A stretch of DNA of 47,482 nt from the IMG/VR virus record IMGVR_UViG_3300044470_000442, positions 1 to 47,482 of that record, one strand, 5' to 3'. Positions 1 through 47,482 of the stretch are shown here, one piece after another (within the stretch, counting starts at the first letter, position 1; the number at the start of each line of letters is the position of its first letter). Source of the stretch: a virus. Made by a program: the position numbers and the translations under genes. The notes under the pieces were generated by a model, which saw nothing but the letters and a program-made list of their open reading frames with translations, was not told the DNA's origin and searched no databases.

Positions 1-127
1 TTTGCCGTGGGTTGCGAGATTGCTTTTTTTGACACTGCCTCTGACTTTTTGATAATGGCCATTAGGCCCTCCTTGTGTCTGGTGTAAAAAACTTACTGTT
101 TACTGTGTGACTGAGCTTAAAATATTC
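1..127. repeat. Terminal direct repeat, copy A (identical to 47356..47482)
   Basis: Read directly: bases 1-127 are identical to the last 127 bases of the window. This implies circular closure (unique length 47355 bp) or a short terminal redundancy. Confidence 0.95.
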
Positions 128-1119
128 GCGATACGATCCGACGCAGCCTTGTCCGTCTTTGAGTCAACGATGGAAAGAATATTGTCCAAAGCTGCCGATT
201 TGAACTCGTCTCCGGTACCAAACAAAGCCTCTTCTGCCCTGCGAAAACCCATATCCTCCGCGCTCGTTCTAAAACCGGTTCTCTGGTGGTCTACCCAGCG
301 CGTGACTCCCTGGAAGAGGGAATACATCGTTCCCTGTTCCTGTTGGGTATCCGGGGCCATGAAGTTCTCGGCGATCTGCGCGGCCATATTCTGTTGCTTG
401 ACCGATTTGTCGATGTTAGGGAATAGACGACCGAGAACGTCGGCGAGGGACTTCTGTGTTACCTGGACTTCGTTGAGCCTCTTGAATTTATCGTTCAGCG
501 TATTGATTTGGGAGGAAACTCCCTTGATCAGTCCTTTTGCCAGCGCGAGCTTTGCGTTAATTGAGGACGTGTGTCGAAGGGAAACAATTTCGGTCCCGGT
601 CGCTTCTCCCAGCGCCAGGTTTAGGGTATTCCGGCAGACCACCCTTTGTGTCGTTATTTTGATCTTCGGAGCATGCCCGTCCCGATAATCGACAAACAGG
701 AGGTAGGTTTCGTGGACGTCTCCGCGAACCGGCGCGAACTTCTGGTTCAGCTTTACCAGGCACCAGACGACCTCTCCCTTACCCAGGGCGCCGGCCGATT
801 CGTAATGTGCTTCGTGAGACTCCACCAGTGCATCGCAGAACTCGAACGTCTGTTTGTTCTGTACCGGAAGGTAATGTGAACCGACGGCGTGAAAGAAGAC
901 GTTTGTGTCGTCCCTGAGAAGCGCCCAAAGAGGAATCGGAGCAGCAGTAATAGGATTAAGGAGTTGAACTTTTGAAACTCCCCACTGGAGGTGGGCGAGC
1001 TTATAGGCCTGTTGCCAGGTCTGACATTTTGAAACGTTGATCCCGAGGTTATGCCAGGCTGGAACCCCTGCTACGAAGACCTCGGCTCTGCCCTGACTGA
1101 TGGAAATATTATCGGACAT
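100..1119 (-). CDS. DUF932-like phage/plasmid-associated protein (function unknown)
   Basis: The track ORF is 100..1152. I prefer the ATG at 1119 (MSDNISISQG...) because GGAGGG lies 8 nt upstream. RVVCRNT and SLRHTSS motifs resemble the DUF932 family as I recall it. Confidence 0.6.
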   Translation of the reverse strand: MSDNISISQGRAEVFVAGVPAWHNLGINVSKCQTWQQAYKLAHLQWGVSKVQLLNPITAAPIPLWALLRDDTNVFFHAVGSHYLPVQNKQTFEFCDALVESHEAHYESAGALGKGEVVWCLVKLNQKFAPVRGDVHETYLLFVDYRDGHAPKIKITTQRVVCRNTLNLALGEATGTEIVSLRHTSSINAKLALAKGLIKGVSSQINTLNDKFKRLNEVQVTQKSLADVLGRLFPNIDKSVKQQNMAAQIAENFMAPDTQQEQGTMYSLFQGVTRWVDHQRTGFRTSAEDMGFRRAEEALFGTGDEFKSAALDNILSIVDSKTDKAASDRIANILSSVTQ

Positions 1120-1191
1120 TTTTTTGACCCTCCGTTGAATAATATAAGGCATAAAAAGGCGAAAAGAAATTATTATTTTAAATTTTTAAAT

Positions 1192-1416
1192 TCAGTCCGC
1201 GTTCTCTTCTTCTGTTGGGACAACCACGCGCGTCGGTTGGAGCTTTTCGTTGAACTCGTCCGGCGTCATTACCTTTGAGGAATTGTCAAAGCGTCGGTAC
1301 AATTCCACCAAAAGGCACGAGTAAACCTTGACCTGGTACGGAGCAGGGTCAACGTACCCGTTCTTGGTCTGGATGAACACGAAGTCTCCCTCGTTAATTT
1401 TGTTTTGCTTTTTCAC
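1192..1416 (-). CDS. hypothetical small protein (74 aa)
   Basis: GTG start with AAGGAGG 6 nt upstream. The start overlaps the stop of the upstream ORF (GTGA), suggesting translational coupling. No family recognised. Confidence 0.55.
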   Translation of the reverse strand: MKKQNKINEGDFVFIQTKNGYVDPAPYQVKVYSCLLVELYRRFDNSSKVMTPDEFNEKLQPTRVVVPTEEENAD

Positions 1417-1631
1417 TTTGTTCCTCCTTGTACAGTTTGTTTCAATCCACGCGCCCGCGAAGGGCGCGACTCGTCCACTTTATTCGCCGCATACCAGCCG
1501 TCCGTATCAAGCTGGCCACCGACAATCGCCGATCCGCTAGACATCTTACGCGCACCGCATGTGCAGGTGTAGAGGGTTACGCCGCCAAAAGGCAGGTTGC
1601 GGCTGGTTGACTCTGTGTGTTTGTGTGTCAT
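1413..1631 (-). CDS. hypothetical small protein (72 aa)
   Basis: ATG at 1631 with GGGAG 7 nt upstream. Its 3' end carries the SD of the next gene. No family recognised. Confidence 0.55.
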   Translation of the reverse strand: MTHKHTESTSRNLPFGGVTLYTCTCGARKMSSGSAIVGGQLDTDGWYAANKVDESRPSRARGLKQTVQGGTK

Positions 1632-1790
1632 TTTTTGGCTCCCTTTGTGGTTGGTTGTCTCTCTTGCCTACACTTATAATATACCACTGTTTTTAGAAAA
1701 TAACACTAAAATTATTAAAAAAATCGACGTTTGTAACTCCTTGTGTTTAGTATAGTTATAAATAGTGGAAAAATAATTATTAAAATTGTT
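1632..1790 (-). promoter_or_regulatory. AT-rich untranslated gap with a candidate extended -10 promoter on the minus strand
   Basis: 159-bp AT-rich gap in an otherwise tightly packed gene string. The minus strand reads TG-g-TATATT (plus coordinates 1686..1678), about 45 nt upstream of the ATG at 1631. No clear -35 element. Confidence 0.3.
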
Positions 1791-2324
1791 CTATTCCTTA
1801 TTATATATAGCGGCAGTAATCCTCTCTGTTAGTTCCTCTTTGCAGCGCGTGCAGGGATTCTTCGGCTTGAGCGCCCATACTCCGAAGATAAGGGAGTCAA
1901 TAGAAACGACTTGAGTTAATACTCCTTGCTCGTTAAGAAATGGAATAATTTTGTCAATAAACAGTTCAGGAGTTACTCTTTCTTTTTTTACAAAACCTTT
2001 TATTATTTCCGAAAAGGATGTGGATAAAAACGCCATCGTATTGTTTTCTCCGATATATCTATTGTTATAGGTAAGACATTCTACCCCTTCCTTTAGTGGG
2101 GTTATGATAAGGTCTTCATCTTCTGCAACCATTGTGTACGATATCAACTCAGTTCGCAATTTTTTTACTTCCTCAATACATGCAACAATTTTTCCTGAAA
2201 AAGTTAGGGTGGGGTCTGGAAACAAAGACTTGACGATAAATTGTTGTTCTGCCGTGAGTCTTACATTGTACTGTTCTTTTTTCTGCTCATCCGTGAATTT
2301 AGGGCGTCCCGGGTGCTTGATCAT
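1791..2324 (-). CDS. first gene of the leftward arm; possible ribbon-helix-helix-type regulator (weak)
   Basis: The track ORF is 1791..2360. I prefer the ATG at 2324 (MIKHPGRPKFTDEQKKEQYNVRLTAEQ...) with GGAGG 6 nt upstream. The N-terminal GRPK...VRLT pattern resembles RHH/MobC-like N-termini. It lies next to the divergent control region. Confidence 0.45.
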   Translation of the reverse strand: MIKHPGRPKFTDEQKKEQYNVRLTAEQQFIVKSLFPDPTLTFSGKIVACIEEVKKLRTELISYTMVAEDEDLIITPLKEGVECLTYNNRYIGENNTMAFLSTSFSEIIKGFVKKERVTPELFIDKIIPFLNEQGVLTQVVSIDSLIFGVWALKPKNPCTRCKEELTERITAAIYNKE

Positions 2325-2360
2325 ATACAACCTCCAAAAGTTTAGGTTAGAAATCCCCAA

Positions 2361-2582
2361 ATAGAATATATGGGGTCTTATTCATTAAGCTTTTATATAT
2401 TAAATATAATATTAAATAATATATACCCATATATATGTTTTGGGGATTTTGGCAAAAAGGATGAGGGCGTTGTTGTATGTATAATATTAGGTGGATTATA
2501 ATATAACAATCAGCCCTATATTTGTTTTAGTTGTATATGAATTTAGACGGTTTTACAAGTTATATATGGGTATATTTAAGAC
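2361..2582. promoter_or_regulatory. Divergent AT-rich control region between the leftward and rightward arms, with inverted repeats
   Basis: 222 bp non-coding and very AT-rich. A perfect 14-bp inverted repeat is ATATACCCATATAT (2421..2434) / ATATATGGGTATAT (2562..2575), and a third partial copy ATATATGGG sits at 2366..2374. An 8-bp IR is TCCCCAAA (2354..2361) / TTTGGGGA (2439..2446). TATAAT-like hexamers occur at about 2481 and 2497. Confidence 0.5.
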
Positions 2583-3029
2583 ATGAAAAGTAAGGTATAT
2601 ACAGGGGAAAAAAAGAAAAACGTAAGGTACAAGTTTACCCAAGAGGACATCGACCGCGCAAAGAATGCGTATCTCTGTAAGCCAAAAGGTCTTACATGGA
2701 AAGCAATAGTCGACGAAATGCTTTCACAAACCGAAATAAACCTCGAATACAGCAAAAAAATCCCCGCAGGAAAAGGCGGTTTCCGTATTGTCAAGCGCAA
2801 TATATTCCTCAGCGCAGGAAATCGTGCTACCATAAGACATATGATAACGGCAAAACAAATCGAAATGGCAATGGATGGAAACTCCGGAGCCATTGCTGAT
2901 ATACAGGACAGAGACTATGGAAAACCCAGGCAGGCCCTTGAACACTCCCTTGGTTCTCCCCTCGAGGAAGGTCAAAGCGATCCCGATTCTATGATATTGG
3001 CCATGATTCGCAAGGTGATGGATAAATGA
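2583..3029 (+). CDS. putative terminase small subunit
   Basis: First gene of the rightward arm, 148 aa, overlapping the start of the large terminase gene. The assignment is positional and no strong motif was seen. Confidence 0.5.
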   Translation: MKSKVYTGEKKKNVRYKFTQEDIDRAKNAYLCKPKGLTWKAIVDEMLSQTEINLEYSKKIPAGKGGFRIVKRNIFLSAGNRATIRHMITAKQIEMAMDGNSGAIADIQDRDYGKPRQALEHSLGSPLEEGQSDPDSMILAMIRKVMDK

Positions 3030-4540
3030 CCGAACTCGAAACAATTCTTGAGCAACCCGCTCTTCTCCAGCGAATGCCTGATAATGAGAAGGAACAACTT
3101 GTTTTGGAGTTGGAAAGGGTTCTCAGGAAACAAGCCGAGGATCGTTTTTATTATTTCTTTCGCCAGGCGTGGCCGATTATTTGGAAAGCGATCCCATTTG
3201 AGAAGTGTTCTTTCTATGAACCACTTTGTGATGAACTGCAAGAAGTAGCGGAGAGAAATTTCAGAAACGAAGATTGTCTTAATAATGTTGTTGTCAACGT
3301 TCCTCCCGGTACCGCCAAAACAACTTTGTTCTCAGTGGCTTTTCATCCCTGGGTATGGATTGAACAAGCTACAAAGCGTTTCATTACCACTTCCTACTCT
3401 CCTAAAAAAGCCTATGACAATTGTCTGGCATCGATCAATCTTATCAAGAGCCCGTGGTACCAACGTAATTGGTGTGGCAAATATCAATTGAACAGGGATC
3501 TTGGAACAGATTGTCAAAACAGTAAAGGTGGGTACAGAATAATTACCGCTCCTGACGTAAAGGTTGGTACGGGATATCACGCTGACTTTATCATTGGCGA
3601 CGACAACCAGAACGCAGAGGAAGTTTATTCCTCGGCATACAGGGAAAAGGTTTGTCGTTGGCGGGATGAGACAATGTCCACACGCTTGGCAAACAAGAGA
3701 ACGGGCGTGATGATAGATGTCCAACAGAGACTTCACATTAAGGATCTTACCGCACACATTAAGAACACACAGGCAAGCTTGACCAAGTTTATTTCCCTTC
3801 CTGCTGAGAATACATACAAAAACGTTGAACCGCCCGAGTGGGAGAAATACTATATCGATGGTCTTCTGTCACCGAACGCCCTTCTGTCTCCTCTCGTTCT
3901 TAGCAAGGCAAAGACACAATTACGTAATGCTTATCAAGGACAATATAACCAGCACCCTGTCCCCTCGAACGGAACGTTATTCAAGGACGAGTGGGTGCGG
4001 TGGGTGACTGCCGAACAGCTTCCTGAGATGGAACTGGTCGTCGTTTCAGCGGACACGGCACAGACGGATAAGCAGTCCTCGTGTCCAGTGTCAATACAGA
4101 CATGGGCAAAGGAACGTGGTGCACCAAATTTCTATCTGCTCGGGGATGAGACGGACATCATGTCTATCCTATCAACCGAAAAAAGGATTGTTGCTGTCGC
4201 TGCCGTTAACCCAGGCTGTGTCATCGTGATAGAGCGGGAAGCAAGTGGTTACACAATCCTTGAGAACCTGAAAAAGGTATACCCTCTTGTCTTTGGCTTC
4301 GATCCCAGAAAATACGGCGGGAAAGAAAAGCGCGCAGAGATGGTCAGTCGTTACTGGGAGGCCGGGAACGTTTTTATCCTTCTCAACGAGTATTACAAAT
4401 CAAGATATGTTCCTGAAATAATTGACTTCCCGAATGGTCCATATAAAGACAGGGTCGACGCGATGTCTCAAGCCCTTATCTGGATCAACCGTGAGGAACT
4501 GACCCGGGTCAATCCTAACCCTAACCCACAGGTGTATTGA
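3026..4540 (+). CDS. terL: terminase large subunit
   Basis: 504 aa. Walker A-like VPPGTAKTT and Walker B-like DFIIGDD. C-terminal RNase-H-like nuclease signatures VVSADTAQTD and DRVDAMSQAL. Confidence 0.9.
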   Translation: MTELETILEQPALLQRMPDNEKEQLVLELERVLRKQAEDRFYYFFRQAWPIIWKAIPFEKCSFYEPLCDELQEVAERNFRNEDCLNNVVVNVPPGTAKTTLFSVAFHPWVWIEQATKRFITTSYSPKKAYDNCLASINLIKSPWYQRNWCGKYQLNRDLGTDCQNSKGGYRIITAPDVKVGTGYHADFIIGDDNQNAEEVYSSAYREKVCRWRDETMSTRLANKRTGVMIDVQQRLHIKDLTAHIKNTQASLTKFISLPAENTYKNVEPPEWEKYYIDGLLSPNALLSPLVLSKAKTQLRNAYQGQYNQHPVPSNGTLFKDEWVRWVTAEQLPEMELVVVSADTAQTDKQSSCPVSIQTWAKERGAPNFYLLGDETDIMSILSTEKRIVAVAAVNPGCVIVIEREASGYTILENLKKVYPLVFGFDPRKYGGKEKRAEMVSRYWEAGNVFILLNEYYKSRYVPEIIDFPNGPYKDRVDAMSQALIWINREELTRVNPNPNPQVY

Positions 4541-4866
4541 TGCAACCGTATGAAAAGGCAGTCTGTGACTTGTTTGGCGAGAAGCAGGAGGTCTCGTATA
4601 TCAGCAAGCCTCGCCTTGTAAAGGCCTTGGCGTATCTGAACATGGACTACGAGGTCTTGCATTTTGACCTGTACGAGGTTGCTCCGAACCACCGGAGATT
4701 CAAACATTTTACTCACGCCCAGCGGGTAGACATACAAAGGAGACTCAGTGAGCGACAAGCATTACGCGATAAAGCAGAACGAGAACCAAAACAAACGCCC
4801 GGTCAGGATAGTGGACATGCAGACCGGGAAATGTGTGGCAACGTCGACCTCAGCAGCAAAGGCTGA
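4540..4866 (+). CDS. hypothetical protein
   Basis: The ATG at 4540 overlaps the terL stop (TGATG). 108 aa with no family recognised. Confidence 0.5.
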   Translation: MQPYEKAVCDLFGEKQEVSYISKPRLVKALAYLNMDYEVLHFDLYEVAPNHRRFKHFTHAQRVDIQRRLSERQALRDKAEREPKQTPGQDSGHADREMCGNVDLSSKG

Positions 4867-4892
4867 GGCAGACATACGCAGGAGGTTTGACA

Positions 4893-5105
4893 ATGGAAAA
4901 AGTAGATAACTGGAAAAATCGTTCAGCGGCAATGCGCTGCGCGTCTTGTATCCATTACGTACCGAAAAGCGTCGAGGGAGTAGTCATGTCTGTTGGACGG
5001 TGCCGGAAGCACGCTCCCTCCTTGAACGGTTGGCCGGTCGTCTTTACGCTCGACTGGTGCGGTGATCACAAACTCAACGAGGAGAGCCTCCGTGACCAGG
5101 CTTGA
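4893..5105 (+). CDS. small Cys-rich protein (70 aa)
   Basis: Internal ATG of track ORF 4833..5105, with GGAGG 7 nt upstream (4881-4885). Cysteines at CASC, GRC and WCGDH. Confidence 0.55.
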   Translation: MEKVDNWKNRSAAMRCASCIHYVPKSVEGVVMSVGRCRKHAPSLNGWPVVFTLDWCGDHKLNEESLRDQA

Positions 5106-5155
5106 TATTGTTATTGCCCTGATGGCGGTGGAAATTATTCTACAGGTGGTGTGGC

Positions 5156-6067
5156 ATGTTGTTCGCTGATACGAAAACAGACGTTGTCTTTTTCTCCGTG
5201 ATGTTCTCCCAGCGATGGCCGGAGCTGTTTCGCTTTATCAAGACAGCCCTCAATACCTGCGGCGTCGAGGTTGTTTTGGTTCAAGGAAACTTTAATATCT
5301 GGGCGCGTGACTGGCTGCCCCTGCAGGTGGGGGACCACTTCGTTAAATTTTTGTACAAGGGATATGGCTCGATGTACGAGGACTTTCCTTGGTTGAATGT
5401 TCCCCAAAAGGTAATACAGAACGCCCTTCCGGGCCTTCGTTTTTTAATGTCAACTCTTACCATGGACGGTGGCGGTATTGTTCGTTGTGGTAAGAAGGTT
5501 GTGGTAACCGAGAAGGTCTTTCTTGACAACAAGGATAAAGACGAAAAGGAAATTATGGCGCTGTTGCAGTATTACTTCAACGCGGACATCATTGTTATAC
5601 CCATAGAGCCAGGAGATGACCTTGGGCATTCTGACGGAATCGTGAAGTTCGTTAATGAAAATACAATCCTTCTTAATAACTACAGTGTGATGCTTAGTGA
5701 TGAATATGATACATATTTTAAGAAGGTAAAGGACATTCTCACCAACGCTGGTCTCAAGATTGTTCTCATGCCCTTTGCCTATCAACGTTGCCCCGTTTTG
5801 TCCGATGAAGCCTTTAAGGCTAAATACCCGTTGGCAGATGATAACAACCCGGCAGTGGGTTATTACGTCAATTTCCTTTTGACAAGCAGGTGCATCCTCC
5901 TTCCCGTGTTTGGCTTTGAGGAAGATGCCGCGGCCCTTGTAACCATACGGGAGTGTTACCCTGACCATGTTGTGATCCCTGTTGACTGCTACGAACTCTC
6001 CATGGAGGGTGGCTTGATGAACTGCGTTACGATGAACTACATTAAGGAGAATATGGTATGTCGATAA
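5156..6067 (+). CDS. agmatine deiminase / Porphyromonas-type peptidyl-arginine deiminase-like enzyme (guanidino-group-modifying superfamily)
   Basis: 303 aa. Motifs NIWARDWLP (cf. D-x-W-x-RD-x-GP), LGHSDGIVKF (cf. GH-x-D) and C-terminal EGGLMNCVTMN (cf. GGG-x-HC-x-T with catalytic Cys) match the PAD_porph/AguA pattern as I recall it. Confidence 0.7.
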   Translation: MLFADTKTDVVFFSVMFSQRWPELFRFIKTALNTCGVEVVLVQGNFNIWARDWLPLQVGDHFVKFLYKGYGSMYEDFPWLNVPQKVIQNALPGLRFLMSTLTMDGGGIVRCGKKVVVTEKVFLDNKDKDEKEIMALLQYYFNADIIVIPIEPGDDLGHSDGIVKFVNENTILLNNYSVMLSDEYDTYFKKVKDILTNAGLKIVLMPFAYQRCPVLSDEAFKAKYPLADDNNPAVGYYVNFLLTSRCILLPVFGFEEDAAALVTIRECYPDHVVIPVDCYELSMEGGLMNCVTMNYIKENMVCR

Positions 6068-7818
6068 ATCAACCAGGAATACCAGCAGGACTCAGCTCAT
6101 CGATCAACGCACCCTCCGGTATTCGCTCAGGCACGGCCGCTCAGGGAAACAGTCCTATCTCCGTGTCAATTGGTGCGGTGACCTCACAGTCCGCTCCGAC
6201 ATATACACTACAGAATACCCAGCCCGGTACTCCTATATATCAATGGGACATCTACGACTTCATGCTCAACGCCTATTTCGGTGAGGGCGGGTTCCACGAC
6301 GGCTCGGCCCTGGTCAAGTCACAGATTGAGAAGGACGTACAGTATGTAGAACGTCGTGCCAACTCTTACTACAAGAACTACGTTCGCCCGATCATCGACG
6401 CGACCTATATCCCTGTCTTCACGAAACCCGTCAAGCGGGTGACCAAGGTCAACGGTGCCGACGACCCCGAGGGAAAAGCGGCTCCAATGTGGAAGGCCTT
6501 CTGTGATAACGTAGACAACAGGGGAACAGACATTGCCCTGTTTGCCCAAAAGGTTGTACGCTATGCCAGAATACATGGCGTTTCGTTTATTGTCATGGAC
6601 AATTTTCCAGATCCTCCGGTGGCCGAGGCCGATGCAATCAAGGAGAGAAAGTTTCCTTTTGTGGCGATGCGCCTGCCGCAGCAGGTCGAGGTTTCCCTGC
6701 TGAAACTTGACCGCTTTATGGGAATCGAAGAGATTGCTTTCAGAGAAGCTCCCTGCAAGGGACAGGAACGCTGGAAGCTTTGGACGAAGGAATACTCGGT
6801 CTGTTTATACAAGGACAAAGAGGGTAACTTTCAGCAGGACGGTGAGACACTATTCGTATATAACCTGGCAAAGGTTCCGGTTATTCCGGTTTTCTCAGCG
6901 GAGTGTGAAGATGGAACAATCCTCCCGAAACCGAACTTTTATGATATAGCACGTTGTAACTGGAAACTGTTCAATACCTGCTCCGCTCAGGACAGGTTGA
7001 TGCGTGCACAGATGTTCGCGATCCTTTGCGCACCGAAGATTGAGCAGGGCTTCGCGTCATCGCCTAACCAGGGTTTCGAGCTTCCCGCAAACGACTCCAA
7101 CTCAGGAGTGTCTTACCCGACACCGTTTTACCTTGCCCCTCCGACCGGTCCCTACGCCGAGATAGGCAAGAACATAAACGATCTCGGGAACGACTTGTTT
7201 CAGATGGCAGGACAGCAGGGTGTGACCGGGGTCAAGACTGAAGCGTCAGGGATTGCCGCTGCTTATGACTGGCAGGGGCAAGAGTGGGTGCTTAAGCAGA
7301 CTGCCGCGATGGCAAAGCTTTCCGAGGAAAAGATCGCAGAGGTTTATCAGCTGTATGTACCAACAATCAAGATTGAGTATTGTGCTGAATATTCGACGGA
7401 CTATCAGGTCATTGACCAGATGGCAAAAGGTAATCAGTTCAGTCGCTTTCTTGCCGATATTTCCCAGCTTAGTGTTCCGTACAATCCTGTCGTAGCAGAG
7501 GGAATCATCGAGTATTGCTACGCAACCTATAACGGGATCAAGGAAGAGGAGGTGCAGGAAATTATTGATTGGATAGAGAAGAACACAAGCGAGGATGCCG
7601 AACCACAAGCAGACACAAGTATTCCGGAGTTGAACGATAATGACAAAGTGATGTCCTTCCTTAAGGACAAGAACCATGTACCGAACTCGGCTTTTGCCAA
7701 GAACACCACAACTAAAAAGGGCGTCAGCAACCCAAGGGGACAAGGTGGAACAAACGATGATCCTACCTTGGAAGACAACAACGTTCCAAACCCTAAAGAG
7801 GAGGTTGCCGTTAAGTGA
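6058..7818 (+). CDS. putative portal protein
   Basis: 586 aa with AAGGAG 8 nt upstream. Located between the terminase block and the MuF-like head morphogenesis gene. Assigned by position and size. Confidence 0.65.
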   Translation: MSINQPGIPAGLSSSINAPSGIRSGTAAQGNSPISVSIGAVTSQSAPTYTLQNTQPGTPIYQWDIYDFMLNAYFGEGGFHDGSALVKSQIEKDVQYVERRANSYYKNYVRPIIDATYIPVFTKPVKRVTKVNGADDPEGKAAPMWKAFCDNVDNRGTDIALFAQKVVRYARIHGVSFIVMDNFPDPPVAEADAIKERKFPFVAMRLPQQVEVSLLKLDRFMGIEEIAFREAPCKGQERWKLWTKEYSVCLYKDKEGNFQQDGETLFVYNLAKVPVIPVFSAECEDGTILPKPNFYDIARCNWKLFNTCSAQDRLMRAQMFAILCAPKIEQGFASSPNQGFELPANDSNSGVSYPTPFYLAPPTGPYAEIGKNINDLGNDLFQMAGQQGVTGVKTEASGIAAAYDWQGQEWVLKQTAAMAKLSEEKIAEVYQLYVPTIKIEYCAEYSTDYQVIDQMAKGNQFSRFLADISQLSVPYNPVVAEGIIEYCYATYNGIKEEEVQEIIDWIEKNTSEDAEPQADTSIPELNDNDKVMSFLKDKNHVPNSAFAKNTTTKKGVSNPRGQGGTNDDPTLEDNNVPNPKEEVAVK

Positions 7819-8786
7819 GACCGTCTCCTTTCAAACGCTATGCTGATGCCTTCGGTGCCCGTTGGGACGCCATAAGTCCTGAGCTGCAGCAGGAGATCCT
7901 TGCGGACATTGCCGCGGGAAAGCCTCCCGCTATTGCGGTCAAAGTCGTGTTTGAGAGGCATGGGATCAAGGAGAAGATCGCCGACTGGATCGCCGAGGGT
8001 TGTTTAGAATCAGCAGCAGCTGGTGGTGTGAAATTTGCAAGCGACCTTACCGGGCGCTTTTACTTTTTGAACAAGACCTTTAACGCCGACAGCATTTCTC
8101 TCAGCGAACGCGTCACGCAACTTAAGTTTCAGGACACGGTTGTTTCGACATTGCAGGCAAACCTCGCCAGCCAGGACCAGTTTTCAAGGCTGGTGACTGA
8201 CCTGGCAAAATACACTACCGAGGAAGACCTGCCGCAAGGTCTTTTGGAGCTTGAAAGACAGGCACGCCGGGTTATGTCCGGGGATGTTGAGGCCTTCGAT
8301 GAGTTCGCCGCGACCTTGAAAAAGGAAAAGGCTATAGCCTTATCCGCAATACACGACGGTGACGAGACCGTTTTGAAACGTTCCTATGTAAAGCTTACCA
8401 AAGCAGCGGAAAGCTTGAACGAGAAAAGTCTTAACTATGCCGTGGAGAACGCAATTGACCAAAAGGCACGCAGTGCCGCCTTTCGTATCGCGCATACAGA
8501 AATGGCCAATGCCTATGGCTTGGCGGTCAGGACAGATGCGGCGCGAGACACAGAATGCACGGGTATCGAGTGGACGCTTTCGTCTGCCGAGAACCATTGT
8601 GATGTTTGCGATGATCTTGATGGGAAGGTCTTTGCCCTGGGTGAGTTGCCGGAATATCCGGCGCACCCTCATTGTTCGTGTCATCTTGATAAATACTACG
8701 GTGATGAAAGCGATGTTGAGAACAAACCTGGTAATTCAGACGATGAGACAATACCCGAGGAACTTTTACTTGAAAGCGGGGATTAA
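7815..8786 (+). CDS. head morphogenesis / minor capsid protein, SPP1 gp7 - Mu F family
   Basis: GTG start overlapping the portal stop (GTGA), with GAGGAGG upstream. The C-terminal motif HCDVCDDLDGKVF...YPAHPHCSCH is typical of the MuF/gp7 family. Confidence 0.8.
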   Translation: MRPSPFKRYADAFGARWDAISPELQQEILADIAAGKPPAIAVKVVFERHGIKEKIADWIAEGCLESAAAGGVKFASDLTGRFYFLNKTFNADSISLSERVTQLKFQDTVVSTLQANLASQDQFSRLVTDLAKYTTEEDLPQGLLELERQARRVMSGDVEAFDEFAATLKKEKAIALSAIHDGDETVLKRSYVKLTKAAESLNEKSLNYAVENAIDQKARSAAFRIAHTEMANAYGLAVRTDAARDTECTGIEWTLSSAENHCDVCDDLDGKVFALGELPEYPAHPHCSCHLDKYYGDESDVENKPGNSDDETIPEELLLESGD

Positions 8787-8915
8787 ATGAAACAGCCACG
8801 CCCTGTCGGAGCGAGCAAAAGCCATCACATGGAGAAGGACTCTCCTGCAAAGGCAATGAACCTGAACCACAAGTCACCGAATGAGAAACACATTCCGGTG
8901 CCGTCCAAGAAATAG
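8787..8915 (+). CDS. possible 42-aa basic micro-ORF
   Basis: Not in the ORF track because it is below the size cutoff. The ATG abuts the upstream stop (TAAATG). Translates to MKQPRPVGASKSHHMEKDSPAKAMNLNHKSPNEKHIPVPSKK. No other support. Confidence 0.25.
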   Translation: MKQPRPVGASKSHHMEKDSPAKAMNLNHKSPNEKHIPVPSKK

Positions 8916-8951
8916 AGTACCAGTCACCACCAGTCACAGAAGGAGTACGTC

Positions 8952-9704
8952 ATGCCATTATCACGGGAACAGTTGGAAGCAATCGGAAAGATCGACGGCG
9001 GAACGTCAATCATCGACCAGATCGAGTCAGACCTTGAAACGGCAGTCAATCCGTACAAGGACAGCATTGCCAAGTTGACACGAGAGAACGTTGAACGAAA
9101 GCGTACCATCCAGGAGTTCAAGACACATGTCAAGAACGCAGGGCTCGATCCTGAGGCGGCGCTGGAGGAACAACTCGCGGCTCTTACCGAAAAGGTAAAG
9201 ACCGAGTCAACACGCGATGTGACCCCGAACAAAGAGGTCGAGATGATTCGTAAGGAGATGAAGGCGCTTGCCGATAAGTTCACCCAGTCCGAGACGCAGC
9301 GGCTTAAGGCCGAGCAGGACATCAAGTCCGAGCGGGTCAAAGCTGCGTTTGCTCCCAAGCTTCCCGATCACTTCGGTCCTGCCGCAGACCTTGTTCTACG
9401 TGCAGGCCTGATCGATGGCGTGATCACGACCGACGAAGGCGGACAGCCCGGCGTCAAGGTTGGCGAGGATTTCTTTCTTCTCAGCGATGGCAACGGTGAA
9501 AAGGCGCTCAATGCCCTTCGTCAGATGCACCCACAACTTGCTGTATCAAAACAAAAAGGTGGAGCAGGGGATACCGGGGCAAATGGTGGCAAGGGTAACA
9601 AGTCAGAAAAGGCAATGACAACTGAACAATATCACGAACAAGTTTCCAAGGGGACGGACTTGACAAAGTTCTTCGCCGAGGGTGGCATCATAAAGGACGA
9701 GTAA
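8952..9704 (+). CDS. scaffolding protein
   Basis: 250 aa, charged and helical (coiled-coil-like, E/K-rich), directly upstream of the major capsid gene. AAGGAG 7 nt upstream. Confidence 0.7.
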   Translation: MPLSREQLEAIGKIDGGTSIIDQIESDLETAVNPYKDSIAKLTRENVERKRTIQEFKTHVKNAGLDPEAALEEQLAALTEKVKTESTRDVTPNKEVEMIRKEMKALADKFTQSETQRLKAEQDIKSERVKAAFAPKLPDHFGPAADLVLRAGLIDGVITTDEGGQPGVKVGEDFFLLSDGNGEKALNALRQMHPQLAVSKQKGGAGDTGANGGKGNKSEKAMTTEQYHEQVSKGTDLTKFFAEGGIIKDE

Positions 9705-9787
9705 ACGTCGAGAGTATGTTTTTGGCCTGTGGCCGCAGTCTTGTAAAAACAGAAAATAACTAACAACACTCAGAAAAGGATTTTACC

Positions 9788-11023
9788 ATGCCAACAACAG
9801 CAAACGTATTGACCGGACTGATGCCAACTTTCTTTCGGGCCTTGAACATGGTCAACAACGAAAAGACAGACGCGATTGACGCGGTCACCCTGAACTCCGA
9901 CCTGGCACAGGCAGTCGTAGGGCAGACGATCACGTACCCGATCGCGGCGCCCAAGTCCTTATATGACATCACCCCTCAGGCCAACCCGTTGGATATCAAC
10001 GGAGACACGGCCGGCACGGGTACGATGCAGATCAGCTATTCCAAGGCGGCAAGTTTCAAGTGGACCGGTGAGGAGCAGAGACAGCTTCAACTCGGCGGGA
10101 TCAGCCAGTACTACGCGGATCAGTCCGCGCAGTGTATCCGTGCCATCAGGAACTATGTCGAGTCTCTTATTGTAACGACAGCAGCGGTGAATGCCTGCCG
10201 CGCGGTCGGTACTCCGGGAACGACCCCGTTCGCGTTCAACGGCACAACGATCTCCGGGATGGAAAACTTCGCGGACTCCCTCAAGGAAATGGAGGACAAC
10301 GGTTCTCCTGATGCGGACATCCACATGATTCTCGGAACGAAAGCGGCTGCGGGTGCGCGGAAAATCCCGAACCTGTTCAAGGCAAATGAGGCCGGGACAG
10401 ACCGGATGCTTCGCACCGGTGCCATCGGTCAGATCGAAGGCTTCAACGTCGGGGTGTCTCCCCAGATCAAGACGAAGCACGTCATCGGCGCCTCGACCGG
10501 CAACGTCCTGAACGGTGCCGCCGCTGCAGGCCCCTTCACGACTCCGCAGGTCATTGCAATCCACAATGGCACGGGCGCGATCAATGTTGGTGACCTCGTG
10601 ATCTTTGCAAGTGACACAACCAGAACCTACGTGGTTCTTTCCGCGACAGGCGGAGCGACTCCGACAAGCATCACAATCGCGGCACCCGGATTGTCCATTG
10701 CCGGGGCAGACGGAGACGCGGTGACCGTTGTCGGTACCGGAGTATCTGCAGACAACTTCATCTCGAACCTCTTCTTCTCACGCGATGCAATTCACCTTGT
10801 CGCACGCCAGCCGATGTTGCCCGTCAACCTCGGTGGAACGGCAACCGGTGTGACCGGAGCAGTCGGTACCTTGATCGACTGCAAGCTTCTTCCCGATCCG
10901 CGGAGCAAGCTGGTGTACCAGATCGCAGCCTGGGCGGAACATCGCCAGATCACGATCGAGTTCGGTCTTGCCTTCGGTGTCGGCGTACCGAATCCTCAGA
11001 ACCTTTTCCTGCTGGTGGGATAA
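9788..11023 (+). CDS. major capsid protein (P22 gp5-like coat type)
   Basis: 411 aa, located after the scaffold gene and followed by a terminator hairpin. The C-terminal pattern (GDLVIFAS...FFSRDAIHLVARQP...) resembles the P22 coat protein as I recall it. Confidence 0.8.
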   Translation: MPTTANVLTGLMPTFFRALNMVNNEKTDAIDAVTLNSDLAQAVVGQTITYPIAAPKSLYDITPQANPLDINGDTAGTGTMQISYSKAASFKWTGEEQRQLQLGGISQYYADQSAQCIRAIRNYVESLIVTTAAVNACRAVGTPGTTPFAFNGTTISGMENFADSLKEMEDNGSPDADIHMILGTKAAAGARKIPNLFKANEAGTDRMLRTGAIGQIEGFNVGVSPQIKTKHVIGASTGNVLNGAAAAGPFTTPQVIAIHNGTGAINVGDLVIFASDTTRTYVVLSATGGATPTSITIAAPGLSIAGADGDAVTVVGTGVSADNFISNLFFSRDAIHLVARQPMLPVNLGGTATGVTGAVGTLIDCKLLPDPRSKLVYQIAAWAEHRQITIEFGLAFGVGVPNPQNLFLLVG

Positions 11024-11048
11024 ACGAGCGGTCCTTTCCAGCGACTGG

Positions 11049-11090
11049 GCACCGAGGGAATACGCCATTACCCCTCGGTGCTCTCCTTTC
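11049..11090 (+). terminator. rho-independent-type terminator after the capsid gene
   Basis: 10-bp perfect stem GCACCGAGGG (11049..11058) / CCCTCGGTGC (11072..11081) with a 13-nt loop, followed by the T-rich TCTCCTTTCT. Confidence 0.55.
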
Positions 11091-11128
11091 TATAATGGCA
11101 AACTTTAACAAGTGAGGCAACATGCAAG

Positions 11129-11872
11129 GTGATATTTATATCAAAAAACAATTTGCCAAATCAACCGGGCAAAGTGCTGTACCCGTCCATAGATGCTGCC
11201 GTGGCAGCGGCTGTTTCTGGTGACGCTGTGATGGTTGAAACCGGGGATTACACCCTTCTCAGCGCCGTGAATATTACCAAACCCATCGAAATCATTGCCG
11301 ATGGTTTGGTGACGATCACAGGCGCAGTCGGAGCGGCCTATTGTTTCAATGTTGCCCTGGGTGTTCTTTCCAAAACTGCAGAGGTTTCCATGGAGGGGTT
11401 TACTCTCAACCATGACTCCGACGGTACGCAAAAGGGTATTGTGATTGACAATACCGGAGCGACAAAAAAGATCATCGTGTACCTTGACAATATCGAGTTC
11501 GGTACAAACGGTGGCGCCTCAATACAGACTGTTCATACCGATACCTCAGCAGCTATCAGGATTTATCTTGAGGGTTGCACGACTGAGGGTTCTGTCAGTC
11601 TTGCTATCGGCAACGCCGGTGACCGGTTCCGTTTCCTTCGTGGAAATCTTCGCGGAGGTCTTGTATCAAATGCCGGAGCCTATGCCGCTGAGATACTGAT
11701 TGCGTGGAGTACCTTCTTACTCAATGGTATCACAGGCGGGCACGTAAACCAGAAAGTGATTTTTGTTGCCAGCGTCAGTGAAACCGACGCTGATCCAAAT
11801 GTGTATCTTGGTGCCGTTGCCAGTGATGTGGAAACACAGACACCGCAAATCACTTTGATACCTGGAGCATAA
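11129..11872 (+). CDS. right-handed beta-helix (pectin-lyase-fold-like) protein; possible head/neck decoration or fibre
   Basis: 247 aa with a GTG start. The N-terminal SIDAAVAAAVSGDAVMVETGDYTL matches the common beta-helix entry motif (aI-x-aA-x-x-GDtI-x-v-x-x-G-x-Y). The gene is flanked by hairpins. Confidence 0.5.
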   Translation: MIFISKNNLPNQPGKVLYPSIDAAVAAAVSGDAVMVETGDYTLLSAVNITKPIEIIADGLVTITGAVGAAYCFNVALGVLSKTAEVSMEGFTLNHDSDGTQKGIVIDNTGATKKIIVYLDNIEFGTNGGASIQTVHTDTSAAIRIYLEGCTTEGSVSLAIGNAGDRFRFLRGNLRGGLVSNAGAYAAEILIAWSTFLLNGITGGHVNQKVIFVASVSETDADPNVYLGAVASDVETQTPQITLIPGA

Positions 11873-11881
11873 TAACCAAAA

Positions 11882-11920
11882 CAGGGCCACTCCGATTTGA
11901 TGCGGATGGCCCTGGTCTTT
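11882..11920 (+). terminator. terminator-like hairpin
   Basis: Stem CAGGGCCA(c)TCCG (11882..11894) / CGGATGGCCCTG (11903..11914), 12 bp with one bulge and an 8-nt loop, followed by GTCTTT. The T-run is short. Confidence 0.4.
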
Positions 11921-11934
11921 AAAAGGAACTCAAG

Positions 11935-12345
11935 TTGGCAGAGCAGAATATATTAACTTTTGACCTAAAGCCGTTTGAGGACTTCTGCGGACGGATGCCT
12001 ATGATGTTGTACGATGATGCCCTAAAGATCATACGCCTTCATCTTGTCAACATCCGCACGATAGCCAGGCAGATACACCGGTTTCAGGCGACGCCAGGAA
12101 AAAGACCGAACGGAAGATATTATCGAAACACGGGACGGCTTGAGCGGTCGGTACAGGTACACATGGAAAGCGACGGCGGCAGCGTGTACCTCGATGAGGG
12201 GATTGCTGACTATGGAAAATATGTTCATGAAGGACAACGTTCATGGGCACCGGATCAATTTGTATATGACGCCTTTGAGTCACAGAGGGACGAGATAGAT
12301 TCAGACCTAACCTACGCCATTTCACAGGCGATAAGGGAGATGTAA
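11935..12345 (+). CDS. HK97 gp10-like neck / tail-completion protein
   Basis: 136 aa with a TTG start. The ADYGKYVHEG motif resembles the gp10-family Y-x-x-x-vE-x-G signature. Located in the neck module. Confidence 0.45.
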   Translation: MAEQNILTFDLKPFEDFCGRMPMMLYDDALKIIRLHLVNIRTIARQIHRFQATPGKRPNGRYYRNTGRLERSVQVHMESDGGSVYLDEGIADYGKYVHEGQRSWAPDQFVYDAFESQRDEIDSDLTYAISQAIREM

Positions 12346-12346
12346 A

Positions 12347-12943
12347 ATGCCGTATGCCTATCCATCAATAGGACTGTATCCGAGGTGGCCGTGGTTGATT
12401 AATTTCACGGACCTTTCGGACGCAGTCGTTAAAAAGTTCGGTGACTCTTACCTTATCGGTATGCCCGATGAACAGGTCAACGTCATTGCTCCCGGTGGAA
12501 GCATCCTCCTGACGGACTCGTCCATCTTGACCGTTTCACCGAATGATCCGACAACTCCAGTGGGTAAACTTCGCATTGCAAACAACTCAGCCTCGCCGAT
12601 CAACGTGAGCCTAAAAAATTATTATTACAACGTGGCAAAGGCCTTAGCTGACTTGGCAAACACGAAGGGCGTGGATGAGGCCCAGGTTAACGCAGTCAAT
12701 CCTCCCCACTATATGCTTGTACAGTGGCAGATTGCTTATCTGCAGGAACAGGTTTGCAAGGACAATGTTGGTCTCAACGATACCGTTGACCCGATCATGG
12801 ACAAATACCGAGGAAAGGAAAAAGACTATCACAGCGAGCGCGTGACCTGGACGGGAAAGATAAATTACGAGACATTTAATACAGCGGCAATGCAGCAGTC
12901 CTTTACACGCGCGGCCGCACGAACCTTTGATGTGATGTATTGA
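12347..12943 (+). CDS. hypothetical structural (neck/tail) protein
   Basis: 198 aa, starting 2 nt after the upstream stop. Assigned by position only. Confidence 0.5.
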   Translation: MPYAYPSIGLYPRWPWLINFTDLSDAVVKKFGDSYLIGMPDEQVNVIAPGGSILLTDSSILTVSPNDPTTPVGKLRIANNSASPINVSLKNYYYNVAKALADLANTKGVDEAQVNAVNPPHYMLVQWQIAYLQEQVCKDNVGLNDTVDPIMDKYRGKEKDYHSERVTWTGKINYETFNTAAMQQSFTRAAARTFDVMY

Positions 12944-12945
12944 GC

Positions 12946-13686
12946 ATGATAACAATTACAAGCCAGCCAACCTCACAGGTTGTTCACCTCGGCCTAACGG
13001 CTTCCTTTATCGTTGCCGCTGATCATAGCAATGTTCTTGCCAACCTGTTTTTTCAGTGGTACAAGAACGATAAGGTGATGCAGGGAGAGACCAACAACAT
13101 CCTTACGTTGACCAACGTTGCCGTTGAGGATTCGGATGTTTACTCCTGTGTCGTTTCAGATGACCTTGATACCGACATGGTAAAGACAGACTACGCTGCT
13201 TTGGCCTCTTCCCTGCTTGACTATATTGAACTGAACATGAAGATAAAGATGCTGGGAATGACCATTACCGGAGGGTATAACTTTGACTGGAAGACCGTGA
13301 ACCAACCGGACGAGGCCCTTGGTGATTTTCCACGTGCTGTCATCGCCTCTCCCCAGGAAAACTGTATTGATGAAATGATCGGGCAGGACACCCAGTCTTA
13401 TGCAAACAATGTTTTATTTTTGGTTCAAGTCAAGGGAAGCCAAGCGTGGAACAGCAACGCAAACTTTATGATTAGAAGCAACCTTCGCCTTGCGTTGGAT
13501 GACCTTAAGCGTCTTTTTGGGCAAGACACCTCAATCAACGGAACCTGTGAGGTTGTCATGTACCGCGGAAGTCAGGTAATAAATATCAACCAGAACGATA
13601 TACAAAGACCGTCCCACATGAACACAAGTTGGACGGTGCGCTACGCTCAGGATCGCCTTGAGCCTCTGGTTGTTTCAAGTTCTTAG
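12946..13686 (+). CDS. neck/tail protein with N-terminal Ig-like domain
   Basis: ATG at 12946 (the track lists a TTG at 12940). The N-terminus ITSQPTSQVV...FQWYKND...LTLTNVAVEDSDVYSCVVSDD has the Ig I-set-like W...DxxxYxC pattern. Confidence 0.55.
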   Translation: MITITSQPTSQVVHLGLTASFIVAADHSNVLANLFFQWYKNDKVMQGETNNILTLTNVAVEDSDVYSCVVSDDLDTDMVKTDYAALASSLLDYIELNMKIKMLGMTITGGYNFDWKTVNQPDEALGDFPRAVIASPQENCIDEMIGQDTQSYANNVLFLVQVKGSQAWNSNANFMIRSNLRLALDDLKRLFGQDTSINGTCEVVMYRGSQVININQNDIQRPSHMNTSWTVRYAQDRLEPLVVSSS

Positions 13687-13718
13687 AAATCAAAAACCCT
13701 TTTTCAAGGAGTATTGCT

Positions 13719-15458
13719 ATGAGTTCACCATTTTTAGAGGTAAAGAAGTTCCTCATCGGAAAAATAGAGGAGCAGGCAATTCCGTCCATCTCCAGCGGCG
13801 TGGCAGTTATTCCGTTGAAGCTTCCAATTACCAGCCCTTTGTCAAAGGGAACAGGGCTTACGGTTGACATCACGGCTGTTGCCGGAATAATCACCGTTGC
13901 TGCTCCGAACATTGGCGGAACCGGCTATGCCGTTGGCGATACCGTCCTCGTTGAAGGCGGCGTCAATGGAGCATTGGTCGTGGCGACTGCTCCCCTGGGA
14001 GTCGTCGGGTCTTTAACCATCAATAACGGTGGCACAGGGTACACGACAGGAACAGCACAGTTGACCGATCCTATGCCCTCGTGGGCAACCAAATTTCCCG
14101 AGGAATTTGTCATACAAGATATGGCCAACAGAGAACGCCTTCTTTTCACCGGCATCGAAGCAACGGCGGGAGTTTATTCCGCGGTTGCGTCAACCAACCT
14201 TGTCAACTCCTACGCGGTACCCTTTGCGTCAATTCTCACTCCGGGAGCGGTACAGATTCTTACCAGCGAAGATTTCAACGTACGCCTTCGTGCCTTGACC
14301 ATGGCACCGACCATCGTGACCGACGGTGAGGCTGAGAAGTTCGCTACGGGTGATCATCGTAAAGACTTTTCGATCATGGGTATGCGGACAGGGACAATTG
14401 GTTTTCAGGACAAGGTTGCGGTCAACCTCTTTCCCGGTACCGGGTTGACTCTCGACATCACGGCAGTGGCCGGCGCAATTACCGTCGCAGTGATTCACAC
14501 GGCCGGAACAGGGTACAATGTCGGTGACCTGGTTACCGTCGCAGGAGGCGTAGATGGAGTTGTTAAAATCAAGACGGTCAACGTCAATACCGGGGCAGTG
14601 ACAGCCATCGACATTATTGCCAATGCGGGTTCGGGCTATACCACGACTACGAATGAAGCAACGACCATAATTCACCAGCTTCCGACGTGGGGAAAGTTCG
14701 CGGTCGGTATGGGAATGCTTCCGAAAAAATACACAACCACAGGCATGGGTCTTGTGGGTGGCTTGAACGCTGCCGACGATATTACGATGACCCTGGGCGT
14801 ATGTTTCGTGCAGGGCGGTGGAAATCCGGCAGGACAGATGTTCCTGTTTTCGGGATGCAAGGGCGACGGAGACATCTCAGCGGACGGTCTCGGCAAGCCC
14901 TGGGTGCTCAAGGGAAATTTCACCGGGAAGTTCCTGAGCGAGACCGACCTGACCAATTCACAAATTTACCAGCTGACGACTCCTGAAACGGCCCTTCCGG
15001 AGAAGATGTTGTCCAACCTGGTCAACACGACGCCGGTCGGTTCGGCAAATGCCGTGCCCCTTCGCGTCACGAAGTTCAGCCTTGCCTTTGGTAACAAGGT
15101 TGGACAGGTGCCCAATCAGGAAGACCCTACAGGCATCGCTTATTTTATGATCACGGAGCGTGACCCTAAGGTGTCAATCGATCCGCTGCTCAAGCCAGTC
15201 AGGGAAGAGGACATTTTCAACAACGTTAACAATGAACAATCCGTCGGGATCATTGTCCAGTCGGCACTCATCGCCCCGAAGATGACGCTTGAGGCTCCGC
15301 GGTCTCAGCTCATGTATCCGACTATCGGGAATAAGGACGGAATTGTTGACACAACCCGTACCTACAGGTGCCTGGGTAATGATCTTGGTTCCGGTTCGGC
15401 ACAGCCGTTAATGACCTTTGAATCATCGTATGAGATACTTATCGGCACGCGGTCGTAG
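13719..15458 (+). CDS. putative major tail (tube) protein with tandem internal domain duplication
   Basis: 579 aa with AAGGAG upstream. It is the last large structural gene before the chaperone/tape-measure block. Two roughly 70-aa repeats are present (GTGLTVDITAVAGIITVA...GGTGYAVGDTVLVEGGVNG... and GTGLTLDITAVAGAITVA...AGTGYNVGDLVTVAGGVDG...). The tube assignment is positional. Confidence 0.5.
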   Translation: MSSPFLEVKKFLIGKIEEQAIPSISSGVAVIPLKLPITSPLSKGTGLTVDITAVAGIITVAAPNIGGTGYAVGDTVLVEGGVNGALVVATAPLGVVGSLTINNGGTGYTTGTAQLTDPMPSWATKFPEEFVIQDMANRERLLFTGIEATAGVYSAVASTNLVNSYAVPFASILTPGAVQILTSEDFNVRLRALTMAPTIVTDGEAEKFATGDHRKDFSIMGMRTGTIGFQDKVAVNLFPGTGLTLDITAVAGAITVAVIHTAGTGYNVGDLVTVAGGVDGVVKIKTVNVNTGAVTAIDIIANAGSGYTTTTNEATTIIHQLPTWGKFAVGMGMLPKKYTTTGMGLVGGLNAADDITMTLGVCFVQGGGNPAGQMFLFSGCKGDGDISADGLGKPWVLKGNFTGKFLSETDLTNSQIYQLTTPETALPEKMLSNLVNTTPVGSANAVPLRVTKFSLAFGNKVGQVPNQEDPTGIAYFMITERDPKVSIDPLLKPVREEDIFNNVNNEQSVGIIVQSALIAPKMTLEAPRSQLMYPTIGNKDGIVDTTRTYRCLGNDLGSGSAQPLMTFESSYEILIGTRS

Positions 15459-15491
15459 TCGTACACAAAACTTGTAGAAAGGGAGTGTACG

Positions 15492-16463
15492 ATGTTTCCA
15501 CGTAATAATTCATACGACAAGATAGTCCCAACAGGGCAGGCCAAGACGCCCTCCGATGTCCGCTGGCCTGCCTATTGCATGGTCGAGCCGTATGAGAAGT
15601 CTTTTTCAACGGCGGTGGCAAATAATGTGTGGATGAAGGAGTTACCGCCCGAGAAGCAAAAGATTGACTACGACAAGGCCTTTCAACAGTTCATGGAGCT
15701 TGGGCAATGGGTCGCTGCCAATTCCTCGACCTATCTTATCCCTAACAAGGGAAAGTACCAAGACCTGATCTACTGCGCCAATATCGGAATTTATCTCGAA
15801 CCTGCAGATGTGATCGTTGTCTCCAATTTCACCTCTGAACCAAGGAGAGGCGAGGACGAGATTGGCAAGGCCTTTTTTGACCTGATGGGTTATACCGTCG
15901 TGAAGCCACCGCCGACCTGTCACTTCGAGGGCGAGGCTGACCTCAAGTTCCAACGGGATAATATCTTTGTCGGTGGTTACGGGATAAGAACCGACAAGGA
16001 GACTTTTGACTGGATGGAACGTCAATTCAATATCAAGATCGTCAAGTGCCTTATGACCGATGAAAGACAATACCACTTCGACTGTATGTATTTTCCGTTG
16101 ACCATGGAGAAGGCGTTGGTGTGTACCGAAATATACCAACCGGCAGACCTTGCCGAAATTGAAAAGGTCGTCGAGATTATTGACATCCCAAAGCCTGAGG
16201 CATACGCGATGTCGACGAATTGCGTTCGTGTTGGAGCGAATATCCTTGTGGCATCGGAGATAACCGAAATGCACTCTTCTGACCCTGCATACATAAACGA
16301 AGTGACCAAACTCGGAAGACTTGGGCAGATTTGTTCCAATAATGGTCTTAGTCTTATTTCGGTTAACCTGTCTGAGTTCAATAAGTCAGGCGCGGCGCTG
16401 TCCTGCCTTATGTTCCATTGCAACTATGTCGATTACCAGTCACCACTCGGTGAGGTATTTTAA
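15492..16463 (+). CDS. amidinotransferase / arginine-deiminase / CtlX-like enzyme (guanidino-group-modifying fold)
   Basis: 323 aa with AGGGAG 7 nt upstream. Motifs HFEGEADL (cf. EGGD), YHFDCMYF (cf. HLD) and C-terminal SGAALSCLMFHC (catalytic Cys position) fit the amidinotransferase (PF02274-like) pattern as I recall it. Confidence 0.65.
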   Translation: MFPRNNSYDKIVPTGQAKTPSDVRWPAYCMVEPYEKSFSTAVANNVWMKELPPEKQKIDYDKAFQQFMELGQWVAANSSTYLIPNKGKYQDLIYCANIGIYLEPADVIVVSNFTSEPRRGEDEIGKAFFDLMGYTVVKPPPTCHFEGEADLKFQRDNIFVGGYGIRTDKETFDWMERQFNIKIVKCLMTDERQYHFDCMYFPLTMEKALVCTEIYQPADLAEIEKVVEIIDIPKPEAYAMSTNCVRVGANILVASEITEMHSSDPAYINEVTKLGRLGQICSNNGLSLISVNLSEFNKSGAALSCLMFHCNYVDYQSPLGEVF

Positions 16464-17179
16464 TGTCACAGTCGCTGGAGGAATGGTTGGTCGAGATTGA
16501 GCCGTTTAAACGGATGGACCCCGATGTCCTTTCGTCGGTGTTCTTTTTTCGTGATCCGTCACGACCGATCTTTCTTGACTCCGATTACATCTTTTCTCCA
16601 GCGGACGGAACCATTATTGACCAGGGTTTTATAAAGCCTGACCAGCAGATTGTGGAGATGAAGGGCGTTGACTATTCGCCAAGGAAGCTTTTGGAGGAGC
16701 CCGCGTTCAACTCGACCTCCTTGTGTATTTCGATCTTTATGTCACAGTATGATGTGCACATTAATCGGATGCCGACAAACGGGAATGTCTTTTTCAGAAC
16801 GGTTGATCCTATCCAGACAAAGAACATTCCGATGATCTTTGAGGAACGGGACCTGCTTGCCGGACATAGCAACTATGAACACATGGACTATGTCACTGCA
16901 AACGCTCGAACAATTAACAGGATCACCAACGGTGGCTACCAATATTATTTGGTACAGATTTGTGATACCGATGTCAACGTGGTTGCTCCGTTTTCGACAA
17001 AGCAGGGGAAACATTTTTTTCAGAACGAACGCTTCTCTGTTGTCCGCTATGGGTCACAGGTAACCCTGGTGCTTCCCTTGACGGATTCGTTTGACTTTGA
17101 CCTGATGGAGCAACCGGAAAGACATGTCAGGGCCGGGCTTGATCGTCTTGTATACCTGAGGTCAAAGAAGCGTGACTGA
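16463..17179 (+). CDS. phosphatidylserine decarboxylase-family pyruvoyl-dependent decarboxylase (short type)
   Basis: 238 aa. The start overlaps the upstream stop (TAATG). Motifs FFFRDPSRP, FSPADGTI, SIFMSQYDVHINRMPTNG and the self-cleavage-type VRYGSQVTLVLP (G-S site) match short PSD/Asd proteins. Confidence 0.75.
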   Translation: MSQSLEEWLVEIEPFKRMDPDVLSSVFFFRDPSRPIFLDSDYIFSPADGTIIDQGFIKPDQQIVEMKGVDYSPRKLLEEPAFNSTSLCISIFMSQYDVHINRMPTNGNVFFRTVDPIQTKNIPMIFEERDLLAGHSNYEHMDYVTANARTINRITNGGYQYYLVQICDTDVNVVAPFSTKQGKHFFQNERFSVVRYGSQVTLVLPLTDSFDFDLMEQPERHVRAGLDRLVYLRSKKRD

Positions 17180-17183
17180 GAAC

Positions 17184-17333
17184 ATGGAGTGCGAGCTTAA
17201 GGCCTTGGCAAGAGAGAAAGCGGTTCGCTCAGTTGTTGAAAAGCACGCAGGCGAGCTTGAGGTTTATTACAAGAGGTACCTACAGCAGCTTAAGCGAAAG
17301 GGAACCGACGATGCCATACACAGTAAGAAAAGG
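17184..17333 (+). CDS. possible 49-aa helical micro-ORF
   Basis: Not in the track. ATG at 17184, translating to MECELKALAREKAVRSVVEKHAGELEVYYKRYLQQLKRKGTDDAIHSKKR. Weak SD. Overlaps the next candidate by 23 nt. Confidence 0.3.
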
Positions 17334-17451
17334 TAAGGGAACGAAGACCTACAAGATCCTCAAAAAGGACTCCGGGCGTCAGGTCGGAAGCAGCAAGATC
17401 AGGAAGATGGCAGAGGCATCTGTAAGAGCCCGCCATGCTGGGGATAGGTAA
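17311..17451 (+). CDS. possible 46-aa basic micro-ORF
   Basis: Internal ATG of track ORF 17233..17451, whose listed start is TTG. Translates to MPYTVRKGKGTKTYKILKKDSGRQVGSSK... Weak SD. Confidence 0.3.
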   Translation: MPYTVRKGKGTKTYKILKKDSGRQVGSSKIRKMAEASVRARHAGDR

Positions 17452-17543
17452 TATATCATCCTTAGCAGGATCGTGGATTTTTAAGCATTTAAACCCATCA
17501 AGTTTTTAGGAATACCAGTCATTTTAAGTAAAGGGGTAAGTTT

Positions 17544-18050
17544 ATGGGCGTCAGGCAGGAATTAACCGATGATTTAAGGAAACAGCTGGCAGGGTATCTT
17601 CCCTTTTCTCCCAGCGCGAGCATTGACTATACTCCGGCATTTTTTCTCAGGAAAAAAGAAGCCTGGAGCGACGAGAAGAAACAGTTTGTCTCGCTTGAGG
17701 AGTTTCTTATTCCTGACGGGTACCGTCCAACCTTTACTCTTCGTCCTTTTACCAAAGAAGAATACGACGAAGCCGGCAAGGTCATGCACGCAGAGGTTCT
17801 TGATGTGGACAACAAGAAGCTGCTTGATAATGCCGCAATGACAAAGGAGCTTGTTCGCAAGGTTATTCTTGGTTGGAAAGACTTTTTCGACATAGGCTCG
17901 TTGCAGGAAATTGAATACAAAGGAGGCAACGGGGTGGACAAGGATCTGTGGGTGTCTACGCGTCTTCCTGATTGGGTTTATTCCGATCTCAGAAACTATG
18001 TGTATCGTTTGTCAGGGATCACGCCGGGCGAACGCATATCTTTAAAGTAG
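17544..18050 (+). CDS. tail assembly chaperone (gpG-like, zero-frame product)
   Basis: 168 aa, directly upstream of the tape measure gene. It ends in the slippery heptamer T_TTA_AAG immediately before its stop. Confidence 0.7.
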   Translation: MGVRQELTDDLRKQLAGYLPFSPSASIDYTPAFFLRKKEAWSDEKKQFVSLEEFLIPDGYRPTFTLRPFTKEEYDEAGKVMHAEVLDVDNKKLLDNAAMTKELVRKVILGWKDFFDIGSLQEIEYKGGNGVDKDLWVSTRLPDWVYSDLRNYVYRLSGITPGERISLK

Positions 18051-18373
18051 CGGCGAGCATCCGCGCCGGCCTATTTGTCTGTGATTGTACCGGATGTGAT
18101 GAAAGTGCAAGGAAAGAGTGGGGATGTTATGAACCTGTTGATGCTCCTGTATGGGAAGATGAAGAGGATGCGTTTTATAATTGTCCTGCTCGCTTCATTG
18201 CTCCTTGTGTGCCTGATTTTCTTGGTCGCTATGCTGCAATCAAAAATGGATGGGCACAAGCGTTGAGGTACGACGAGTACCAGAACAGATTTATTGAATA
18301 TGTCAACCGTTTCGAGGCAGAGTTGAAAAAGGCCTTGGCCATTAAAAATAAAGGTGCAAAAAATGCCGAGTGA
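17544..18373 (+). CDS. tail assembly chaperone -1 frameshift fusion product (gpGT-like)
   Basis: The -1 frame is open from 17972 to 18373. A slip at 18041..18047 would join 167 aa of the zero frame to ...FKVAASIRAGLFVCDCTGCDE... The extension overlaps the tape-measure start by 20 nt, the classic G/GT arrangement. Confidence 0.6.
18041..18047 (+). promoter_or_regulatory. -1 programmed ribosomal frameshift slippery heptamer TTTAAAG
   Basis: The zero frame reads tc[T TTA AAG] TAG, which is the canonical X_XXY_YYZ register. It lies inside the window where both frames are open. Confidence 0.6.
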
Positions 18374-20453
18374 ACATGACATACAGGTAATGCTAAAGCT
18401 ACAGAGCACCCTCGCTGCCCAGATCAAGCAGGAGGAGGAGAAGGTCAAGGACTCGATGACAAAGATGTCTGAGTCCGCGTCTTCTTTTGGCAGCGTTGTT
18501 GGTAAGGTTGCCGGCGCTGCCGGCGCTGCTCTCGCTGCCATGAAGATCGTCGACATCACGAAGCAGGCTCTGGAGATGGGTGACCGCATAACCGAAACCT
18601 CGGCGCGTATGGGCATGTCTACTACCACCTTTCAAAAGTGGTCATACATTGCCAAGGAAAGCGGTGCCAACATGGACACGTTGGCAAGGGGTTTCAAGGA
18701 ACTCGCAGTCAAGGCCGAGGCGAATGATCCTATCTTTAAGAAGCTTGGCATCTCCACAAGGGATGAGCACGGGGCCTTAAAGGACACTTCAGACATCATG
18801 CAGGAGGTTGTCGAACGCCTTGCCCAGATACAGAACCCGACTGAGCGTTTAGCGGTTGCACAAAAACTTCTCGGCAGGGCAGCGGGAGACGCGATGCAGA
18901 TGGCGGCACTCGGGGCCGAGAAATTTGGTGAACTTGCCGCTGAATCTGACAAGTTCAGCCTCACGGATGAGCAGCTCAAATCCCTGCACGACGCAAACAA
19001 GTCCATTGAACGAACCGGTGAACTTCTTACCATCATGGCCGGGCAGGTCGTTTCTCTATTTGCTCCAGCGATTGAAAAGGTCTCCGGGTTCATTGCGAAG
19101 ATGGCCGAGGACTGGAAGTTTCTCCTTTTTAGCAAGGACGAGACTGCCGAAAAAAGGGCGCAGATAGAAATGATCGGCGTGTCGATTGACATGACCCGAA
19201 AGAAAATTGCCGAACTCAAGACACAGTCATTTAATTTTGGTGCACCAGGCCTGCAGATGGTGAACCCGGCCCTAACTGCTGCCGAGGAAAAGCTCAAGGA
19301 TCTTGAGAAACAGATGCGGGCGTTGATAGGTGTTAAGGCACCAGAGACCGCCAAGACAGCGGCACCAGAGACCGCCCAGACAGCGGGTGATGTTGACCCG
19401 ACAAAGGCCAATCCCGATAAAAAACTCGCTGAGGAATTGATCAAGCTTAATGAGGACACTCGGCATACCATTGCCCAACAGAATATGAATGATGACGAGC
19501 GTGAGCTCGATGACCTAAAAAGCAAATACAGCCAGATGTTTCAGCTCGCCTGGAAAAATGGCAAGGACACTACCGATATTGTCAAGGCCTATGCAGGCGA
19601 GCGGTCTGAGGTGACAAGCAAGCAGCAACGAAAAAGTATCGAGGAGGAAAAGAAGGTCACGCTTGAGACAAAAAAGCTCGCGATGGACGCCCACAAGCAC
19701 CAGATAGAGGAGCAGAAAAAATACGCGGTGCTTATGCTTAAGGGCACAAAGACAGGATTTATCCATGTGGCGATGGCTTACCAGCAGGACAAGGCCGAGT
19801 TTGATACCTTGTTGCATGGTAAGCTTATTTCTCAAAACCAATACGATGCCGCCTTGACAAAATTGCAAGGTGAGGCAATGGCCGGATACGCTGAGATAAC
19901 CCTTTCCTCCTTGTCATCCATAGCCGAGGCGACGAAGGCGAACTCTCAGGTGAAAAGGCGAATAGCAGAAGGTGAGGCTATTATCTCAGGTGGCAAGGCC
20001 GCTTTGGGTGTGATCGAAAACTCCGGGCAGTTTATCTCAACTTTCGGTCCGGTAGCGGGACCGATTCTTATGGGAGTTGAACTCGCCGGAATCATTGCCG
20101 AAGCGGTTGTTCAGGTTCAGAAAATCGAATCCGCCAAGATGAAATATGGCGGCGTGGTAACCGGTGGAACGCCCGGACAAGATAGCGTTCCGGCAATGCT
20201 GATGCCAGGTGAGGTCGTATATAATCCGGCAAATCCTAACTCGGCACTTGCCTCAATTATTGGAAGTTCGACAACCAATAACGCTGGAAACGTACATATT
20301 CACATGGGCGGAGCGGTGAGCATTCAAGGCTCACCCAGCCGTGGTGACCTTAAGACAATTCAGGACCATATTGACAAGGGTGTGACCAAGGCATTGCGCC
20401 GCGCTCAGAACCTTGGCAAGGTCAACGCACCCGGCCTGGTGATCAGGAGCTAA
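18354..20453 (+). CDS. tail tape measure protein
   Basis: 699 aa, long helical Ala/Lys/Glu-rich protein located after the chaperones. The N-terminal region ...TTFQKWSYIAKESGANMDTLARGFKELAVKA resembles TP901-type TMP cores. Confidence 0.85.
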   Translation: MQKMPSEHDIQVMLKLQSTLAAQIKQEEEKVKDSMTKMSESASSFGSVVGKVAGAAGAALAAMKIVDITKQALEMGDRITETSARMGMSTTTFQKWSYIAKESGANMDTLARGFKELAVKAEANDPIFKKLGISTRDEHGALKDTSDIMQEVVERLAQIQNPTERLAVAQKLLGRAAGDAMQMAALGAEKFGELAAESDKFSLTDEQLKSLHDANKSIERTGELLTIMAGQVVSLFAPAIEKVSGFIAKMAEDWKFLLFSKDETAEKRAQIEMIGVSIDMTRKKIAELKTQSFNFGAPGLQMVNPALTAAEEKLKDLEKQMRALIGVKAPETAKTAAPETAQTAGDVDPTKANPDKKLAEELIKLNEDTRHTIAQQNMNDDERELDDLKSKYSQMFQLAWKNGKDTTDIVKAYAGERSEVTSKQQRKSIEEEKKVTLETKKLAMDAHKHQIEEQKKYAVLMLKGTKTGFIHVAMAYQQDKAEFDTLLHGKLISQNQYDAALTKLQGEAMAGYAEITLSSLSSIAEATKANSQVKRRIAEGEAIISGGKAALGVIENSGQFISTFGPVAGPILMGVELAGIIAEAVVQVQKIESAKMKYGGVVTGGTPGQDSVPAMLMPGEVVYNPANPNSALASIIGSSTTNNAGNVHIHMGGAVSIQGSPSRGDLKTIQDHIDKGVTKALRRAQNLGKVNAPGLVIRS

Positions 20454-20455
20454 CG

Positions 20456-21229
20456 GTGGTTATTTCCTATAATGCAACAAGCCTTACGGTGAAGATCAAG
20501 CCTGATTTTTCTCCAGCGACGACCTTTGCCCTAACTTGGTTTCAACTTGCTGATGGAAACTGGGCAGCAACAGATAGAGGTGCGGCCTCTGACCAATATG
20601 CCTGTGATGTCCGTCTATATGGGAAAGAGGCAGACATTGATGCTTTTATTACCTTTATGGAAGCGAACCGAAACTACGCAACCTTGCCAAACGTGTTGAC
20701 CTTGTCAGGGTTCAATGCCCAGGAAAAAATATTTGGTTGCGATGTTAACTACTCCGGGAATATTTTGGCAACAGCCTTTATGGACCGACGTGAACAGGGG
20801 TCTTGGAAAGGTTGGGGAGTCCCGCTAACCTTGGCCGCGATCTTGCCAACCTTTGTCGCTGGTGGAAGCTTTCCGATCTTACGAAATATCAACGTCGGCG
20901 TCGATGCAGACTCCGATTACACGATCAATAAGTTTGACTCCTATAACCGTACCTTTTCGTACCAGGAACACTCCGCTGATGTTGGTTCTTTTACCGCTGA
21001 GTATGTTCTTAATGAAACAGAGATGGTACTCCTTCGCAGGTCCATCGCAACGACAAGAGATTCGACCTTTCCGGCACCTATTCTTGTTGGGATTGCTAAC
21101 CCATTTGGGCGTAGAGCCTATTCATCGACCGTGCGTATAAAGGATTTTGAGGATCAGGGAATGCTCGGCGGGTTTTCACACTCCCTTCCCTGGTGGCAAG
21201 CAAAGTTTACCCTCGTAGAGGCATTGTAA
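20456..21229 (+). CDS. putative distal tail protein (Dit-like)
   Basis: 257 aa, GTG start with AGGAG 6 nt upstream, immediately after the TMP gene. Positional assignment. Confidence 0.5.
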   Translation: MVISYNATSLTVKIKPDFSPATTFALTWFQLADGNWAATDRGAASDQYACDVRLYGKEADIDAFITFMEANRNYATLPNVLTLSGFNAQEKIFGCDVNYSGNILATAFMDRREQGSWKGWGVPLTLAAILPTFVAGGSFPILRNINVGVDADSDYTINKFDSYNRTFSYQEHSADVGSFTAEYVLNETEMVLLRRSIATTRDSTFPAPILVGIANPFGRRAYSSTVRIKDFEDQGMLGGFSHSLPWWQAKFTLVEAL

Positions 21230-21230
21230 T

Positions 21231-24200
21231 ATGGCAACTATTTACATTACAGATACAAATATTACACAGTGGAACGGCATCGCCACCGATGGTTCTCCTA
21301 TTGTCGTGGAATGCATTGGTGCCGGAGCGGGTGGAGCCCTTGGAAACTCGGCCTGGGTTGGTGCTGGTGCAGGGGAATACCGGGCAAGCACAGTTGCCTA
21401 CGTTTCCGGATCAATTGTTACCGGGGTAAAGATTGGCAAGGGTGGTGTTGGTGCATCAAGCAACAGCATTGGTACAGATGGCGAGGATACATACTGGAAT
21501 ACAAGTGTCATTATCGCAAAGGGAGGACTTGCCAGTCGCCAAGGAGGTACCGGTGGGACTGGAACAGTAGGACACAAGGGTGGTGATGGTTCTGCTGGCT
21601 CACCCGGCAACGTGGCCTCAGGTGGAAGCGCGGGAGCTTCTTCCAGCGACGGGAACCCGGGAAGCCTTGCCGACCCCGTGGTGTCCATAGGCGGGGCAAG
21701 AATAAATGCAGACAGTGGCAATGGCGGTAATGGTCATCTTGCCCCTGACGCATCTTGCCAGGGTGGAAGCTATGGCGGTGCCGGTGGAAATGTTCTCAGT
21801 GGGCCAGGCTCGGCGGGAAATGGCGCAAACGGCGTTATCAAGATCACCTATACACCGGCAACACCACCTCCTCCAAAAAAGGGCGTACACTACGCTATAC
21901 AAATATTTTCAACGGCTTCCGATGCCTGGAATACCCTTACGGACGCAACGGTGGGATTGTATTCAGGAGTGTTTCAGGTTATAACCGATCGTCCTCACTA
22001 TGACGGCTCAACTGTGATACCGACCTTTGGCCCTAATGAGATTAATATTGACGGGTCGAGTATTGCCGGTCAGACGATAGTAACTCCTTGGAAAGAGGGA
22101 ATGCTGCAGAAGGAAAGTATCACGGAAAATCCTTCACGGGACATTGACATCGTGGTATCAGGAACCTACGCGACTGACGCCACCTTTTCGTTCAAGATAA
22201 GAAATGATCAAAAGTTTTGGAACTACTGTAATGTTCACAATATCTCTTTTACCGGACGACGCATTGTGCTGTGGGTAGTAATTGATGATGTTTTTTACCT
22301 TGGGGCAAGGGGACGTGTTACAAATAACCCATACACTGAAACAGACTATTCGTTCGACATAGAGGACGACGCGACCTTGATACATAAGATAATGCCGCCT
22401 CTCGTCGCAACGTCTACCAATCAAGTGTTGGCACCGGACAGCCAGACAGGGCAACCAATACCGAGCGTATTTGGCGACGTGCCTTTTTCTAAAATTCTCA
22501 AATTGACCCAAGAGAACACGTTTTTTGAACTGCAAAACAACGCATTAAACGCGAGTATTGCCGCCGCCGGAAAGTACACAATTTTAAGCTCGACGCCGAC
22601 AGACACCTTGGCTAAAATTTATTTGAGAACCGACTTGATGACTTTTGTGGCAGACGACTTGAAGGGAAAATATTTAATCGTCCAATCTGGCGAAAACGCC
22701 AATACAACCATGATTTACAAAATAACAAAGAGCGACGCAACCTCTTATACCGACATAGTAAATTTTAATGGTCATTACATGACCGTCGTGTACATTGAGA
22801 GCTTGCTTTTAAAAAACGACAATACGATCGTTTCCGAGGCTGAATTTAATAGCGACGACTCCAACGACCGATATTCTTATTTTCTGCAACCGTCTACCAC
22901 GCCGACGCACGGAAGTGTAAAAACGTGGTGGTTTAAAATATCCGATTTTTCTTTACAGACACAAGTGTCAACCAATCTCATTACTTTACCGACAAACTCT
23001 AACGGATTAATTTCTCTTTGGACGTGGGACGCGACGTTGAAACAGTATGTGGATATAAGCTCTCTCGTGAGCATAACCTCAAACGGAAACTCCATTATCT
23101 TACTTGCAAACACCGCGACGAGCGACGGCAAAGCAATGAAAATTGAGGATATTGGTTTGCCTATACAGGAGTTTGGGGTGAGAACGCAACCCCCACACCA
23201 AAACGGGGTAAATACAAGACTGGAATTTTATCAAGACGCCGCAACGATCGCCCTTTTGACCGATCGGTCGCGCTTGACCTCGTTTACTTTCCTTTCACAA
23301 TTCGGCGGGGGTGCCGACGCTCTGGCTGATTACTTGCTTTATGCTCGTTTCAAGCTCACACCTATTATACCAACCTACGACAGAATATTTTTCTTGGTGG
23401 ATATGAGTTTGAGAAATTTATCGCCTCAGACAAGCAAACATGGTCATTTTATGTACTCTCTTGTTGACGAGTACGGGCAAATATTGAGCATTTCCCCCGG
23501 CTATGATACCGCAATATCTCCGAAGGGTTACGGCACGAGCCTTTTGCTTGTCGATTCCACGTTGAGGACTTTTAATTTTATCCCGAACGATTTTTATCCT
23601 CCGGCAAATATCGCCTCAAATCCTTTTAGCATGTTTGGAGTAGATTCTGGCAACGGCTCGGACACGTGGGGAAATCTTTGCGACTTTGCAAACATGAGCG
23701 CGCCACAAGGTATTGACGACTTGAAAAGAGAGGATTGCGGGTCTATTGAATGCATGATTGACATACACGCAGATATTGGAAATTGGGCGGGGTTATATAT
23801 CACGTTGCGCCAAATCACTTTACTTGGCATGAGACAAGTGGACACTATAAACGGAGACATTTTCGCAAAAGTAGAGGGCGAAAAAACGGGCGCGACGGCG
23901 ACAGACCCGAACCATTTCACCAACGACGTGTACCATACTTTTATGCATATCTTGGAAGATTATGACGGCATTCCGAAAGCTCTAATTGATTATGGAAACT
24001 TGGCTTCTACGCGATCGGGGCCGACGCAAAGCACTTATCCGTGGCATGTTGGTAGAACTATCACCGAAAGGAAAAATTCGATCGAATATTTGACCGAGCT
24101 TTGTGCCCACGCGTTTGTCGGAATGTTCACGACGAGAACGGGAAAAAGAGGGTTGAGGGCGTTTCAGACATTTGGATCGAACCCAACCCCAACCTTTTTA

Positions 24201-25184
24201 CATAACTCCGGTAATATCGTCAGGGATTCTCTTACCGATTTTACCAAAACGGATATTTCTCAATTGTTCAATAGCTTTTTTTTGCAGTACAATTTCGATG
24301 CCGGTTTGCAAGAGTTTACAAGGGCGTTTTTTGTTGCAAACCTGGATATGTTTTCATCTTTTCCCCCGGTCGAAAACGTCACGATTTCGCCGAATTATCA
24401 AACCACTTCCAGTACATCCATGTTTTTGAGTCTTGGATTAAAGACCTTGACGGTTGATGCAAATTTGCCTTACTCAAACGGCCAAACCCTTTACATCACG
24501 CCCTTTGTAGGCGCGTCGCCGTACATGCAGGGCGTCATAACATCCTATAACTCGACAACGGGGAGCTTGACGGTTAATATTCAATCCTACTATACAACGG
24601 GACTTACCTATAATTCTTGGGTTGTGGGATCAATACAAGATCCTGAATGGTTCCTATGCTTCGGGGGTCTTGTTGGAAGCCCTAATTTTGCCGCCGCTGG
24701 TTATGCCGAATCAAAGGTGCTTTGGGACAAATGTGAGCATTCCTATACGGTAAACAGTGTCGTGAAGCAGGCAGGTAATGACATTTCACAGCTAATGTGG
24801 TTTATTGACCGGGCTCTTTTCGATTCATCGACAACGTGGGGAACCAGTGACACGTCATCCGCATATTATCTTTTGCAATTGCTCGCGCAGTGGGCAACTC
24901 TGCAGAAATACATTGCAACGTATTCCATCCCTATCAACGCGGCGAACATTGAACTTGAGCTTCTGGACGCAGGAACACTTAATGATCCTGTCTTTACCAA
25001 TGGGGTTGATAAACTTGGATACATTGTCTCAATAGCGGTCAACTCAAGCAATGACCAACTTGATATAAAGATGTTGCTGTTGCCCGACGAACTGCAGCCC
25101 TATCCGCCACAGCCTGTCGCTGGAAATATGCGGAGGCTTATCTCGCCACTTGGCGTACCTTTCACCCAGGGAAAAACTTCTTAA
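21231..25184 (+). CDS. large distal tail / tail-fibre protein with N-terminal glycine-rich domain
   Basis: 1317 aa, following the Dit-like gene. The first roughly 215 aa are Gly-rich (GAGAGGALGNS...GGTGGTGTVGHKGGDGSAGSPG...), as in the glycine-rich domains of phage tail fibre proteins. Confidence 0.6.
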   Translation: MATIYITDTNITQWNGIATDGSPIVVECIGAGAGGALGNSAWVGAGAGEYRASTVAYVSGSIVTGVKIGKGGVGASSNSIGTDGEDTYWNTSVIIAKGGLASRQGGTGGTGTVGHKGGDGSAGSPGNVASGGSAGASSSDGNPGSLADPVVSIGGARINADSGNGGNGHLAPDASCQGGSYGGAGGNVLSGPGSAGNGANGVIKITYTPATPPPPKKGVHYAIQIFSTASDAWNTLTDATVGLYSGVFQVITDRPHYDGSTVIPTFGPNEINIDGSSIAGQTIVTPWKEGMLQKESITENPSRDIDIVVSGTYATDATFSFKIRNDQKFWNYCNVHNISFTGRRIVLWVVIDDVFYLGARGRVTNNPYTETDYSFDIEDDATLIHKIMPPLVATSTNQVLAPDSQTGQPIPSVFGDVPFSKILKLTQENTFFELQNNALNASIAAAGKYTILSSTPTDTLAKIYLRTDLMTFVADDLKGKYLIVQSGENANTTMIYKITKSDATSYTDIVNFNGHYMTVVYIESLLLKNDNTIVSEAEFNSDDSNDRYSYFLQPSTTPTHGSVKTWWFKISDFSLQTQVSTNLITLPTNSNGLISLWTWDATLKQYVDISSLVSITSNGNSIILLANTATSDGKAMKIEDIGLPIQEFGVRTQPPHQNGVNTRLEFYQDAATIALLTDRSRLTSFTFLSQFGGGADALADYLLYARFKLTPIIPTYDRIFFLVDMSLRNLSPQTSKHGHFMYSLVDEYGQILSISPGYDTAISPKGYGTSLLLVDSTLRTFNFIPNDFYPPANIASNPFSMFGVDSGNGSDTWGNLCDFANMSAPQGIDDLKREDCGSIECMIDIHADIGNWAGLYITLRQITLLGMRQVDTINGDIFAKVEGEKTGATATDPNHFTNDVYHTFMHILEDYDGIPKALIDYGNLASTRSGPTQSTYPWHVGRTITERKNSIEYLTELCAHAFVGMFTTRTGKRGLRAFQTFGSNPTPTFLHNSGNIVRDSLTDFTKTDISQLFNSFFLQYNFDAGLQEFTRAFFVANLDMFSSFPPVENVTISPNYQTTSSTSMFLSLGLKTLTVDANLPYSNGQTLYITPFVGASPYMQGVITSYNSTTGSLTVNIQSYYTTGLTYNSWVVGSIQDPEWFLCFGGLVGSPNFAAAGYAESKVLWDKCEHSYTVNSVVKQAGNDISQLMWFIDRALFDSSTTWGTSDTSSAYYLLQLLAQWATLQKYIATYSIPINAANIELELLDAGTLNDPVFTNGVDKLGYIVSIAVNSSNDQLDIKMLLLPDELQPYPPQPVAGNMRRLISPLGVPFTQGKTS

Positions 25185-25194
25185 AGGAGGAAAT

Positions 25195-25539
25195 ATGTTA
25201 GAACAAGAATTGCTTAAACCACTTGCTGGAATATACACGGCGATCTCTAAGGAACCGAAGATCGAGTCTCCCGAAAACACCCTTGGAGTCACTATTTGCA
25301 GCGTAGATATTCTGTTTTCGGAGGACGGGCAGGACCCACCCATTGCCCATGTTGAAAGCATCCTTTATCTTGTCCTTGACCGTGGAAAAGATACAGAGCA
25401 GGCTTTTCTCTCCGATCAATTAAGGCCAGATACGCTTGACTCCGTCAGGTCAGCTACGGACATCTTGAAAAGCGGCGGTATTCCTACAAAGATCGGAGCA
25501 GTCCCGATCTTTGAGCAGCCCGCAAGCAAGGCGGTGTAA
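25195..25539 (+). CDS. hypothetical tail-associated protein
   Basis: ATG at 25195 with AGGAGG upstream (internal start of track ORF 25150..25539). 114 aa. Confidence 0.5.
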   Translation: MLEQELLKPLAGIYTAISKEPKIESPENTLGVTICSVDILFSEDGQDPPIAHVESILYLVLDRGKDTEQAFLSDQLRPDTLDSVRSATDILKSGGIPTKIGAVPIFEQPASKAV

Positions 25540-25540
25540 T

Positions 25541-26671
25541 ATGTTTTATCCTACCCTTAGATACTCCCAGGCAATCACCCTCGACCACACGCTTGCGCCT
25601 GCGGACGTGTCAGACGGGACATTTGTCTTGACCGGGGCAATGTTCAATAATGACATAAAAACGGCAGGCGGGGCATATTCTGCCCGGTCGGACGGCGGCG
25701 ACCTTAGATTTTTTACCGATGCCTTGCTCAATAATCCAATACAATTCGATTTGGTATTCTGGGCACAAAACGCCACGCCCGCCAACGCTATTGCAGAAAT
25801 CAACGTGAGAATCCCGACGTATTCCTCTACCGTTGACCCGGTGATTTATGTCGGGTGGGGTGATCCAAATTTGACTTTATTGCCAAGAACCGACACCTAC
25901 GGAAGGAATAATGCATACCGAAGCGGCTTTAAATTGTGGTGTACAATGGACGACGACCCCGACAACGCTCATATACACGACAGGACAGTCAACGACTTAA
26001 CGGGGTATAAGCAGGCGGCAAATAATCCTTTACAAGTTTCAAATGACGGAACTATGCGAACGGCTCAAGCTTTTACCAATGCGGGTGGAGCCCTTGTTGA
26101 CTGGGGAACTGGAATAAATACGGGTAATCAATTTACTGTTTTTTCTCCATTTAACTTCACCGGTGGCGCTCACGGTTATCAACGCATTGTTTCAAACAAA
26201 AACGTCTACACGGACGCCACAGGCTTTGAGATAAATCTTGTTGATGGAAGCAACACACAAATTCAGATTGAAGGCTCAAGCGGGACGGCGTGGAATCCGA
26301 CGGTATTCTCAAATATAACAACAGACGGATACGAAAACTTTGCCGCACGCTTTAACGGCGCGAATGCGGACGTTTTTGTATCATCTGTCAAAACTTCAGG
26401 AACAAGCGTCATTGCCTCGGTTGCCAATACCGCAAATCATATAACCCTCGGGGATAATGCCGCGCATAACCAGCCGCAGCTTGATGCTCATATTGACCCA
26501 TGTATTATCTATGTCGGTGCAATGAGCGACGCAGAAATACAGTTGATGCAGCAAAACCAAAAATCGCCGTCAACCTTTGTCAAGACGGTCGGAACAACGC
26601 AGGCAGCGATAGGCTTAGAAAGATCAACATTCCGAGGCGTGGGAAAGGGTATTGGTCGAGGAATAGCTTAG
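25541..26671 (+). CDS. tail fibre / receptor-binding candidate with DUF2341 / LamG-like (concanavalin-type) domain
   Basis: ATG at 25541 (TAATATG junction). The N-terminus YSQAITLDHTLAPADVSDGTFVLT...GGDLRFFTD resembles DUF2341. The central part resembles a LamG-like jelly-roll. Confidence 0.5.
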   Translation: MFYPTLRYSQAITLDHTLAPADVSDGTFVLTGAMFNNDIKTAGGAYSARSDGGDLRFFTDALLNNPIQFDLVFWAQNATPANAIAEINVRIPTYSSTVDPVIYVGWGDPNLTLLPRTDTYGRNNAYRSGFKLWCTMDDDPDNAHIHDRTVNDLTGYKQAANNPLQVSNDGTMRTAQAFTNAGGALVDWGTGINTGNQFTVFSPFNFTGGAHGYQRIVSNKNVYTDATGFEINLVDGSNTQIQIEGSSGTAWNPTVFSNITTDGYENFAARFNGANADVFVSSVKTSGTSVIASVANTANHITLGDNAAHNQPQLDAHIDPCIIYVGAMSDAEIQLMQQNQKSPSTFVKTVGTTQAAIGLERSTFRGVGKGIGRGIA

Positions 26672-26694
26672 ACATTTTTGAAAAGGAGAAATAA

Positions 26695-28947
26695 ATGGAA
26701 GCAGTAAGAGTAACCGGGGTAGCCTCATTCGTCGTTGCGCCGTTGATCGACGCAAGCAACCGACCATCATATCGAGCAAGCCCGACGATTGCAGCGGGCG
26801 ATTGTGTTATTATTAGGCACACGGCAGGGGCGTGGAACTCTGCAAACATCGGCACGCTCCCCGCAATTCTTGGCGGAGGTATAACAAAGCAAGTCCTTTT
26901 TACCCTTACCGCGACCGAATTGACAAGCGACAATCTTGACTATCCGATTATTATACAAATGATTGACCAGACGGCAACCAAGGAGTGGGACGATCAGGAA
27001 ATAGTCATTTGGACGAAAGCTCTACCCGTAAACGTGAAACAAATTGACGAGCTTGCCACAAGCGGAAACAACGCCACACTCAACCTTAAGCAGCTTAATA
27101 TTGTCAACTCGGCGGGAACGGCTATAATCGCAACGTCGAGCGGATCAAACGGAGCGGGTATGATTCTTACCGGACAAGGGACGGGACACGGGCTTTCTCT
27201 TCTTAGCGGGGCGGGAGCAACCGGCGACGGGCTGCACTCCATATCTCAATCGACAAACGGCCACGGCATCTACACTCTTGGAACGGGAACTGGCGACGGC
27301 ATGGAATTGAACGGAGGAAATACAAACGGTGTTGGTATTCATGCTCAGGGCAACGGAACAGGACATGGTCTTAATGCTATCTCAGGCAGTGGTGCTACTG
27401 GGGATGGGATCAACGCACAGGCGGTTTCAACCAATGGCAGAGGCATGATAACGACAGGAAATGGCTCAGGGGATGGGCTACGTTCAGTTGGTGGTACCAC
27501 CGGAAACGGAATAAACGGACAAAGTGGAGCAACGGCAGGAAACGGTCTCAACGCCACCTCAAATAGCGTCGGTGGGGCAGGGGCAAATTTCACGAGTGTT
27601 GGTGCCAGCGGGGTTGGTCTACAGGCACTTGGTAATACTGATGGAAATGGAATATATGTTGCCGGAGGAAACGCCGGTGCAGGCGTTGCTATATTTGCTG
27701 GAGGTGGGAGTAAGGATGGAATCGTATCGACCGGTTCCGGTACAGGTGCAGGAATGAGCCTTGTCGGAGGAGCAAGTGGAAACGGTCTTGGGTGCCAAGG
27801 CGGAACAGGAGCAGGAAACGGAATTTATTCCCGTGGTGGTGATACAGGTATTGCCAGCGCAGCAGGGTGCGCGATGCTCCTTGATGGGAGTCAGACAATA
27901 AATGCCGGAGCAACTGAGGATGATGGTTGCGGCCTTCGTATCATCAGCCGCGGTCAACTTTCTCCAGCGTTGCTTGTTAAGGGAGTAGGAAACCTCGGCT
28001 CGGCCTCCTATTATAGAACGACAAACAATGGTATTGCCCTTATATTATCTGGCTCTGGTAATGGTTCAGGATTGCAGGTCAACGCCGGGGCAACCGCCTC
28101 GGGCTTTGTCGTTACGGGAGGTGCTACATCAGGTGATGCTGTGCAGTTCACCGGACAAAATGGCAACGCTGTTGGTCTTAACATCGCAGGGCAAGGTACA
28201 CGCCCGGGTCTTCTGTCAACAGGCGGGGCAACGGGCCATGGCGCTCAATTCTCTGGTGGGGCAACGGGTGGTTTTGGGATGATCATTGCTGCCTCAGCCG
28301 GTAATTGGGATGGTCTTCACTGCAACGGATTTGGTATCGGAAGTGGCATCTACGCCATCTCAGGGGCAGGTGCTGCAGGAAATGGTATCACCGCCCAAAG
28401 CAATTCTACAAACGGGAACGGCTTCGCCTGCACTGGAAACGGCACAGGCAGTGGCGTCAATGCCCAGTCAGGTGCGGGAGCAACCGGCGACGGGATAACG
28501 GCAACGGCTCTTTCGACCAATGGGAGTGGAATGCTTTGCACCGGAGTAGGTACGGAGGGCGGGCTCAAGGCGGTCATGGGCCTTGGCGGAACGTTCGATT
28601 TTGAGGGAACGATTGACGCGGCTCTCGTAGGAACGCCAAACGTCAACGCAGTACAAATCAACGGGAGCGCAACGGCGGCGGCAAATCTCGGGGTTTCTGC
28701 CGACACGATGATTACCGGCACAATTGACACGTCAGCCTTCACGCCTACAACAAGTCAGTTTGATACGAGTATCACGGACACCGTTACCGATACGTACAAA
28801 GATCGGTGGGTCATCTTCACCAGTGGCCTGTTGATCAGGGAGGCAAAGCCTATTATCGGATACGCATTGGTGGCAGGAAAGGGACGCTTCTTATGTCAGG
28901 CCTTTGCCGGAGTTCCTTCAAACACCGATTCCTTCATCATCGTATAG
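26695..28947 (+). CDS. glycine-rich repeat (beta-solenoid-like) tail fibre / spike protein
   Basis: 750 aa with AAGGAG upstream. It contains roughly 40 tandem 11-13-residue units of the type G-x-G-x-G-hydrophobic-x-x-x-G/S (e.g. GTGHGLSLLSGA / GATGDGLHSISQS / TNGHGIYTLGT). Confidence 0.6.
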   Translation: MEAVRVTGVASFVVAPLIDASNRPSYRASPTIAAGDCVIIRHTAGAWNSANIGTLPAILGGGITKQVLFTLTATELTSDNLDYPIIIQMIDQTATKEWDDQEIVIWTKALPVNVKQIDELATSGNNATLNLKQLNIVNSAGTAIIATSSGSNGAGMILTGQGTGHGLSLLSGAGATGDGLHSISQSTNGHGIYTLGTGTGDGMELNGGNTNGVGIHAQGNGTGHGLNAISGSGATGDGINAQAVSTNGRGMITTGNGSGDGLRSVGGTTGNGINGQSGATAGNGLNATSNSVGGAGANFTSVGASGVGLQALGNTDGNGIYVAGGNAGAGVAIFAGGGSKDGIVSTGSGTGAGMSLVGGASGNGLGCQGGTGAGNGIYSRGGDTGIASAAGCAMLLDGSQTINAGATEDDGCGLRIISRGQLSPALLVKGVGNLGSASYYRTTNNGIALILSGSGNGSGLQVNAGATASGFVVTGGATSGDAVQFTGQNGNAVGLNIAGQGTRPGLLSTGGATGHGAQFSGGATGGFGMIIAASAGNWDGLHCNGFGIGSGIYAISGAGAAGNGITAQSNSTNGNGFACTGNGTGSGVNAQSGAGATGDGITATALSTNGSGMLCTGVGTEGGLKAVMGLGGTFDFEGTIDAALVGTPNVNAVQINGSATAAANLGVSADTMITGTIDTSAFTPTTSQFDTSITDTVTDTYKDRWVIFTSGLLIREAKPIIGYALVAGKGRFLCQAFAGVPSNTDSFIIV

Positions 28948-28959
28948 AAAGGACACGCT

Positions 28960-29217
28960 ATGACAACACCGGAGATGGTTACCCTTTGCCAGCAACACTC
29001 GGAGAAGCTGGACGAGATAGGAAAAAAGCTTGACGGAATTGACGAGCTTCTTCGCGGCACCGATGATAAGCCAGGACATACCACACGCCTTGTCTATGTT
29101 GAAAAGTTCGTCGGTGCCTGTAATAGGATGGCCTGGATTGTGGCAGGAACGTTCTTGACAGCCTTAACGATGATCTCTGTATACTGGGCGATTTTTCGCA
29201 TGAAACCACCGATGTGA
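28960..29217 (+). CDS. XhlA-like lysis-associated membrane protein
   Basis: 85 aa with an N-terminal coiled segment (EKLDEIGKKLDGIDELLRG) and a single C-terminal TM (MAWIVAGTFLTALTMISVYWAIF). Located directly upstream of the endolysin gene. Confidence 0.5.
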   Translation: MTTPEMVTLCQQHSEKLDEIGKKLDGIDELLRGTDDKPGHTTRLVYVEKFVGACNRMAWIVAGTFLTALTMISVYWAIFRMKPPM

Positions 29218-29230
29218 AATGAGGTAAAAC

Positions 29231-29788
29231 ATGATCTCTCCTACAAGTTATAAAAACGTACTTGCCATTTGCGCGAAGGCCCAGGATGTTTCGGGGCAAT
29301 TGCACTCCTTGACCGGTGCACTTTCCATGTCACAGGTGTTCGACAATGCCATCTATAAGCCTGAACACTTCAAGGTCTTTGAGGTCGTTGACCCGATAAC
29401 CTATTCGGCTTACGGTGACAAGTCCCTTTGGTTTATGGACTCACGCATCCTATGGACAGCCGATGCCCTTCGTGACTACTTTGGCAAGCCCTGTATAATC
29501 AACAATTATATGACCGCAAAGCAGGGAGAATACGTCTACAAGGACTCGGGTCTTAGGTACCAGGTGAACCCGGGCGCTGAGAGAAGCCAGCATCTTTACG
29601 GCAGAGCTACTGACATAAAAATACAAGGCGTTTCGGCAAATGATGCCAGGCAGGAAATTTTGTCAAAGCAGAAAACCGAAGCGGCCTTTCGCTTCATCAC
29701 TGCTGTCGAGCTTGATGTTTCCTGGCTGCATGTCGATTGCCGAAACACAAACCAGCCTGACATCCTGACCTTTTCAAAGGCTGGTTGA
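29231..29788 (+). CDS. endolysin, peptidase M15 family (zinc D-Ala-D-Ala / L-Ala-D-Glu peptidase type)
   Basis: 185 aa. The SQHLYGRATD and WLHVDCR motifs fit the H-x6-D...H zinc site of M15 peptidases. Confidence 0.8.
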   Translation: MISPTSYKNVLAICAKAQDVSGQLHSLTGALSMSQVFDNAIYKPEHFKVFEVVDPITYSAYGDKSLWFMDSRILWTADALRDYFGKPCIINNYMTAKQGEYVYKDSGLRYQVNPGAERSQHLYGRATDIKIQGVSANDARQEILSKQKTEAAFRFITAVELDVSWLHVDCRNTNQPDILTFSKAG

Positions 29789-29897
29789 GCGTGCGGTTCG
29801 ATCATTTTTGGTATTATTTCATTGGCATGATTGCCGTGACGTTTCTTGTCCTGAATATATTCGTCCATATTTTTCTTAAACCATAACTGGAGGTTTT

Positions 29898-30281
29898 ATG
29901 CTTCTCAAAGTTTTTAACCCGCAAACAATTCTCAACCTTCTCGCCCTCGTGGTGATCTTTGTGCAGATGAAGTTCGGCTTCTGGATTGACCCCTACGTCC
30001 AGGTCGTCATCATCGGCATCCTCAACGTCGTCGCACGTACCTTGATCCATAAGGATCTTTTTCCCAGCGACACGGCAGCTCCGGTACAGGCAAAACCTGA
30101 CCTTGGCAGTACGCCTTTGCTTCAGTCGAAGACGATGTGGATTTCCGTAATAGCAATCTTGTCACCAATCTACGAGAACGTAACCGGGCATAAGATACCT
30201 GGTGACCAGGCGGCAATGATCCTAACCCTCGTGACCTCTGCAATCAGCATGGTCACGCACAAGTCCTTGGTCCTGCGATGA
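29898..30281 (+). CDS. putative holin (multi-TM)
   Basis: 127 aa with GGAGG upstream and 3-4 hydrophobic helices (ILNLLALVVIFVQMKFGFWI, VQVVIIGILNVVARTLI, MWISVIAILSPIY, AAMILTLVTSAISMV). Located after the endolysin gene. Confidence 0.55.
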   Translation: MLLKVFNPQTILNLLALVVIFVQMKFGFWIDPYVQVVIIGILNVVARTLIHKDLFPSDTAAPVQAKPDLGSTPLLQSKTMWISVIAILSPIYENVTGHKIPGDQAAMILTLVTSAISMVTHKSLVLR

Positions 30282-30496
30282 GCTGGGTTGCCGTAATATC
30301 AGGGGTGGTAACCATCTTGGTTGCCATCCTCAAGCTTGTCACAGAGGAAAGACAAAAGACCCAAACGGGAGACGCTAGCTATGCGAAGAAAAAGGAAGAG
30401 TTTGATCAGGCCTTGGCTGGTAACGATGCTGCTGCTATCGACGTTGCCATTGATGCTGTGCTCCCCCCACCCGAAGGTGGTGATCATTCCAAGTGA
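30278..30496 (+). CDS. candidate i-spanin-like / small membrane lysis protein
   Basis: 72 aa. The start overlaps the holin stop (ATGA). It has an N-terminal TM (WVAVISGVVTILVAILKLV) followed by a charged helical tail. It is short for an i-spanin. Confidence 0.4.
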   Translation: MSWVAVISGVVTILVAILKLVTEERQKTQTGDASYAKKKEEFDQALAGNDAAAIDVAIDAVLPPPEGGDHSK

Positions 30497-30617
30497 CCAA
30501 GCGGTACAAGGTCTTACCGATTCAACAGCGACAATCAGTAAGGCTTTTCTTCAAAGGCTGTACCAGGCCTCTGCGTATTGGAAGGCCCAGTATGATGCCT
30601 GCAAATTAGGCCGCTGA
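30381..30617 (+). CDS. candidate o-spanin (lipoprotein-like), overlapping the preceding gene in another frame
   Basis: Internal ATG of track ORF 30321..30617, with GGGAGA 8 nt upstream. Translates to MRRKRKSLIRPWLVTMLLLSTLPLMLC-SPHPKVVIIP..., i.e. a basic n-region, an h-region, a Cys (non-canonical lipobox) and a Pro-rich mature part with a second Cys near the C-terminus. Confidence 0.4.
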   Translation: MRRKRKSLIRPWLVTMLLLSTLPLMLCSPHPKVVIIPSDQAVQGLTDSTATISKAFLQRLYQASAYWKAQYDACKLGR

Positions 30618-30821
30618 CTTCTCCTCCGGTACGTCTATGTTGACTGAAAAGGTACCCCGGTAGGTGCACTTGTTTTGAAACACCAGCAGTTCTCCGGTTC
30701 CTGCGGTCACTGGAGAAGAGCACAGGATGATTGGCTGGTTTGCTACCTCTTCCCGGAACGTGCACGCTGCACACTCACTTGCCAAATTACAGGTGATAAA
30801 ATTGATCGTTTTTTGAGACAT
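30606..30821 (-). CDS. small Cys-rich protein (71 aa), last gene of the leftward arm
   Basis: I prefer the ATG at 30821 (MSQKTINFITCNLASECAAC...) with GGGAGG upstream, rather than the track start at 30923. Its 3' end overlaps the convergent rightward arm by 12 nt. Confidence 0.5.
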   Translation of the reverse strand: MSQKTINFITCNLASECAACTFREEVANQPIILCSSPVTAGTGELLVFQNKCTYRGTFSVNIDVPEEKSAA

Positions 30822-30841
30822 AAAAACCTCCCTTTGCTTGG

Positions 30842-31084
30842 TTAACGAAAAATAATAATTAACAGCACGCCTCCTACAAAGGCAAGGGCTGCATTTATTC
30901 CTAAGAACCACCACATGTTCCAATCTATCGTGATCTCAGTATCCTTTGGCATTGGTGCGTAGTTTGTAGTGGTCAACCGTGGAATACAGTCAAGGCATTC
31001 TCTGAATATAATTCCAGAAGGTCGACTATATTTACAGGTATCACAAAGTTCGCGTATCACAACCCCTCCCAATTTTTTCTCCAT
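30842..31084 (-). CDS. small zinc-ribbon-like protein with C-terminal TM (80 aa)
   Basis: Internal ATG at 31084 of track ORF 30842..31156, whose listed start is TTG. Translates to MEKKLGGVVIRELCDTC...CLDC... plus the TM WWFLGINAALAFVGGVLLIIIF. The start is uncertain. Confidence 0.4.
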   Translation of the reverse strand: MEKKLGGVVIRELCDTCKYSRPSGIIFRECLDCIPRLTTTNYAPMPKDTEITIDWNMWWFLGINAALAFVGGVLLIIIFR

Positions 31085-31217
31085 TCCACTTATTATCGGT
31101 GATATACAAAGAGTACCGTTCCTCTTGTTTTTCAGGGTCAAGTAATTTGATCTCAAAGCCCCAACCTAATAACATAACAGCAACTCGCGTTAACAAATTA
31201 GGCGGATTGCATCTCAT
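31041..31217 (-). CDS. possible small ORF (58 aa); start and frame uncertain
   Basis: Internal ATG at 31217 of track ORF 31041..31289, with GAGG 5 nt upstream. It overlaps the next ORF by 44 nt. No family recognised. Confidence 0.25.
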   Translation of the reverse strand: MRCNPPNLLTRVAVMLLGWGFEIKLLDPEKQEERYSLYITDNKWNGEKIGRGCDTRTL

Positions 31218-31258
31218 AGCAACCTCAGGTGATATTTTAAGAAAATACGTTTTTTCTT

Positions 31259-31438
31259 TCACAACTCCTCCCGTTTGAAAAGAACCCATTGTAAGGCATT
31301 AACCTCAACCTCTTTTTGTTCCAAAATCATTTCTTGCAATTTTTGTTCAATCTCCCTGACATTGCGGACCTGCTCAACTGCATGTCGGGAGCAGTTTCGG
31401 CAGATGACCTCTCTGACCTTTTCCTCAAGCTCATTCAT
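31259..31438 (-). CDS. small helical protein (59 aa)
   Basis: The ATG at 31438 (MNELEEKVREVICRNC...) overlaps the stop of the upstream micro-ORF (ATGAATGA). Internal start of track ORF 31259..31492. Confidence 0.4.
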   Translation of the reverse strand: MNELEEKVREVICRNCSRHAVEQVRNVREIEQKLQEMILEQKEVEVNALQWVLFKREEL

Positions 31439-31565
31439 AACGGGAATCATTGAAAGAAATATCGGGCCGAGTATGTGGCGTGAACAAGACACAATCCTTT
31501 ACCATAGGATCGCCGTTACATTCCGGGAAACTTCGCGAGCATTCATCGCATTGTTCTTCTGCCAT
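31431..31565 (-). CDS. possible 44-aa Cys-rich micro-ORF
   Basis: Not in the track. ATG at 31565 with GGTGGA 5 nt upstream. Translates to MAEEQCDECSRSFPECNGDPMVKDCVLF... It is chained to both flanking ORFs. Confidence 0.35.
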   Translation of the reverse strand: MAEEQCDECSRSFPECNGDPMVKDCVLFTPHTRPDISFNDSRYE

Positions 31566-31566
31566 A

Positions 31567-31755
31567 TTAATCCACCTTTGCTAAAAGAAAATAAGCGGTG
31601 AAACCTATTTCTATGATAAAAAACACAAATAACACTACAGTGGAGACGAGACGTTCAATGCGCGACGCGTGCCCGGAGTCCGCTACGATGAGAACAATCA
31701 TACTGATTCCCATACAAACACTATTAACAAGGAACCATTTTATCATATTTATCAT
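31567..31755 (-). CDS. small two-TM membrane protein (62 aa)
   Basis: Two hydrophobic helices (FLVNSVCMGISMIVLIV and VSTVVLFVFFIIEIGFTAYFLL). The start overlaps the upstream stop. Confidence 0.5.
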   Translation of the reverse strand: MINMIKWFLVNSVCMGISMIVLIVADSGHASRIERLVSTVVLFVFFIIEIGFTAYFLLAKVD

Positions 31756-32429
31756 ACTTGTTTTCTCCTAATTATAGGTTTCTTATTAAGAAAGGATTGC
31801 TCCCAAGCGTTCGGTTCAGGCCACTTGCCCTGTATTTGAGTCCAGTCAAAAACAATCCAGACCCTTTGCCCGGTCAGTTCATTTATCGAACGCCAGGTCG
31901 TTTTGTTTAGCCCTGCAGACTCAACCAGCACTGGAGAAAAGGAGCCGTCGTATTTACACGCTGCTTCCAATGCCTTTATTGCCCCGGCAAGGACTTTTCT
32001 GTTGTATATCATTTTTGAAACAGGGGTTACCTCGTGGGAAACGCGTGACAAAAACTCTTTCCACGGTATTTTGTAGTCTTCCCTAAGAGTTCGTCGTATT
32101 GTTTGGTGAAGAGATCGCCGCCCGTCACGCGTTTCTACCTTCACCTCAGCGCCCGAGCTAAGGGATAAATCCGCATGCTCTAATATTCCCTTGAATAAAG
32201 TATCTCGGGGTATTGCCCTTTGCAGTTCTTCCGCTGTTTTCAGAGGCAGTATAATGCTGTCAGAAAGGTTATCCTTTGAGCCAAACGGTACCTCTTGTAT
32301 TATTGGTTCTGCCACGAATAGACCCGCGTTATTGCTGGAGATTCCAACAACAGTTCCGTCCTTTTCGATAAGGACAAACTCCCCGCCAACTGCCACTGCT
32401 CCTGCGAGCATTGCTTTATTGACCAGCAT
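31752..32429 (-). CDS. hypothetical protein (225 aa)
   Basis: Long ORF overlapping both neighbours on the same strand. No family securely recognised (see the rejected clamp-like idea). Confidence 0.6.
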   Translation of the reverse strand: MLVNKAMLAGAVAVGGEFVLIEKDGTVVGISSNNAGLFVAEPIIQEVPFGSKDNLSDSIILPLKTAEELQRAIPRDTLFKGILEHADLSLSSGAEVKVETRDGRRSLHQTIRRTLREDYKIPWKEFLSRVSHEVTPVSKMIYNRKVLAGAIKALEAACKYDGSFSPVLVESAGLNKTTWRSINELTGQRVWIVFDWTQIQGKWPEPNAWEQSFLNKKPIIRRKQV

Positions 32430-32907
32430 TGTTATTCATCTCCCTTTGTATTTTTTCATGGGATTCTCTTACTTTGGCAATACATCGTTTGCAGTGATCT
32501 CCTTTAGGGGAGGCCCAAACGGAAATAAAACCCACTGAGGCATCTTCAACCACTTGGCATTTATACCCGAGATTGATGAATTGCTTTACCATTTCATCAA
32601 TTGGCATCTTTGCCGTAATTTTTACCGGAAGATCATGCCCTATTTCTTTGGTATCTATAGTACATTGATAAACAAGAAACGCTCCTGTTTTAGCATATAC
32701 CGGATCGTAAATACCCCTTTCTATTTCTGCCAGTTCAAAGCGCACTATGTCCTGGTTCTCATCCATGAAGGTATTCAGTATTTCCCTCAATTTTTCAGAG
32801 AAATTTTTTCCCCTCGGAAAGCTGGAAATAAAGTCGATATGCTTCGTGGTGATAGCTACCGGGCAGGGGATTTTCCGATCAGCAAATTTTACGACGGGTC
32901 TTGGCAT
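32416..32907 (-). CDS. possible ribbon-helix-helix DNA-binding protein with C-terminal domain
   Basis: ATG at 32907 (MPRPVVKF...) with GGAG 6 nt upstream; the track start at 32919 is TTG. The N-terminus (CPVAITTKHIDFISS...FSEKLREILNTFMDE) resembles a beta-strand-helix-helix motif. Confidence 0.45.
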   Translation of the reverse strand: MPRPVVKFADRKIPCPVAITTKHIDFISSFPRGKNFSEKLREILNTFMDENQDIVRFELAEIERGIYDPVYAKTGAFLVYQCTIDTKEIGHDLPVKITAKMPIDEMVKQFINLGYKCQVVEDASVGFISVWASPKGDHCKRCIAKVRESHEKIQREMNNNAGQ

Positions 32908-32921
32908 TTCTTTCTCCAATG

Positions 32922-32955
32922 TTTAACCGCTTAAGAAGCCCTATTTAACCGCTTA
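32922..32955 (-). promoter_or_regulatory. tandem 12-bp direct repeats (TTTAACCGCTTA x2, 22-bp spacing) in the only sizeable gap of the operon
   Basis: Perfect copies at 32922..32933 and 32944..32955, located 15-48 nt upstream of the RHH-like ORF start and downstream of folE. Confidence 0.4.
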
Positions 32956-32991
32956 GAAACCTACGCTCCTGGAAATTTGACTCCCTTTTGG

Positions 32992-33894
32992 TCATCCTCT
33001 CCCTTTATCGCGGATAATCGAAAAGAACTCGGCCCGAGCTTTTCCTTCTTCTTTGAGGATACCCCGAAGAGAAGAAGTCATCATAACCGAGTTCTGTTTC
33101 TGAATACCCCGAATAACCATACAGAGGTGCTGGGCTTCAACCAATACAGCAACGCCAAGCGGGTTCAGATATTTCTCAACAGCGTCTGCAATTTGAGAAG
33201 TTAACCTTTCCTGTATTTGCAGGCGTCTTGAAAAGCAATCCACGAGACGGGCGAGTTTCGATATTCCAACAACCTTACCTCCTGCTGACGGAACGTAGGC
33301 AACATGAGCCTTACCAAAGAAGGGAAGTAGATGGTGCTCACAGGTGCTCGAAAACTCGATGTCCTTTAAAACGACCATTTCATCATAGGAACCATCGTTG
33401 TCAAAAACCTTGCTCAATATTTCTGCAGGGTTCTGCATGTACCCTTTATAAAGCTCATCCCATGACTTGAGAACCCTACGTGGCGTATCCTTTAAACCGT
33501 CGCGCGTCGGGTCTTCCCCGATGTATTGTAGGAAGCGTAGGGGAACGTCTTCGATGCTTCCCAACATGTCCCCTTCCCATGGAAATACGATCCACTCTTT
33601 TTCGAGTTTTTTTCTTTTGTCTATCAAAGCAAAAAACGGTCGGGCGTATTGTGTGAAATACCTTTGCATTGTCTTGCCCGAGTCAATAAGGTCATCGACA
33701 AACACGGTTGCGTGGTCGGGCGATGACGTAACAGTGGAACCGGGAATGTGCATTGCCACGGCATAGGCAACCGGAACCCCTCCACGGGGTACTCCGTAGA
33801 TAATTGGTTTCGGTCCTATCTCCGGTTGGTTTCCTATGTCCAGTGCGACGTTGCTTGCAAGAATATTTACGTCGGTAGTCGTAAGTTTTTTCAT
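32992..33894 (-). CDS. folE: fusion protein: N-terminal type I phosphoribosyltransferase (Gpt-like) + C-terminal GTP cyclohydrolase I
   Basis: 300 aa. The N-terminal part has [13 protein letters not shown], the PRPP loop [13 protein letters not shown] and EWIVFPWE (Gpt-like ending). The C-terminal part has the FolE motifs [34 protein letters not shown] and HLCMVIRG. Confidence 0.85.
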
Positions 33895-34496
33895 TATCGA
33901 ACTCCTATGAATTTATGTAGTTGAACACCAACACGCCATCGTGGCCCGAGCCTTTCACATTCCTCCATTGCCATAAGGAATACTTTCTTAGACCTGGTCT
34001 CCGGTGAAATGACCTGCAGGGAGTAGTCAATCGCTGGGAAAGAAGACCAGTCGTCCGCTTCGATTCCTTCCATATATGGATACAGTATTTTCAGAGAGAT
34101 GCACGAAGTTACCTTACAGTCCTTTCGAGGTATTTTTGGGCTCAAGGATACCTCTACCGGTTCACTGGAAATTGGAAACGTCCCGTTTGTTTCCAAATGA
34201 ATGACGTAATGGTTCTTTACCAAGACGAAGATCAAATCGTCTAACTTTTTCTGTAAAAGGGGTTCTCCACCGGTAAGAACAATCATGCGACACTTGTTGT
34301 CAGAAAGTACACTAACCTTTTCAAGAATATCCTCTATTCCCATTACTTGATAACCAGGTATCGAAGTGTCACAAAAAGCGCACATAAGGTTGCAGCCGTG
34401 GAACCTTACGAAGATTGCCGGATGTCCAGCGAACAGACCTTCACCTTGGATGCTTTTGAATATCTCGGCAACGTTATACATATTGTACCTCGACAA
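33894..34496 (-). CDS. queE: 7-carboxy-7-deazaguanine synthase (radical SAM)
   Basis: 200 aa. SIQGEG and the radical-SAM cluster motif [11 protein letters not shown]. The stop overlaps the folE start by 1 nt. Confidence 0.85.
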
Positions 34497-34878
34497 AAGA
34501 AGTATCGGTTTCCCAGACCTTGACGGATTCCAGTGTCACGTTTTCAATTCCTGCTTGGTCAATTTTCTTGAACAGAAGCTTTGCGATATTCTCCACGGTT
34601 GGGTTGTTTGGAAGGATTACCATTTCAGTCAATCCGTGAAGAAGGCCAACGAGAGGGTCAAAGGAATTAAGCATAATACAATGATCAAGTTCATTGATTA
34701 TAGGATTAATTTTTTCCTTTAGAACAGAGAAGTCAACAAGAAATCCCATACCATCAAGGGAGTTCCCGTTGAAAGTGACCTGAACTTTGTAATTGTGACC
34801 ATGTATGTTTTTACATGGACCTGTATAACCAAACAGGCGATGTCCGGCACAGAACTGAAACTCCTTCGTAATGATCAT
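34474..34878 (-). CDS. queD: 6-carboxy-5,6,7,8-tetrahydropterin synthase
   Basis: 134 aa. FCAGHRL...HGHNY...DH motifs typical of QueD/PTPS. Confidence 0.85.
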   Translation of the reverse strand: MIITKEFQFCAGHRLFGYTGPCKNIHGHNYKVQVTFNGNSLDGMGFLVDFSVLKEKINPIINELDHCIMLNSFDPLVGLLHGLTEMVILPNNPTVENIAKLLFKKIDQAGIENVTLESVKVWETDTSFVEVQYV

Positions 34879-35531
34879 GATATGTACTCCGTTTCGTCTT
34901 TTATTTTTGCTTCTTTGAACGCCTCTTTCCTTTCATTGCAAGCACCACACGTTCCGCAATGTTTTTCATAACCCCGATAACAAGAGTAGGTCAAGAACAT
35001 CGGCGCTTTGATGCGCTTTCCCAGTTCTACTATTCCTGTTTTGGTAAGGTCATAAAAAGGAGTCAGAAGGAGAATACGTTTTTCTGTTCCTTCCCTGATA
35101 GCATCCTCCATTGCAGTATTGAACTGTGGGCGACAGTCAGGATAGATATAGTGGTCTCCGGCGTGCGAGGCAAGGGAAACGCAGCCCATACCCATACTCT
35201 CAGCGAACCCGACAGCTATTGCAAGCATAATTCCGTTGCGAAAAGGAACAACGGTTGAGCGCATGTTTTCAGCTTGGTAATGCCCCTCTGGAATCGCATC
35301 AGATCCGGCGAGTAAAGAAGACTGGAAATGTTCCTTGATAAAATCAAGGGCGATTTCATCGAGGTGTATTCCATATTGTTTGGTAATCTTCTGTGCAGCC
35401 ATACGTTCCATCCGATTGTGATTACTCCCGTAGTAAAAATTGAGGCATGACACTTCGTTTCCTTCATCTAACAATTTCGTCAAAAGAACAGTGCTGTCAA
35501 GACCTCCCGAGTAGACGTGAAGTATTTTCAT
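34875..35531 (-). CDS. queC: 7-cyano-7-deazaguanine (preQ0) synthase
   Basis: 218 aa. PP-loop SGGLDS and the C-terminal zinc cysteines SCY...HCGTCGACNERKEAF. No glutamine amidotransferase domain is attached. Confidence 0.88.
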   Translation of the reverse strand: MKILHVYSGGLDSTVLLTKLLDEGNEVSCLNFYYGSNHNRMERMAAQKITKQYGIHLDEIALDFIKEHFQSSLLAGSDAIPEGHYQAENMRSTVVPFRNGIMLAIAVGFAESMGMGCVSLASHAGDHYIYPDCRPQFNTAMEDAIREGTEKRILLLTPFYDLTKTGIVELGKRIKAPMFLTYSCYRGYEKHCGTCGACNERKEAFKEAKIKDETEYIS

Positions 35532-36586
35532 TAGACCCTCCTTTTTTGGGACGATAAATGATCAGGATCGGCATTATTGATGTCCATCGATACGGCAAAG
35601 GCTTTTGTAACGTTTGGGAAATCCATTTCCCACATAGCACCAACGGCAGTCGTTGTTTCTAATTTCTTTGCCCATTTGATCCAAGAAACCGCGGTTATCT
35701 TTCCGATATAGCTTTCGTTGGTAACCCTGTGCCAATTTTCTTCTTTCTTGAGTTCATCAAAGTCAAAACCAAGTTCGGTTATCTCTCTGCGAAAGTTTCC
35801 AGCAAGTATATCTTCTCGCTGGCACATTCTCCACGAGTTATCGTGGAATATTTGTACGTGACCAAAACGACATCCGCCAACCCATGCCGTTGAGTCAAAA
35901 CTTGTTGGCTTGAAGTAAAGGATAAAGTCTCTATTGGCAAAACCAAGCCAGTGAACTTTTCTCCCTTTGCGAGCGTTCTGTTCAAACCATTTTACATACT
36001 TGTTAGCGTTTTGCGTTCCTGCAATTCCGCCAAGACCCACCAAGGAACTGCACTGGTAAAACCCGTCAAGCTCCTTGATGTCTTCTCCTCTGGTAAAGAT
36101 AGGAACCGGCTTGAGTCCTTTCTTGAGCATTTTTTCAAGATTAATCTTTGTTACCTTTGGGTCACCAATTTTATCGAGCATAAAATAACGCTCAATAGGA
36201 ACAGGAGGGCTTTTTACAAAGGCACAGTATTCCTCAAAATTGACTTCCTTGCCCTGCTTATACGCGGTGAAGGCCCCGGAGTCCAGGTAGAGACGATAAC
36301 TTCCTTCCCATTTTTTGAGGGCCTTAACAATATTTTCGTTCCAATAGGCATACGAGATAAGAATAGGAACTTTCCACGGCGCTACCTTGGAACGAGCAGC
36401 AGCAGCAGCAGCAGAGACACTGTTTGGCAAGTCCTTGCCTTCGTACCCTATTACTGTAGCACCAATACTTCCGAGGCGCTGGAGATGCTCTGCTGCTGCT
36501 GCTGCATTAGGTATAGAGTTGGGGTCACCGGTTTGTCCGGATTTTATGACACTCATACCGATTGTAGTTGTCTTTCTTGTTATCAT
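35531..36586 (-). CDS. dpdA: DpdA-type DNA-guanine transglycosylase (TGT-like) with an unusual Ala-tract N-terminal extension
   Basis: 351 aa. YLDSGAF and a TGT-like core, located directly upstream of queC (TAATG overlap). The first roughly 75 aa (two AAAAA(A) tracts) are not typical of the family. Alternative start at M11 (36556). Confidence 0.75.
   Translation of the reverse strand: MITRKTTTIGMSVIKSGQTGDPNSIPNAAAAAEHLQRLGSIGATVIGYEGKDLPNSVSAAAAAARSKVAPWKVPILISYAYWNENIVKALKKWEGSYRLYLDSGAFTAYKQGKEVNFEEYCAFVKSPPVPIERYFMLDKIGDPKVTKINLEKMLKKGLKPVPIFTRGEDIKELDGFYQCSSLVGLGGIAGTQNANKYVKWFEQNARKGRKVHWLGFANRDFILYFKPTSFDSTAWVGGCRFGHVQIFHDNSWRMCQREDILAGNFRREITELGFDFDELKKEENWHRVTNESYIGKITAVSWIKWAKKLETTTAVGAMWEMDFPNVTKAFAVSMDINNADPDHLSSQKRRV
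36399..36505. repeat. 18-bp perfect inverted repeat built from triplet repeats, (GCA)5GAG / CTC(TGC)5, inside the 5' part of dpdA
   Basis: Arms at 36399..36416 and 36488..36505 with a 71-nt spacer. On the coding (minus) strand both arms encode Ala tracts. Confidence 0.9.
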
Positions 36587-37164
36587 TTTACCTCAAGTCC
36601 TTTCAAGCCAGTTACGTCTATCCAGCTTTGGAGCAATTCTTTCACCTCTTCCTTTTTGGCAGCGTCAAGAACTATGACTATTATCTTGTCCTTAAGTCCT
36701 GAGTTCTCGGCATTTATTTTTCCGATTTTATTCAAATCGGGTAACATGGCAATTCCACGGTATTCGTCTTCGGTGAAGCCTGACCACTCGCGGACATTCT
36801 TTTGCTCAAAGAATTTAAGAAGCAAGGAATCGTCCCACTGTGCCCACTCGCTGCTTTTATTGTCCGCAATACCGTAGGCAATAGCGGCCTGTTCGCTGGG
36901 GAAATTAACGAACAGAACCTTGACAGATTTCCACCCGAGTTTCTTTGCTGCTTTCCAAGTCGTGTTACCTTTGTAGATAACCTTGTTCTTTTTCCATACT
37001 ACTATGGGCGTGACCTGTCCGCGCGTCTGCAGAACTTCAGCAAGCTTTCCAACAGACCCGTCGTTCTTTCTGGGATTTTCTTTCCACAGAAAAACTGAGT
37101 CAATAGGAACATTTTCAATCGCTTCGTTCAACAGAACCTTGGTTTCTTCCTTCTTCGTAATCAC
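36583..37164 (-). CDS. ParB N-terminal (ParB/Srx) domain protein, DpdB-like partner candidate of DpdA
   Basis: 193 aa. The LWKENPRKND motif (ParB-box-like NPR) and the GNTTWKAAKKLGW helix are present. The stop overlaps the dpdA start (ATGA) and the start overlaps the primase stop. Confidence 0.65.
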   Translation of the reverse strand: MITKKEETKVLLNEAIENVPIDSVFLWKENPRKNDGSVGKLAEVLQTRGQVTPIVVWKKNKVIYKGNTTWKAAKKLGWKSVKVLFVNFPSEQAAIAYGIADNKSSEWAQWDDSLLLKFFEQKNVREWSGFTEDEYRGIAMLPDLNKIGKINAENSGLKDKIIVIVLDAAKKEEVKELLQSWIDVTGLKGLEVK

Positions 37165-39221
37165 AAAACCTCCTTATACATATTACAGTTTTTTATTATT
37201 TCTAAAATGTCCTTTTTTATCATCCAGAACGGTTTGTCATCCTCTCGTGTTTTGTCCAACGCCCCGAGCATCATAAGATTTTCGAGAATGATTTCCGTCG
37301 TTGGTCGGGGTAGGTGCACGTCATTCGTGATCTCAAATATGCCGTGGTGGTCCTGCATATATATTGCTTTAAGGACATCACCGTAACGGGACTGTATACT
37401 CGCATTGGCAACGTGTACAAGAATACGTATGATTGAATCGTCAACCTCTTTCATCCCTTTAAACGTAGCAATACCCTGGGCAAGCTTATATAATTGCTTA
37501 AGTAGACGCGTACCGAGTTCAGAGAAGGGACGGTACAGAACATCTCTTCTGAACTTATCTCGCGTAACGTTTCCCCTAAGCATAGCGATCCATTGCGCAA
37601 TCTGTATTATTTTTTCCTCATACTTCACAGGAACTGTAGCCCACTGATCCGTGTAATTGGCCATGAGGATTTTCTTTCCCATAGAATTGAGTTCAGCCCT
37701 GATCTCGGGTTCCTTCCCTATATTTCCCATTGCTTTGCGTATATAGACCTCCCGTGATTTCATTGCTCGGGGTATTCGGTGTTCCCACCTAAGGAAGCGT
37801 TCTCCCAGCGATGCGTGTTCCTCGATGACTTGTTCAATGATAGGGGTGACTGCGGCAATTATACCGAACTTGCTTTTGTAATTCCTTTTTATTCCATTAC
37901 CAAAAGGCTTTGAACACTCTCCGTCATAGGCGTCCCGGAGTATTGAAAATATTTCGTTACATTCCGCGCTCGGTAAGCCAAGGATTGAGGTGAAGTCCTT
38001 TATAAGGACAACCTTTCCATCCCATTGCGGTATCAAAGAAGGGTCCGCGATCATGGTTGATGACGATGAACCACTAATAAGGGTGTGAGGAGTCAGGGAT
38101 GAAAGAGTTTCTATTTTAGGGCAATTGGTGCAAGACATGATAACTTCTGACTTGGTACCACCTGGCGGCGATATAAGAAACAACCAAACGGGGTCGCCCG
38201 GTATTCTATTGGCTAATACCGTTCCATAGACAACGTCGATTATTTCCATGCTCGGAAGGTGCAAGTATTTTCTGAACGTTTCGTAGACTTCGTCAATTGG
38301 TACCCTATCCCCTTTTATGAAATCGTCCGAAACGGGAGTAACCGGAGATTGTGTCGTATCATAAATTGAAAAAATACTTTTCAGATATTTTAAGGTAGCG
38401 GCTGCTTTCTTTTCCTTTTTGTGCACGTCTCTGACATCGTATTTATCCGGTGTACCTTTTGGCCATTTGATAAACCATGTTTTAGACGCCACCCCAGCAA
38501 CTAATTTTGCAACCTTCTTATTTGCATTTACTCCGGCAAGATCATTGTCATAGCAAAGAAACACTTCTTTTCCTACAAGAAGAGGTAGGACCTCAGGACG
38601 AAAAGTTCCTGCACCAGGAACTCCCACTACGATAGATTTTTTGTCTTTTACAGCCTCAAGACATTCGATAAGAACCATCGAATCCCACTCTCCCTCGGCA
38701 ACATAAACGGTGTCATAGTCTTTTATATTATTTGGTATTTTCCACAAACCATACATCGTTGAGGGGCACCCTGCCGTATTGTGAAAAATGGTACCGTTGT
38801 ACAACTTGATGTTAAGAATATTTTTTCCATCGCTGGAAAAAACAGGAACTATATACAAATCGGTACTCGGAAGATACCCTACTTTCAGAGAGCGTAAGGT
38901 CGTTTCAGAAATACACCGGTTATCGGATAGCTTTTTGGAAACCACTCCGTTAAAGTTTTCTTGACCGAAATCAATTATTTGTTCTAAAAATCCCTTATAC
39001 CCTCCGCTCCTTCCACATGATTTACAATCCCAAACCTTGTTGGGATGTTCGACGTTAATAAAAAAGTGTTTATCTTTTCCGCAAAAAGGGCAGCGACCTA
39101 TTATTTGGTCACCGCTTGATCCCTGGTCACGGAACCCGTACTGTACGAACATTGTCAACGGATTTCTCTGCGTCACTGCTGGCATTGCTTTGACCCTCCA
39201 ATGACTTGCCAATGTATTCAA
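37161..39221 (-). CDS. DNA primase (zinc finger + TOPRIM) fused to a C-terminal NTPase/helicase-like domain
   Basis: 686 aa. Zinc finger CPFCGKDKHFF...CKSCGRSGG, TOPRIM VYVAEGEWDSM...FLCYDNDLAG, and the P-loop-like ISPPGGTKSE. The start is uncertain, with alternatives at 39185 and 39152. Confidence 0.8.
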   Translation of the reverse strand: MNTLASHWRVKAMPAVTQRNPLTMFVQYGFRDQGSSGDQIIGRCPFCGKDKHFFINVEHPNKVWDCKSCGRSGGYKGFLEQIIDFGQENFNGVVSKKLSDNRCISETTLRSLKVGYLPSTDLYIVPVFSSDGKNILNIKLYNGTIFHNTAGCPSTMYGLWKIPNNIKDYDTVYVAEGEWDSMVLIECLEAVKDKKSIVVGVPGAGTFRPEVLPLLVGKEVFLCYDNDLAGVNANKKVAKLVAGVASKTWFIKWPKGTPDKYDVRDVHKKEKKAAATLKYLKSIFSIYDTTQSPVTPVSDDFIKGDRVPIDEVYETFRKYLHLPSMEIIDVVYGTVLANRIPGDPVWLFLISPPGGTKSEVIMSCTNCPKIETLSSLTPHTLISGSSSSTMIADPSLIPQWDGKVVLIKDFTSILGLPSAECNEIFSILRDAYDGECSKPFGNGIKRNYKSKFGIIAAVTPIIEQVIEEHASLGERFLRWEHRIPRAMKSREVYIRKAMGNIGKEPEIRAELNSMGKKILMANYTDQWATVPVKYEEKIIQIAQWIAMLRGNVTRDKFRRDVLYRPFSELGTRLLKQLYKLAQGIATFKGMKEVDDSIIRILVHVANASIQSRYGDVLKAIYMQDHHGIFEITNDVHLPRPTTEIILENLMMLGALDKTREDDKPFWMIKKDILEIIKNCNMYKEVL

Positions 39222-39357
39222 ATATTACACGTAATTCAGTTTTGGTAAAGTATCCTTCGGTACCACCCTCTTCCACGGGTATGTGCAAAAGGGAGCAGAT
39301 ACACTTATGATAATCAACACGACCCTTTCGGGTCTTTTTATTTTTTCGTTTCTTCAT
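39127..39357 (-). CDS. possible small basic protein (76 aa)
   Basis: Bridges the polymerase stop and the primase start, overlapping both. Its reality depends on which primase start is used. Confidence 0.35.
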   Translation of the reverse strand: MKKRKNKKTRKGRVDYHKCICSLLHIPVEEGGTEGYFTKTELRVIFEYIGKSLEGQSNASSDAEKSVDNVRTVRVP

Positions 39358-41128
39358 ATTGATACTCCTTGGCTCTATCCCAAGTGGTCGTAGTCATCTC
39401 AACATCCACTTTGAGTGGTATTGTAATCTCAGGCATATCGGTCATAAGAAAAATTATGTTCTTGACGATAGCTTCTCGGTCCCAAAGAAGATCTCTTGGA
39501 TATTCGATAAGAAATTGGTCATGGACTGTTAACAATATTCTTATTTTATCGTTGAACTCTTCCATCAACCAACGATCAAGCCTTACCTGGGCGCGCTTTA
39601 AAACCCCTGCAGCACTTCCTTGTATTTTATAGTCTGTTGCTATGTAAGGCTTTCTTGTATCCGTCCAAAGCTTTCTCCCAAAGAAAGTTTTTATCCATCC
39701 GTGTTCTTTTGCGAAGGTTGTGCATTCGTCCATAAAAGCATACAGTTCCGGGAACTCCTCTTTGTCACGCTCTATCCCAACGAGAGTTTCTTCCAGCGGA
39801 AGGCCAACTCCTTTTGAAACGGTTGCCGGACCTGCACCGTAGAACATCGGAAAGCGGGCGCCGTTCTTTGCCTTATTCCTGAGAAGTTTCTTCGTATCCT
39901 TGTCGGCGTTCCTGAAACGATCACCATAAAACGATTCTGCCATTGCGGCATGAAAATCGAAGTCATTGATAACCATTTTCGTAAGGCGTTCGGAACCTGA
40001 TCCCATAACCCCGAGAACCATCTCAATTGCCTTATAATCAAAGGAAAGAATTATGCTCCCGGGTCTCACTCTAAAACACCGTCTCGCTGGAATAGGGTAG
40101 CGGCTTCGGAACGAAACATCCTTGGAAACGTTTTGCATGTTCGGGTCTGAACTGGTTTCTCTTCCAGTGGCTGCTCCATTAGTATTGATGTTAGGGTGAA
40201 GTATTCCTTTCTCGTCCATCTTTTCAAGATAGGACGAAACCATTGCAATACCTTTTTCATAAGACCTAAGTTTTAGAATAGCATCAAGAACAGGGTGTTT
40301 GCTTAATATGGCAAGGTTTTCGATTGCCTCCTTATCCGTCGTTATTTTGTTCCTCTTTTTTTCCTTGTCAAATTTGTACTGTATTGGTAACTTATATTCA
40401 TCATATAAAAGGTGTGTCAATTGCTTAGGGCTTGAAACCTTTATCGGTCTTCCTACAATTTTTCGTATTGAAACCTGGGCGTCTTCTTTCTCGTTTGCCA
40501 TCCACGTGAGCATCTTCCCTGCTTCTTTTTGGTCAACCATAATACCGGTTCGTTCCATATGAGCTGTAGCTTTTATCAATTCTATTTCATTAAGGTAATC
40601 ACTAAAAAGGTATTCGTCCCTTTTTACTTGTGGATAAAGTGCACCGAAGAGAAGTGCTGTCCGTTCAACGTCAGCGTGCTGATAAGGGTGTAATACAGAC
40701 TTAGGTATTTTTGAATAGTCTTTGTTATAAATTGACCGGGCTTTATCAACTGCTTTGTCCAACTTATCCCACCTATCAGCATCTTCCATGGTACAAAATT
40801 GTTTTACAGCAAGGTCAAGACCGTGCCGGTCCAGATTAAAAAGAAGCTGGTGCAAAATCATGGTATCGTGTAGGGGTCCGCTGGGAATAATTCCGAGCTG
40901 CAAAGAATGGTGGTACTCGAACTTTAAATTGTGTGCAACCTTCGCAACATCTTCTCTGTACCAAAGTTCTTTCAAAAGAGATATGCTTTCTGGTAATTCA
41001 AATACATAAGAATCACCATCATCACAGAAGGCCATAGAAAAGGTAAACGGCCGGGAACCGTGAAAAACGGTTCCCGGAGTCGTTTCATAGTCGATGGCGA
41101 CTATGTCCCCTTTACGAAAAGGGCGCAC
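39338..41128 (-). CDS. family A DNA polymerase with 3'-5' exonuclease domain
   Basis: 596 aa with a GTG start. Exo motifs VAIDYETT, NLKFEY and HPYQHADVERT. Polymerase motif A SFDYKAIEMV, motif B RNKAKNGARFPMFYGAG, and motif C LTVHDQFLIE. Confidence 0.9.
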   Translation of the reverse strand: MRPFRKGDIVAIDYETTPGTVFHGSRPFTFSMAFCDDGDSYVFELPESISLLKELWYREDVAKVAHNLKFEYHHSLQLGIIPSGPLHDTMILHQLLFNLDRHGLDLAVKQFCTMEDADRWDKLDKAVDKARSIYNKDYSKIPKSVLHPYQHADVERTALLFGALYPQVKRDEYLFSDYLNEIELIKATAHMERTGIMVDQKEAGKMLTWMANEKEDAQVSIRKIVGRPIKVSSPKQLTHLLYDEYKLPIQYKFDKEKKRNKITTDKEAIENLAILSKHPVLDAILKLRSYEKGIAMVSSYLEKMDEKGILHPNINTNGAATGRETSSDPNMQNVSKDVSFRSRYPIPARRCFRVRPGSIILSFDYKAIEMVLGVMGSGSERLTKMVINDFDFHAAMAESFYGDRFRNADKDTKKLLRNKAKNGARFPMFYGAGPATVSKGVGLPLEETLVGIERDKEEFPELYAFMDECTTFAKEHGWIKTFFGRKLWTDTRKPYIATDYKIQGSAAGVLKRAQVRLDRWLMEEFNDKIRILLTVHDQFLIEYPRDLLWDREAIVKNIIFLMTDMPEITIPLKVDVEMTTTTWDRAKEYQYEETKK

Positions 41129-41129
41129 T

Positions 41130-41993
41130 TTATTTCTTGCCCTTTTTTACCAGAACGGCTTTCTTGACCGGAGCAGGAGCCGGCGTTGCCTTAGCAACCT
41201 GTTTTTTGATTGCCTGGTTGACATCCCGGGTCGTTGCCACCGGTTTTTTAACCGCAGCGGTTTTCCACTGAATCATTCCAGCGCCTCCTGCAGCTGTCAA
41301 CATGTCTACCTCTTCCTGGGTGAGGGTTGGCCCGAGGAACGTGAGCTGCCCCTCTACCATACCGTCGATGATTTCCTTTGTGCCCATGTCCTCAGAAACT
41401 CCGTCAAGGCCTTGTGATGCGCAGAAATCAAGGAGGGCAGCGTGAAGGGTTTCAGGGTCGTTTCCGACAGGAGTTTCCTGATCCTCCGTTTTGTCGGATT
41501 CTGCTGTTTCTTCGCCCTGGGATTCCTCTTCTGTCTGTTCGGGCACCTCGTGGACTTCCCGAATATAGACACGTGTATTGTCGTATTTCTTGCCGTTCGT
41601 TTCGCTTTGCGATGTCTTGGTCCTGATAGTGATTGAAGGAGCGCGCTCCGTGATGTTCTCGACGATCGCTTCCAGGTTCTCGAATTGATCCGGTTCGGGC
41701 CACTGATAGCCGAGTTCCTCGACACGCTGGCGGCAAATTTGCATACCGACCTTGTTGTCTTCGATGATCGTCCGGTCGTATACCTGGCGCCCTTCGAGTT
41801 CTCCTTCGGCAATAACAAATATCCACGTGACCTGCAGGCGCGCGGGAGCCTTCTTTGTCTCGTCAAGGGTGCACTTGACCTTGGCGAGGTAATCGTCGTC
41901 AGGAATAGGTGCAAAGTTTCCGCCTGGGCTGTAATCACTGTTTGCTTCGTCGACCTGCTGACCCATGCTCGCGAGTCTTTCTTTAAAAGACAT
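41130..41993 (-). CDS. DUF669-like putative ssDNA-binding protein
   Basis: ATG at 41993 with GGAGG 7 nt upstream. The N-terminal GGNFAPIPDDDYLAKV...WIFVIAEGE pattern and the position next to an AAA_24 ATPase fit the usual DUF669 context. It has an acidic then Lys-rich tail. Confidence 0.55.
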   Translation of the reverse strand: MSFKERLASMGQQVDEANSDYSPGGNFAPIPDDDYLAKVKCTLDETKKAPARLQVTWIFVIAEGELEGRQVYDRTIIEDNKVGMQICRQRVEELGYQWPEPDQFENLEAIVENITERAPSITIRTKTSQSETNGKKYDNTRVYIREVHEVPEQTEEESQGEETAESDKTEDQETPVGNDPETLHAALLDFCASQGLDGVSEDMGTKEIIDGMVEGQLTFLGPTLTQEEVDMLTAAGGAGMIQWKTAAVKKPVATTRDVNQAIKKQVAKATPAPAPVKKAVLVKKGKK

Positions 41994-42061
41994 GATCTTT
42001 TCCTCCTGAAAAATGTGACGTAACATGACTGGGAACTATTGAGCGGTTCCCGTTCGCTTAA

Positions 42062-43024
42062 TCAAGCTTTTTTCTGTCTCAATTTTTTGTGGACGCTTAC
42101 CTTGATCAAGTCCTCCGAAAACTGCTGACTTTCCTTTTCGTACGTTTCCTTCTGCTCATTTCGGAAAGCCTTAGCAAGGCGGTCGTACCCTTCTTTGGCG
42201 CTTTTTCCCATTGGTACGGCGTGGACTTGTTCGCCCGAAGTAGTGATAAAGTGATTGTCTGCCGCCACTGCTGTTCCGGCCATTGCGTAGTCAGACCCTT
42301 TTATAAGCAGAAACCTCTCGCTGTTCCTGAAATGGTACCAACATACATTGTCAATAATCGCCCGGTAATAGGAATCCGCGGCCTTTGCAAGATTTGGTAC
42401 AACTGAATCAAATTTGCTTCCTGAGCGCGTGATACTTTCTTTGAGCGATTCATGGCACAGAACAATCAAACCCATGCCCAGGGCAGAGGCCTCGTTATGG
42501 AAAGAACGAAACTCGAGTTCGATTTTTTTCCAATCCTTGCCAAAGTTTTCTTCCCTTGGGTATTCTATGTTCTGATCCTCGCAAACGAAATTGAAACACT
42601 TCTGGTACGCCTCGAACCCGGTGTCAATGACGATGGTCTTGAATGTGTGTTTCGTCGTCTTGAGGAGTTTGAGGTATCCCTTGGCATCTTCCCAGCGATT
42701 GCAAGGAACCTGGTAAGTCCTGAGGGCCTTTCCTCCGGGCTCAAACTGAAAGAATATCGCGTTCTCGAACTGGGCTGCTAAAGACGTTTTACCGATTTTC
42801 TTTGTCCCGTAGATTAACCAGCTATACGCTCCCATTTCCTCGCTTGGAATATTTGGTGACATAGGTAGGCTTAAAGGAGTTCCTGTTGGTACCCCTGCCT
42901 TTTTGATTAGTGCCAGTTTTTTTACTGGTTCCTGTTTTCGTACAATTGCCATTTCCTCCATCCTTTCTAAATATGCCTCATACAGTGCTGCTCCTGCTTC
43001 CATGTCGTCAGTAGTATCGCTCAT
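42062..43024 (-). CDS. AAA_24 / Sak4-like RecA-fold ATPase
   Basis: 320 aa. Walker A LIYGTKKIGKTS and Walker B-like TIVIDTG. It sits in the canonical neighbourhood of DUF669 and Pol A. Confidence 0.7.
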   Translation of the reverse strand: MSDTTDDMEAGAALYEAYLERMEEMAIVRKQEPVKKLALIKKAGVPTGTPLSLPMSPNIPSEEMGAYSWLIYGTKKIGKTSLAAQFENAIFFQFEPGGKALRTYQVPCNRWEDAKGYLKLLKTTKHTFKTIVIDTGFEAYQKCFNFVCEDQNIEYPREENFGKDWKKIELEFRSFHNEASALGMGLIVLCHESLKESITRSGSKFDSVVPNLAKAADSYYRAIIDNVCWYHFRNSERFLLIKGSDYAMAGTAVAADNHFITTSGEQVHAVPMGKSAKEGYDRLAKAFRNEQKETYEKESQQFSEDLIKVSVHKKLRQKKA

Positions 43025-43027
43025 AGG

Positions 43028-43207
43028 CTAACCGGAACCGGAACCGGAACAGTAACCGTCACCGGAACCGTCACCGGAACCGTAACCGGAACCGTCACCG
43101 TAACCGGAACCGTAACCGGAACCGTCACCGTAACCGGAACCGTAACCGGAACCGGAACCGGAACCGGAACCGGAACCGGAACCGTCACCGTAACCGGAAC
43201 CCTTCAT
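43028..43207 (-). CDS. Gly/Ser/Tyr/Asp repeat micro-protein (59 aa), low complexity
   Basis: The ATG at 43207 is 2 nt after the upstream stop, and the stop is 3 nt before the AAA_24 start, which has no SD of its own. Translates to MKGSGYGDGSGSGSGSGSGSGYGSGYGDGSGYGSGYGDGSGYGSGDGSGDGYCSGSGSG. Confidence 0.45.
   Translation of the reverse strand: MKGSGYGDGSGSGSGSGSGSGYGSGYGDGSGYGSGYGDGSGYGSGDGSGDGYCSGSGSG
43031..43201. repeat. tandem hexanucleotide repeat tract (GGAACC / GTAACC / GTCACC units) including a perfect 30-bp tandem duplication
   Basis: Read directly. CGTAACCGGAACCGTCACCGTAACCGGAAC occurs at 43081..43110 and again at 43111..43140. A run of (GGAACC)n lies at about 43148..43183. Confidence 0.9.
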
Positions 43208-43209
43208 GG

Positions 43210-43509
43210 TCAATGTGTTTTCCACTCCGGTACCTCCTGAATAATTTTTCGTGCTTCTGCACTGCATGGAATAATCTCAATTGCCTCTGTAAGAGTTATT
43301 TCCGGCACCACAGCAGGAAATTTACAGTTGCCTGGTTTTGATACGCCGCGAACTGCCAGTTCAGACAACGACGCGGCACCGTCCCAGTACCACAAGCGCC
43401 GGGAGTCCTTGAGGATAACCTCTTTTCCCTTGCGGTAAATAAGCGTACCGGCATGTACCCCTGCCGAGTAGGTTCTAACTATGACATACGGTGCCTCGAC
43501 TTTTTTCAT
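43210..43509 (-). CDS. conserved-looking phage protein of unknown function (99 aa)
   Basis: Translates to MKKVEAPYVIVRTYSAGVHAGTL...RRLWYWDGAASLSELA... I recall similar sequences in many phage replication modules, with no assigned function. Confidence 0.6.
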   Translation of the reverse strand: MKKVEAPYVIVRTYSAGVHAGTLIYRKGKEVILKDSRRLWYWDGAASLSELAVRGVSKPGNCKFPAVVPEITLTEAIEIIPCSAEARKIIQEVPEWKTH

Positions 43510-43709
43510 TGGACCCTCCTTTGGTTAATTCCCATAGCGTCATTTATGATCTTAGACATGTTTTCAAGAAACTCCCTAAGCGTTATTATGCTTTTTTCTT
43601 CGCTGAGTTTTCGGACTAAAATATCATGGACCTCAAAATACGACGTTTCTGAGAAATCAATATCTTCTATGGCGTTCTCAACAAACTTCTGAGCGTCGAG
43701 TATATCCAT
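43506..43709 (-). CDS. hypothetical acidic small protein (67 aa)
   Basis: ORF chained to its neighbours by 4-nt and 2-nt junctions. No family recognised. Confidence 0.5.
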   Translation of the reverse strand: MDILDAQKFVENAIEDIDFSETSYFEVHDILVRKLSEEKSIITLREFLENMSKIINDAMGINQRRVQ

Positions 43710-43711
43710 GA

Positions 43712-44551
43712 TTAAGAGTCCAGTTCAACGAACAGAGTCTTTTTCTTTGTCAAGTTTGAATAGTCATCGTTGGCACAGGCGCTGGAAAAAGAACATCCCG
43801 AATACATATCACAGGCGCAAAGATTATGCCACCAAACCTGTCTTGTTTTTAAGTCCTTGAGTTTGGCAAGTAGCTCAAACTCAAATTGTTCCAAATCCTT
43901 GACCGACCACTGGATGATCCAGCGATGAAAATAATAATCCGGGTTCTTTTTTATATCGGCCTCAAGACCCGCTTTTTTTGAAAACCTGATTACGTTGTGT
44001 ATCGTTTTCTCCGGAGGACGGCGGTACATGACTCTAAAAGCCAGCGCGTAGAACATAGACTGAAAATGGAGAGCCAGGGTCTTTTCGTAGTTGTTGGATA
44101 TCTGGCCCCGTGTTTTTGTTTCCATCAAATCAACTCCGTCCATTATGTCGTCCATCTTTCCCCTAAACCGGAATCCTTTGTATTGAATATCAAACTTGAG
44201 CTCAGGGTTGTGCTTTCTGTCCATGTCCGAGGCGTACTTGAGCTGGTACCCCTTAAAAAGAATTGTTGCCGTTTCCTGCATAAACGCTGCTTCCTCGGGT
44301 GTGATGGTTCCCTCGAAAGAATAATCGTTGATCGCCTTTGCTATCGCTGTTTTTGTCTTTCCTTGGTACCAGAGATCAAGGACACTGTGGAAGAGTGAAC
44401 CGAACTGCAGCGCAGTGCTTGGTTCCTTTGACTTCCAAAGGTTGATGTCAAATAAGAACTTTCTCGGACACATCATATAGCTGGTCAGAAGGGAAGAGGT
44501 TATCCCCGTTCCTTCCAGCGAATAGGTTTTAAGACCTTGTTCCAATACCAT
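43712..44551 (-). CDS. PD-(D/E)XK nuclease, Cas4/RecB-like with Fe-S cysteines
   Basis: 279 aa. N-terminal Cys (YMMCPRKF), FGSLFH, DLMETKT (D...E-x-K) and the C-terminal cysteine cluster CACDMYSGCSFSSAC. Confidence 0.7.
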   Translation of the reverse strand: MVLEQGLKTYSLEGTGITSSLLTSYMMCPRKFLFDINLWKSKEPSTALQFGSLFHSVLDLWYQGKTKTAIAKAINDYSFEGTITPEEAAFMQETATILFKGYQLKYASDMDRKHNPELKFDIQYKGFRFRGKMDDIMDGVDLMETKTRGQISNNYEKTLALHFQSMFYALAFRVMYRRPPEKTIHNVIRFSKKAGLEADIKKNPDYYFHRWIIQWSVKDLEQFEFELLAKLKDLKTRQVWWHNLCACDMYSGCSFSSACANDDYSNLTKKKTLFVELDS

Positions 44552-45056
44552 GGTAGAGCCTCGCTAATTTGAAAAGGTTTGATTTATAAGACTGAGCCCT
44601 TACCCCACCTGATCTGAGAAGAGCAGAGGGGTGAGTTATTTTTACAGAGTCCGAATAAACTTTTGAAAACTGTTTCTGAGCAACATCGCCAACAAGAACG
44701 ATGAACTTCGGTTCCGCCTGTTCAATGATAGACTTTACATTAGCAATGCAGTTCACGATTTCCCTTGGTATTGGTTCTCTGTTCTTTCCACCCTTATAAT
44801 CACAGGGTCGACAAAGTACGGTGTTCGTAAAATATTTTGGTACCTCCGCGAGTCCCGCCTTTTCTATCATCTTGTCAAGAAAGCGGCCACTCTCCCCTAT
44901 AAACGCCTTTCCCAAAAGGTCCTCCGACACCCCAGGCGCTTCACCTATGAAAAGGATATCGCAGGGAATCTCTCCCCTTCCGAGCACCACTTGGTGCCTG
45001 AACTTACAGAGGGGACATTCCTGACATTGTTTTATTTCAGAAAGCCTTTTTTCCAT
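44529..45056 (-). CDS. uracil-DNA glycosylase family 4-like protein
   Basis: I prefer the ATG at 45056 (MEKRLSEIKQCQECPLC...). Motif A is GEAPGVSEDLLGKAFIGESG, motif B is HPSALLR, and Fe-S-type cysteines are present. Confidence 0.75.
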   Translation of the reverse strand: MEKRLSEIKQCQECPLCKFRHQVVLGRGEIPCDILFIGEAPGVSEDLLGKAFIGESGRFLDKMIEKAGLAEVPKYFTNTVLCRPCDYKGGKNREPIPREIVNCIANVKSIIEQAEPKFIVLVGDVAQKQFSKVYSDSVKITHPSALLRSGGVRAQSYKSNLFKLARLYHGIGTRS

Positions 45057-45526
45057 AAACCAATACCAACCGCCGCCGCTATGTGATCTGAGGAGTAGTC
45101 CTCCCCTACGATCCGCGCGCACCAGCTCCGTAGAACTGGATACGGTAGTTGTCCTTTCCAATTAGGATCAACGATTTGTATTACTGCCTCAGGGTATTTT
45201 CCTCTTATGAACGAATAGTAAGACCCGACGATATATGCCAAAAGAGAAAGGTTTCCACGAGAAGCCGATGTTATGGATTTTAAAGAAGAGGTCCAAACCC
45301 TCACCCCTTCTATACAGACATTATCAAGTTTTCCTATCCTGTATCTTACAAAGAAATCTTCGAGTTTTAAAATAAGATCATCGAGTTGTTTCTCCGGAGT
45401 CTTAGCACTTTTCGTGACATTAAACTGGTCTACGAAAAGAGGAGCCATTTTGTTTTCGTTCATTGAAAACATAGCCAGTCCGGTGTGGATACCGGGGTCA
45501 ATGGTTAGTACGGTTTCGTATTCCAT
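45032..45526 (-). CDS. RuvC-like Holliday junction resolvase
   Basis: 164 aa. LTIDPGIHTG (catalytic Asp), CIEGV (Glu) and the C-terminal SSDHIAAAVGIG, consistent with an RNase-H-fold resolvase. Confidence 0.7.
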   Translation of the reverse strand: MEYETVLTIDPGIHTGLAMFSMNENKMAPLFVDQFNVTKSAKTPEKQLDDLILKLEDFFVRYRIGKLDNVCIEGVRVWTSSLKSITSASRGNLSLLAYIVGSYYSFIRGKYPEAVIQIVDPNWKGQLPYPVLRSWCARIVGEDYSSDHIAAAVGIGLWKKGFLK

Positions 45527-46829
45527 TTATCAAGCTCCTCATCATCATGTTTTTGTCCTCTTTGCGCTGGAGTGATTCCCAGATGTCCGTGTCGACTGTG
45601 TCCTCCATTGCCAGGTTTATAATAAGACAGGAGTTCTGCTTGCTTAAATCAAGGGTCCTGTCCTTTGATTGTTGATAAGTCAGAAGGGCCTCGGGAAGTG
45701 AATAATAAACAAGGGTCGAGGCCGCGCTCAATGTCGTGCCGAACTTCCATGTCTCAGGCTGGGCAACCAGGTGCTGAAATTTCCCTTTTTGAAAACTTTG
45801 TCTAAACTCCTCCCTGTCGCTGGGAGAAACTTCTCCACAGATATACGGGCAACGAAGATGACCAGCCAGGACTTTAACTTCGTGGACGTACCAGGCCCAA
45901 ATAACAACCTGTTCGTTTTTGAGTTCTCCCTTTAAAAGATCACTGAGAGTGTCGATTTTTTGTGAACTGATGAGTCTTTTCCCAGCGAACCCGCCACACA
46001 GCTGGCGCAAAAGACCAAACTTGACCCCGGCAAATACCGTCGACTGTTCGATCTCTTCGTATTTCACTATGAACTCGTTTTCTAATTTATCATAGATCTT
46101 GCGGTACTTTGTGTCCATTTTTAAAAGGCGCTTTTCGATAATCTGTTCGTTATCAAGGTTGACGTCTTTTCTTTTAAGAAAAAAGCAATGATGTGCCAGC
46201 CGCTGGGAAAGAACTTTTCTCATCGGTGGGCGAATAACGAACTCGAATCCGCACTGAGAAAACCAGTTAAGCCTATATTGCCAAAAATTTTTGCAGCCAA
46301 GAATTGCCGGGTTTATGAACTCCAGCTGTGAATAATAATCAAGTTCTCCTTCTGGCGCCGGAGTTCCTGAGAGTATTATTTTGTGCGGTACCTTTTCAAA
46401 GTTCCTGGTGAAAAATTTTGTTACCTTTGCCTTCGGGTTCTTGATAAAGGTGCTCTCGTCGAGGATGATAACGTCCCACCCCTTTTGAGCTATTTCAGGA
46501 AGGGTGAGGTGCCCTTCTTTATTGATCAGGAACCAGACCCGTTTTCCTTCTCTTTTAAAGCGTGTGTAAAGCGTTTCCCGGCGTTCTGCCGGCTTACCCG
46601 TAAGATATAGGGGCGCCCCTTCGTTCTCCTGCCCTAGGTCGTCCTTCCAACCGGAAAGGGCCGAATAAGGGGCAACGACGAGGATCATAGTTACGCCTGG
46701 GAGTTGCTTGATGTAACGAATAGAGCAGAGGGTTTTTCCCAGACGCATCTCCATAAATAGGGCCGCTCCCCTCGGGTTCTTTCTGAGGTATCTTATTGCT
46801 TCGATTTGGTAAGGGCGTAATTTTCGCAT
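45498..46829 (-). CDS. SNF2-family helicase
   Basis: 443 aa. LRPYQ, the GKT P-loop (EMRLGKTL), the DExx box VIILDESTFIKN, and C-terminal helicase motifs. Confidence 0.85.
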   Translation of the reverse strand: MRKLRPYQIEAIRYLRKNPRGAALFMEMRLGKTLCSIRYIKQLPGVTMILVVAPYSALSGWKDDLGQENEGAPLYLTGKPAERRETLYTRFKREGKRVWFLINKEGHLTLPEIAQKGWDVIILDESTFIKNPKAKVTKFFTRNFEKVPHKIILSGTPAPEGELDYYSQLEFINPAILGCKNFWQYRLNWFSQCGFEFVIRPPMRKVLSQRLAHHCFFLKRKDVNLDNEQIIEKRLLKMDTKYRKIYDKLENEFIVKYEEIEQSTVFAGVKFGLLRQLCGGFAGKRLISSQKIDTLSDLLKGELKNEQVVIWAWYVHEVKVLAGHLRCPYICGEVSPSDREEFRQSFQKGKFQHLVAQPETWKFGTTLSAASTLVYYSLPEALLTYQQSKDRTLDLSKQNSCLIINLAMEDTVDTDIWESLQRKEDKNMMMRSLINGIRNRTNH

Positions 46830-46859
46830 ATTGTTTCTCTGTTGCCAAAAGGCAGGGAG

Positions 46860-46896
46860 GTCGAGCGGTGGTGAATGGTTAATTCCACCGCTCGAC
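46860..46896 (-). terminator. strong hairpin between the 162-aa ORF and the SNF2 gene (terminator/attenuator candidate)
   Basis: 12-bp perfect stem GTCGAGCGGTGG (46860..46871) / CCACCGCTCGAC (46885..46896) with a 13-nt loop. On the minus strand it is followed by CTCCCTGCCTTTTGG. Confidence 0.45.
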
Positions 46897-46928
46897 GCCT
46901 GCTAAGCCACGGTCCTTGTTACGGAGGG

Positions 46929-47417
46929 TCAACCCTTTGGCAGGGAACCTATGGCCTTTTTGAGAATCTCTTTTCCTTTGGGTTTCGTTTCGGGTTTTGT
47001 CCGAACGAACTCAACGAGTTTGTCTTTGTCGTTGCGGGTCCAGCGATGCAGAGGGAGAAGCTTTGCCTTTGTGTCAGGTACTTTTACGCGCGATGAATTG
47101 ATGTGACCGCGCACCTGTGCGACGTAAATTTTGTCCTCAGGCACCTTTTTTTCTTTTGAGACGAGTTTGATAATTTCCTCGTCAGTGTGCTTGTTCTCCA
47201 AAAGATAATCCACGGTCAGGGAGAACACCGAAGGTTTTCTGTCGTCCTTTTTGGCAACCGGAGTGACCTTTTTGGCAACTGGTGCTTTGACCGGTGCTCC
47301 CGGGTTCTTTGCCGGGCTTTCGTCGTCTTCCTGTTCCGGCGTTCCTATGTACGGTTTTGCCGTGGGTTGCGAGATTGCTTTTTTTGACACTGCCTCTGAC
47401 TTTTTGATAATGGCCAT
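46929..47417 (-). CDS. hypothetical Lys-rich protein (162 aa)
   Basis: Its start codon lies in the terminal repeat. The N-terminus is disordered and Pro/Lys/Ala-rich. No family recognised. Confidence 0.55.
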   Translation of the reverse strand: MAIIKKSEAVSKKAISQPTAKPYIGTPEQEDDESPAKNPGAPVKAPVAKKVTPVAKKDDRKPSVFSLTVDYLLENKHTDEEIIKLVSKEKKVPEDKIYVAQVRGHINSSRVKVPDTKAKLLPLHRWTRNDKDKLVEFVRTKPETKPKGKEILKKAIGSLPKG

Positions 47418-47482
47418 TAGGCCCTCCTTGTGTCTGGTGTAAAAAACTTACTGTTTACTGTGTGACTGAGCTTAAAATATTC
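47356..47482. repeat. Terminal direct repeat, copy B (identical to 1..127)
   Basis: Same comparison as copy A. The repeat contains the start codon (47417) of the 162-aa minus-strand ORF. Confidence 0.95.

Follow-up and report, generated by a model that had tools for sequence, protein, structure and literature searches.

Why does a phage carry a gene resembling those of agmatine deiminases between the genes for its large terminase and its portal protein, and on what would the product act? The question arises from an ORF of IMG/VR virus record IMGVR_UViG_3300044470_000442, all 47,482 nucleotides of which were analyzed and are referred to here as the window. A preliminary description had assigned the ORF to the PAD_porph/AguA family from short motifs in its translation, and had linked it to further enzymes encoded at 15492-17179.

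The PAD-like gene in the late operon

The position of the PAD-like gene was as described, with profile matches identifying the large terminase and the portal as its flanks (Table 1). PHROGs contained no family for the PAD-like ORF or for the small Cys-rich ORF upstream of it, and a nucleotide search of positions 3000-8000 against 50,697 phage records revealed no relatives, with a single 58-bp match at chance level. A tRNA scan for clues to the host found none in the window. The Cys-rich ORF, to which the preliminary description had also drawn attention, does exist, but it was rejected as a partner of the PAD-like gene because the closest relatives do not conserve it.

Table 1. Features of the window that bear on the PAD-like gene and its partners.
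Feature	Position	Strand	Details
Large terminase	3026-4540		phrog_38, 2.4e-63; flank of the PAD-like gene
Cys-rich ORF	4893-5105		4 Cys; AGGAGG upstream
Shine-Dalgarno-like AGGTGG	5143..5148	+	ATG 7 nt further downstream; read from sequence
PAD-like ORF	5156..6067	+	303 aa; ATG start, TAA stop; short-form agmatine-deiminase-family (PF04371)
Overlap of PAD-like end and portal start	6058..6067	+	10 nt, ATGTCGATAA; read from sequence
Portal	6058-7818		phrog_145, 9.3e-29; flank of the PAD-like gene
ArgZ-like pentein (guanidino-group hydrolase)	15492..16463	+	323 aa
PSD-family pyruvoyl-dependent decarboxylase	16463..17179	+	238 aa; PF02666, 1.3e-25

The site had been regarded as a "classic moron slot", a term that in its strict sense finds no support. 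Neither a promoter nor a terminator was found to bracket the PAD-like gene, its GC3 (0.56) is like that of its neighbors (0.49-0.60), and its end overlaps the portal start. The preliminary description proposed looking for the gene in relatives, and three of these (L001, L002 and L005) were observed to carry it in the same terminase-portal slot, with 50-52% identity to the protein of the window. The TerL, portal and capsid proteins of these relatives are 42-59% identical, a divergence like that of the PAD. Based on these features, the PAD-like gene is a long-standing resident of the late operon, and the overlap suggests that its translation may be coupled to that of the portal gene.

Family, fold and active site of the PAD-like protein

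Profile searches bore out the family assignment. The protein matched PF04371 (PAD_porph) with an E-value of 6.8e-31 and 108.1 bits, the curated gathering cut-off being 25, and its residues 34-294 aligned to positions 63-319 of the 321 in the profile. All three of the motif strings previously quoted were located: NIWARDWLP at residues 47-55, LGHSDGIVKF at 156-165, and EGGLMNCVTMN at 284-294. The GH-x-D motif and the catalytic Cys of the proposed signature stood, but the first motif is N-x-W-x-R-D and not D-x-W-x-R-D, and its Asn47 is almost invariant across the subclade to which the protein belongs. The catalytic set comprises D52, D154, H158, D160 and C290. Among 29 homologs, C290, H158, D52 and D160 are invariant, and they align with C324, H202, D84 and D204, respectively, of H. 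pylori AgD; W49, D52, D154, H158, D160, G285/G286 and C290 are each invariant or at least 90% conserved. Loss of the catalytic Cys or His had been named as grounds for doubting the assignment, and no such loss was seen.

In the active-site map of Medicago AIH, Trp91, Asp94 and Asp220 are the counterparts of W49, D52 and D154, and the amine of agmatine is contacted directly by Asp220 and via water by Asp89 (PMC6447857). D154, at the Asp220 position, is at least 90% conserved, W49, at that of Trp91, is invariant, and Y69 aligns with the second tunnel aromatic (Trp125 or Tyr). The Asp89 position is Asn47 in the PAD-like protein. That an Asn stands where the plant enzyme has its water-mediated, amine-contacting Asp is an observation that speaks against the agmatine reading.

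An AF2 model of the PAD-like protein had a pLDDT of 94.7 and a pTM of 0.92. Foldseek ranks 1-23 were solved agmatine deiminases and their close homologs (probability 1.00, TM 0.69-0.77), and PPAD entries were found only at ranks 24-30, with TM of 0.65 when query-normalised and 0.48 when PPAD-normalised. A phmmer search of the PDB matched 1xkn (1.8e-13) and 3hvm (7.8e-13), and PPAD was absent from the matches at E <= 10. By profile and model, the PAD-like protein is a five-bladed alpha/beta propeller (pentein) of the agmatine-deiminase family with its active site intact. In the BFVD viral structure library there was no agmatine-deiminase-like viral entry, and only other penteins were matched.

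The PAD-like protein shares with AguA/AIH (EC 3.5.3.12; for example H. pylori 3HVM, E. faecalis 2JER, C. jejuni 6B10 and Medicago 6NIB) the Pfam family, the five-bladed pentein fold, the catalytic Cys, His and Asp, the two Asp that bind guanidine, the tunnel Trp and the amine-binding Asp. It differs from these enzymes in the Asn that takes the place of the first Asp of D-x-W-x-R-D, in an identity of 15-20% in structural alignments, and in an N-terminus shorter by ~29-53 residues. The preliminary description had put this shortfall at 40-60 residues; the shortfall is real, but its size depends on the reference, being 29 residues for the Pfam profile, 33 for H. pylori AgD, 44 for E. faecalis and 53 for 1xkn. 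The protein falls in a populated short-form subfamily and is not the product of a truncated gene. The AguA equivalog cut-offs were missed (TIGR03380, 49.7 vs 381.8 bits; NF010070, 51 vs 483), and we regard the protein as a divergent subfamily member with putative activity on agmatine.

A conserved module of three genes

The proposed link between the PAD-like gene and the enzymes at 15492-17179 was borne out, with the correction that this region consists of two ORFs, which share one base (TAATG). It was the most informative point of the preliminary description, as the three genes proved to belong together in a conserved module. Twenty-two IMG/VR phage loci had a PAD at least 34% identical to that of the window, and in 17 of these both partners, the ArgZ-like and PSD-like genes, were directly beside the PAD, in varying order. 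In these 17 loci, whose backbones are unrelated, the adjacent trio genes overlap at their stops and starts. Four more loci had one partner and were ended by a contig end, and yet another gene order was seen in locus L041. The only gene families to recur across 25 loci were the PAD, ArgZ-like and PSD-like families; a common TerL family was found in only 5 of them.

Some phages, T4-like ones among them, carry the ArgZ-like and PSD-like genes as a pair without a PAD, as do 39 Campylobacter phage records. Of the 50,697 records in the phage collection, 45 contain a PSD-like gene and 45 contain an ArgZ-like gene that belongs to the family proper; the two sets have the same counts per genus, and their accessions agree among those listed. 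These data indicate that the pair is the core of the module and that the PAD is an accessory third member. Bacteroides DAC phages have the pair together with a PAD; in phage DAC19, whose homologs of the three proteins are gp196, gp243 and gp244, a long-form AguA-type gene lies 47 kb from the pair, and a Nocardia terpenica cluster combines the pair with a long-form AguA-type gene of 23% identity. AguA-type enzymes have joined the pair several times, as the short clade of phages and as the long forms of N. terpenica and DAC19. PADs linked to the trio fall in a subclade of their own, separate from "solo" PADs. Longer PAD homologs, with fusions to ADP-ribosylglycohydrolase or Sel1, were considered as a "Rosetta stone" for the trio and rejected, as they sit in a different subclade. 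A constant location of the module among head and packaging genes was also rejected, as Fletchervirus CPX has both genes of the pair among its replication genes. Bacterial copies of the pair adjoin MATE or ABC exporters, in one case with a SAM methyltransferase as well, and these exporters point to a small-molecule product.

None of the three proteins of the window has a hydrophobic segment. The best PDB matches of the ArgZ-like protein were Sll1336/Alr4995 (8.7e-21; PDB 6JUY-6JV1, 6LRF), and ArgZ/AgrE were the sole matches at E <= 10. Its top NCBIfam match was Arg_dihydro (1.6e-27), at 96.4 bits and thus below the 450-bit cut-off, and its PHROG, phrog_12759, is annotated as "unknown function". 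ArgZ/AgrE are arginine dihydrolases, also by their NCBIfam name, which for the full-length type denotes a bifunctional protein that is an ornithine cyclodeaminase as well. Unlike these proteins of ~700 residues, the ArgZ-like protein is single-domain, without the C-terminal domain, and its gene occurs in phages and in bacteria other than cyanobacteria, in an operon with a decarboxylase. The Xanthomonas and Ralstonia phage matches proved to be distant DDAH-type genes of another family (23% identity).

Across 17 ArgZ-like homologs, N45, D91, N97, R118, E146, R166, H195, D197 and C305 are invariant, and the aligned equivalents of ArgZ N22, N71, R90, E118, H168, D170 and C264 are all invariant in the family. 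We assign putative roles to these residues from the ArgZ alignment and by analogy with DDAH. D91, R118 and R166 are spaced as Asp73, Arg98 and Arg145 of hDDAH1, a match of spacing rather than of a computed DDAH alignment; in hDDAH1 the alpha-amino group and the alpha-carboxylate are bound by these residues (PMC10958460). The ArgZ-like protein has an Asn (N97), as in ArgZ, where DDAH carries its guanidine-clamping Asp. Amidinotransferases, like DDAH, probably have an Asp there.

The PSD-like protein has conserved autoprocessing residues (D48, D97, H99) and a conserved G197-S198 cleavage site, and has in common with the PSD family (Ao-ADC1, PsiD, E. coli PSD) PF02666, the D/D-H-S set and the G-S site. 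Cleavage at G-S would give fragments of ~22 and 4.5 kDa and an N-terminal pyruvoyl group. The alignment of the protein to E. coli PSD starts at about residue 26, opposite residue ~63 of the latter, and the N-terminal membrane-binding helices, which in E. coli PSD are three in number and amphipathic, are missing; its maximum hydropathy is 0.85. The AF2 model had a pLDDT of 84.6 and matched only E. coli PSD at E <= 0.001. The PHROG, phrog_12670, is again annotated as "unknown function", and every PSD equivalog cut-off in NCBIfam was missed (74 vs 183 bits). Because E. coli PSD alone was matched when the family was searched by profile and fold for a closer affinity to Ao-ADC1 or PsiD than to E. 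coli PSD, these searches did not discriminate; the PSD-like protein is too distant from Ao-ADC1 and PsiD for profile or fold detection. Within the PSD family, Ao-ADC1 is an arginine decarboxylase of the pyruvoyl type, and the family can therefore act on free arginine (PMC12904898).

A candidate route from arginine to putrescine

From the protein families and their linkage, we lean towards a reading in which the three genes encode a soluble arginine-to-putrescine module, with the PAD-like enzyme turning agmatine into N-carbamoylputrescine with release of ammonia. The ArgZ-like dihydrolase would most likely convert L-arginine to L-ornithine, two NH3 and CO2, and the PSD-like decarboxylase would most likely convert ornithine (possibly arginine) to putrescine or agmatine. 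The PAD-like enzyme, soluble and catalytically competent on this reading, would act on a small molecule with a terminal amine, agmatine being the likeliest, and hydrolyze its guanidino group through the customary Cys thiouronium mechanism, with C290 as nucleophile and H158 as acid/base; D52 and D160 would hold the guanidine and D154 the distal amine. With the steps in such an order, host arginine would, late in infection, yield a diamine together with free ammonia, and a plausible benefit to the phage would be polyamines for DNA condensation, packaging and translation, together with nitrogen release. We infer these substrates, as all three enzymes lie far below their NCBIfam equivalog cut-offs and function is not simply transferable at such scores (AguA 49.7/381.8, Arg_dihydro 96.4/450 and PSD 74/183 bits). 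Against this reading, a linear route from arginine through ornithine to putrescine needs the pair only and would supply the PAD-like enzyme with no agmatine. The module contains no N-carbamoylputrescine amidohydrolase, no enzyme converting N-carbamoylputrescine recurs beside the PAD-like gene across 25 loci, and nitrilase, transcarbamylase and amidase-signature genes were not detected among the larger ORFs of the window.

Known AguA genes are linked to AguB, putrescine carbamoyltransferase or AguY (PMC12283126), whereas the PAD-like gene is linked to ArgZ-like and PSD-family genes. Among viruses, chlorovirus PBCV-1 encodes the polyamine route ADC-AIH-NCPAH-HSS (PMC9992855), and phages carry SpeD-derived pyruvoyl ADC/ODC (PMC10407285). 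The module resembles these pathways in that a virus encodes enzymes leading from arginine to a diamine, among them an AIH step and a decarboxylase that depends on a pyruvoyl group. It differs from them in that the decarboxylase is of the PSD family and not of the SpeD or alanine-racemase fold, that a nitrilase-type NCPAH is lacking, and that an ArgZ-like dihydrolase is present. A survey of the virosphere made no mention of phage AIH, dihydrolase or PSD homologs (PMC9992855), and our literature searches on this enzyme combination found no description of it.

Other roles for the three enzymes can be envisaged. It is unlikely that the trio builds or degrades some guanidino or ureido metabolite other than putrescine, exported by bacteria and used by the phage to manipulate its host or neighbors, for example with the ArgZ-like protein acting as an amidinotransferase that draws on arginine as its donor, the PSD-like protein making the amine acceptor, and the PAD-like protein turning the guanidino into a carbamoyl product. 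The exporters and the methyltransferase beside bacterial pairs would suit such a compound, as would the divergence of the three enzymes, which is too great for equivalog-level names, and the annotation of the ArgZ-like gene as an amidinotransferase in Campylobacter phage records; two guanidino-modifying enzymes in one module also fit a simple putrescine route awkwardly. However, among characterised proteins the ArgZ-like protein is nearest to dihydrolases in both the PDB (ArgZ/AgrE) and NCBIfam (Arg_dihydro), its N97 is the Asn of ArgZ and not the guanidine-clamping Asp of DDAH, cation exporters are equally compatible with export of a diamine, and no candidate compound is known. Quite improbable, in our estimation, is that the PAD-like gene independently boosts a host agmatine deiminase/N-carbamoylputrescine amidohydrolase route and that its co-occurrence with the pair is mechanistically meaningless. 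The distances from the pair (9.4 kb in the window, 47 kb in DAC19) and the functioning of the pair without a PAD in many phages are in keeping with this, and C. jejuni, a host of pair-only phages, has an agmatine deiminase of its own (PDB 6B10). Against such independence stand the 17 of 22 loci in which, on backbones unrelated to one another, the genes adjoin directly and overlap at their stops and starts, the independent joining of long-form AguA-type genes to the pair in the Nocardia cluster and the DAC19 genome, and the distinct subclade of the trio-linked PADs.

We give very little credence to the PAD-like protein being a peptidyl-arginine deiminase with virion or host proteins as the targets of citrullination; such modification of the capsid is unlikely, and less likely than action on agmatine. 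The Pfam family does carry the Porphyromonas PAD name, the gene lies between packaging genes in this lineage, and fusions of "solo" short PADs to ADP-ribosylglycohydrolase (P0235) or Sel1 repeats (P0279) hint at protein-directed roles, but these fusions group with the solo subclade and not with that of the trio. The likeness to PPAD (4YT9) lies in the Pfam family name and the catalytic fold; PPAD is ~120 residues longer, matches the structure less well than any agmatine deiminase does, and was missed by the sequence search. Furthermore, the PAD-like protein retains the Asp to which agmatine's free amine binds, and the gene context points to free small-molecule substrates: the obligate partners are an arginine-dihydrolase homolog and a decarboxylase that needs a free alpha-amino acid, and bacterial copies of the pair adjoin exporters. 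The same need of the pyruvoyl decarboxylase argues against a part in DNA or nucleotide hypermodification, with the trio acting on the amidino/guanidino group of a modified base or adding a polyamine to DNA, which we find scarcely credible. The window phage has a complete 7-deazaguanine set (FolE, QueE, QueD, QueC, DpdA), the pair-bearing Campylobacter phages presumably belong to the group reported to have an unusual guanine replacement in their DNA, and the ArgZ-like gene of CPX is located between gp41 and gp45. However, no FolE or QueCDE homologs were found <=10 kb from the trio in ~35 other loci, bacterial chromosomal pairs neighbor efflux pumps and not DNA-modification genes, and in the window the trio is on the late strand, remote from the deazaguanine cluster.

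Phages require polyamines to replicate and package them along with their DNA, and putrescine is a DNA-binding polyamine; virus-encoded polyamine enzymes are a recognised, still small class. Returning to the arginine-to-putrescine reading, we tentatively suggest that it may extend to an undescribed, horizontally mobile pathway in many phage lineages and some bacteria, one composed of an ArgZ-type dihydrolase, a soluble PSD-family ornithine/arginine decarboxylase of the pyruvoyl type and a short-form agmatine deiminase, and supplying polyamine counter-ions and nitrogen release. If so, a complete arginine-to-putrescine route of non-canonical enzymes would be widespread among phages, in genes that at present bear the labels "unknown function", "amidinotransferase" and "phosphatidylserine decarboxylase". 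The PSD family would gain a new prokaryotic or viral activity and ArgZ-type dihydrolases a new setting, and lipid-metabolism and creatine-type readings in surveys of viral auxiliary genes would need correction. As phages with the module are in culture for both Campylobacter jejuni and Bacteroides thetaiotaomicron, these proposals are directly testable.

Genomic position and family of the PAD-like gene

The short-form agmatine-deiminase-family (PAD-like) gene lies between the large terminase (TerL) and portal genes, as the preliminary description had placed it and as the PHROG matches of the flanks confirm, on the strand of the window that carries the structural and packaging genes; the replication genes occupy the opposite strand. 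The portal ATG falls 10 nt within the 3' end of the PAD-like ORF. Direct sequence comparison showed that bp 1-127 of the window are identical to bp 47356-47482. Because of these identical ends, the 127-bp repeat is an assembler overlap and the genome is complete, circularly assembled (or circularly permuted) and 47,355 bp long. The three large late proteins listed below probably form part of the tail or baseplate and fibres, as proteins of a type not yet described. A complete 7-deazaguanine DNA-modification gene set was also observed at 32992-37164 (-), and the phage DNA probably carries a dPreQ0-type modified guanine.

Features of the window, in order of position
Feature	Position	Strand	Remarks
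DUF932 protein	100-1152	-	1e-40; at genome start
Large terminase	3026-4540	+	phrog_38, 2.4e-63
PAD-like ORF	5156-6067	+	303 aa; ATG start, AGGTGG ahead of ATG; TAA stop
Portal	6058-7818	+	phrog_145, 9.3e-29
Late protein, 579 aa	13719-15458	+	weak baseplate or structural PHROG matches
Late protein, 1317 aa	21231-25184	+	weak Gly_rich_2 match, 4e-4
Late protein, 750 aa	26695-28947	+	no family match
FolE	32992-33894	-	N-terminal extension of ~118 aa, weak PRTase match
Radical-SAM QueE-like gene	33894-34496	-
QueD	34474-34878	-
QueC	34875-35531	-
DpdA-type transglycosylase	35531-36586	-	phrog_887, 7.7e-28
ParB_N protein	36583-37164	-	after DpdA-type gene
DUF6948 protein	43210-43509	-	8.7e-32; in replication module

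The peptide motifs from which the family had been proposed were found at residues 47-55, 156-165 and 284-294, and the assignment was upheld by the PF04371 (PAD_porph) profile (108.1 bits against a cut-off of 25, E = 6.8e-31; residues 34-294 on profile positions 63-319). The nearest solved relatives by sequence were 1xkn (1.8e-13), 3hvm of H. pylori (7.8e-13) and 2jer of E. faecalis (2.2e-9), which are putative and proven agmatine deiminases, while the Porphyromonas peptidylarginine deiminase (PPAD) was absent from PDB sequence matches at E <= 10. Structure prediction, proposed in the preliminary description, gave an agmatine-deiminase-type fold: the top 23 PDB matches of an AlphaFold2 model (pLDDT 94.7, pTM 0.92; alignment of 29 homologs) were agmatine deiminases or close homologs (query-normalised TM 0.69-0.77), followed by PPAD at TM ~0.65 and then by DDAH.

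Among the 29 aligned sequences, W49, R51, D52, H158, D160, G285, G286 and C290 were invariant, the catalytic Cys and His thus being kept, and N47 and D154 were nearly so. Mapped through the H. pylori sequence onto the roles given for the Medicago agmatine iminohydrolase, MtAIH (PMC6447857), C290 corresponds to the nucleophile Cys366, H158 to the acid/base His224, D52 and D160 to Asp94 and Asp226, which hold the guanidine, D154 to Asp220, which directly binds the free amine of agmatine, and W49 to the tunnel-lining Trp91. N47 matches Asp89, which makes a water-mediated contact to the agmatine amine and is Asn in the phage.

The protein is indeed shorter than the reference enzymes at its N-terminus, by a measured 29-53 residues and not by the range first estimated. 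A truncation artefact is ruled out, since 1.84 billion representatives, searched exhaustively, gave 156 clusters at E <= 1e-30 and nearly all of the best 150 of these are 270-310 aa long, with the alignment beginning at their own first residues. The protein is strongly divergent from the NCBIfam AguA equivalog model (49.7 bits against a cut-off of 381.8), no hydrophobic segment was found in it, and PHROGs holds no family for it. The finding holds, the family assignment is correct, and the gene adds a new, short-form member to a known family.

Taken strictly, the suggestion of a moron slot did not hold. The gene is bracketed by no promoter-like or terminator-like sites above background, its GC3 (0.56) is like that of the adjoining late genes (0.49-0.60), it overlaps the portal gene, and the TerL-x-PAD-portal slot is occupied likewise in the closest relatives (L001, L002 and L005). 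Their PADs (50-52% identity) are as diverged as TerL (42-52%), portal (44-59%) and capsid protein (42-54%). These comparisons argue that the gene is not a strict moron. The Cys-rich ORF flagged ahead of it (4893-5105) was checked and has no conserved counterpart in these relatives. Within 4537-5105, conservation is seen in the N-terminal region of ORF 4537-4866 and, in a different frame, in the small ORF 4748-4909, which resembles a 49-aa ORF in L002; as these differ from the Cys-rich ORF, annotation of the region needs care. Long antisense ORFs within the PAD-like gene (5450-5968, -) and the ArgZ-like gene described below (15642-16274, -) recur in homologous loci only because the sense genes are conserved; they are shadow ORFs, not genes.

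Linkage to two partner enzymes

Homologs viewed in their contigs revealed the contiguous, overlapping order DDAH-like, PS_Dcarbxylase, PAD_porph in unrelated phage contigs, and PAD_porph then PS_Dcarbxylase in a second contig. The DDAH-like and PS_Dcarbxylase families are those of window ORFs 15492-16463 (ArgZ-like) and 16463-17179 (PSD-like), which the preliminary description had linked to PAD. That link stood: in tblastn of window proteins over 33 IMG/VR loci, both partners were directly adjacent to PAD in 17 of the 22 loci with a PAD at least 34% identical. Two gene orders were seen among these 17, and a third in L041. Four loci, cut by the contig end, had one partner only, and one short contig had neither; distant full-length PADs (26-30% identity) had no partner (0/10). 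When all ORFs of 25 trio-type loci were clustered, only three families recurred, PAD (25), ArgZ-like (22) and PSD-like (21), the next real family being present in at most 6 loci and the TerL family common to 5. Since only these families recur, the trio is a mobile cassette moving between phage backbones. The window lineage has the module split, PAD lying between TerL and portal and the pair 9.4 kb downstream between tail genes.

The only PDB matches of the ArgZ-like protein were Sll1336 and Alr4995 (8.7e-21), and its best NCBIfam match was "arginine dihydrolase" (1.6e-27, 96 bits against a 450-bit cut-off). Its N45, N97, R118, E146, H195, D197 and C305, invariant among 17 homologs, align with ArgZ N22, N71, R90, E118, H168, D170 and C264. 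By spacing, D91-N97-R118-E146-R166-H195 resembles Asp73-Asp79-Arg98-Asp127-Arg145-His173 of hDDAH1, where the alpha-amino group is held by Asp73 and the alpha-carboxylate by Arg145, Arg98 being close by (PMC10958460). This spacing, rather than a computed DDAH alignment, leads us to expect that the enzyme has kept the ability to bind an alpha-amino acid, for which L-arginine is the simplest candidate.

The PSD-like protein belongs to PF02666 (1.3e-25). The cleavage site G197-S198 is invariant, as are D48 and H99, and D97 is nearly so; D48, H99, S198 and D97 are equivalent to D90, H144, S254 and D142 of E. coli PSD, which is membrane-anchored by three amphipathic helices (PMC7952604). As the alignment runs from residue ~26 onward to E. 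coli residue ~63, the protein has no room for these helices, and its maximum 19-residue hydropathy is 0.85. Free-amino-acid decarboxylases are known in this family, Ao-ADC1 of Aspergillus oryzae being a pyruvoyl arginine decarboxylase (PMC12904898), and a tryptophan decarboxylase is apparently described in PMC11929908. PHROGs labels both partner families "unknown function".

Occurrence in other phages and in bacteria

In T4-like phages the pair follows the gp23 capsid gene directly and no PAD is present; a further pair without PAD lies between the portal and capsid genes of another phage. Among 50,697 phage records, the PSD-like gene was present in 45, comprising 39 phages of Campylobacter jejuni (CP8, CPX and NCTC12673 type, CPX being classed as Fletchervirus) and 6 of Bacteroides (DAC/SJC03). 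Genes of the ArgZ-like family proper were likewise in 45, with the same genus counts and with accessions agreeing wherever both lists show them. All 6 Bacteroides phages also carry a long-form PAD. CPX and DAC19 are cultured phages with the module. In CPX (JN132397; L083, L084), gp41 and gp45 flank the ArgZ-like gene, annotated "amidinotransferase", and the PSD-like gene adjoins GroES and a homing endonuclease. In DAC19 (MT074139; L080, L081), the two partner genes are the neighbours gp243 and gp244, and the long PAD is gp196, 47 kb off; all three are annotated "hypothetical".

Bacterial pairs, 40-45% identical to the phage proteins, have efflux transporters as neighbours (two pairs with MATE, that of Nocardia terpenica with an ABC exporter) and form operons at L071 (N. 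terpenica CP023778, 6.70 Mb region), L073/L074 and L075 (Kaarinaea lacus). A SAM methyltransferase is next to the pair at one locus. These operons have the look of a cellular pathway, so far uncharacterised, that exports its product. The Nocardia cluster also has an AguA-type gene of canonical, long form that shares only 23% identity with the phage PAD. This gene and the long-form PAD of the Bacteroides phages show that AguA-type enzymes were recruited to the pair repeatedly and independently, the strongest argument for agmatine-type chemistry in the same pathway.

A "solo" subclade of short PAD_porph proteins from phages and bacteria (L027, L028 (462 aa), L034-L036, L042, L044; P0235, P0279) occurs with neither the ArgZ-like nor the PSD-like gene. 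Fusions to an ADP-ribosylglycohydrolase domain or to Sel1 repeats are present in some of its members and suggest a distinct role, possibly directed at protein arginine.

Candidate pathway and alternatives

The trio consists of three soluble enzymes with intact active sites and tight genetic linkage. The PAD-like protein is predicted to hydrolyse guanidino groups on amine-terminated small molecules, the ArgZ-like protein is by sequence nearest to arginine dihydrolase, and the PSD-like protein is a predicted pyruvoyl decarboxylase whose substrate would need a free alpha-amino acid group. Protein citrullination, raised in the preliminary description, is disfavoured by the ranking of PPAD below agmatine deiminases in the fold search, the conserved amine-binding D154, the nature of the partner enzymes and the bacterial pairs beside exporters, and the ADP-ribosylglycohydrolase and Sel1 fusions sit in the separate "solo" subclade. 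That the trio makes some other exported guanidino or ureido metabolite is less likely but still plausible, all three enzymes being distant from their own equivalog models. A role in DNA modification is unlikely, as nothing like the 7-deazaguanine cluster of the window lies close to the trio at other loci.

For polyamine synthesis, the substrates we infer are as follows. The pair would convert L-arginine to L-ornithine (+ 2 NH3 + CO2) and then to putrescine, and the PAD-like enzyme would convert agmatine, supplied by the same PSD-like decarboxylase acting on arginine or by the host, to N-carbamoylputrescine. A linear order of all three, with the decarboxylase followed by PAD and the ArgZ-like enzyme finishing N-carbamoylputrescine, would fit the retained alpha-amino-acid binding residues less well. 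The phage would benefit from the polyamines supplied and the nitrogen released. Phage AIH, dihydrolase and PSD homologs go unmentioned in a systematic survey of polyamine enzymes of viruses (PMC9992855), and the known agmatine-to-putrescine routes listed in PMC12283126 include nothing resembling the trio. Among virus-encoded systems of polyamine and arginine metabolism, the trio and its core pair are apparently a variant not described before.

Follow-up and report, generated by a model that had tools for sequence, protein, structure and literature searches.

A phosphatidylserine decarboxylase-family gene coupled to an arginine dihydrolase homologue in a tailed phage: a candidate route from arginine to a diamine

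Results and discussion

The window (the whole 47,482-nucleotide stretch of viral DNA analysed here) carries a gene for a predicted soluble, pyruvoyl-type decarboxylase of the phosphatidylserine decarboxylase (PSD) family, translationally coupled to an upstream homologue of the arginine dihydrolases ArgZ and AgrE (Table 1). The decarboxylase is probably self-processing, and the reading we favour, to which we would give an even chance, is that the two enzymes together convert arginine to ornithine and ornithine to putrescine. Because the clade of PSD-like proteins to which it belongs has no membrane anchor and is nearly always paired with an arginine dihydrolase-like enzyme, a role in turning arginine into a small amine is more likely than one in membrane lipid synthesis.

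Table 1 Features of the two-gene cassette and its junction, in window coordinates
Feature	Position	Strand	Basis
Shine-Dalgarno-like AGGGAG, 6 nt 5' of the GME-fold ATG at 15492	15480-15485	+	sequence reading
ArgZ/AgrE-like arginine dihydrolase homologue (GME fold), 323 aa	15492-16463	+	PF19420, Foldseek, alignment
Partner His195 codon	16074-16076	+	alignment to ArgZ
Partner catalytic Cys305 codon	16404-16406	+	alignment to ArgZ
Coupling junction: GAGG 16452-16455; GME stop TAA 16461-16463; PSD-like ATG 16463-16465	16452-16465	+	sequence reading
PSD-fold (PF02666) pyruvoyl-type decarboxylase proenzyme, predicted, soluble, 238 aa	16463-17179	+	profile, alignment, model
Predicted beta chain (residues 1-197) and alpha chain (residues 198-238) of the PSD-like protein
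Asp48 codon (E. coli PSD D90; SPADG motif)	16604-16606	+	alignment to 7CNW/6L06
D97-V-H99-I-N-R102 codons (E. coli D142-Y-H144-R-V-H147)	16751-16768	+	alignment
Gly197-Ser198 codons, predicted serinolysis site; Ser198 would give the pyruvoyl group	17051-17056	+	alignment

Family membership and catalytic residues of the PSD-like protein

An earlier note, made from the letters alone, had placed the downstream gene in the PSD family on the strength of motifs in its translation, FFFRDPSRP, FSPADGTI, SIFMSQYDVHINRMPTNG and VRYGSQVTLVLP. A profile HMM search agrees, with a PF02666 match of 90.7 bits (gathering cutoff 22; E = 1.3e-25) that spans protein residues 26 to 225 and profile positions 6 to 193 of 198. 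A match so far above chance identifies the product, as judged from its sequence, as a real member of this family of pyruvoyl enzymes. The AlphaFold2 model of the protein (pLDDT 83.4, pTM 0.83) retrieved only chains of E. coli PSD when searched against the PDB with Foldseek (probability 1.00, E of about 4e-7, but a TM-score of only about 0.47). E. coli Psd (PDB 6L06 and 7CNW-7CNZ), the sole solved structure matched, is about 19% to 20% identical to the PSD-like protein; D90, D142, H144, G253, and S254 are conserved between the two, whereas H147 is replaced by Arg and T255 by Gln.

The Gly-Ser pair at which self-cleavage would generate the pyruvoyl cofactor, previously described as LGST-like, is G197-S198. 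All 77 family members have this pair, which aligns with G253-S254 of the E. coli LGST motif, although the residue that follows it is Gln, not Thr. Alignment also recovers the D-H-S residues that the note had expected, with D48, D97, H99, and S198 corresponding to E. coli D90, D142, H144, and S254. H99 is kept in all 77 members and D48 in 75, D97 is conserved, and the members that retain both G197-S198 and H99 reach down to 24% identity. Mutagenesis of the E. coli enzyme shows that the Asp/Asp-His-Ser residues drive maturation and decarboxylation, with H144 as the key histidine and H147 dispensable (PMC7952604). H99, as the H144 equivalent, is the functional histidine of the PSD-like protein; the H147 position is occupied by R102, and an Arg there is common to all short-type PSDs, in which HxNR and GSQ are the norm. 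A broken catalytic triad, suggested by the Arg at the H147 position, was considered and rejected on these grounds.

The remainder of the active site is less easily compared. The phosphate-binding Tyr137 of E. coli is paired with the conserved Phe92 by HMMER and with Tyr96 by MAFFT, so that the alignments disagree, and the E. coli Ser166/Val167 loop falls within a clade-specific insert (residues ~118 to 145) that the AlphaFold2 model gives with low confidence. Glu128 is likewise specific to the clade. The cationic residues R30, R34, R149, R190, and R195 are also found in membrane short-type PSDs, and the active site is therefore not demonstrably re-tooled.

Departure from ordinary PSDs

Known systems close to the clade, with a catalytic core alike in fold and size, are the short-type PSD and archaetidylserine decarboxylase (Asd) proteins (PF02666; TIGR00164/PRK05305-type; here P0096-P0098 and the sphingomonad PSDs L131-L179). 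Both groups have the FRDPxR, SPADG, DVH(I/V)NR, NER, and (R/K)xGSQV motifs and a predicted Gly-Ser serinolysis that yields a pyruvoyl group. In contrast to the short-type PSDs, the clade lacks the two-transmembrane or hydrophobic N-terminus, has a segment of 40 to 43 residues in place of 24, adjoins an ArgZ-like gene, is mostly viral, and scores below all equivalog cutoffs. The PSD-like protein of the window misses all 15 NCBIfam PSD/Asd equivalog models, with scores of 18 to 74 bits against cutoffs of 112 to 377; NF003685 gives the highest score, 74.3 bits where 183 are required, and the protein reaches 68 of the 230 bits set for TIGR00164.

The N-terminus differs as well. The maximum 19-residue hydropathy (KD19) of the PSD-like protein is 0.85, compared with 2.2 to 2.5 in the transmembrane-bearing short PSDs P0096-98. 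Ahead of the FRDP motif, members of the clade have 29 to 32 mostly acidic residues (29 with a net charge of -4 in the PSD-like protein), whereas E. coli PSD has 71 residues with a net charge of +7 and the transmembrane-type PSDs have 74 to 80 hydrophobic residues. In E. coli PSD this region makes acyl-chain contacts through L13, L18, V37, and F41 and contains membrane-binding helices, and the enzyme, which binds acyl chains via its N-terminal domain, is inactive on substrates without them. The three N-terminal amphipathic helices of E. coli Psd that serve in membrane and acyl-chain binding are absent from the PSD-like protein, which has no C-terminal extension, and the protein is, by its sequence, without an N-terminal membrane or lipid-binding module.

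The coupled partner resembles ArgZ and AgrE

The upstream gene matches PF19420 (E = 6.6e-8), and its product scores 96.4 bits against the NCBIfam Arg_dihydro model, under the equivalog cutoff of 450; it belongs to a distant and distinct subfamily (PHROG 12759). A sequence search of the PDB with the partner returned ArgZ at an E-value of 9e-21. Its AlphaFold2 model (pLDDT 90.5) has AgrE and ArgZ as top Foldseek matches, at E-values of about 1e-21, a TMt of 0.90, and rmsd values of 2.3 to 2.6 Å; matches to other GME-fold classes were weaker, with dimethylarginine dimethylaminohydrolase (DDAH) at 1e-13, amidinotransferases at 1e-10 to 1e-11, and agmatine deiminase at 1e-8. The cyanobacterial enzymes ArgZ (Sll1336) and AgrE (Alr4995), with structures in PDB 6JUY-6JV1 and 6LRF-6LRH, are thus the best matches in both sequence and structure. 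The partner is 23% to 24% identical to them and differs in having Asn throughout the clade at the position of ArgZ R84, in lacking the ornithine-cyclodeaminase-like C-terminal half, which leaves a stand-alone domain, and in being paired with a decarboxylase.

Eight partner residues (D91, N97, R118, E146, D150, R166, H195, and C305) are invariant in the clade, and ArgZ D65, N71, R90, E118, D122, R139, H168, and C264 map onto them. C305, H195, and N97, which align with ArgZ Cys264, His168, and Asn71, are invariant in 46 of 46 partner members. According to the title of PDB entry 6JUZ, the N71S mutant of ArgZ traps a covalent intermediate. Among the other invariant residues are R118 and R166, the counterparts of ArgZ R90 and R139. 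By analogy with DDAH-type enzymes, we take these two arginines to hold the alpha-carboxylate of the substrate, and their retention argues that the partner still acts on an amino acid. The earlier note had proposed amidino or ureido chemistry for this step. Since the partner is structurally of the ArgZ/AgrE type and not an amidinotransferase, hydrolysis of a guanidino group is the more likely reaction, and amidino transfer the less likely.

Distribution of the clade and linkage of the two genes

The earlier note did not count PSDs among the standard components of tailed-phage structural modules, but the view that such genes are unusual in tailed phages is not supported for this clade. It comprises about 66 clusters at 50% identity, occurs on 252 IMG/VR viral contigs, and is represented by PHROG families 12670 and 12759 and by 45 GenBank phages, in some of which it is already annotated as "phosphatidylserine decarboxylase". 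Among 185,579 bacterial species, by comparison, only about 27 carry it, and the clade is predominantly viral.

A two-step pathway involving the GME-fold neighbour had also been put forward, and the pairing of the genes speaks strongly for it. The GME gene adjoins the PSD-like gene in all 77 informative IMG/VR loci and in 25 of 27 bacterial loci, versus none of 53 loci of ordinary short PSDs. Both genes are present in the same 39 Campylobacter phages and 6 Bacteroides phages, even where they are unlinked. In Campylobacter phage CPX, the unlinked GME gene has replication genes as neighbours. Many T4-like phages carry the cassette beside gp23 and phoH, and the flanks examined in these phages contain no Que genes. 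In the related phage L180, an agmatine-deiminase-family gene lies between the two cassette genes. One member of the clade carries an intein. A search of the available literature library for the PSD-like/GME gene pair in phages found no description of it.

In bacterial loci the PSD-like gene precedes the GME gene, and the pair is followed by a MatE gene in 10 loci and by an ABC exporter gene in another 10. Nocardia terpenica, Saccharothrix algeriensis, and Xenorhabdus indica are examples of species with the MatE arrangement. In all, 20 of 27 bacterial loci have an exporter after the pair, which indicates that the product is soluble and leaves the cell. An agmatine-deiminase-family gene joins the cassette in three bacterial loci, lying near it in Nocardia and Hyphomicrobium; the Nocardia neighbour scores 247 bits to TIGR03380. 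One bacterial locus sits between polyketide synthase (PKS) and non-ribosomal peptide synthetase (NRPS) genes. The exporters and the PKS/NRPS context are explained by a specialised, secreted metabolite no less well than by a housekeeping polyamine.

Proposed function and alternative explanations

From these comparisons we infer that the PSD-like protein cleaves itself, which compounds it uses and releases, in what order the two steps run, and how the phage gains from them. The ancestor of the PSD-like gene would have been a short-type phosphatidylserine or archaetidylserine decarboxylase that lost its membrane- or lipid-binding N-terminus and became one half of a two-gene cassette with the translationally coupled ArgZ/AgrE-like enzyme. 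In the first step, the GME enzyme would convert L-arginine to L-ornithine, CO2, and two NH3; in the second, the PSD-fold enzyme would decarboxylate ornithine to putrescine and CO2, and the two-step route would need no external cofactor. Because the cassette appears to be co-transcribed with virion genes, synthesis of the diamine would fall late in infection, during DNA packaging and high translation demand. The structural-module location may instead reflect a permissive insertion site. More broadly, and only tentatively, we propose that an ArgZ-like dihydrolase and a PSD-fold ornithine decarboxylase, a neofunctionalised lipid enzyme, form a cofactor-independent and mainly phage-borne pathway for late polyamine supply. 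Its carriers would include T4-like myophages that are abundant in aquatic settings, Campylobacter Fletcherviruses, myophages of Bacteroides, and the present siphovirus lineage.

The two enzymes could act in the opposite order, with the PSD-fold enzyme decarboxylating arginine to agmatine and the ArgZ-like enzyme hydrolysing agmatine or N-carbamoylputrescine to putrescine, or transferring the amidino group to form a diguanidine such as arcaine. Ao-ADC1 establishes that a PF02666 enzyme can decarboxylate arginine, the bacterial gene order follows this sequence of reactions, and agmatine-deiminase-family genes recur with the cassette (phage L180, Nocardia), which suits a route through agmatine more than one through ornithine. 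However, the partner keeps the two presumed carboxylate-binding arginines and is far closer to the amino-acid-acting ArgZ (1e-21) than to agmatine deiminase (1e-8) or the amidinotransferases (1e-10 to 1e-11), and neither HMM nor Foldseek searches tied the PSD-like protein to Ao-ADC1. We consider the opposite order rather unlikely.

A less probable explanation, to which we attach little weight, is that the cassette makes or destroys a small arginine-derived molecule that serves host manipulation or counter-defence in place of polyamine supply, and in bacteria produces a secreted specialised metabolite. Examples would be the depletion of arginine, the release of ammonia as a nitrogen supply, or a guanidino or amine compound that acts as a signal or a toxin, and ArgZ releases two NH3 per arginine. 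The dedicated MatE and ABC exporters and the locus between PKS and NRPS genes are in keeping with this explanation, as are domains for counter-defence or host takeover on members of the clade: an Acb1 domain is fused to or contiguous with member P0231, and an ADP-ribosyltransferase occurs with P0221. These fusions are, however, single cluster representatives that could be gene-calling artefacts, the exporter is absent from phage copies, and nothing specific ties the pair to a known defence system.

We judge it very unlikely that the enzyme is a true phosphatidylserine or archaetidylserine decarboxylase and serves to increase or remodel the phosphatidylethanolamine of the infected host. Remodelling of this kind was an alternative in the earlier note. 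PF02666 membership, best NCBIfam matches to PSD/Asd models, catalytic motifs (HxNR and GSQV among them) in common with short-type membrane PSDs, and annotation as PSD in GenBank and JGI all point that way, and an ocean survey of auxiliary metabolic genes (AMGs) interprets viral psd in these terms. The comparative evidence points the other way and strongly supports the note's suspicion that the enzyme acts on something other than a membrane lipid, which now looks probable. The protein has no transmembrane or amphipathic N-terminal domain of the kind through which E. coli PSD engages the acyl chains it needs, it misses every equivalog cutoff by a wide margin, and its near-absolute linkage to a soluble arginine dihydrolase homologue has no parallel among ordinary PSDs. 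Exporter operons are present, whereas lipid-synthesis Pfam families were found in none of the inspected neighbourhoods of clade loci.

A contribution to DNA hypermodification, either as an amine donor for a base or as a step of the 7-deazaguanine pathway, is highly improbable. The window does encode FolE, QueE, QueD, QueC, and a TGT/DpdA-like gene, and Campylobacter Fletcherviruses, which carry the pair, have 7-deazaguanine DNA. Against this, the 7-deazaguanine module and the cassette are 16 kb apart on opposite strands in the window, the cassette also occurs in bacterial exporter operons and in the T4-like phages with no Que genes in the examined flanks, and neither enzyme family is known to have a nucleic-acid substrate. 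A decayed, non-catalytic PSD homologue (a pseudoenzyme or structural moron) is scarcely credible: the Arg at the H147 position and the Gln in place of the LGST threonine could be read as decay, but both are normal in short-type PSDs, the key H144 equivalent is kept, H147 itself is dispensable in E. coli (PMC7952604), the catalytic residues are conserved over 77 sequences, conservation exceeds that of the flanking structural proteins, and one member has an intein.

Related decarboxylases and implications

There is precedent for free amino acids as substrates of the PSD fold. PsiD is a tryptophan decarboxylase of this kind. Ao-ADC1 of Aspergillus oryzae (PDB 9JER) is a PF02666 pyruvoyl arginine decarboxylase (PMC12904898). 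Like the clade, both are predicted to undergo Gly-Ser self-cleavage, followed by formation of a Schiff base on the pyruvoyl group; unlike the clade, both are eukaryotic and about 480 residues long, with GGST as their motif and a long helical region at the N-terminus. Neither of them was retrieved when the PDB was searched with the family profile at the sequence level and with Foldseek at the structure level; both searches returned only E. coli PSD. The resemblance of the clade to Ao-ADC1 is one of functional analogy only, the phage clade apparently having a separate origin in the short-type PSDs of bacteria or archaea.

Among the polyamine enzymes already described from phages are pyruvoyl ornithine and arginine decarboxylases derived from AdoMetDC/SpeD (Li et al. 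2023, PMC9992855; PMC10407285). As in our proposal, these are self-processing pyruvoyl enzymes that make putrescine or agmatine, but their fold is that of AdoMetDC and not of PSD. The phage polyamine survey (PMC9992855) mentions no PSD-family, dihydrolase, or amidinotransferase genes, and no Campylobacter or Bacteroides phages. If the present reading is correct, the clade would add a third independent fold to phage diamine routes, after the PLP-dependent and AdoMetDC-derived enzymes, and a further example of a lipid enzyme recruited into small-molecule metabolism.

Ocean AMG surveys place viral psd under lipid metabolism. If the clade consists of soluble amino-acid decarboxylases tied to an arginine dihydrolase, these PSD annotations and the ecological inferences derived from them would be wrong. 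The proposal can be put to a direct test, since the cassette, widespread among T4-like phages from aquatic settings, is also carried by phages that can be cultivated, such as Campylobacter phages NCTC12673 and CP8 and Bacteroides phage DAC19. The bacterial operons, which join the cassette to an exporter, suggest that a secreted metabolite derived from arginine has gone unrecognised.

Genomic setting of the cassette

Translational coupling, as first suggested from the sequence, is consistent with the junction of the two genes, where TAATG forms a one-base stop/start overlap with GAGG 7 nt upstream. Both genes are co-oriented within a structural block that includes terminase (3026), portal (6058), capsid (9788), and tape measure (18354) genes. 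A promoter and terminator scan of 12.8 to 18.5 kb found no more sites than in shuffled controls, no tRNA genes were found, and a megablast search with 8 kb of the window gave no match among GenBank phages. The capsid protein of the window and the P22-type coat proteins of proteobacterial siphoviruses share only about 36% identity. Across related siphoviruses, no protein of the region is better conserved than the two cassette enzymes, which have identities of 55% to 75% compared with 23% to 58% for their structural neighbours.

Identity and catalytic residues of the PSD-like protein

The earlier note placed a phosphatidylserine decarboxylase (PSD)-family pyruvoyl enzyme at 16463-17179 on the plus strand. 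The ORF has exactly these boundaries, its 238-aa translation contains all four motifs that the note had quoted, and family membership is confirmed by a match to PF02666 (PS_Dcarbxylase) that covers nearly the full profile (E 1.3e-25; 90.7 bits, gathering cutoff 22 bits). The protein is assigned to PHROG 12670, which has no annotated function. An AlphaFold2 model built from 77 homologues is confident (pLDDT 83.4, pTM 0.83), and its sole match in the PDB is E. coli PSD (Foldseek probability 1.00, E ~4e-7, TM ~0.47).

The Asp-His-Ser residues and Gly-Ser self-cleavage site expected of a PSD are present in an alignment with the E. coli enzyme (7CNW/6L06), in which D48, D97, H99, and G197-S198 correspond to D90, D142, H144, and G253-S254. 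Since G197, S198, and H99 are invariant in 77 family members, and D48 (75/77), R102 (73/77), and D97 (70/77) are largely kept, the machinery for self-processing and decarboxylation looks intact, with cleavage itself presumed from these residues. Mutagenesis has shown that maturation of E. coli PSD proceeds mainly via D90/D142-H144-S254 and that H144, which is absolutely conserved, is essential for decarboxylation (PMC7952604). The position of E. coli H147 is occupied by Arg102. A broken catalytic triad was considered on this account and rejected, because H144 is the key histidine, cleavage persists in the H147A and H147N mutants (PMC7952604), and DVH(I/V)NR is common in short-type PSDs. As a search pattern in bacterial genomes, such as those of sphingomonads, the motif picked up ordinary short-type PSDs by the hundred, and it also occurs in three short PSDs with a transmembrane (TM) segment (P0096-P0098).

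The protein is not an ordinary PSD. Against 15 NCBIfam equivalog models for PSD and archaetidylserine decarboxylase, with cutoffs of 112-377 bits, it scores only 18-74 bits. No hydrophobic segment was found in it (maximum 19-residue Kyte-Doolittle mean 0.85, versus 2.2-2.5 in P0096-P0098). Members of its anchor-less clade have only 29-32, mostly acidic, residues ahead of the conserved FRDP arginine, whereas this stretch has 71 residues and a net charge of +7 in E. coli PSD, and consists of 74-80 hydrophobic residues in the TM-type short PSDs. The N-terminal domain of E. coli PSD consists of three amphipathic membrane-binding helices and makes acyl-chain contacts, and the enzyme does not decarboxylate substrates that lack acyl chains. 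The G107-N147 segment, modeled with low confidence, is 40-43 residues long in the clade versus 24-30 in membrane PSDs.

An arginine dihydrolase-like partner

The gene directly upstream encodes a 323-aa protein of the GME fold (PF19420, E 6.6e-8; PHROG 12759). Its top PDB sequence match is ArgZ/Sll1336 (E 9e-21), and its top NCBIfam match is arginine dihydrolase, at 96 bits far under the 450-bit cutoff. The AF2 model (pLDDT 90.5) matches the arginine dihydrolase domain of AgrE/ArgZ with E ~1e-21, TMt 0.90, and an rmsd of 2.3-2.6 A. Matches to DDAH (1e-13), the amidinotransferases SxtG and AGAT (1e-10 to 1e-11), and agmatine deiminase (1e-8) are far weaker, and arginine deiminase is likewise a far poorer structural match. 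With an offset of 21 between ArgZ chain and native numbering (checked on the known C264, H168, and N71), ArgZ D65, N71, R90, E118, D122, R139, H168, and C264 correspond to D91, N97, R118, E146, D150, R166, H195, and C305 of the partner, all invariant in 46 homologues. Because AgrE/ArgZ is the best match and these residues are invariant, the partner is most aptly regarded as a stand-alone protein distantly homologous to the arginine dihydrolase domain. The equivalents of R90 and R139 presumably bind an alpha-carboxylate, by analogy with DDAH-type enzymes, and the retention of both suggests that the partner acts on an amino acid. The N71S mutant of ArgZ traps a covalent intermediate (title of PDB 6JUZ).

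The stop codon of the GME gene (TAA, 16461-16463) shares one base with the ATG of the PSD-like gene, forming a TAATG overlap with GAGG ahead of it. The earlier note had taken the two genes to be translationally coupled; the arrangement is as described, and it makes coupling plausible. Both genes are co-oriented within a siphovirus-type structural block (see table).

Distribution and genomic context of the gene pair

Both genes are present in the same 39 Campylobacter phages (Fletchervirus, including CP81, CPX, and NCTC12673) and the same 6 Bacteroides phages (DAC19-23, SJC03) in GenBank, adjacent in the latter and tens of kilobases apart in the former. A pattern and tblastn scan of IMG/VR identified a clade member on 252 viral contigs. 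Among the best 80 of these 252 loci, the GME gene is immediately or just upstream of the PSD-like gene in 77, and the contig ends right at the PSD-like gene in the remaining 3. In bacteria and archaea, scanned at one genome per species, only ~27 of 185,579 species have a full-length clade member (34-45% identity), including Nocardia, Saccharothrix, Streptoalloteichus, Allokutzneria, Kutzneria, Xenorhabdus indica, and various MAGs; below these the match list falls to ordinary short PSDs. The GME gene adjoins the PSD-like gene in 25 of the 27 bacterial loci, usually in the order PSD>GME, and is beside ordinary short PSDs in none of 53 loci. When 1.84 billion representatives were searched exhaustively with phmmer, 66 clusters matched at E <= 1e-30. 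Given these counts and the near-constant GME adjacency, this is a small clade that belongs mainly to viruses and has its partner as its defining feature. In one cluster representative (P0233, 737 aa) the PSD-like gene is split by a LAGLIDADG intein, which may be a gene-calling artefact.

The main viral arrangement, in T4-like aquatic myophages, is prohead protease, gp23 major capsid, GME, PSD-like, and PhoH (gp23 in 69 and PhoH in 73 of the best 80 of 252 IMG/VR loci). In a different myophage of ~100 kb, the pair is between the portal and capsid genes. Three siphoviruses related to the window (L020, L180, and L181) hold the cassette in the same slot, with a homologue of the 579-aa protein on one side and the tail chaperone on the other, and the two enzymes are the best conserved of the region (55-75% identity versus 23-58% for structural neighbours). 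In Fletcherviruses (L001, 7001-9185), a GroES-like co-chaperonin gene immediately precedes the PSD-like gene, whose 3' end is overlapped by a Hef-type homing endonuclease gene. The GME gene of these phages is at a separate place, flanked by gp41 and gp45, and rearrangements of the kind that are typical of their genomes seem to have split the cassette.

The next gene in 20 of the 27 bacterial loci encodes a MatE transporter (n = 10) or an ABC exporter (n = 10), the two being mutually exclusive. In the bacterial loci (L100-L126, L003, L005, and L009), the order PSD>GME is the reverse of that in phages and, followed by an exporter, looks like a three-gene make-and-export operon. Its carriers include natural-product-rich actinomycetes and Xenorhabdus indica. 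One bacterial locus (L018/L019) has the pair between PKS and NRPS genes.

Proposed pathway and alternatives

Three features together indicate that the product is a small molecule that is soluble, derived from arginine, and probably cationic: the lack of a membrane module, the obligate partner resembling ArgZ, and the operons with exporters. The best reading, with substrates that we infer, is a two-step route in which the ArgZ-like enzyme would convert arginine to ornithine and the PSD-fold enzyme would decarboxylate ornithine to putrescine. PsiD is a PSD-fold pyruvoyl enzyme that acts on a free amino acid. A further precedent is Ao-ADC1 of Aspergillus oryzae, an arginine decarboxylase of the PF02666 family; it undergoes self-cleavage at Gly-Ser, and its pyruvoyl-agmatine Schiff base has been observed crystallographically (PMC12904898). 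Among the polyamine enzymes known from phages are pyruvoyl decarboxylases of the AdoMetDC fold that act on ornithine and arginine, and phage replication needs spermidine; the survey reporting this does not mention PSD-family or dihydrolase genes (PMC9992855).

The reverse order, arginine to agmatine to putrescine, is a serious rival, and it fits the recurrence of an agmatine-deiminase-family (PAD_porph) gene near the cassette. In L180 (8212-10840; JGI 3300081534), such a gene separates the GME gene from the PSD-like gene within the tail-module slot, and its 303-aa product scores only 44 bits to TIGR03380. Others are a few genes from the cassette in two Nocardia genomes (L003, L109) and a Hyphomicrobium MAG (L102). 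The Nocardia protein (L003, 12039-13082) matches TIGR03380 over its full length at 247 bits, under the 382-bit cutoff. In either order, the net conversion of arginine to a diamine would need no PLP or other external cofactor, which would suit a phage-borne module expressed with virion genes, during DNA condensing and packaging.

The cassette might instead serve in host manipulation, nitrogen release, or counter-defence: the PSD-like domain is joined, in one cluster representative each, to an Acb1 anti-CBASS domain (P0231, 390 aa, from the 1.84-billion-representative search) or to VapB-like and ADP-ribosyltransferase exoenzyme domains (P0221, 1114 aa), although both fusions could be artefacts of gene calling. 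For a link to DNA hypermodification, the only hint is co-occurrence, since a complete FolE-QueE-QueD-QueC-TGT/DpdA-like cluster is in the same window and Fletcherviruses, which carry the pair, reportedly have 7-deazaguanine-modified DNA; the occurrence of the cassette in bacterial exporter operons and many T4-like phages speaks against such a link. A true lipid PSD would share the catalytic motifs of short-type PSDs, as this protein does, but is disfavoured by the missing membrane module, the missed equivalog cutoffs, the ArgZ-like partner, the exporters, and the absence of lipid-synthesis genes from all inspected cassette neighbourhoods. A pseudoenzyme is very unlikely because the catalytic residues are invariant.

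Databases already list genes of this clade under the name phosphatidylserine decarboxylase, and viral psd is counted as lipid metabolism in marine AMG work. The searched literature seems to contain no description of these genes as a separate clade without a membrane anchor, of their mostly viral distribution, or of their lock to an arginine-dihydrolase-like partner. We rate the protein as a putative neofunctionalised PSD-fold pyruvoyl decarboxylase within a two-enzyme arginine cassette, with the substrates proposed here. The cassette is widespread, probably mis-annotated, and directly testable in cultivable Campylobacter and Bacteroides phages.

Other features of the window

The window is a full 47,482-bp JGI contig, in which no tRNAs were found. 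It has no close GenBank relative, and its capsid is ~36% identical to P22-type coat proteins. In a promoter and terminator scan of 12.8-18.5 kb, sites were no more numerous than in shuffled controls.

Features of the window
Feature	Position	Strand	Length
DUF932 protein, left end	100-1152	-
Large terminase	3026-4540
Portal	6058-7818
Head morphogenesis	7815-8786
Major capsid	9788-11023
Neck/tail completion	11935-12345
ORF with Ig-like domain at start	12940-13686	+	248 aa
ORF directly upstream of cassette	13719-15458	+	579 aa
GME gene	15492-16463	+	323 aa
PSD-like gene	16463-17179	+	238 aa
Two small overlapping unannotated ORFs	17172-17451	+	54 aa; 72 aa
ORF upstream of tape measure	17544-18050	+
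ORF upstream of tape measure	17972-18373	+
Tape measure	18354-20453
GTP cyclohydrolase I/FolE	32992-33894	-
QueE-like radical SAM	33894-34496	-
QueD-like	34474-34878	-
QueC	34875-35531	-
Queuine tRNA-ribosyltransferase/DpdA-like	35531-36586	-
Replication module	36583-46829	-

The 579-aa ORF has two ~70-aa Gly/Thr/Val-rich domain copies (residues ~37-114 and ~248-318) that match PHROGs for "baseplate wedge" and "structural protein"; it has no Pfam matches. Candidates for the major tail protein, or for a decorated tail protein, are this ORF and the preceding 248-aa ORF. Of the two small ORFs that separate the PSD-like gene from the tail chaperone, the first has a GTG start overlapping the PSD-like stop, and the second is very basic (46 aa if started from the ATG at 17312). 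The two ORFs directly upstream of the tape measure gene overlap by ~80 nt in different frames; tail assembly chaperones of the G/GT type, which use a programmed -1 frameshift, are usually encoded at this site.

The gene cluster at 32992-36586 is a complete 7-deazaguanine (preQ0-type) cluster, and the phage DNA probably carries 7-deazaguanine modification. The replication module encodes ParB_N, a Toprim primase, a family A DNA polymerase with 3'-5' exonuclease, SSB-like and AAA_24 proteins, a PD-(D/E)XK nuclease, a UDG-superfamily protein, and an SNF2 helicase.

Follow-up and report, generated by a model that had tools for sequence, protein, structure and literature searches.

A probable Rosebush-type 7-deazaguanine DNA-modification operon in a phage replication module, with a candidate ParB-like partner of DpdA and a putative purine-salvage domain on FolE

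Six minus-strand ORFs at positions 32992-37164 of the window (the whole stretch of 47,482 nucleotides analysed here) encode a ParB_N-like protein, DpdA, QueC, QueD, QueE and a PRT-FolE fusion. They raise the question of whether this phage modifies its own DNA, with which base, and what part the first and the last of these proteins would play. With a probability of roughly 0.78, we read the locus as a Rosebush-type 7-deazaguanine DNA-modification operon lying in the replication module, whose mechanism would include the ParB-like protein as a partner of DpdA and the PRT domain in purine salvage. The genome is complete (47.36 kb), and our Pfam scan covered every ORF of at least 62 aa. The features are collected in Table 1.

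Table 1. Positions of the predicted operon and of its neighbours in the window
Feature	Coordinates	Strand	Remarks
Primase	37161-39221	-	Toprim_2, DnaG zinc ribbon, phrog_239/47
ParB_N-like protein	36583-37164	-	193 aa, GTG start
DpdA (predicted)	35531-36586	-	351 aa
QueC	34875-35531	-	218 aa
QueD	34474-34878	-	134 aa
QueE, revised (most likely)	33894-34481	-	ATG start 34481, 195 aa
QueE, ORF-list version	33894-34496	-	TTG start at 34496
PRT-FolE fusion	32992-33894	-	aa 1-300
Putative PRT (mini-Gpt) domain of the FolE fusion	33559-33894	-	aa 1-112
FolE domain, GTP cyclohydrolase I	32992-33558	-	aa 113-300
Intergenic gap	32908-32991	-	the sole one in the gene string
ORF167/163, lineage-restricted partner of the clamp gene	32416-32907	-	no PDB, PHROG, Pfam or PADLOC match
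ORF225, predicted PCNA-like sliding clamp	31752-32429	-	AF2 model and Foldseek

As listed, the genes overlap by 4 nt at the primase/ParB-like junction and then by 4, 1, 4, 23 (QueD/QueE) and 1 nt. The earlier note on this DNA had described overlaps of 1, 4 or 23 nt; its strand, its coordinates and the overlaps of 1 and 4 nt stand, as does the overlap of the ParB-like gene with the primase gene (4 nt, at a GTGA junction), but the 23 nt most likely do not. No Shine-Dalgarno sequence precedes the TTG start of QueE, whereas the ATG at codon 6 is preceded by GAGGT, and a 195-aa QueE from an independent gene call agrees with the latter. QueE most likely starts at this ATG, so that the QueD/QueE overlap would be 8 nt. 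All other starts combine an AGGAG/GAGG-type Shine-Dalgarno sequence with an ATGA, GTGA or TAATG junction. Overlapping junctions make up 8/9 of those in the operon region versus 13/39 in the rest of the contig (Fisher p=0.006); because overlaps are frequent all through this phage, we go no further than to infer that the operon genes are translationally coupled. In the gap downstream of folE, two copies of the tandem motif CT(T)AAGCGGTTAAA occur (32922-32954); the motif is found in this gap only and is not significant genome-wide, and a search of the gap returned no convincing promoter or terminator.

FolE, QueD, QueE and QueC convert GTP into the free base preQ0 in the established biochemistry of these families, and all four are present here whole and with intact catalytic motifs, in keeping with the complete pathway set proposed earlier. 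QueC matches TIGR00364 (E=7e-51, 172.6 bits against a cutoff of 150.3) and PF06508 (E=1.6e-58), shows the SGGLDS PP-loop and a C-terminal Cys cluster, and consists of the QueC domain alone, without a Gat domain. QueD exceeds the cutoff of TIGR03367 (E=8e-27, 93.5 bits) and matches PF01242 (E=1e-34); since its CxxxHGH motif is present, reading CKNIHGH, it is QueD and not DpdL, the Cys-less QueD paralogue (PMC10516641). QueE carries the radical-SAM motif CNLMCAFC and matches phrog_2076 (E=5e-32), while its equivalog matches (E=1e-24 to 1e-27) all fall under their cutoffs. The FolE domain is matched over aa 120-295 (E=1e-76; PF01227, E=2e-72; NF006825, E=1.5e-76; PDB 1wm9, E=1e-58) and has its zinc and active-site motifs, CEHH and HLCM.

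The transglycosylase is, as judged by homology, a divergent member of the 9g-type (DpdA1) DNA guanine transglycosylase family. This placement, which the earlier note had suggested as a check, comes from phrog_887 (E=8e-28), the PHROG that also holds the 9g-type references, and from the alignment of Asp and His residues. Identity to 9g, JenP1 and related DpdAs is ~28% (tblastn, E ~1e-17), and the similarity extends to the DpdA of Sonali. Residues D102/F106, D138, H212 and D231 align with D72/F76, D114, H196 and D215 of 9g; the three Asp residues, whose loss had been named as evidence against the operon, and the hallmark His are kept here and are invariant in 46 homologues and 4 cultured references. 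The counterparts in S. Montevideo DpdA are D95/F99, D130 and D256 (PMC10164549). For the AF2 model (pLDDT 78.8), the top named fold matches in BFVD are phage queuine tRNA-ribosyltransferases; Foldseek against the PDB returned generic TIM barrels only, and a search with the sequence profile matched no TGT or DpdA of solved structure. Residues 1-70 (nt 36377-36586) form a disordered extension rich in poly-Ala, unlike in Rosebush and Sonali.

The database label of DpdA, 'queuine tRNA-ribosyltransferase', and the fact that FolE, QueC, QueD and QueE are common to tRNA queuosine biosynthesis could suggest that the cluster is an auxiliary metabolic module serving queuosine formation in host tRNA, or folate/pterin metabolism, instead of DNA modification. 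We find this barely credible, as the transglycosylase groups with the phage DpdA1 enzymes, which have DNA as their substrate (PMC6884629), and has no match to the Pfam/NCBIfam TGT models; QueA, QueG, QueH and QueF are all absent, DpdA is paired with a DNA-binding ParB module, and the cluster lies between primase and clamp.

Regarding the base, both product and abundance are predictions, and dPreQ0 is the best one for the product because gene content and order match gp1-gp6 of Mycobacterium phage Rosebush, in whose DNA dPreQ0 has been measured. A minimal gene set of this type leads to dPreQ0, which makes up ~28% of G in Rosebush with small amounts of dADG alongside, and deletion of dpdA in CAjan abolishes both the modification and restriction resistance (PMC6884629). 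Rosebush and Arthrobacter phage Sonali (gp86-gp91) share with the window the six-gene order on one strand, the ParB-like gene in first place and start/stop overlaps of 4 nt and 1 nt, and Rosebush likewise lacks an amidotransferase and QueF, which gives the same predicted product. The differences are that their DpdAs are ~29-31% identical to this one over partial alignments, that the ParB-like protein here has no BLAST match to Rosebush gp1, that their FolE lacks the N-terminal mini-Gpt present here, and that the Rosebush operon lies beside the terminase, whereas this one lies between the primase and the PCNA-like clamp. Moreover, the earlier statement that queF, Gat-QueC and arcS/queF-L are missing agrees with our whole-genome Pfam scan of ORFs of at least 62 aa, in which QueF, ArcS, Gat-QueC, DUF3109 (DpdM), a formyltransferase (DpdN) and the Cys-less QueD paralogue were not found.

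We consider it improbable that the operon works as described but yields a different main base, be it dADG or dCDG inserted by a promiscuous DpdA, dPreQ1 owing to a host QueF, or a further derivative from an enzyme that went unrecognised, for instance ORF167 or another ORF of unknown function. DpdA enzymes insert CDG, preQ0 or preQ1 by lineage, with VH7D DpdA2 shifted to a preference for preQ1; the identity of this DpdA to any tested DpdA is ~26-31%, dADG accompanies dPreQ0 in Rosebush, many ORFs of the genome have no Pfam match, and ORF167 combines conserved Cys, Trp and Gly residues with the lack of an assigned fold. However, a dPreQ0 phage has exactly this gene set in this order, the full-length, equivalog-level QueC implies that the pathway reaches the nitrile, the whole-genome scan turned up none of the known tailoring families, and ORF167 travels with the clamp gene in a narrow lineage while the operon is widespread.

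It had also been suggested that the two ORFs directly downstream, or GME-fold enzymes elsewhere in the genome, might tailor preQ0, and our results support neither. For ORF225, which has only 6 sequence homologues, the AF2 model (pLDDT 67) retrieved PCNA, 9-1-1 or beta-clamps as all of its top 50/50 PDB matches in Foldseek, with probability at or near 1.0; it is thus a predicted PCNA-like sliding clamp in a replication context rather than a tailoring enzyme. Similarly, the DpdA of Queuovirinae abuts a replicative clamp. ORF167, with 31 homologues in an exhaustive search, shows no enzyme signature in PDB, PHROG, Pfam or PADLOC; its homologue is paired with that of ORF225 immediately after folE in three loci (L002, L070 and L090), and in a narrow lineage it stands upstream of the clamp-like gene as a conserved partner. 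As for the GME-fold enzymes, they are most like agmatine deiminase and arginine dihydrolase and so would belong to arginine/agmatine metabolism.

The Queuovirinae clusters (9g, CAjan, iggy, VpKK5, NP1 group) share with this operon the DpdA family (phrog_887, His196, catalytic Asp), the pathway enzymes and the adjoining replicative clamp, and VpKK5, PSASB_03 and the NP1 group even carry the same PRT-FolE fusion of ~300 aa. They differ in gene order (QueE, QueC, QueD, FolE, DpdA, clamp, DNA polymerase), in having no ParB-like gene and in the phrog_887 scores of their DpdAs (1e-78 to 1e-98 versus 1e-28 here), and many of them carry Gat-QueC and make dG+.

The ParB-like gene had been treated as incidental in the earlier note, but it is a conserved part of the cluster. 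In 61/62 unique viral loci it is the next gene upstream of DpdA, on the same strand, and in the remaining one, L053, the two form an in-frame fusion (62/62 in total), across DpdAs with only 32-85% identity to each other. Rosebush gp1 and Sonali gp86 occupy the same slot, the pairing is kept beside the primase (here) or beside the terminase (Rosebush), and the order primase-ParB-DpdA is conserved in L002, L004 and L070. The protein itself matches PF02195 (28.9 bits against a cutoff of 26.3), phrog_8071/620 (ParB-like) and phrog_498 (ParB-methyltransferase N-terminus; E ~1e-25), and PADLOC matched the N-terminus of MTase_II; ParBc modules of the same kind are fused to phage DNA methylases (also PMC12783734). 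Bacterial DpdA requires the ParB-fold protein DpdB (PMC10164549), and from gene context we propose that the ParB_N-like protein is an accessory partner of DpdA.

Against such a role, the GxxR box reads KGNTTWKAA, without its Arg, and the DpdAs of Queuovirinae have no ParB neighbour. The gene could instead be a generic phage nuclease, partition protein or transcription factor of the replication module, unrelated to DpdA: standalone ParB-like genes are common in phages without DpdA, 9g-type DpdAs function without a ParB neighbour, and DpdB is not matched. We hold this to be decidedly improbable in view of the adjacency across divergent DpdAs, the in-frame fusion, the start/stop overlaps of the two genes here, in Rosebush and in Sonali, and the survival of the pairing when the operon moves to another genome neighbourhood. 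Sequence features also indicate that the protein is not an orthologue of DpdB. Bacterial Dpd (S. Montevideo DpdA and DpdB) similarly joins a TGT-fold DNA transglycosylase, with the Asp triad conserved, to a ParB-superfamily protein, but the proteins of the window match neither the DpdA nor the DpdB model in PADLOC; DpdB measures ~40-47 kDa and has both a DGQQR motif and a helical domain at its C-terminus, whereas the phage protein has 193 aa and lacks the Arg of its GxxR box. In addition, the DpdC-K restriction arm is absent here, and bacterial Dpd modifies <0.1% of G.

The PRT domain, likewise passed over as incidental, recurs in 29/58 complete DpdA clusters (9 fused, 20 standalone, the standalone gene sitting between queD and queE) and in cultured Queuovirinae. 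It is predicted to be a shortened Gpt/XGPRT-like type I purine phosphoribosyltransferase: the family profile aligns end-to-end with XGPRT (5xtk, 1a95; E=1.4e-9), covering residues 1-142 of 152 in E. coli Gpt (PDB 1A95/5XTK), and the motifs PRGG, DD..D(S/T)GxT and W..FPWE show no or almost no variation across >100 homologues. Compared with Gpt, it keeps the PPi loop, the PRPP motif, a Lys aligned with the FAK Lys and the W-x-x-x-P-W purine-stacking segment, while deletions remove ~21 residues from the flexible catalytic loop and ~11 from the hood; it occurs as a FolE fusion or as a mini-protein of ~130-150 aa, with putative activity. Because cellular genomes encode PRT-FolE fusions without Que or DpdA genes, the domain appears tied to FolE and GTP and not to preQ0, and since Rosebush, Sonali and others, half of the clusters in all, do without it, it is dispensable.

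The absence of the catalytic loop counts against a catalytic role, and the mini-Gpt may be regulatory instead: a non-catalytic sensor or regulator (of PRPP, guanine nucleotides or ppGpp) tuning FolE, or an oligomerisation appendage. We regard this as unlikely, though deserving of some weight. The missing loop is the one that closes the active site in Gpt/HGPRT, part of the hood is gone as well, half of the clusters do without the domain, and a PRT fold can be put to regulatory use, as in PyrR, which is present among the weak PDB matches. Yet the near-invariance of the PPi loop, the PRPP motif and the purine-stacking Trp is seemingly more than ligand binding needs, and the free-standing protein could not regulate FolE in cis. 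A purine-type PRT embedded in a preQ0 pathway also recalls the toyocamycin cluster of Streptomyces (ToyH), which couples preQ0 synthesis to a PRT. A ToyH-like phosphoribosylation of preQ0 or another 7-deazaguanine, opening a nucleotide-level, pre-replicative route into DNA, is nevertheless very unlikely here: the phage has an intact DpdA, cellular genomes carry the same fusion without nearby Que genes, and the search of the genome's ORFs gave neither kinase nor reductase genes that could serve a dPreQ0TP route. Moreover, the Asp aligned with that following the Gpt PRPP motif is nearly invariant and, by analogy with HGPRT, presumably contacts the purine N7, which a 7-deazapurine lacks. Finally, all known phage 7-deazaguanines have been proposed to arise post-replicatively (PMC10516641).

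In the DNA-modification reading that we favour, FolE, QueD, QueE and QueC would make preQ0 from GTP, and DpdA, by homology to tested phage DpdAs, would act after replication and put preQ0 in the place of guanine in duplex phage DNA, giving restriction resistance and dPreQ0 at a fraction of G that depends on sequence. The gene context suggests that the ParB_N-like protein, translated just before DpdA, would be its DNA-binding or loading partner (compare the ParB-superfamily ATPase DpdB), and that the mini-Gpt would combine the guanine released by DpdA, or another free 6-oxopurine, with PRPP to give GMP. At Rosebush/CAjan levels, we compute that ~6,300-7,200 guanines would be freed per genome copy; their salvage would clear a competitor of preQ0 for DpdA and supply the GTP pool consumed by FolE. 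The modification set would thus be a known kind of anti-restriction system, whereas its candidate ParB-like DpdA partner and the putative purine-salvage domain on FolE are conserved yet barely described.

The window is one whole contig whose first 127 nt recur, as an exact direct repeat, at its other end; it is therefore a complete phage genome, circularly closed at 47,355 bp. A search for tRNA genes gave none, and the genome has no close cultured relative, as a 7.6 kb nucleotide search of deposited phages gave only a 160-nt match in folE. In L002, a related contig, the UDG-like gene is kept beside the helicase. The earlier note had described a complete 7-deazaguanine DNA-modification operon in this genome, and we find it to be real and its central interpretation sound, for a known kind of system: all six minus-strand ORFs are present, coordinates included, directly after the primase gene, and each was confirmed by profile searches. 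The features discussed here are collected in the table.

Features of the phage genome discussed in the text, in order of position
Feature	Position	Strand	Evidence or remark
Direct repeat, 127 bp	1-127 and 47356-47482		exact
DUF932 protein	100-1152	-	1e-40; in or near replication module
Structural/lysis module	2.5-30.3 kb	+	terminase, head, tail, lysis genes
Agmatine-deiminase-like	5156-6067	+	PAD_porph Pfam 7e-31; PDB 3hvm, 2jer
Arginine dihydrolase-like (cyanobacterial Sll1336/ArgZ)	15492-16463	+	PDB E=9e-21
Phosphatidylserine-decarboxylase-like	16463-17179	+	1e-25
Replication module	30.6-47.4 kb	-	SNF2 helicase, UDG-like, PD-(D/E)XK nuclease, AAA_24, PolA, primase
ORF225	31752-32429	-	predicted clamp-like
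ORF167	32416-32907	-	best start ATG 32907
Tandem motif	32922-32954	-	two copies, folE-ORF167 gap
PRT-FolE fusion	32992-33894	-	PRT 33559-33894
QueE	33894-34481	-	revised start
QueD	34474-34878	-	
QueC	34875-35531	-	
DpdA	35531-36586	-	
DpdA N-terminal extension	36377-36586	-	aa 1-70, predicted disordered
ParB_N-like	36583-37164	-	
DUF6948 protein	43210-43509	-	9e-32; in or near replication module
UDG-superfamily protein	44529-45161	-	in or near replication module

The operon genes had been described as joined by overlaps of 1, 4 or 23 nt. The overlaps are there, all of them at ATGA, GTGA or TAATG junctions with an AGGAG/GAGG Shine-Dalgarno sequence ahead, but the one between queD and queE is most likely 8 nt instead of 23, because the TTG start of queE lacks a Shine-Dalgarno sequence while an ATG five codons downstream (nt 34481) is preceded by GAGGT and agrees with an independent gene call of 195 aa. 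Overlapping junctions are enriched in the operon stretch (8/9, vs 13/39 elsewhere on the contig; Fisher p=0.006). Translational coupling is thus reasonable to propose but does not distinguish the operon, since such overlaps are common across the whole genome. A promoter and terminator scan gave counts close to those expected from shuffled sequence, and no signal at the operon boundaries was convincing. The sole intergenic gap in the gene string holds a tandem motif, CT(T)AAGCGGTTAAA, which occurs nowhere else in the genome and may be a local regulatory site.

FolE, QueD, QueE and QueC are all present with their catalytic motifs (CEHH, CxxxHGH, CxxxCxxC, and SGGxDS plus a Cys cluster, respectively). 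QueC and QueD score above the NCBIfam equivalog cutoffs and the FolE domain (aa 120-295) matches at E=1e-76, while the top matches of QueE are all QueE models, at about 1e-27, and stay under their cutoffs because the protein is short. QueC is a plain protein of 218 aa that carries no Gat domain, and QueD keeps the Cys of its motif and is therefore not the decarboxylase paralogue DpdL. Phages that combine these four enzymes with DpdA make dPreQ0, at about 32% of G in CAjan and about 28% in Rosebush, and when dpdA is deleted, modification and restriction resistance are both lost (PMC6884629). The absence of queF, Gat-QueC and arcS/queF-L that had been reported from the sequence was upheld by a Pfam scan of every ORF of at least 62 aa in the complete genome, which returned no QueF/QueF-L, ArcS, Gat-QueC/GATase, DpdM (DUF3109), DpdN (formyltransferase) or DpdL, although such a scan would miss an enzyme that is novel or has diverged very far. 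Some weak QueF matches were rejected, as they are located within the tunnel-fold FolE domain.

It had also been suggested that two uncharacterised ORFs directly downstream, and GME-fold enzymes elsewhere in the genome, could tailor the base further; none of these candidates was borne out. ORF225 has six homologues only, and its structural model (pLDDT 67, higher over the N-terminal half) gives PCNA, 9-1-1 or beta-clamps for all 50 top matches in the PDB, with a probability at or near 1.0. It is rejected as a tailoring enzyme on this fold and is, by its model, a sliding clamp-like replication protein. The family of ORF167, about 30 small proteins, has no match in PDB, PHROG, Pfam or PADLOC, and nothing suggests an enzyme; the ORF167 gene always lies ahead of the clamp-like one, and in an unrelated contig, too, the two stand together after folE. 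The GME-fold genes sit in the structural module, 16-30 kb from the operon, and resemble agmatine deiminase and arginine dihydrolase, not deazaguanine tailoring enzymes. Together with the phosphatidylserine-decarboxylase-like gene, they may represent a phage-encoded arginine/polyamine pathway. The placement and combination of this trio in a structural module are unusual, and no relatives of the agmatine-deiminase-like gene were found on viral contigs.

Because the published gene-set rule points to it, no tailoring family was found and the gene order is that of Rosebush, dPreQ0 is the best-supported predicted base, with a probability of roughly 0.8 if the operon is expressed. What doubt is left comes from other lineages, in which the substrate preference of DpdA has drifted. 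Among the related ParB-DpdA clusters, nine with QueD and QueE (L037, L038, L044, L071, L080, L081, L082, L084 and L085), all but L082 with FolE as well, have no QueC detectable in the locus DNA, profile search included; in these the pathway may stop at CDG, with dCDG or a derivative being inserted.

The enzyme that would insert the base is divergent. DpdA has no match in Pfam (E<=0.01), NCBIfam or PADLOC, and the experimentally studied DpdA of phage 9g likewise has none in PADLOC. By tblastn it matches the genes of 9g, JenP1, BRET, Sonali and about 180 other phage DpdAs at about 28% identity (E~1e-17; for 9g, E=7e-17, and E=5e-23 by blastp), and it falls in phrog_887 (8e-28), the PHROG of the 9g, R7M, VpKK5 and PSASB_03 DpdAs, as an outlier (1e-28 vs 1e-78 to 1e-98 for four cultured Queuovirinae DpdAs). 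In an alignment of 46 homologues, D102-S-G-A, F106, D138, G186, H212 and D231 vary little or not at all and align with D72, F76, D114, G162, H196 and D215 of 9g; H212 is invariant in 13/13 and 46/46 sequences. For the S. Montevideo DpdA, mutagenesis or modelling assigned D95 (with F99) as general acid/base, D130 to base recognition and D256 as nucleophile (PMC10164549), and the spacing of D102/F106, D138 and D231 matches these positions. The earlier note had raised the possible loss of the catalytic Asp residues; on alignment, all three are conserved.

DpdA1 is defined by detectable homology to the DpdA of Enterobacteria phage 9g, from which DpdA2 cannot be reached by PSI-BLAST, and His196 separates this 9g type from DpdA2, which lacks it (PMC6884629). 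The signature of the archaeal-virus type DpdA4, PF20314 (DUF6610), is absent (Pfam, E<=0.01). On these published diagnostic features, the protein classes as a divergent member of the DpdA1 family. Its AlphaFold (AF2) model is an alpha/beta barrel (pLDDT 78.8, residues 1-57 disordered), which in BFVD reaches a TM of 0.89 to a relative from an uncultured phage and up to 0.71 to the top named matches, phage queuine tRNA-ribosyltransferases (Sonali, Megan and others). Against the PDB, Foldseek returned only generic TIM barrels, with no TGT/DpdA in the top 50, and phmmer and profile searches of the PDB sequences gave no matches. The N-terminal extension of about 70 residues contains two poly-Ala runs (NAAAAAE and SAAAAAAR) and is common only to the closest relatives (P0002-P0004), most homologues beginning at about residue 72.

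Among systems characterised by experiment, the Rosebush operon comes closest. Both Rosebush gp1-gp6 and gp86-gp91 of Arthrobacter phage Sonali share the gene order found here, the leading ParB-like gene included, as well as the 4-nt and 1-nt overlaps, but identity is low (29-31% for DpdA, over partial alignments, 40-44% for QueC and about 43% for FolE). The Queuovirinae resemble the present phage in having DpdA beside a replicative clamp, and differ from it in that the ParB-like gene is absent. Sonali (L111) carries two annotated 'queuine tRNA-ribosyltransferase' genes about 2.4 kb apart, gp81 (1002-1619) and gp87 (3989-4879), of which only gp87 follows the ParB-like gene and leads the Que operon.

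The ParB-like gene placed in the operon by the earlier note is present, and its link to DpdA goes further than had been described. We fetched 80 viral loci with relatives of DpdA (32-85% identity), of which 75 were non-redundant and 62 had enough upstream DNA. A ParB-like ORF lies immediately upstream of DpdA on the same strand in 47/62 by single-sequence search and in 61/62 by profile, and in the remaining locus, L053, a single 462-aa ORF fuses a ParB-like module (aa 1-166) to DpdA (aa 186-459), so that the two are joined in 62/62. This fusion, at 6845-8230 of a viral contig, is one example and could be a frameshift artefact. The ParB_N-DpdA pairing is thus essentially universal in the surveyed clade, and in Rosebush and Sonali it is kept with the operon in a different genome neighbourhood. 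The family is uniform: its members are 180-200 aa long and share two boxes, N-x-R-x-H and G-H-G-R, of which the second corresponds to GxxRxxA in ParB and DGQQR in DpdB. The protein encoded here scores 28.9 bits to PF02195 (gathering score 26.3) and matches phrog_498, the N-terminal module of phage ParB-methyltransferases, at E=7e-25; its tblastn matches fall within 'DNA modification methylase' genes, the same module being the N-terminus of many phage DNA methyltransferases. It has also been seen, with function unknown, beside another phage DNA-modifying enzyme (PMC12783734).

For activity, bacterial DpdA needs the ParB-superfamily ATPase DpdB (PMC10164549), and a mycobacteriophage study suggested the ParB-like ORF1 as a possible dpdB homologue (PMC6392294). 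The gene goes unmentioned in the two main surveys of phage deazaguanine systems. Membership of the DpdB family was rejected for the protein described here. It is only 193 aa long and has no DpdB match in PADLOC (only the MTase_II N-terminus) or NCBIfam (weak generic ParB and Noc models, under cutoff). Moreover, its box reads KGNTT, with no Arg, where DpdB has DGQ(Q/H)R together with an SspE-like helical domain at its C terminus. Lack of the Arg does not mark a dead system, as Rosebush gp1 also lacks it (AGNHT) and Rosebush DNA carries 28% dPreQ0; it suggests that any role of the protein here may not depend on NTP hydrolysis. We give a little better than even odds to a DNA-binding or loading partner of DpdA, one not universally required, because the Queuovirinae DpdAs lack the gene.

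A second recurrent component is the PRT domain at the N terminus of the FolE protein (aa 1-112), here called mini-Gpt. Its match to PF00156 is weak and below cutoff, but its profile aligns end-to-end with xanthine-guanine phosphoribosyltransferase in the PDB (5xtk, 1a95; E=1.4e-9), with about 21 residues deleted at the flexible catalytic loop (loop II) and about 11 in the hood. By homology, the domain is assigned to the type I 6-oxopurine phosphoribosyltransferases (Gpt/XGPRT-like), without the flexible catalytic loop. The fusion is widespread, proteins of about 290-310 aa forming more than 100 clusters. Conservation reaches >=90% for the PPi loop (PRGG), the PRPP-binding motif (VDD(I/L)(I/V)DSGxT) and the segment with the purine-stacking aromatic residue (W-x-V-F-P-W-E). 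Half of the complete modification clusters (29/58) have a mini-Gpt, 9 fused to FolE and 20 free-standing, nearly always between queD and queE. Fusions also occur in the cultured Pseudomonas phages NP1, PaMx25, JG012 and Quinobequin-P09, in Vibrio phage VpKK5 and in Stenotrophomonas and Sphingomonas phages, annotated only as GTP cyclohydrolase, and the papers searched make no mention of the domain. In cells it is rare: a pattern-limited scan of about 185,000 species genomes, made with six closer PRT sequences, gave 20 loci, mostly fused to FolE. Three Dehalococcoidia chromosomes (L092-L094) and one Alphaproteobacteria chromosome (L097) carry the fusion among carboxylesterases or short-chain dehydrogenases, and neither Que nor DpdA genes neighbour it. 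The domain therefore goes with FolE and GTP and not with preQ0, and its combination with FolE is not restricted to phage deazaguanine clusters.

What could such a domain do? At Rosebush or CAjan levels of modification, DpdA would expel a computed 6,300-7,200 guanines per genome copy, and free guanine is a substrate for the exchange reaction; the published assay of the bacterial enzyme is itself guanine exchange (PMC10164549). We tentatively prefer 6-oxopurine salvage, in which mini-Gpt would convert guanine to GMP, both removing the competitor of preQ0 and replenishing the substrate of FolE. The missing catalytic loop favours instead a regulatory, non-catalytic domain, which we consider somewhat less likely. 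Far less probable still is a preQ0 phosphoribosyltransferase like ToyH, against which stand the cellular FolE fusions without Que genes. In HGPRT, the Asp after the PRPP motif contacts the purine N7, and by analogy the conserved Asp of mini-Gpt would do the same, which also speaks against preQ0 as its substrate.

Combining salvage by mini-Gpt with the DpdA pairing, it is tempting to speculate, doubtful as the combination is, that this type of phage system, which is widespread and mostly uncultured, has two unrecognised components beyond DpdA and the four preQ0 enzymes: a small, obligate ParB_N partner that would load or target DpdA on DNA, as a pared-down equivalent of bacterial DpdB that may not need NTPase activity, and a loop-deleted mini-Gpt that would act as a guanine sink and recycler. 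Recycling would drive the exchange forward and close a cycle from guanine through GTP and preQ0 to DNA.

The operon adds one uncultured, sequence-divergent phage to the known family of dPreQ0-modifying phages, and its DNA is predicted to resist many restriction enzymes and to distort the nanopore signal at some of its G positions. Beyond this, the analysis adds that ParB_N and DpdA are strictly associated, that the mini-Gpt module recurs and that the downstream ORFs are to be reassigned. The pairing, on which the mycobacteriophage literature has so far offered no more than a passing suggestion, is nearly universal, and reconstituting such DpdAs alone may therefore fail because the partner is missing; several heterologous DpdA expressions in the literature were inactive. 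Finally, mini-Gpt offers a testable idea of how phages may handle a release of guanine that runs to thousands of molecules for each genome copy.
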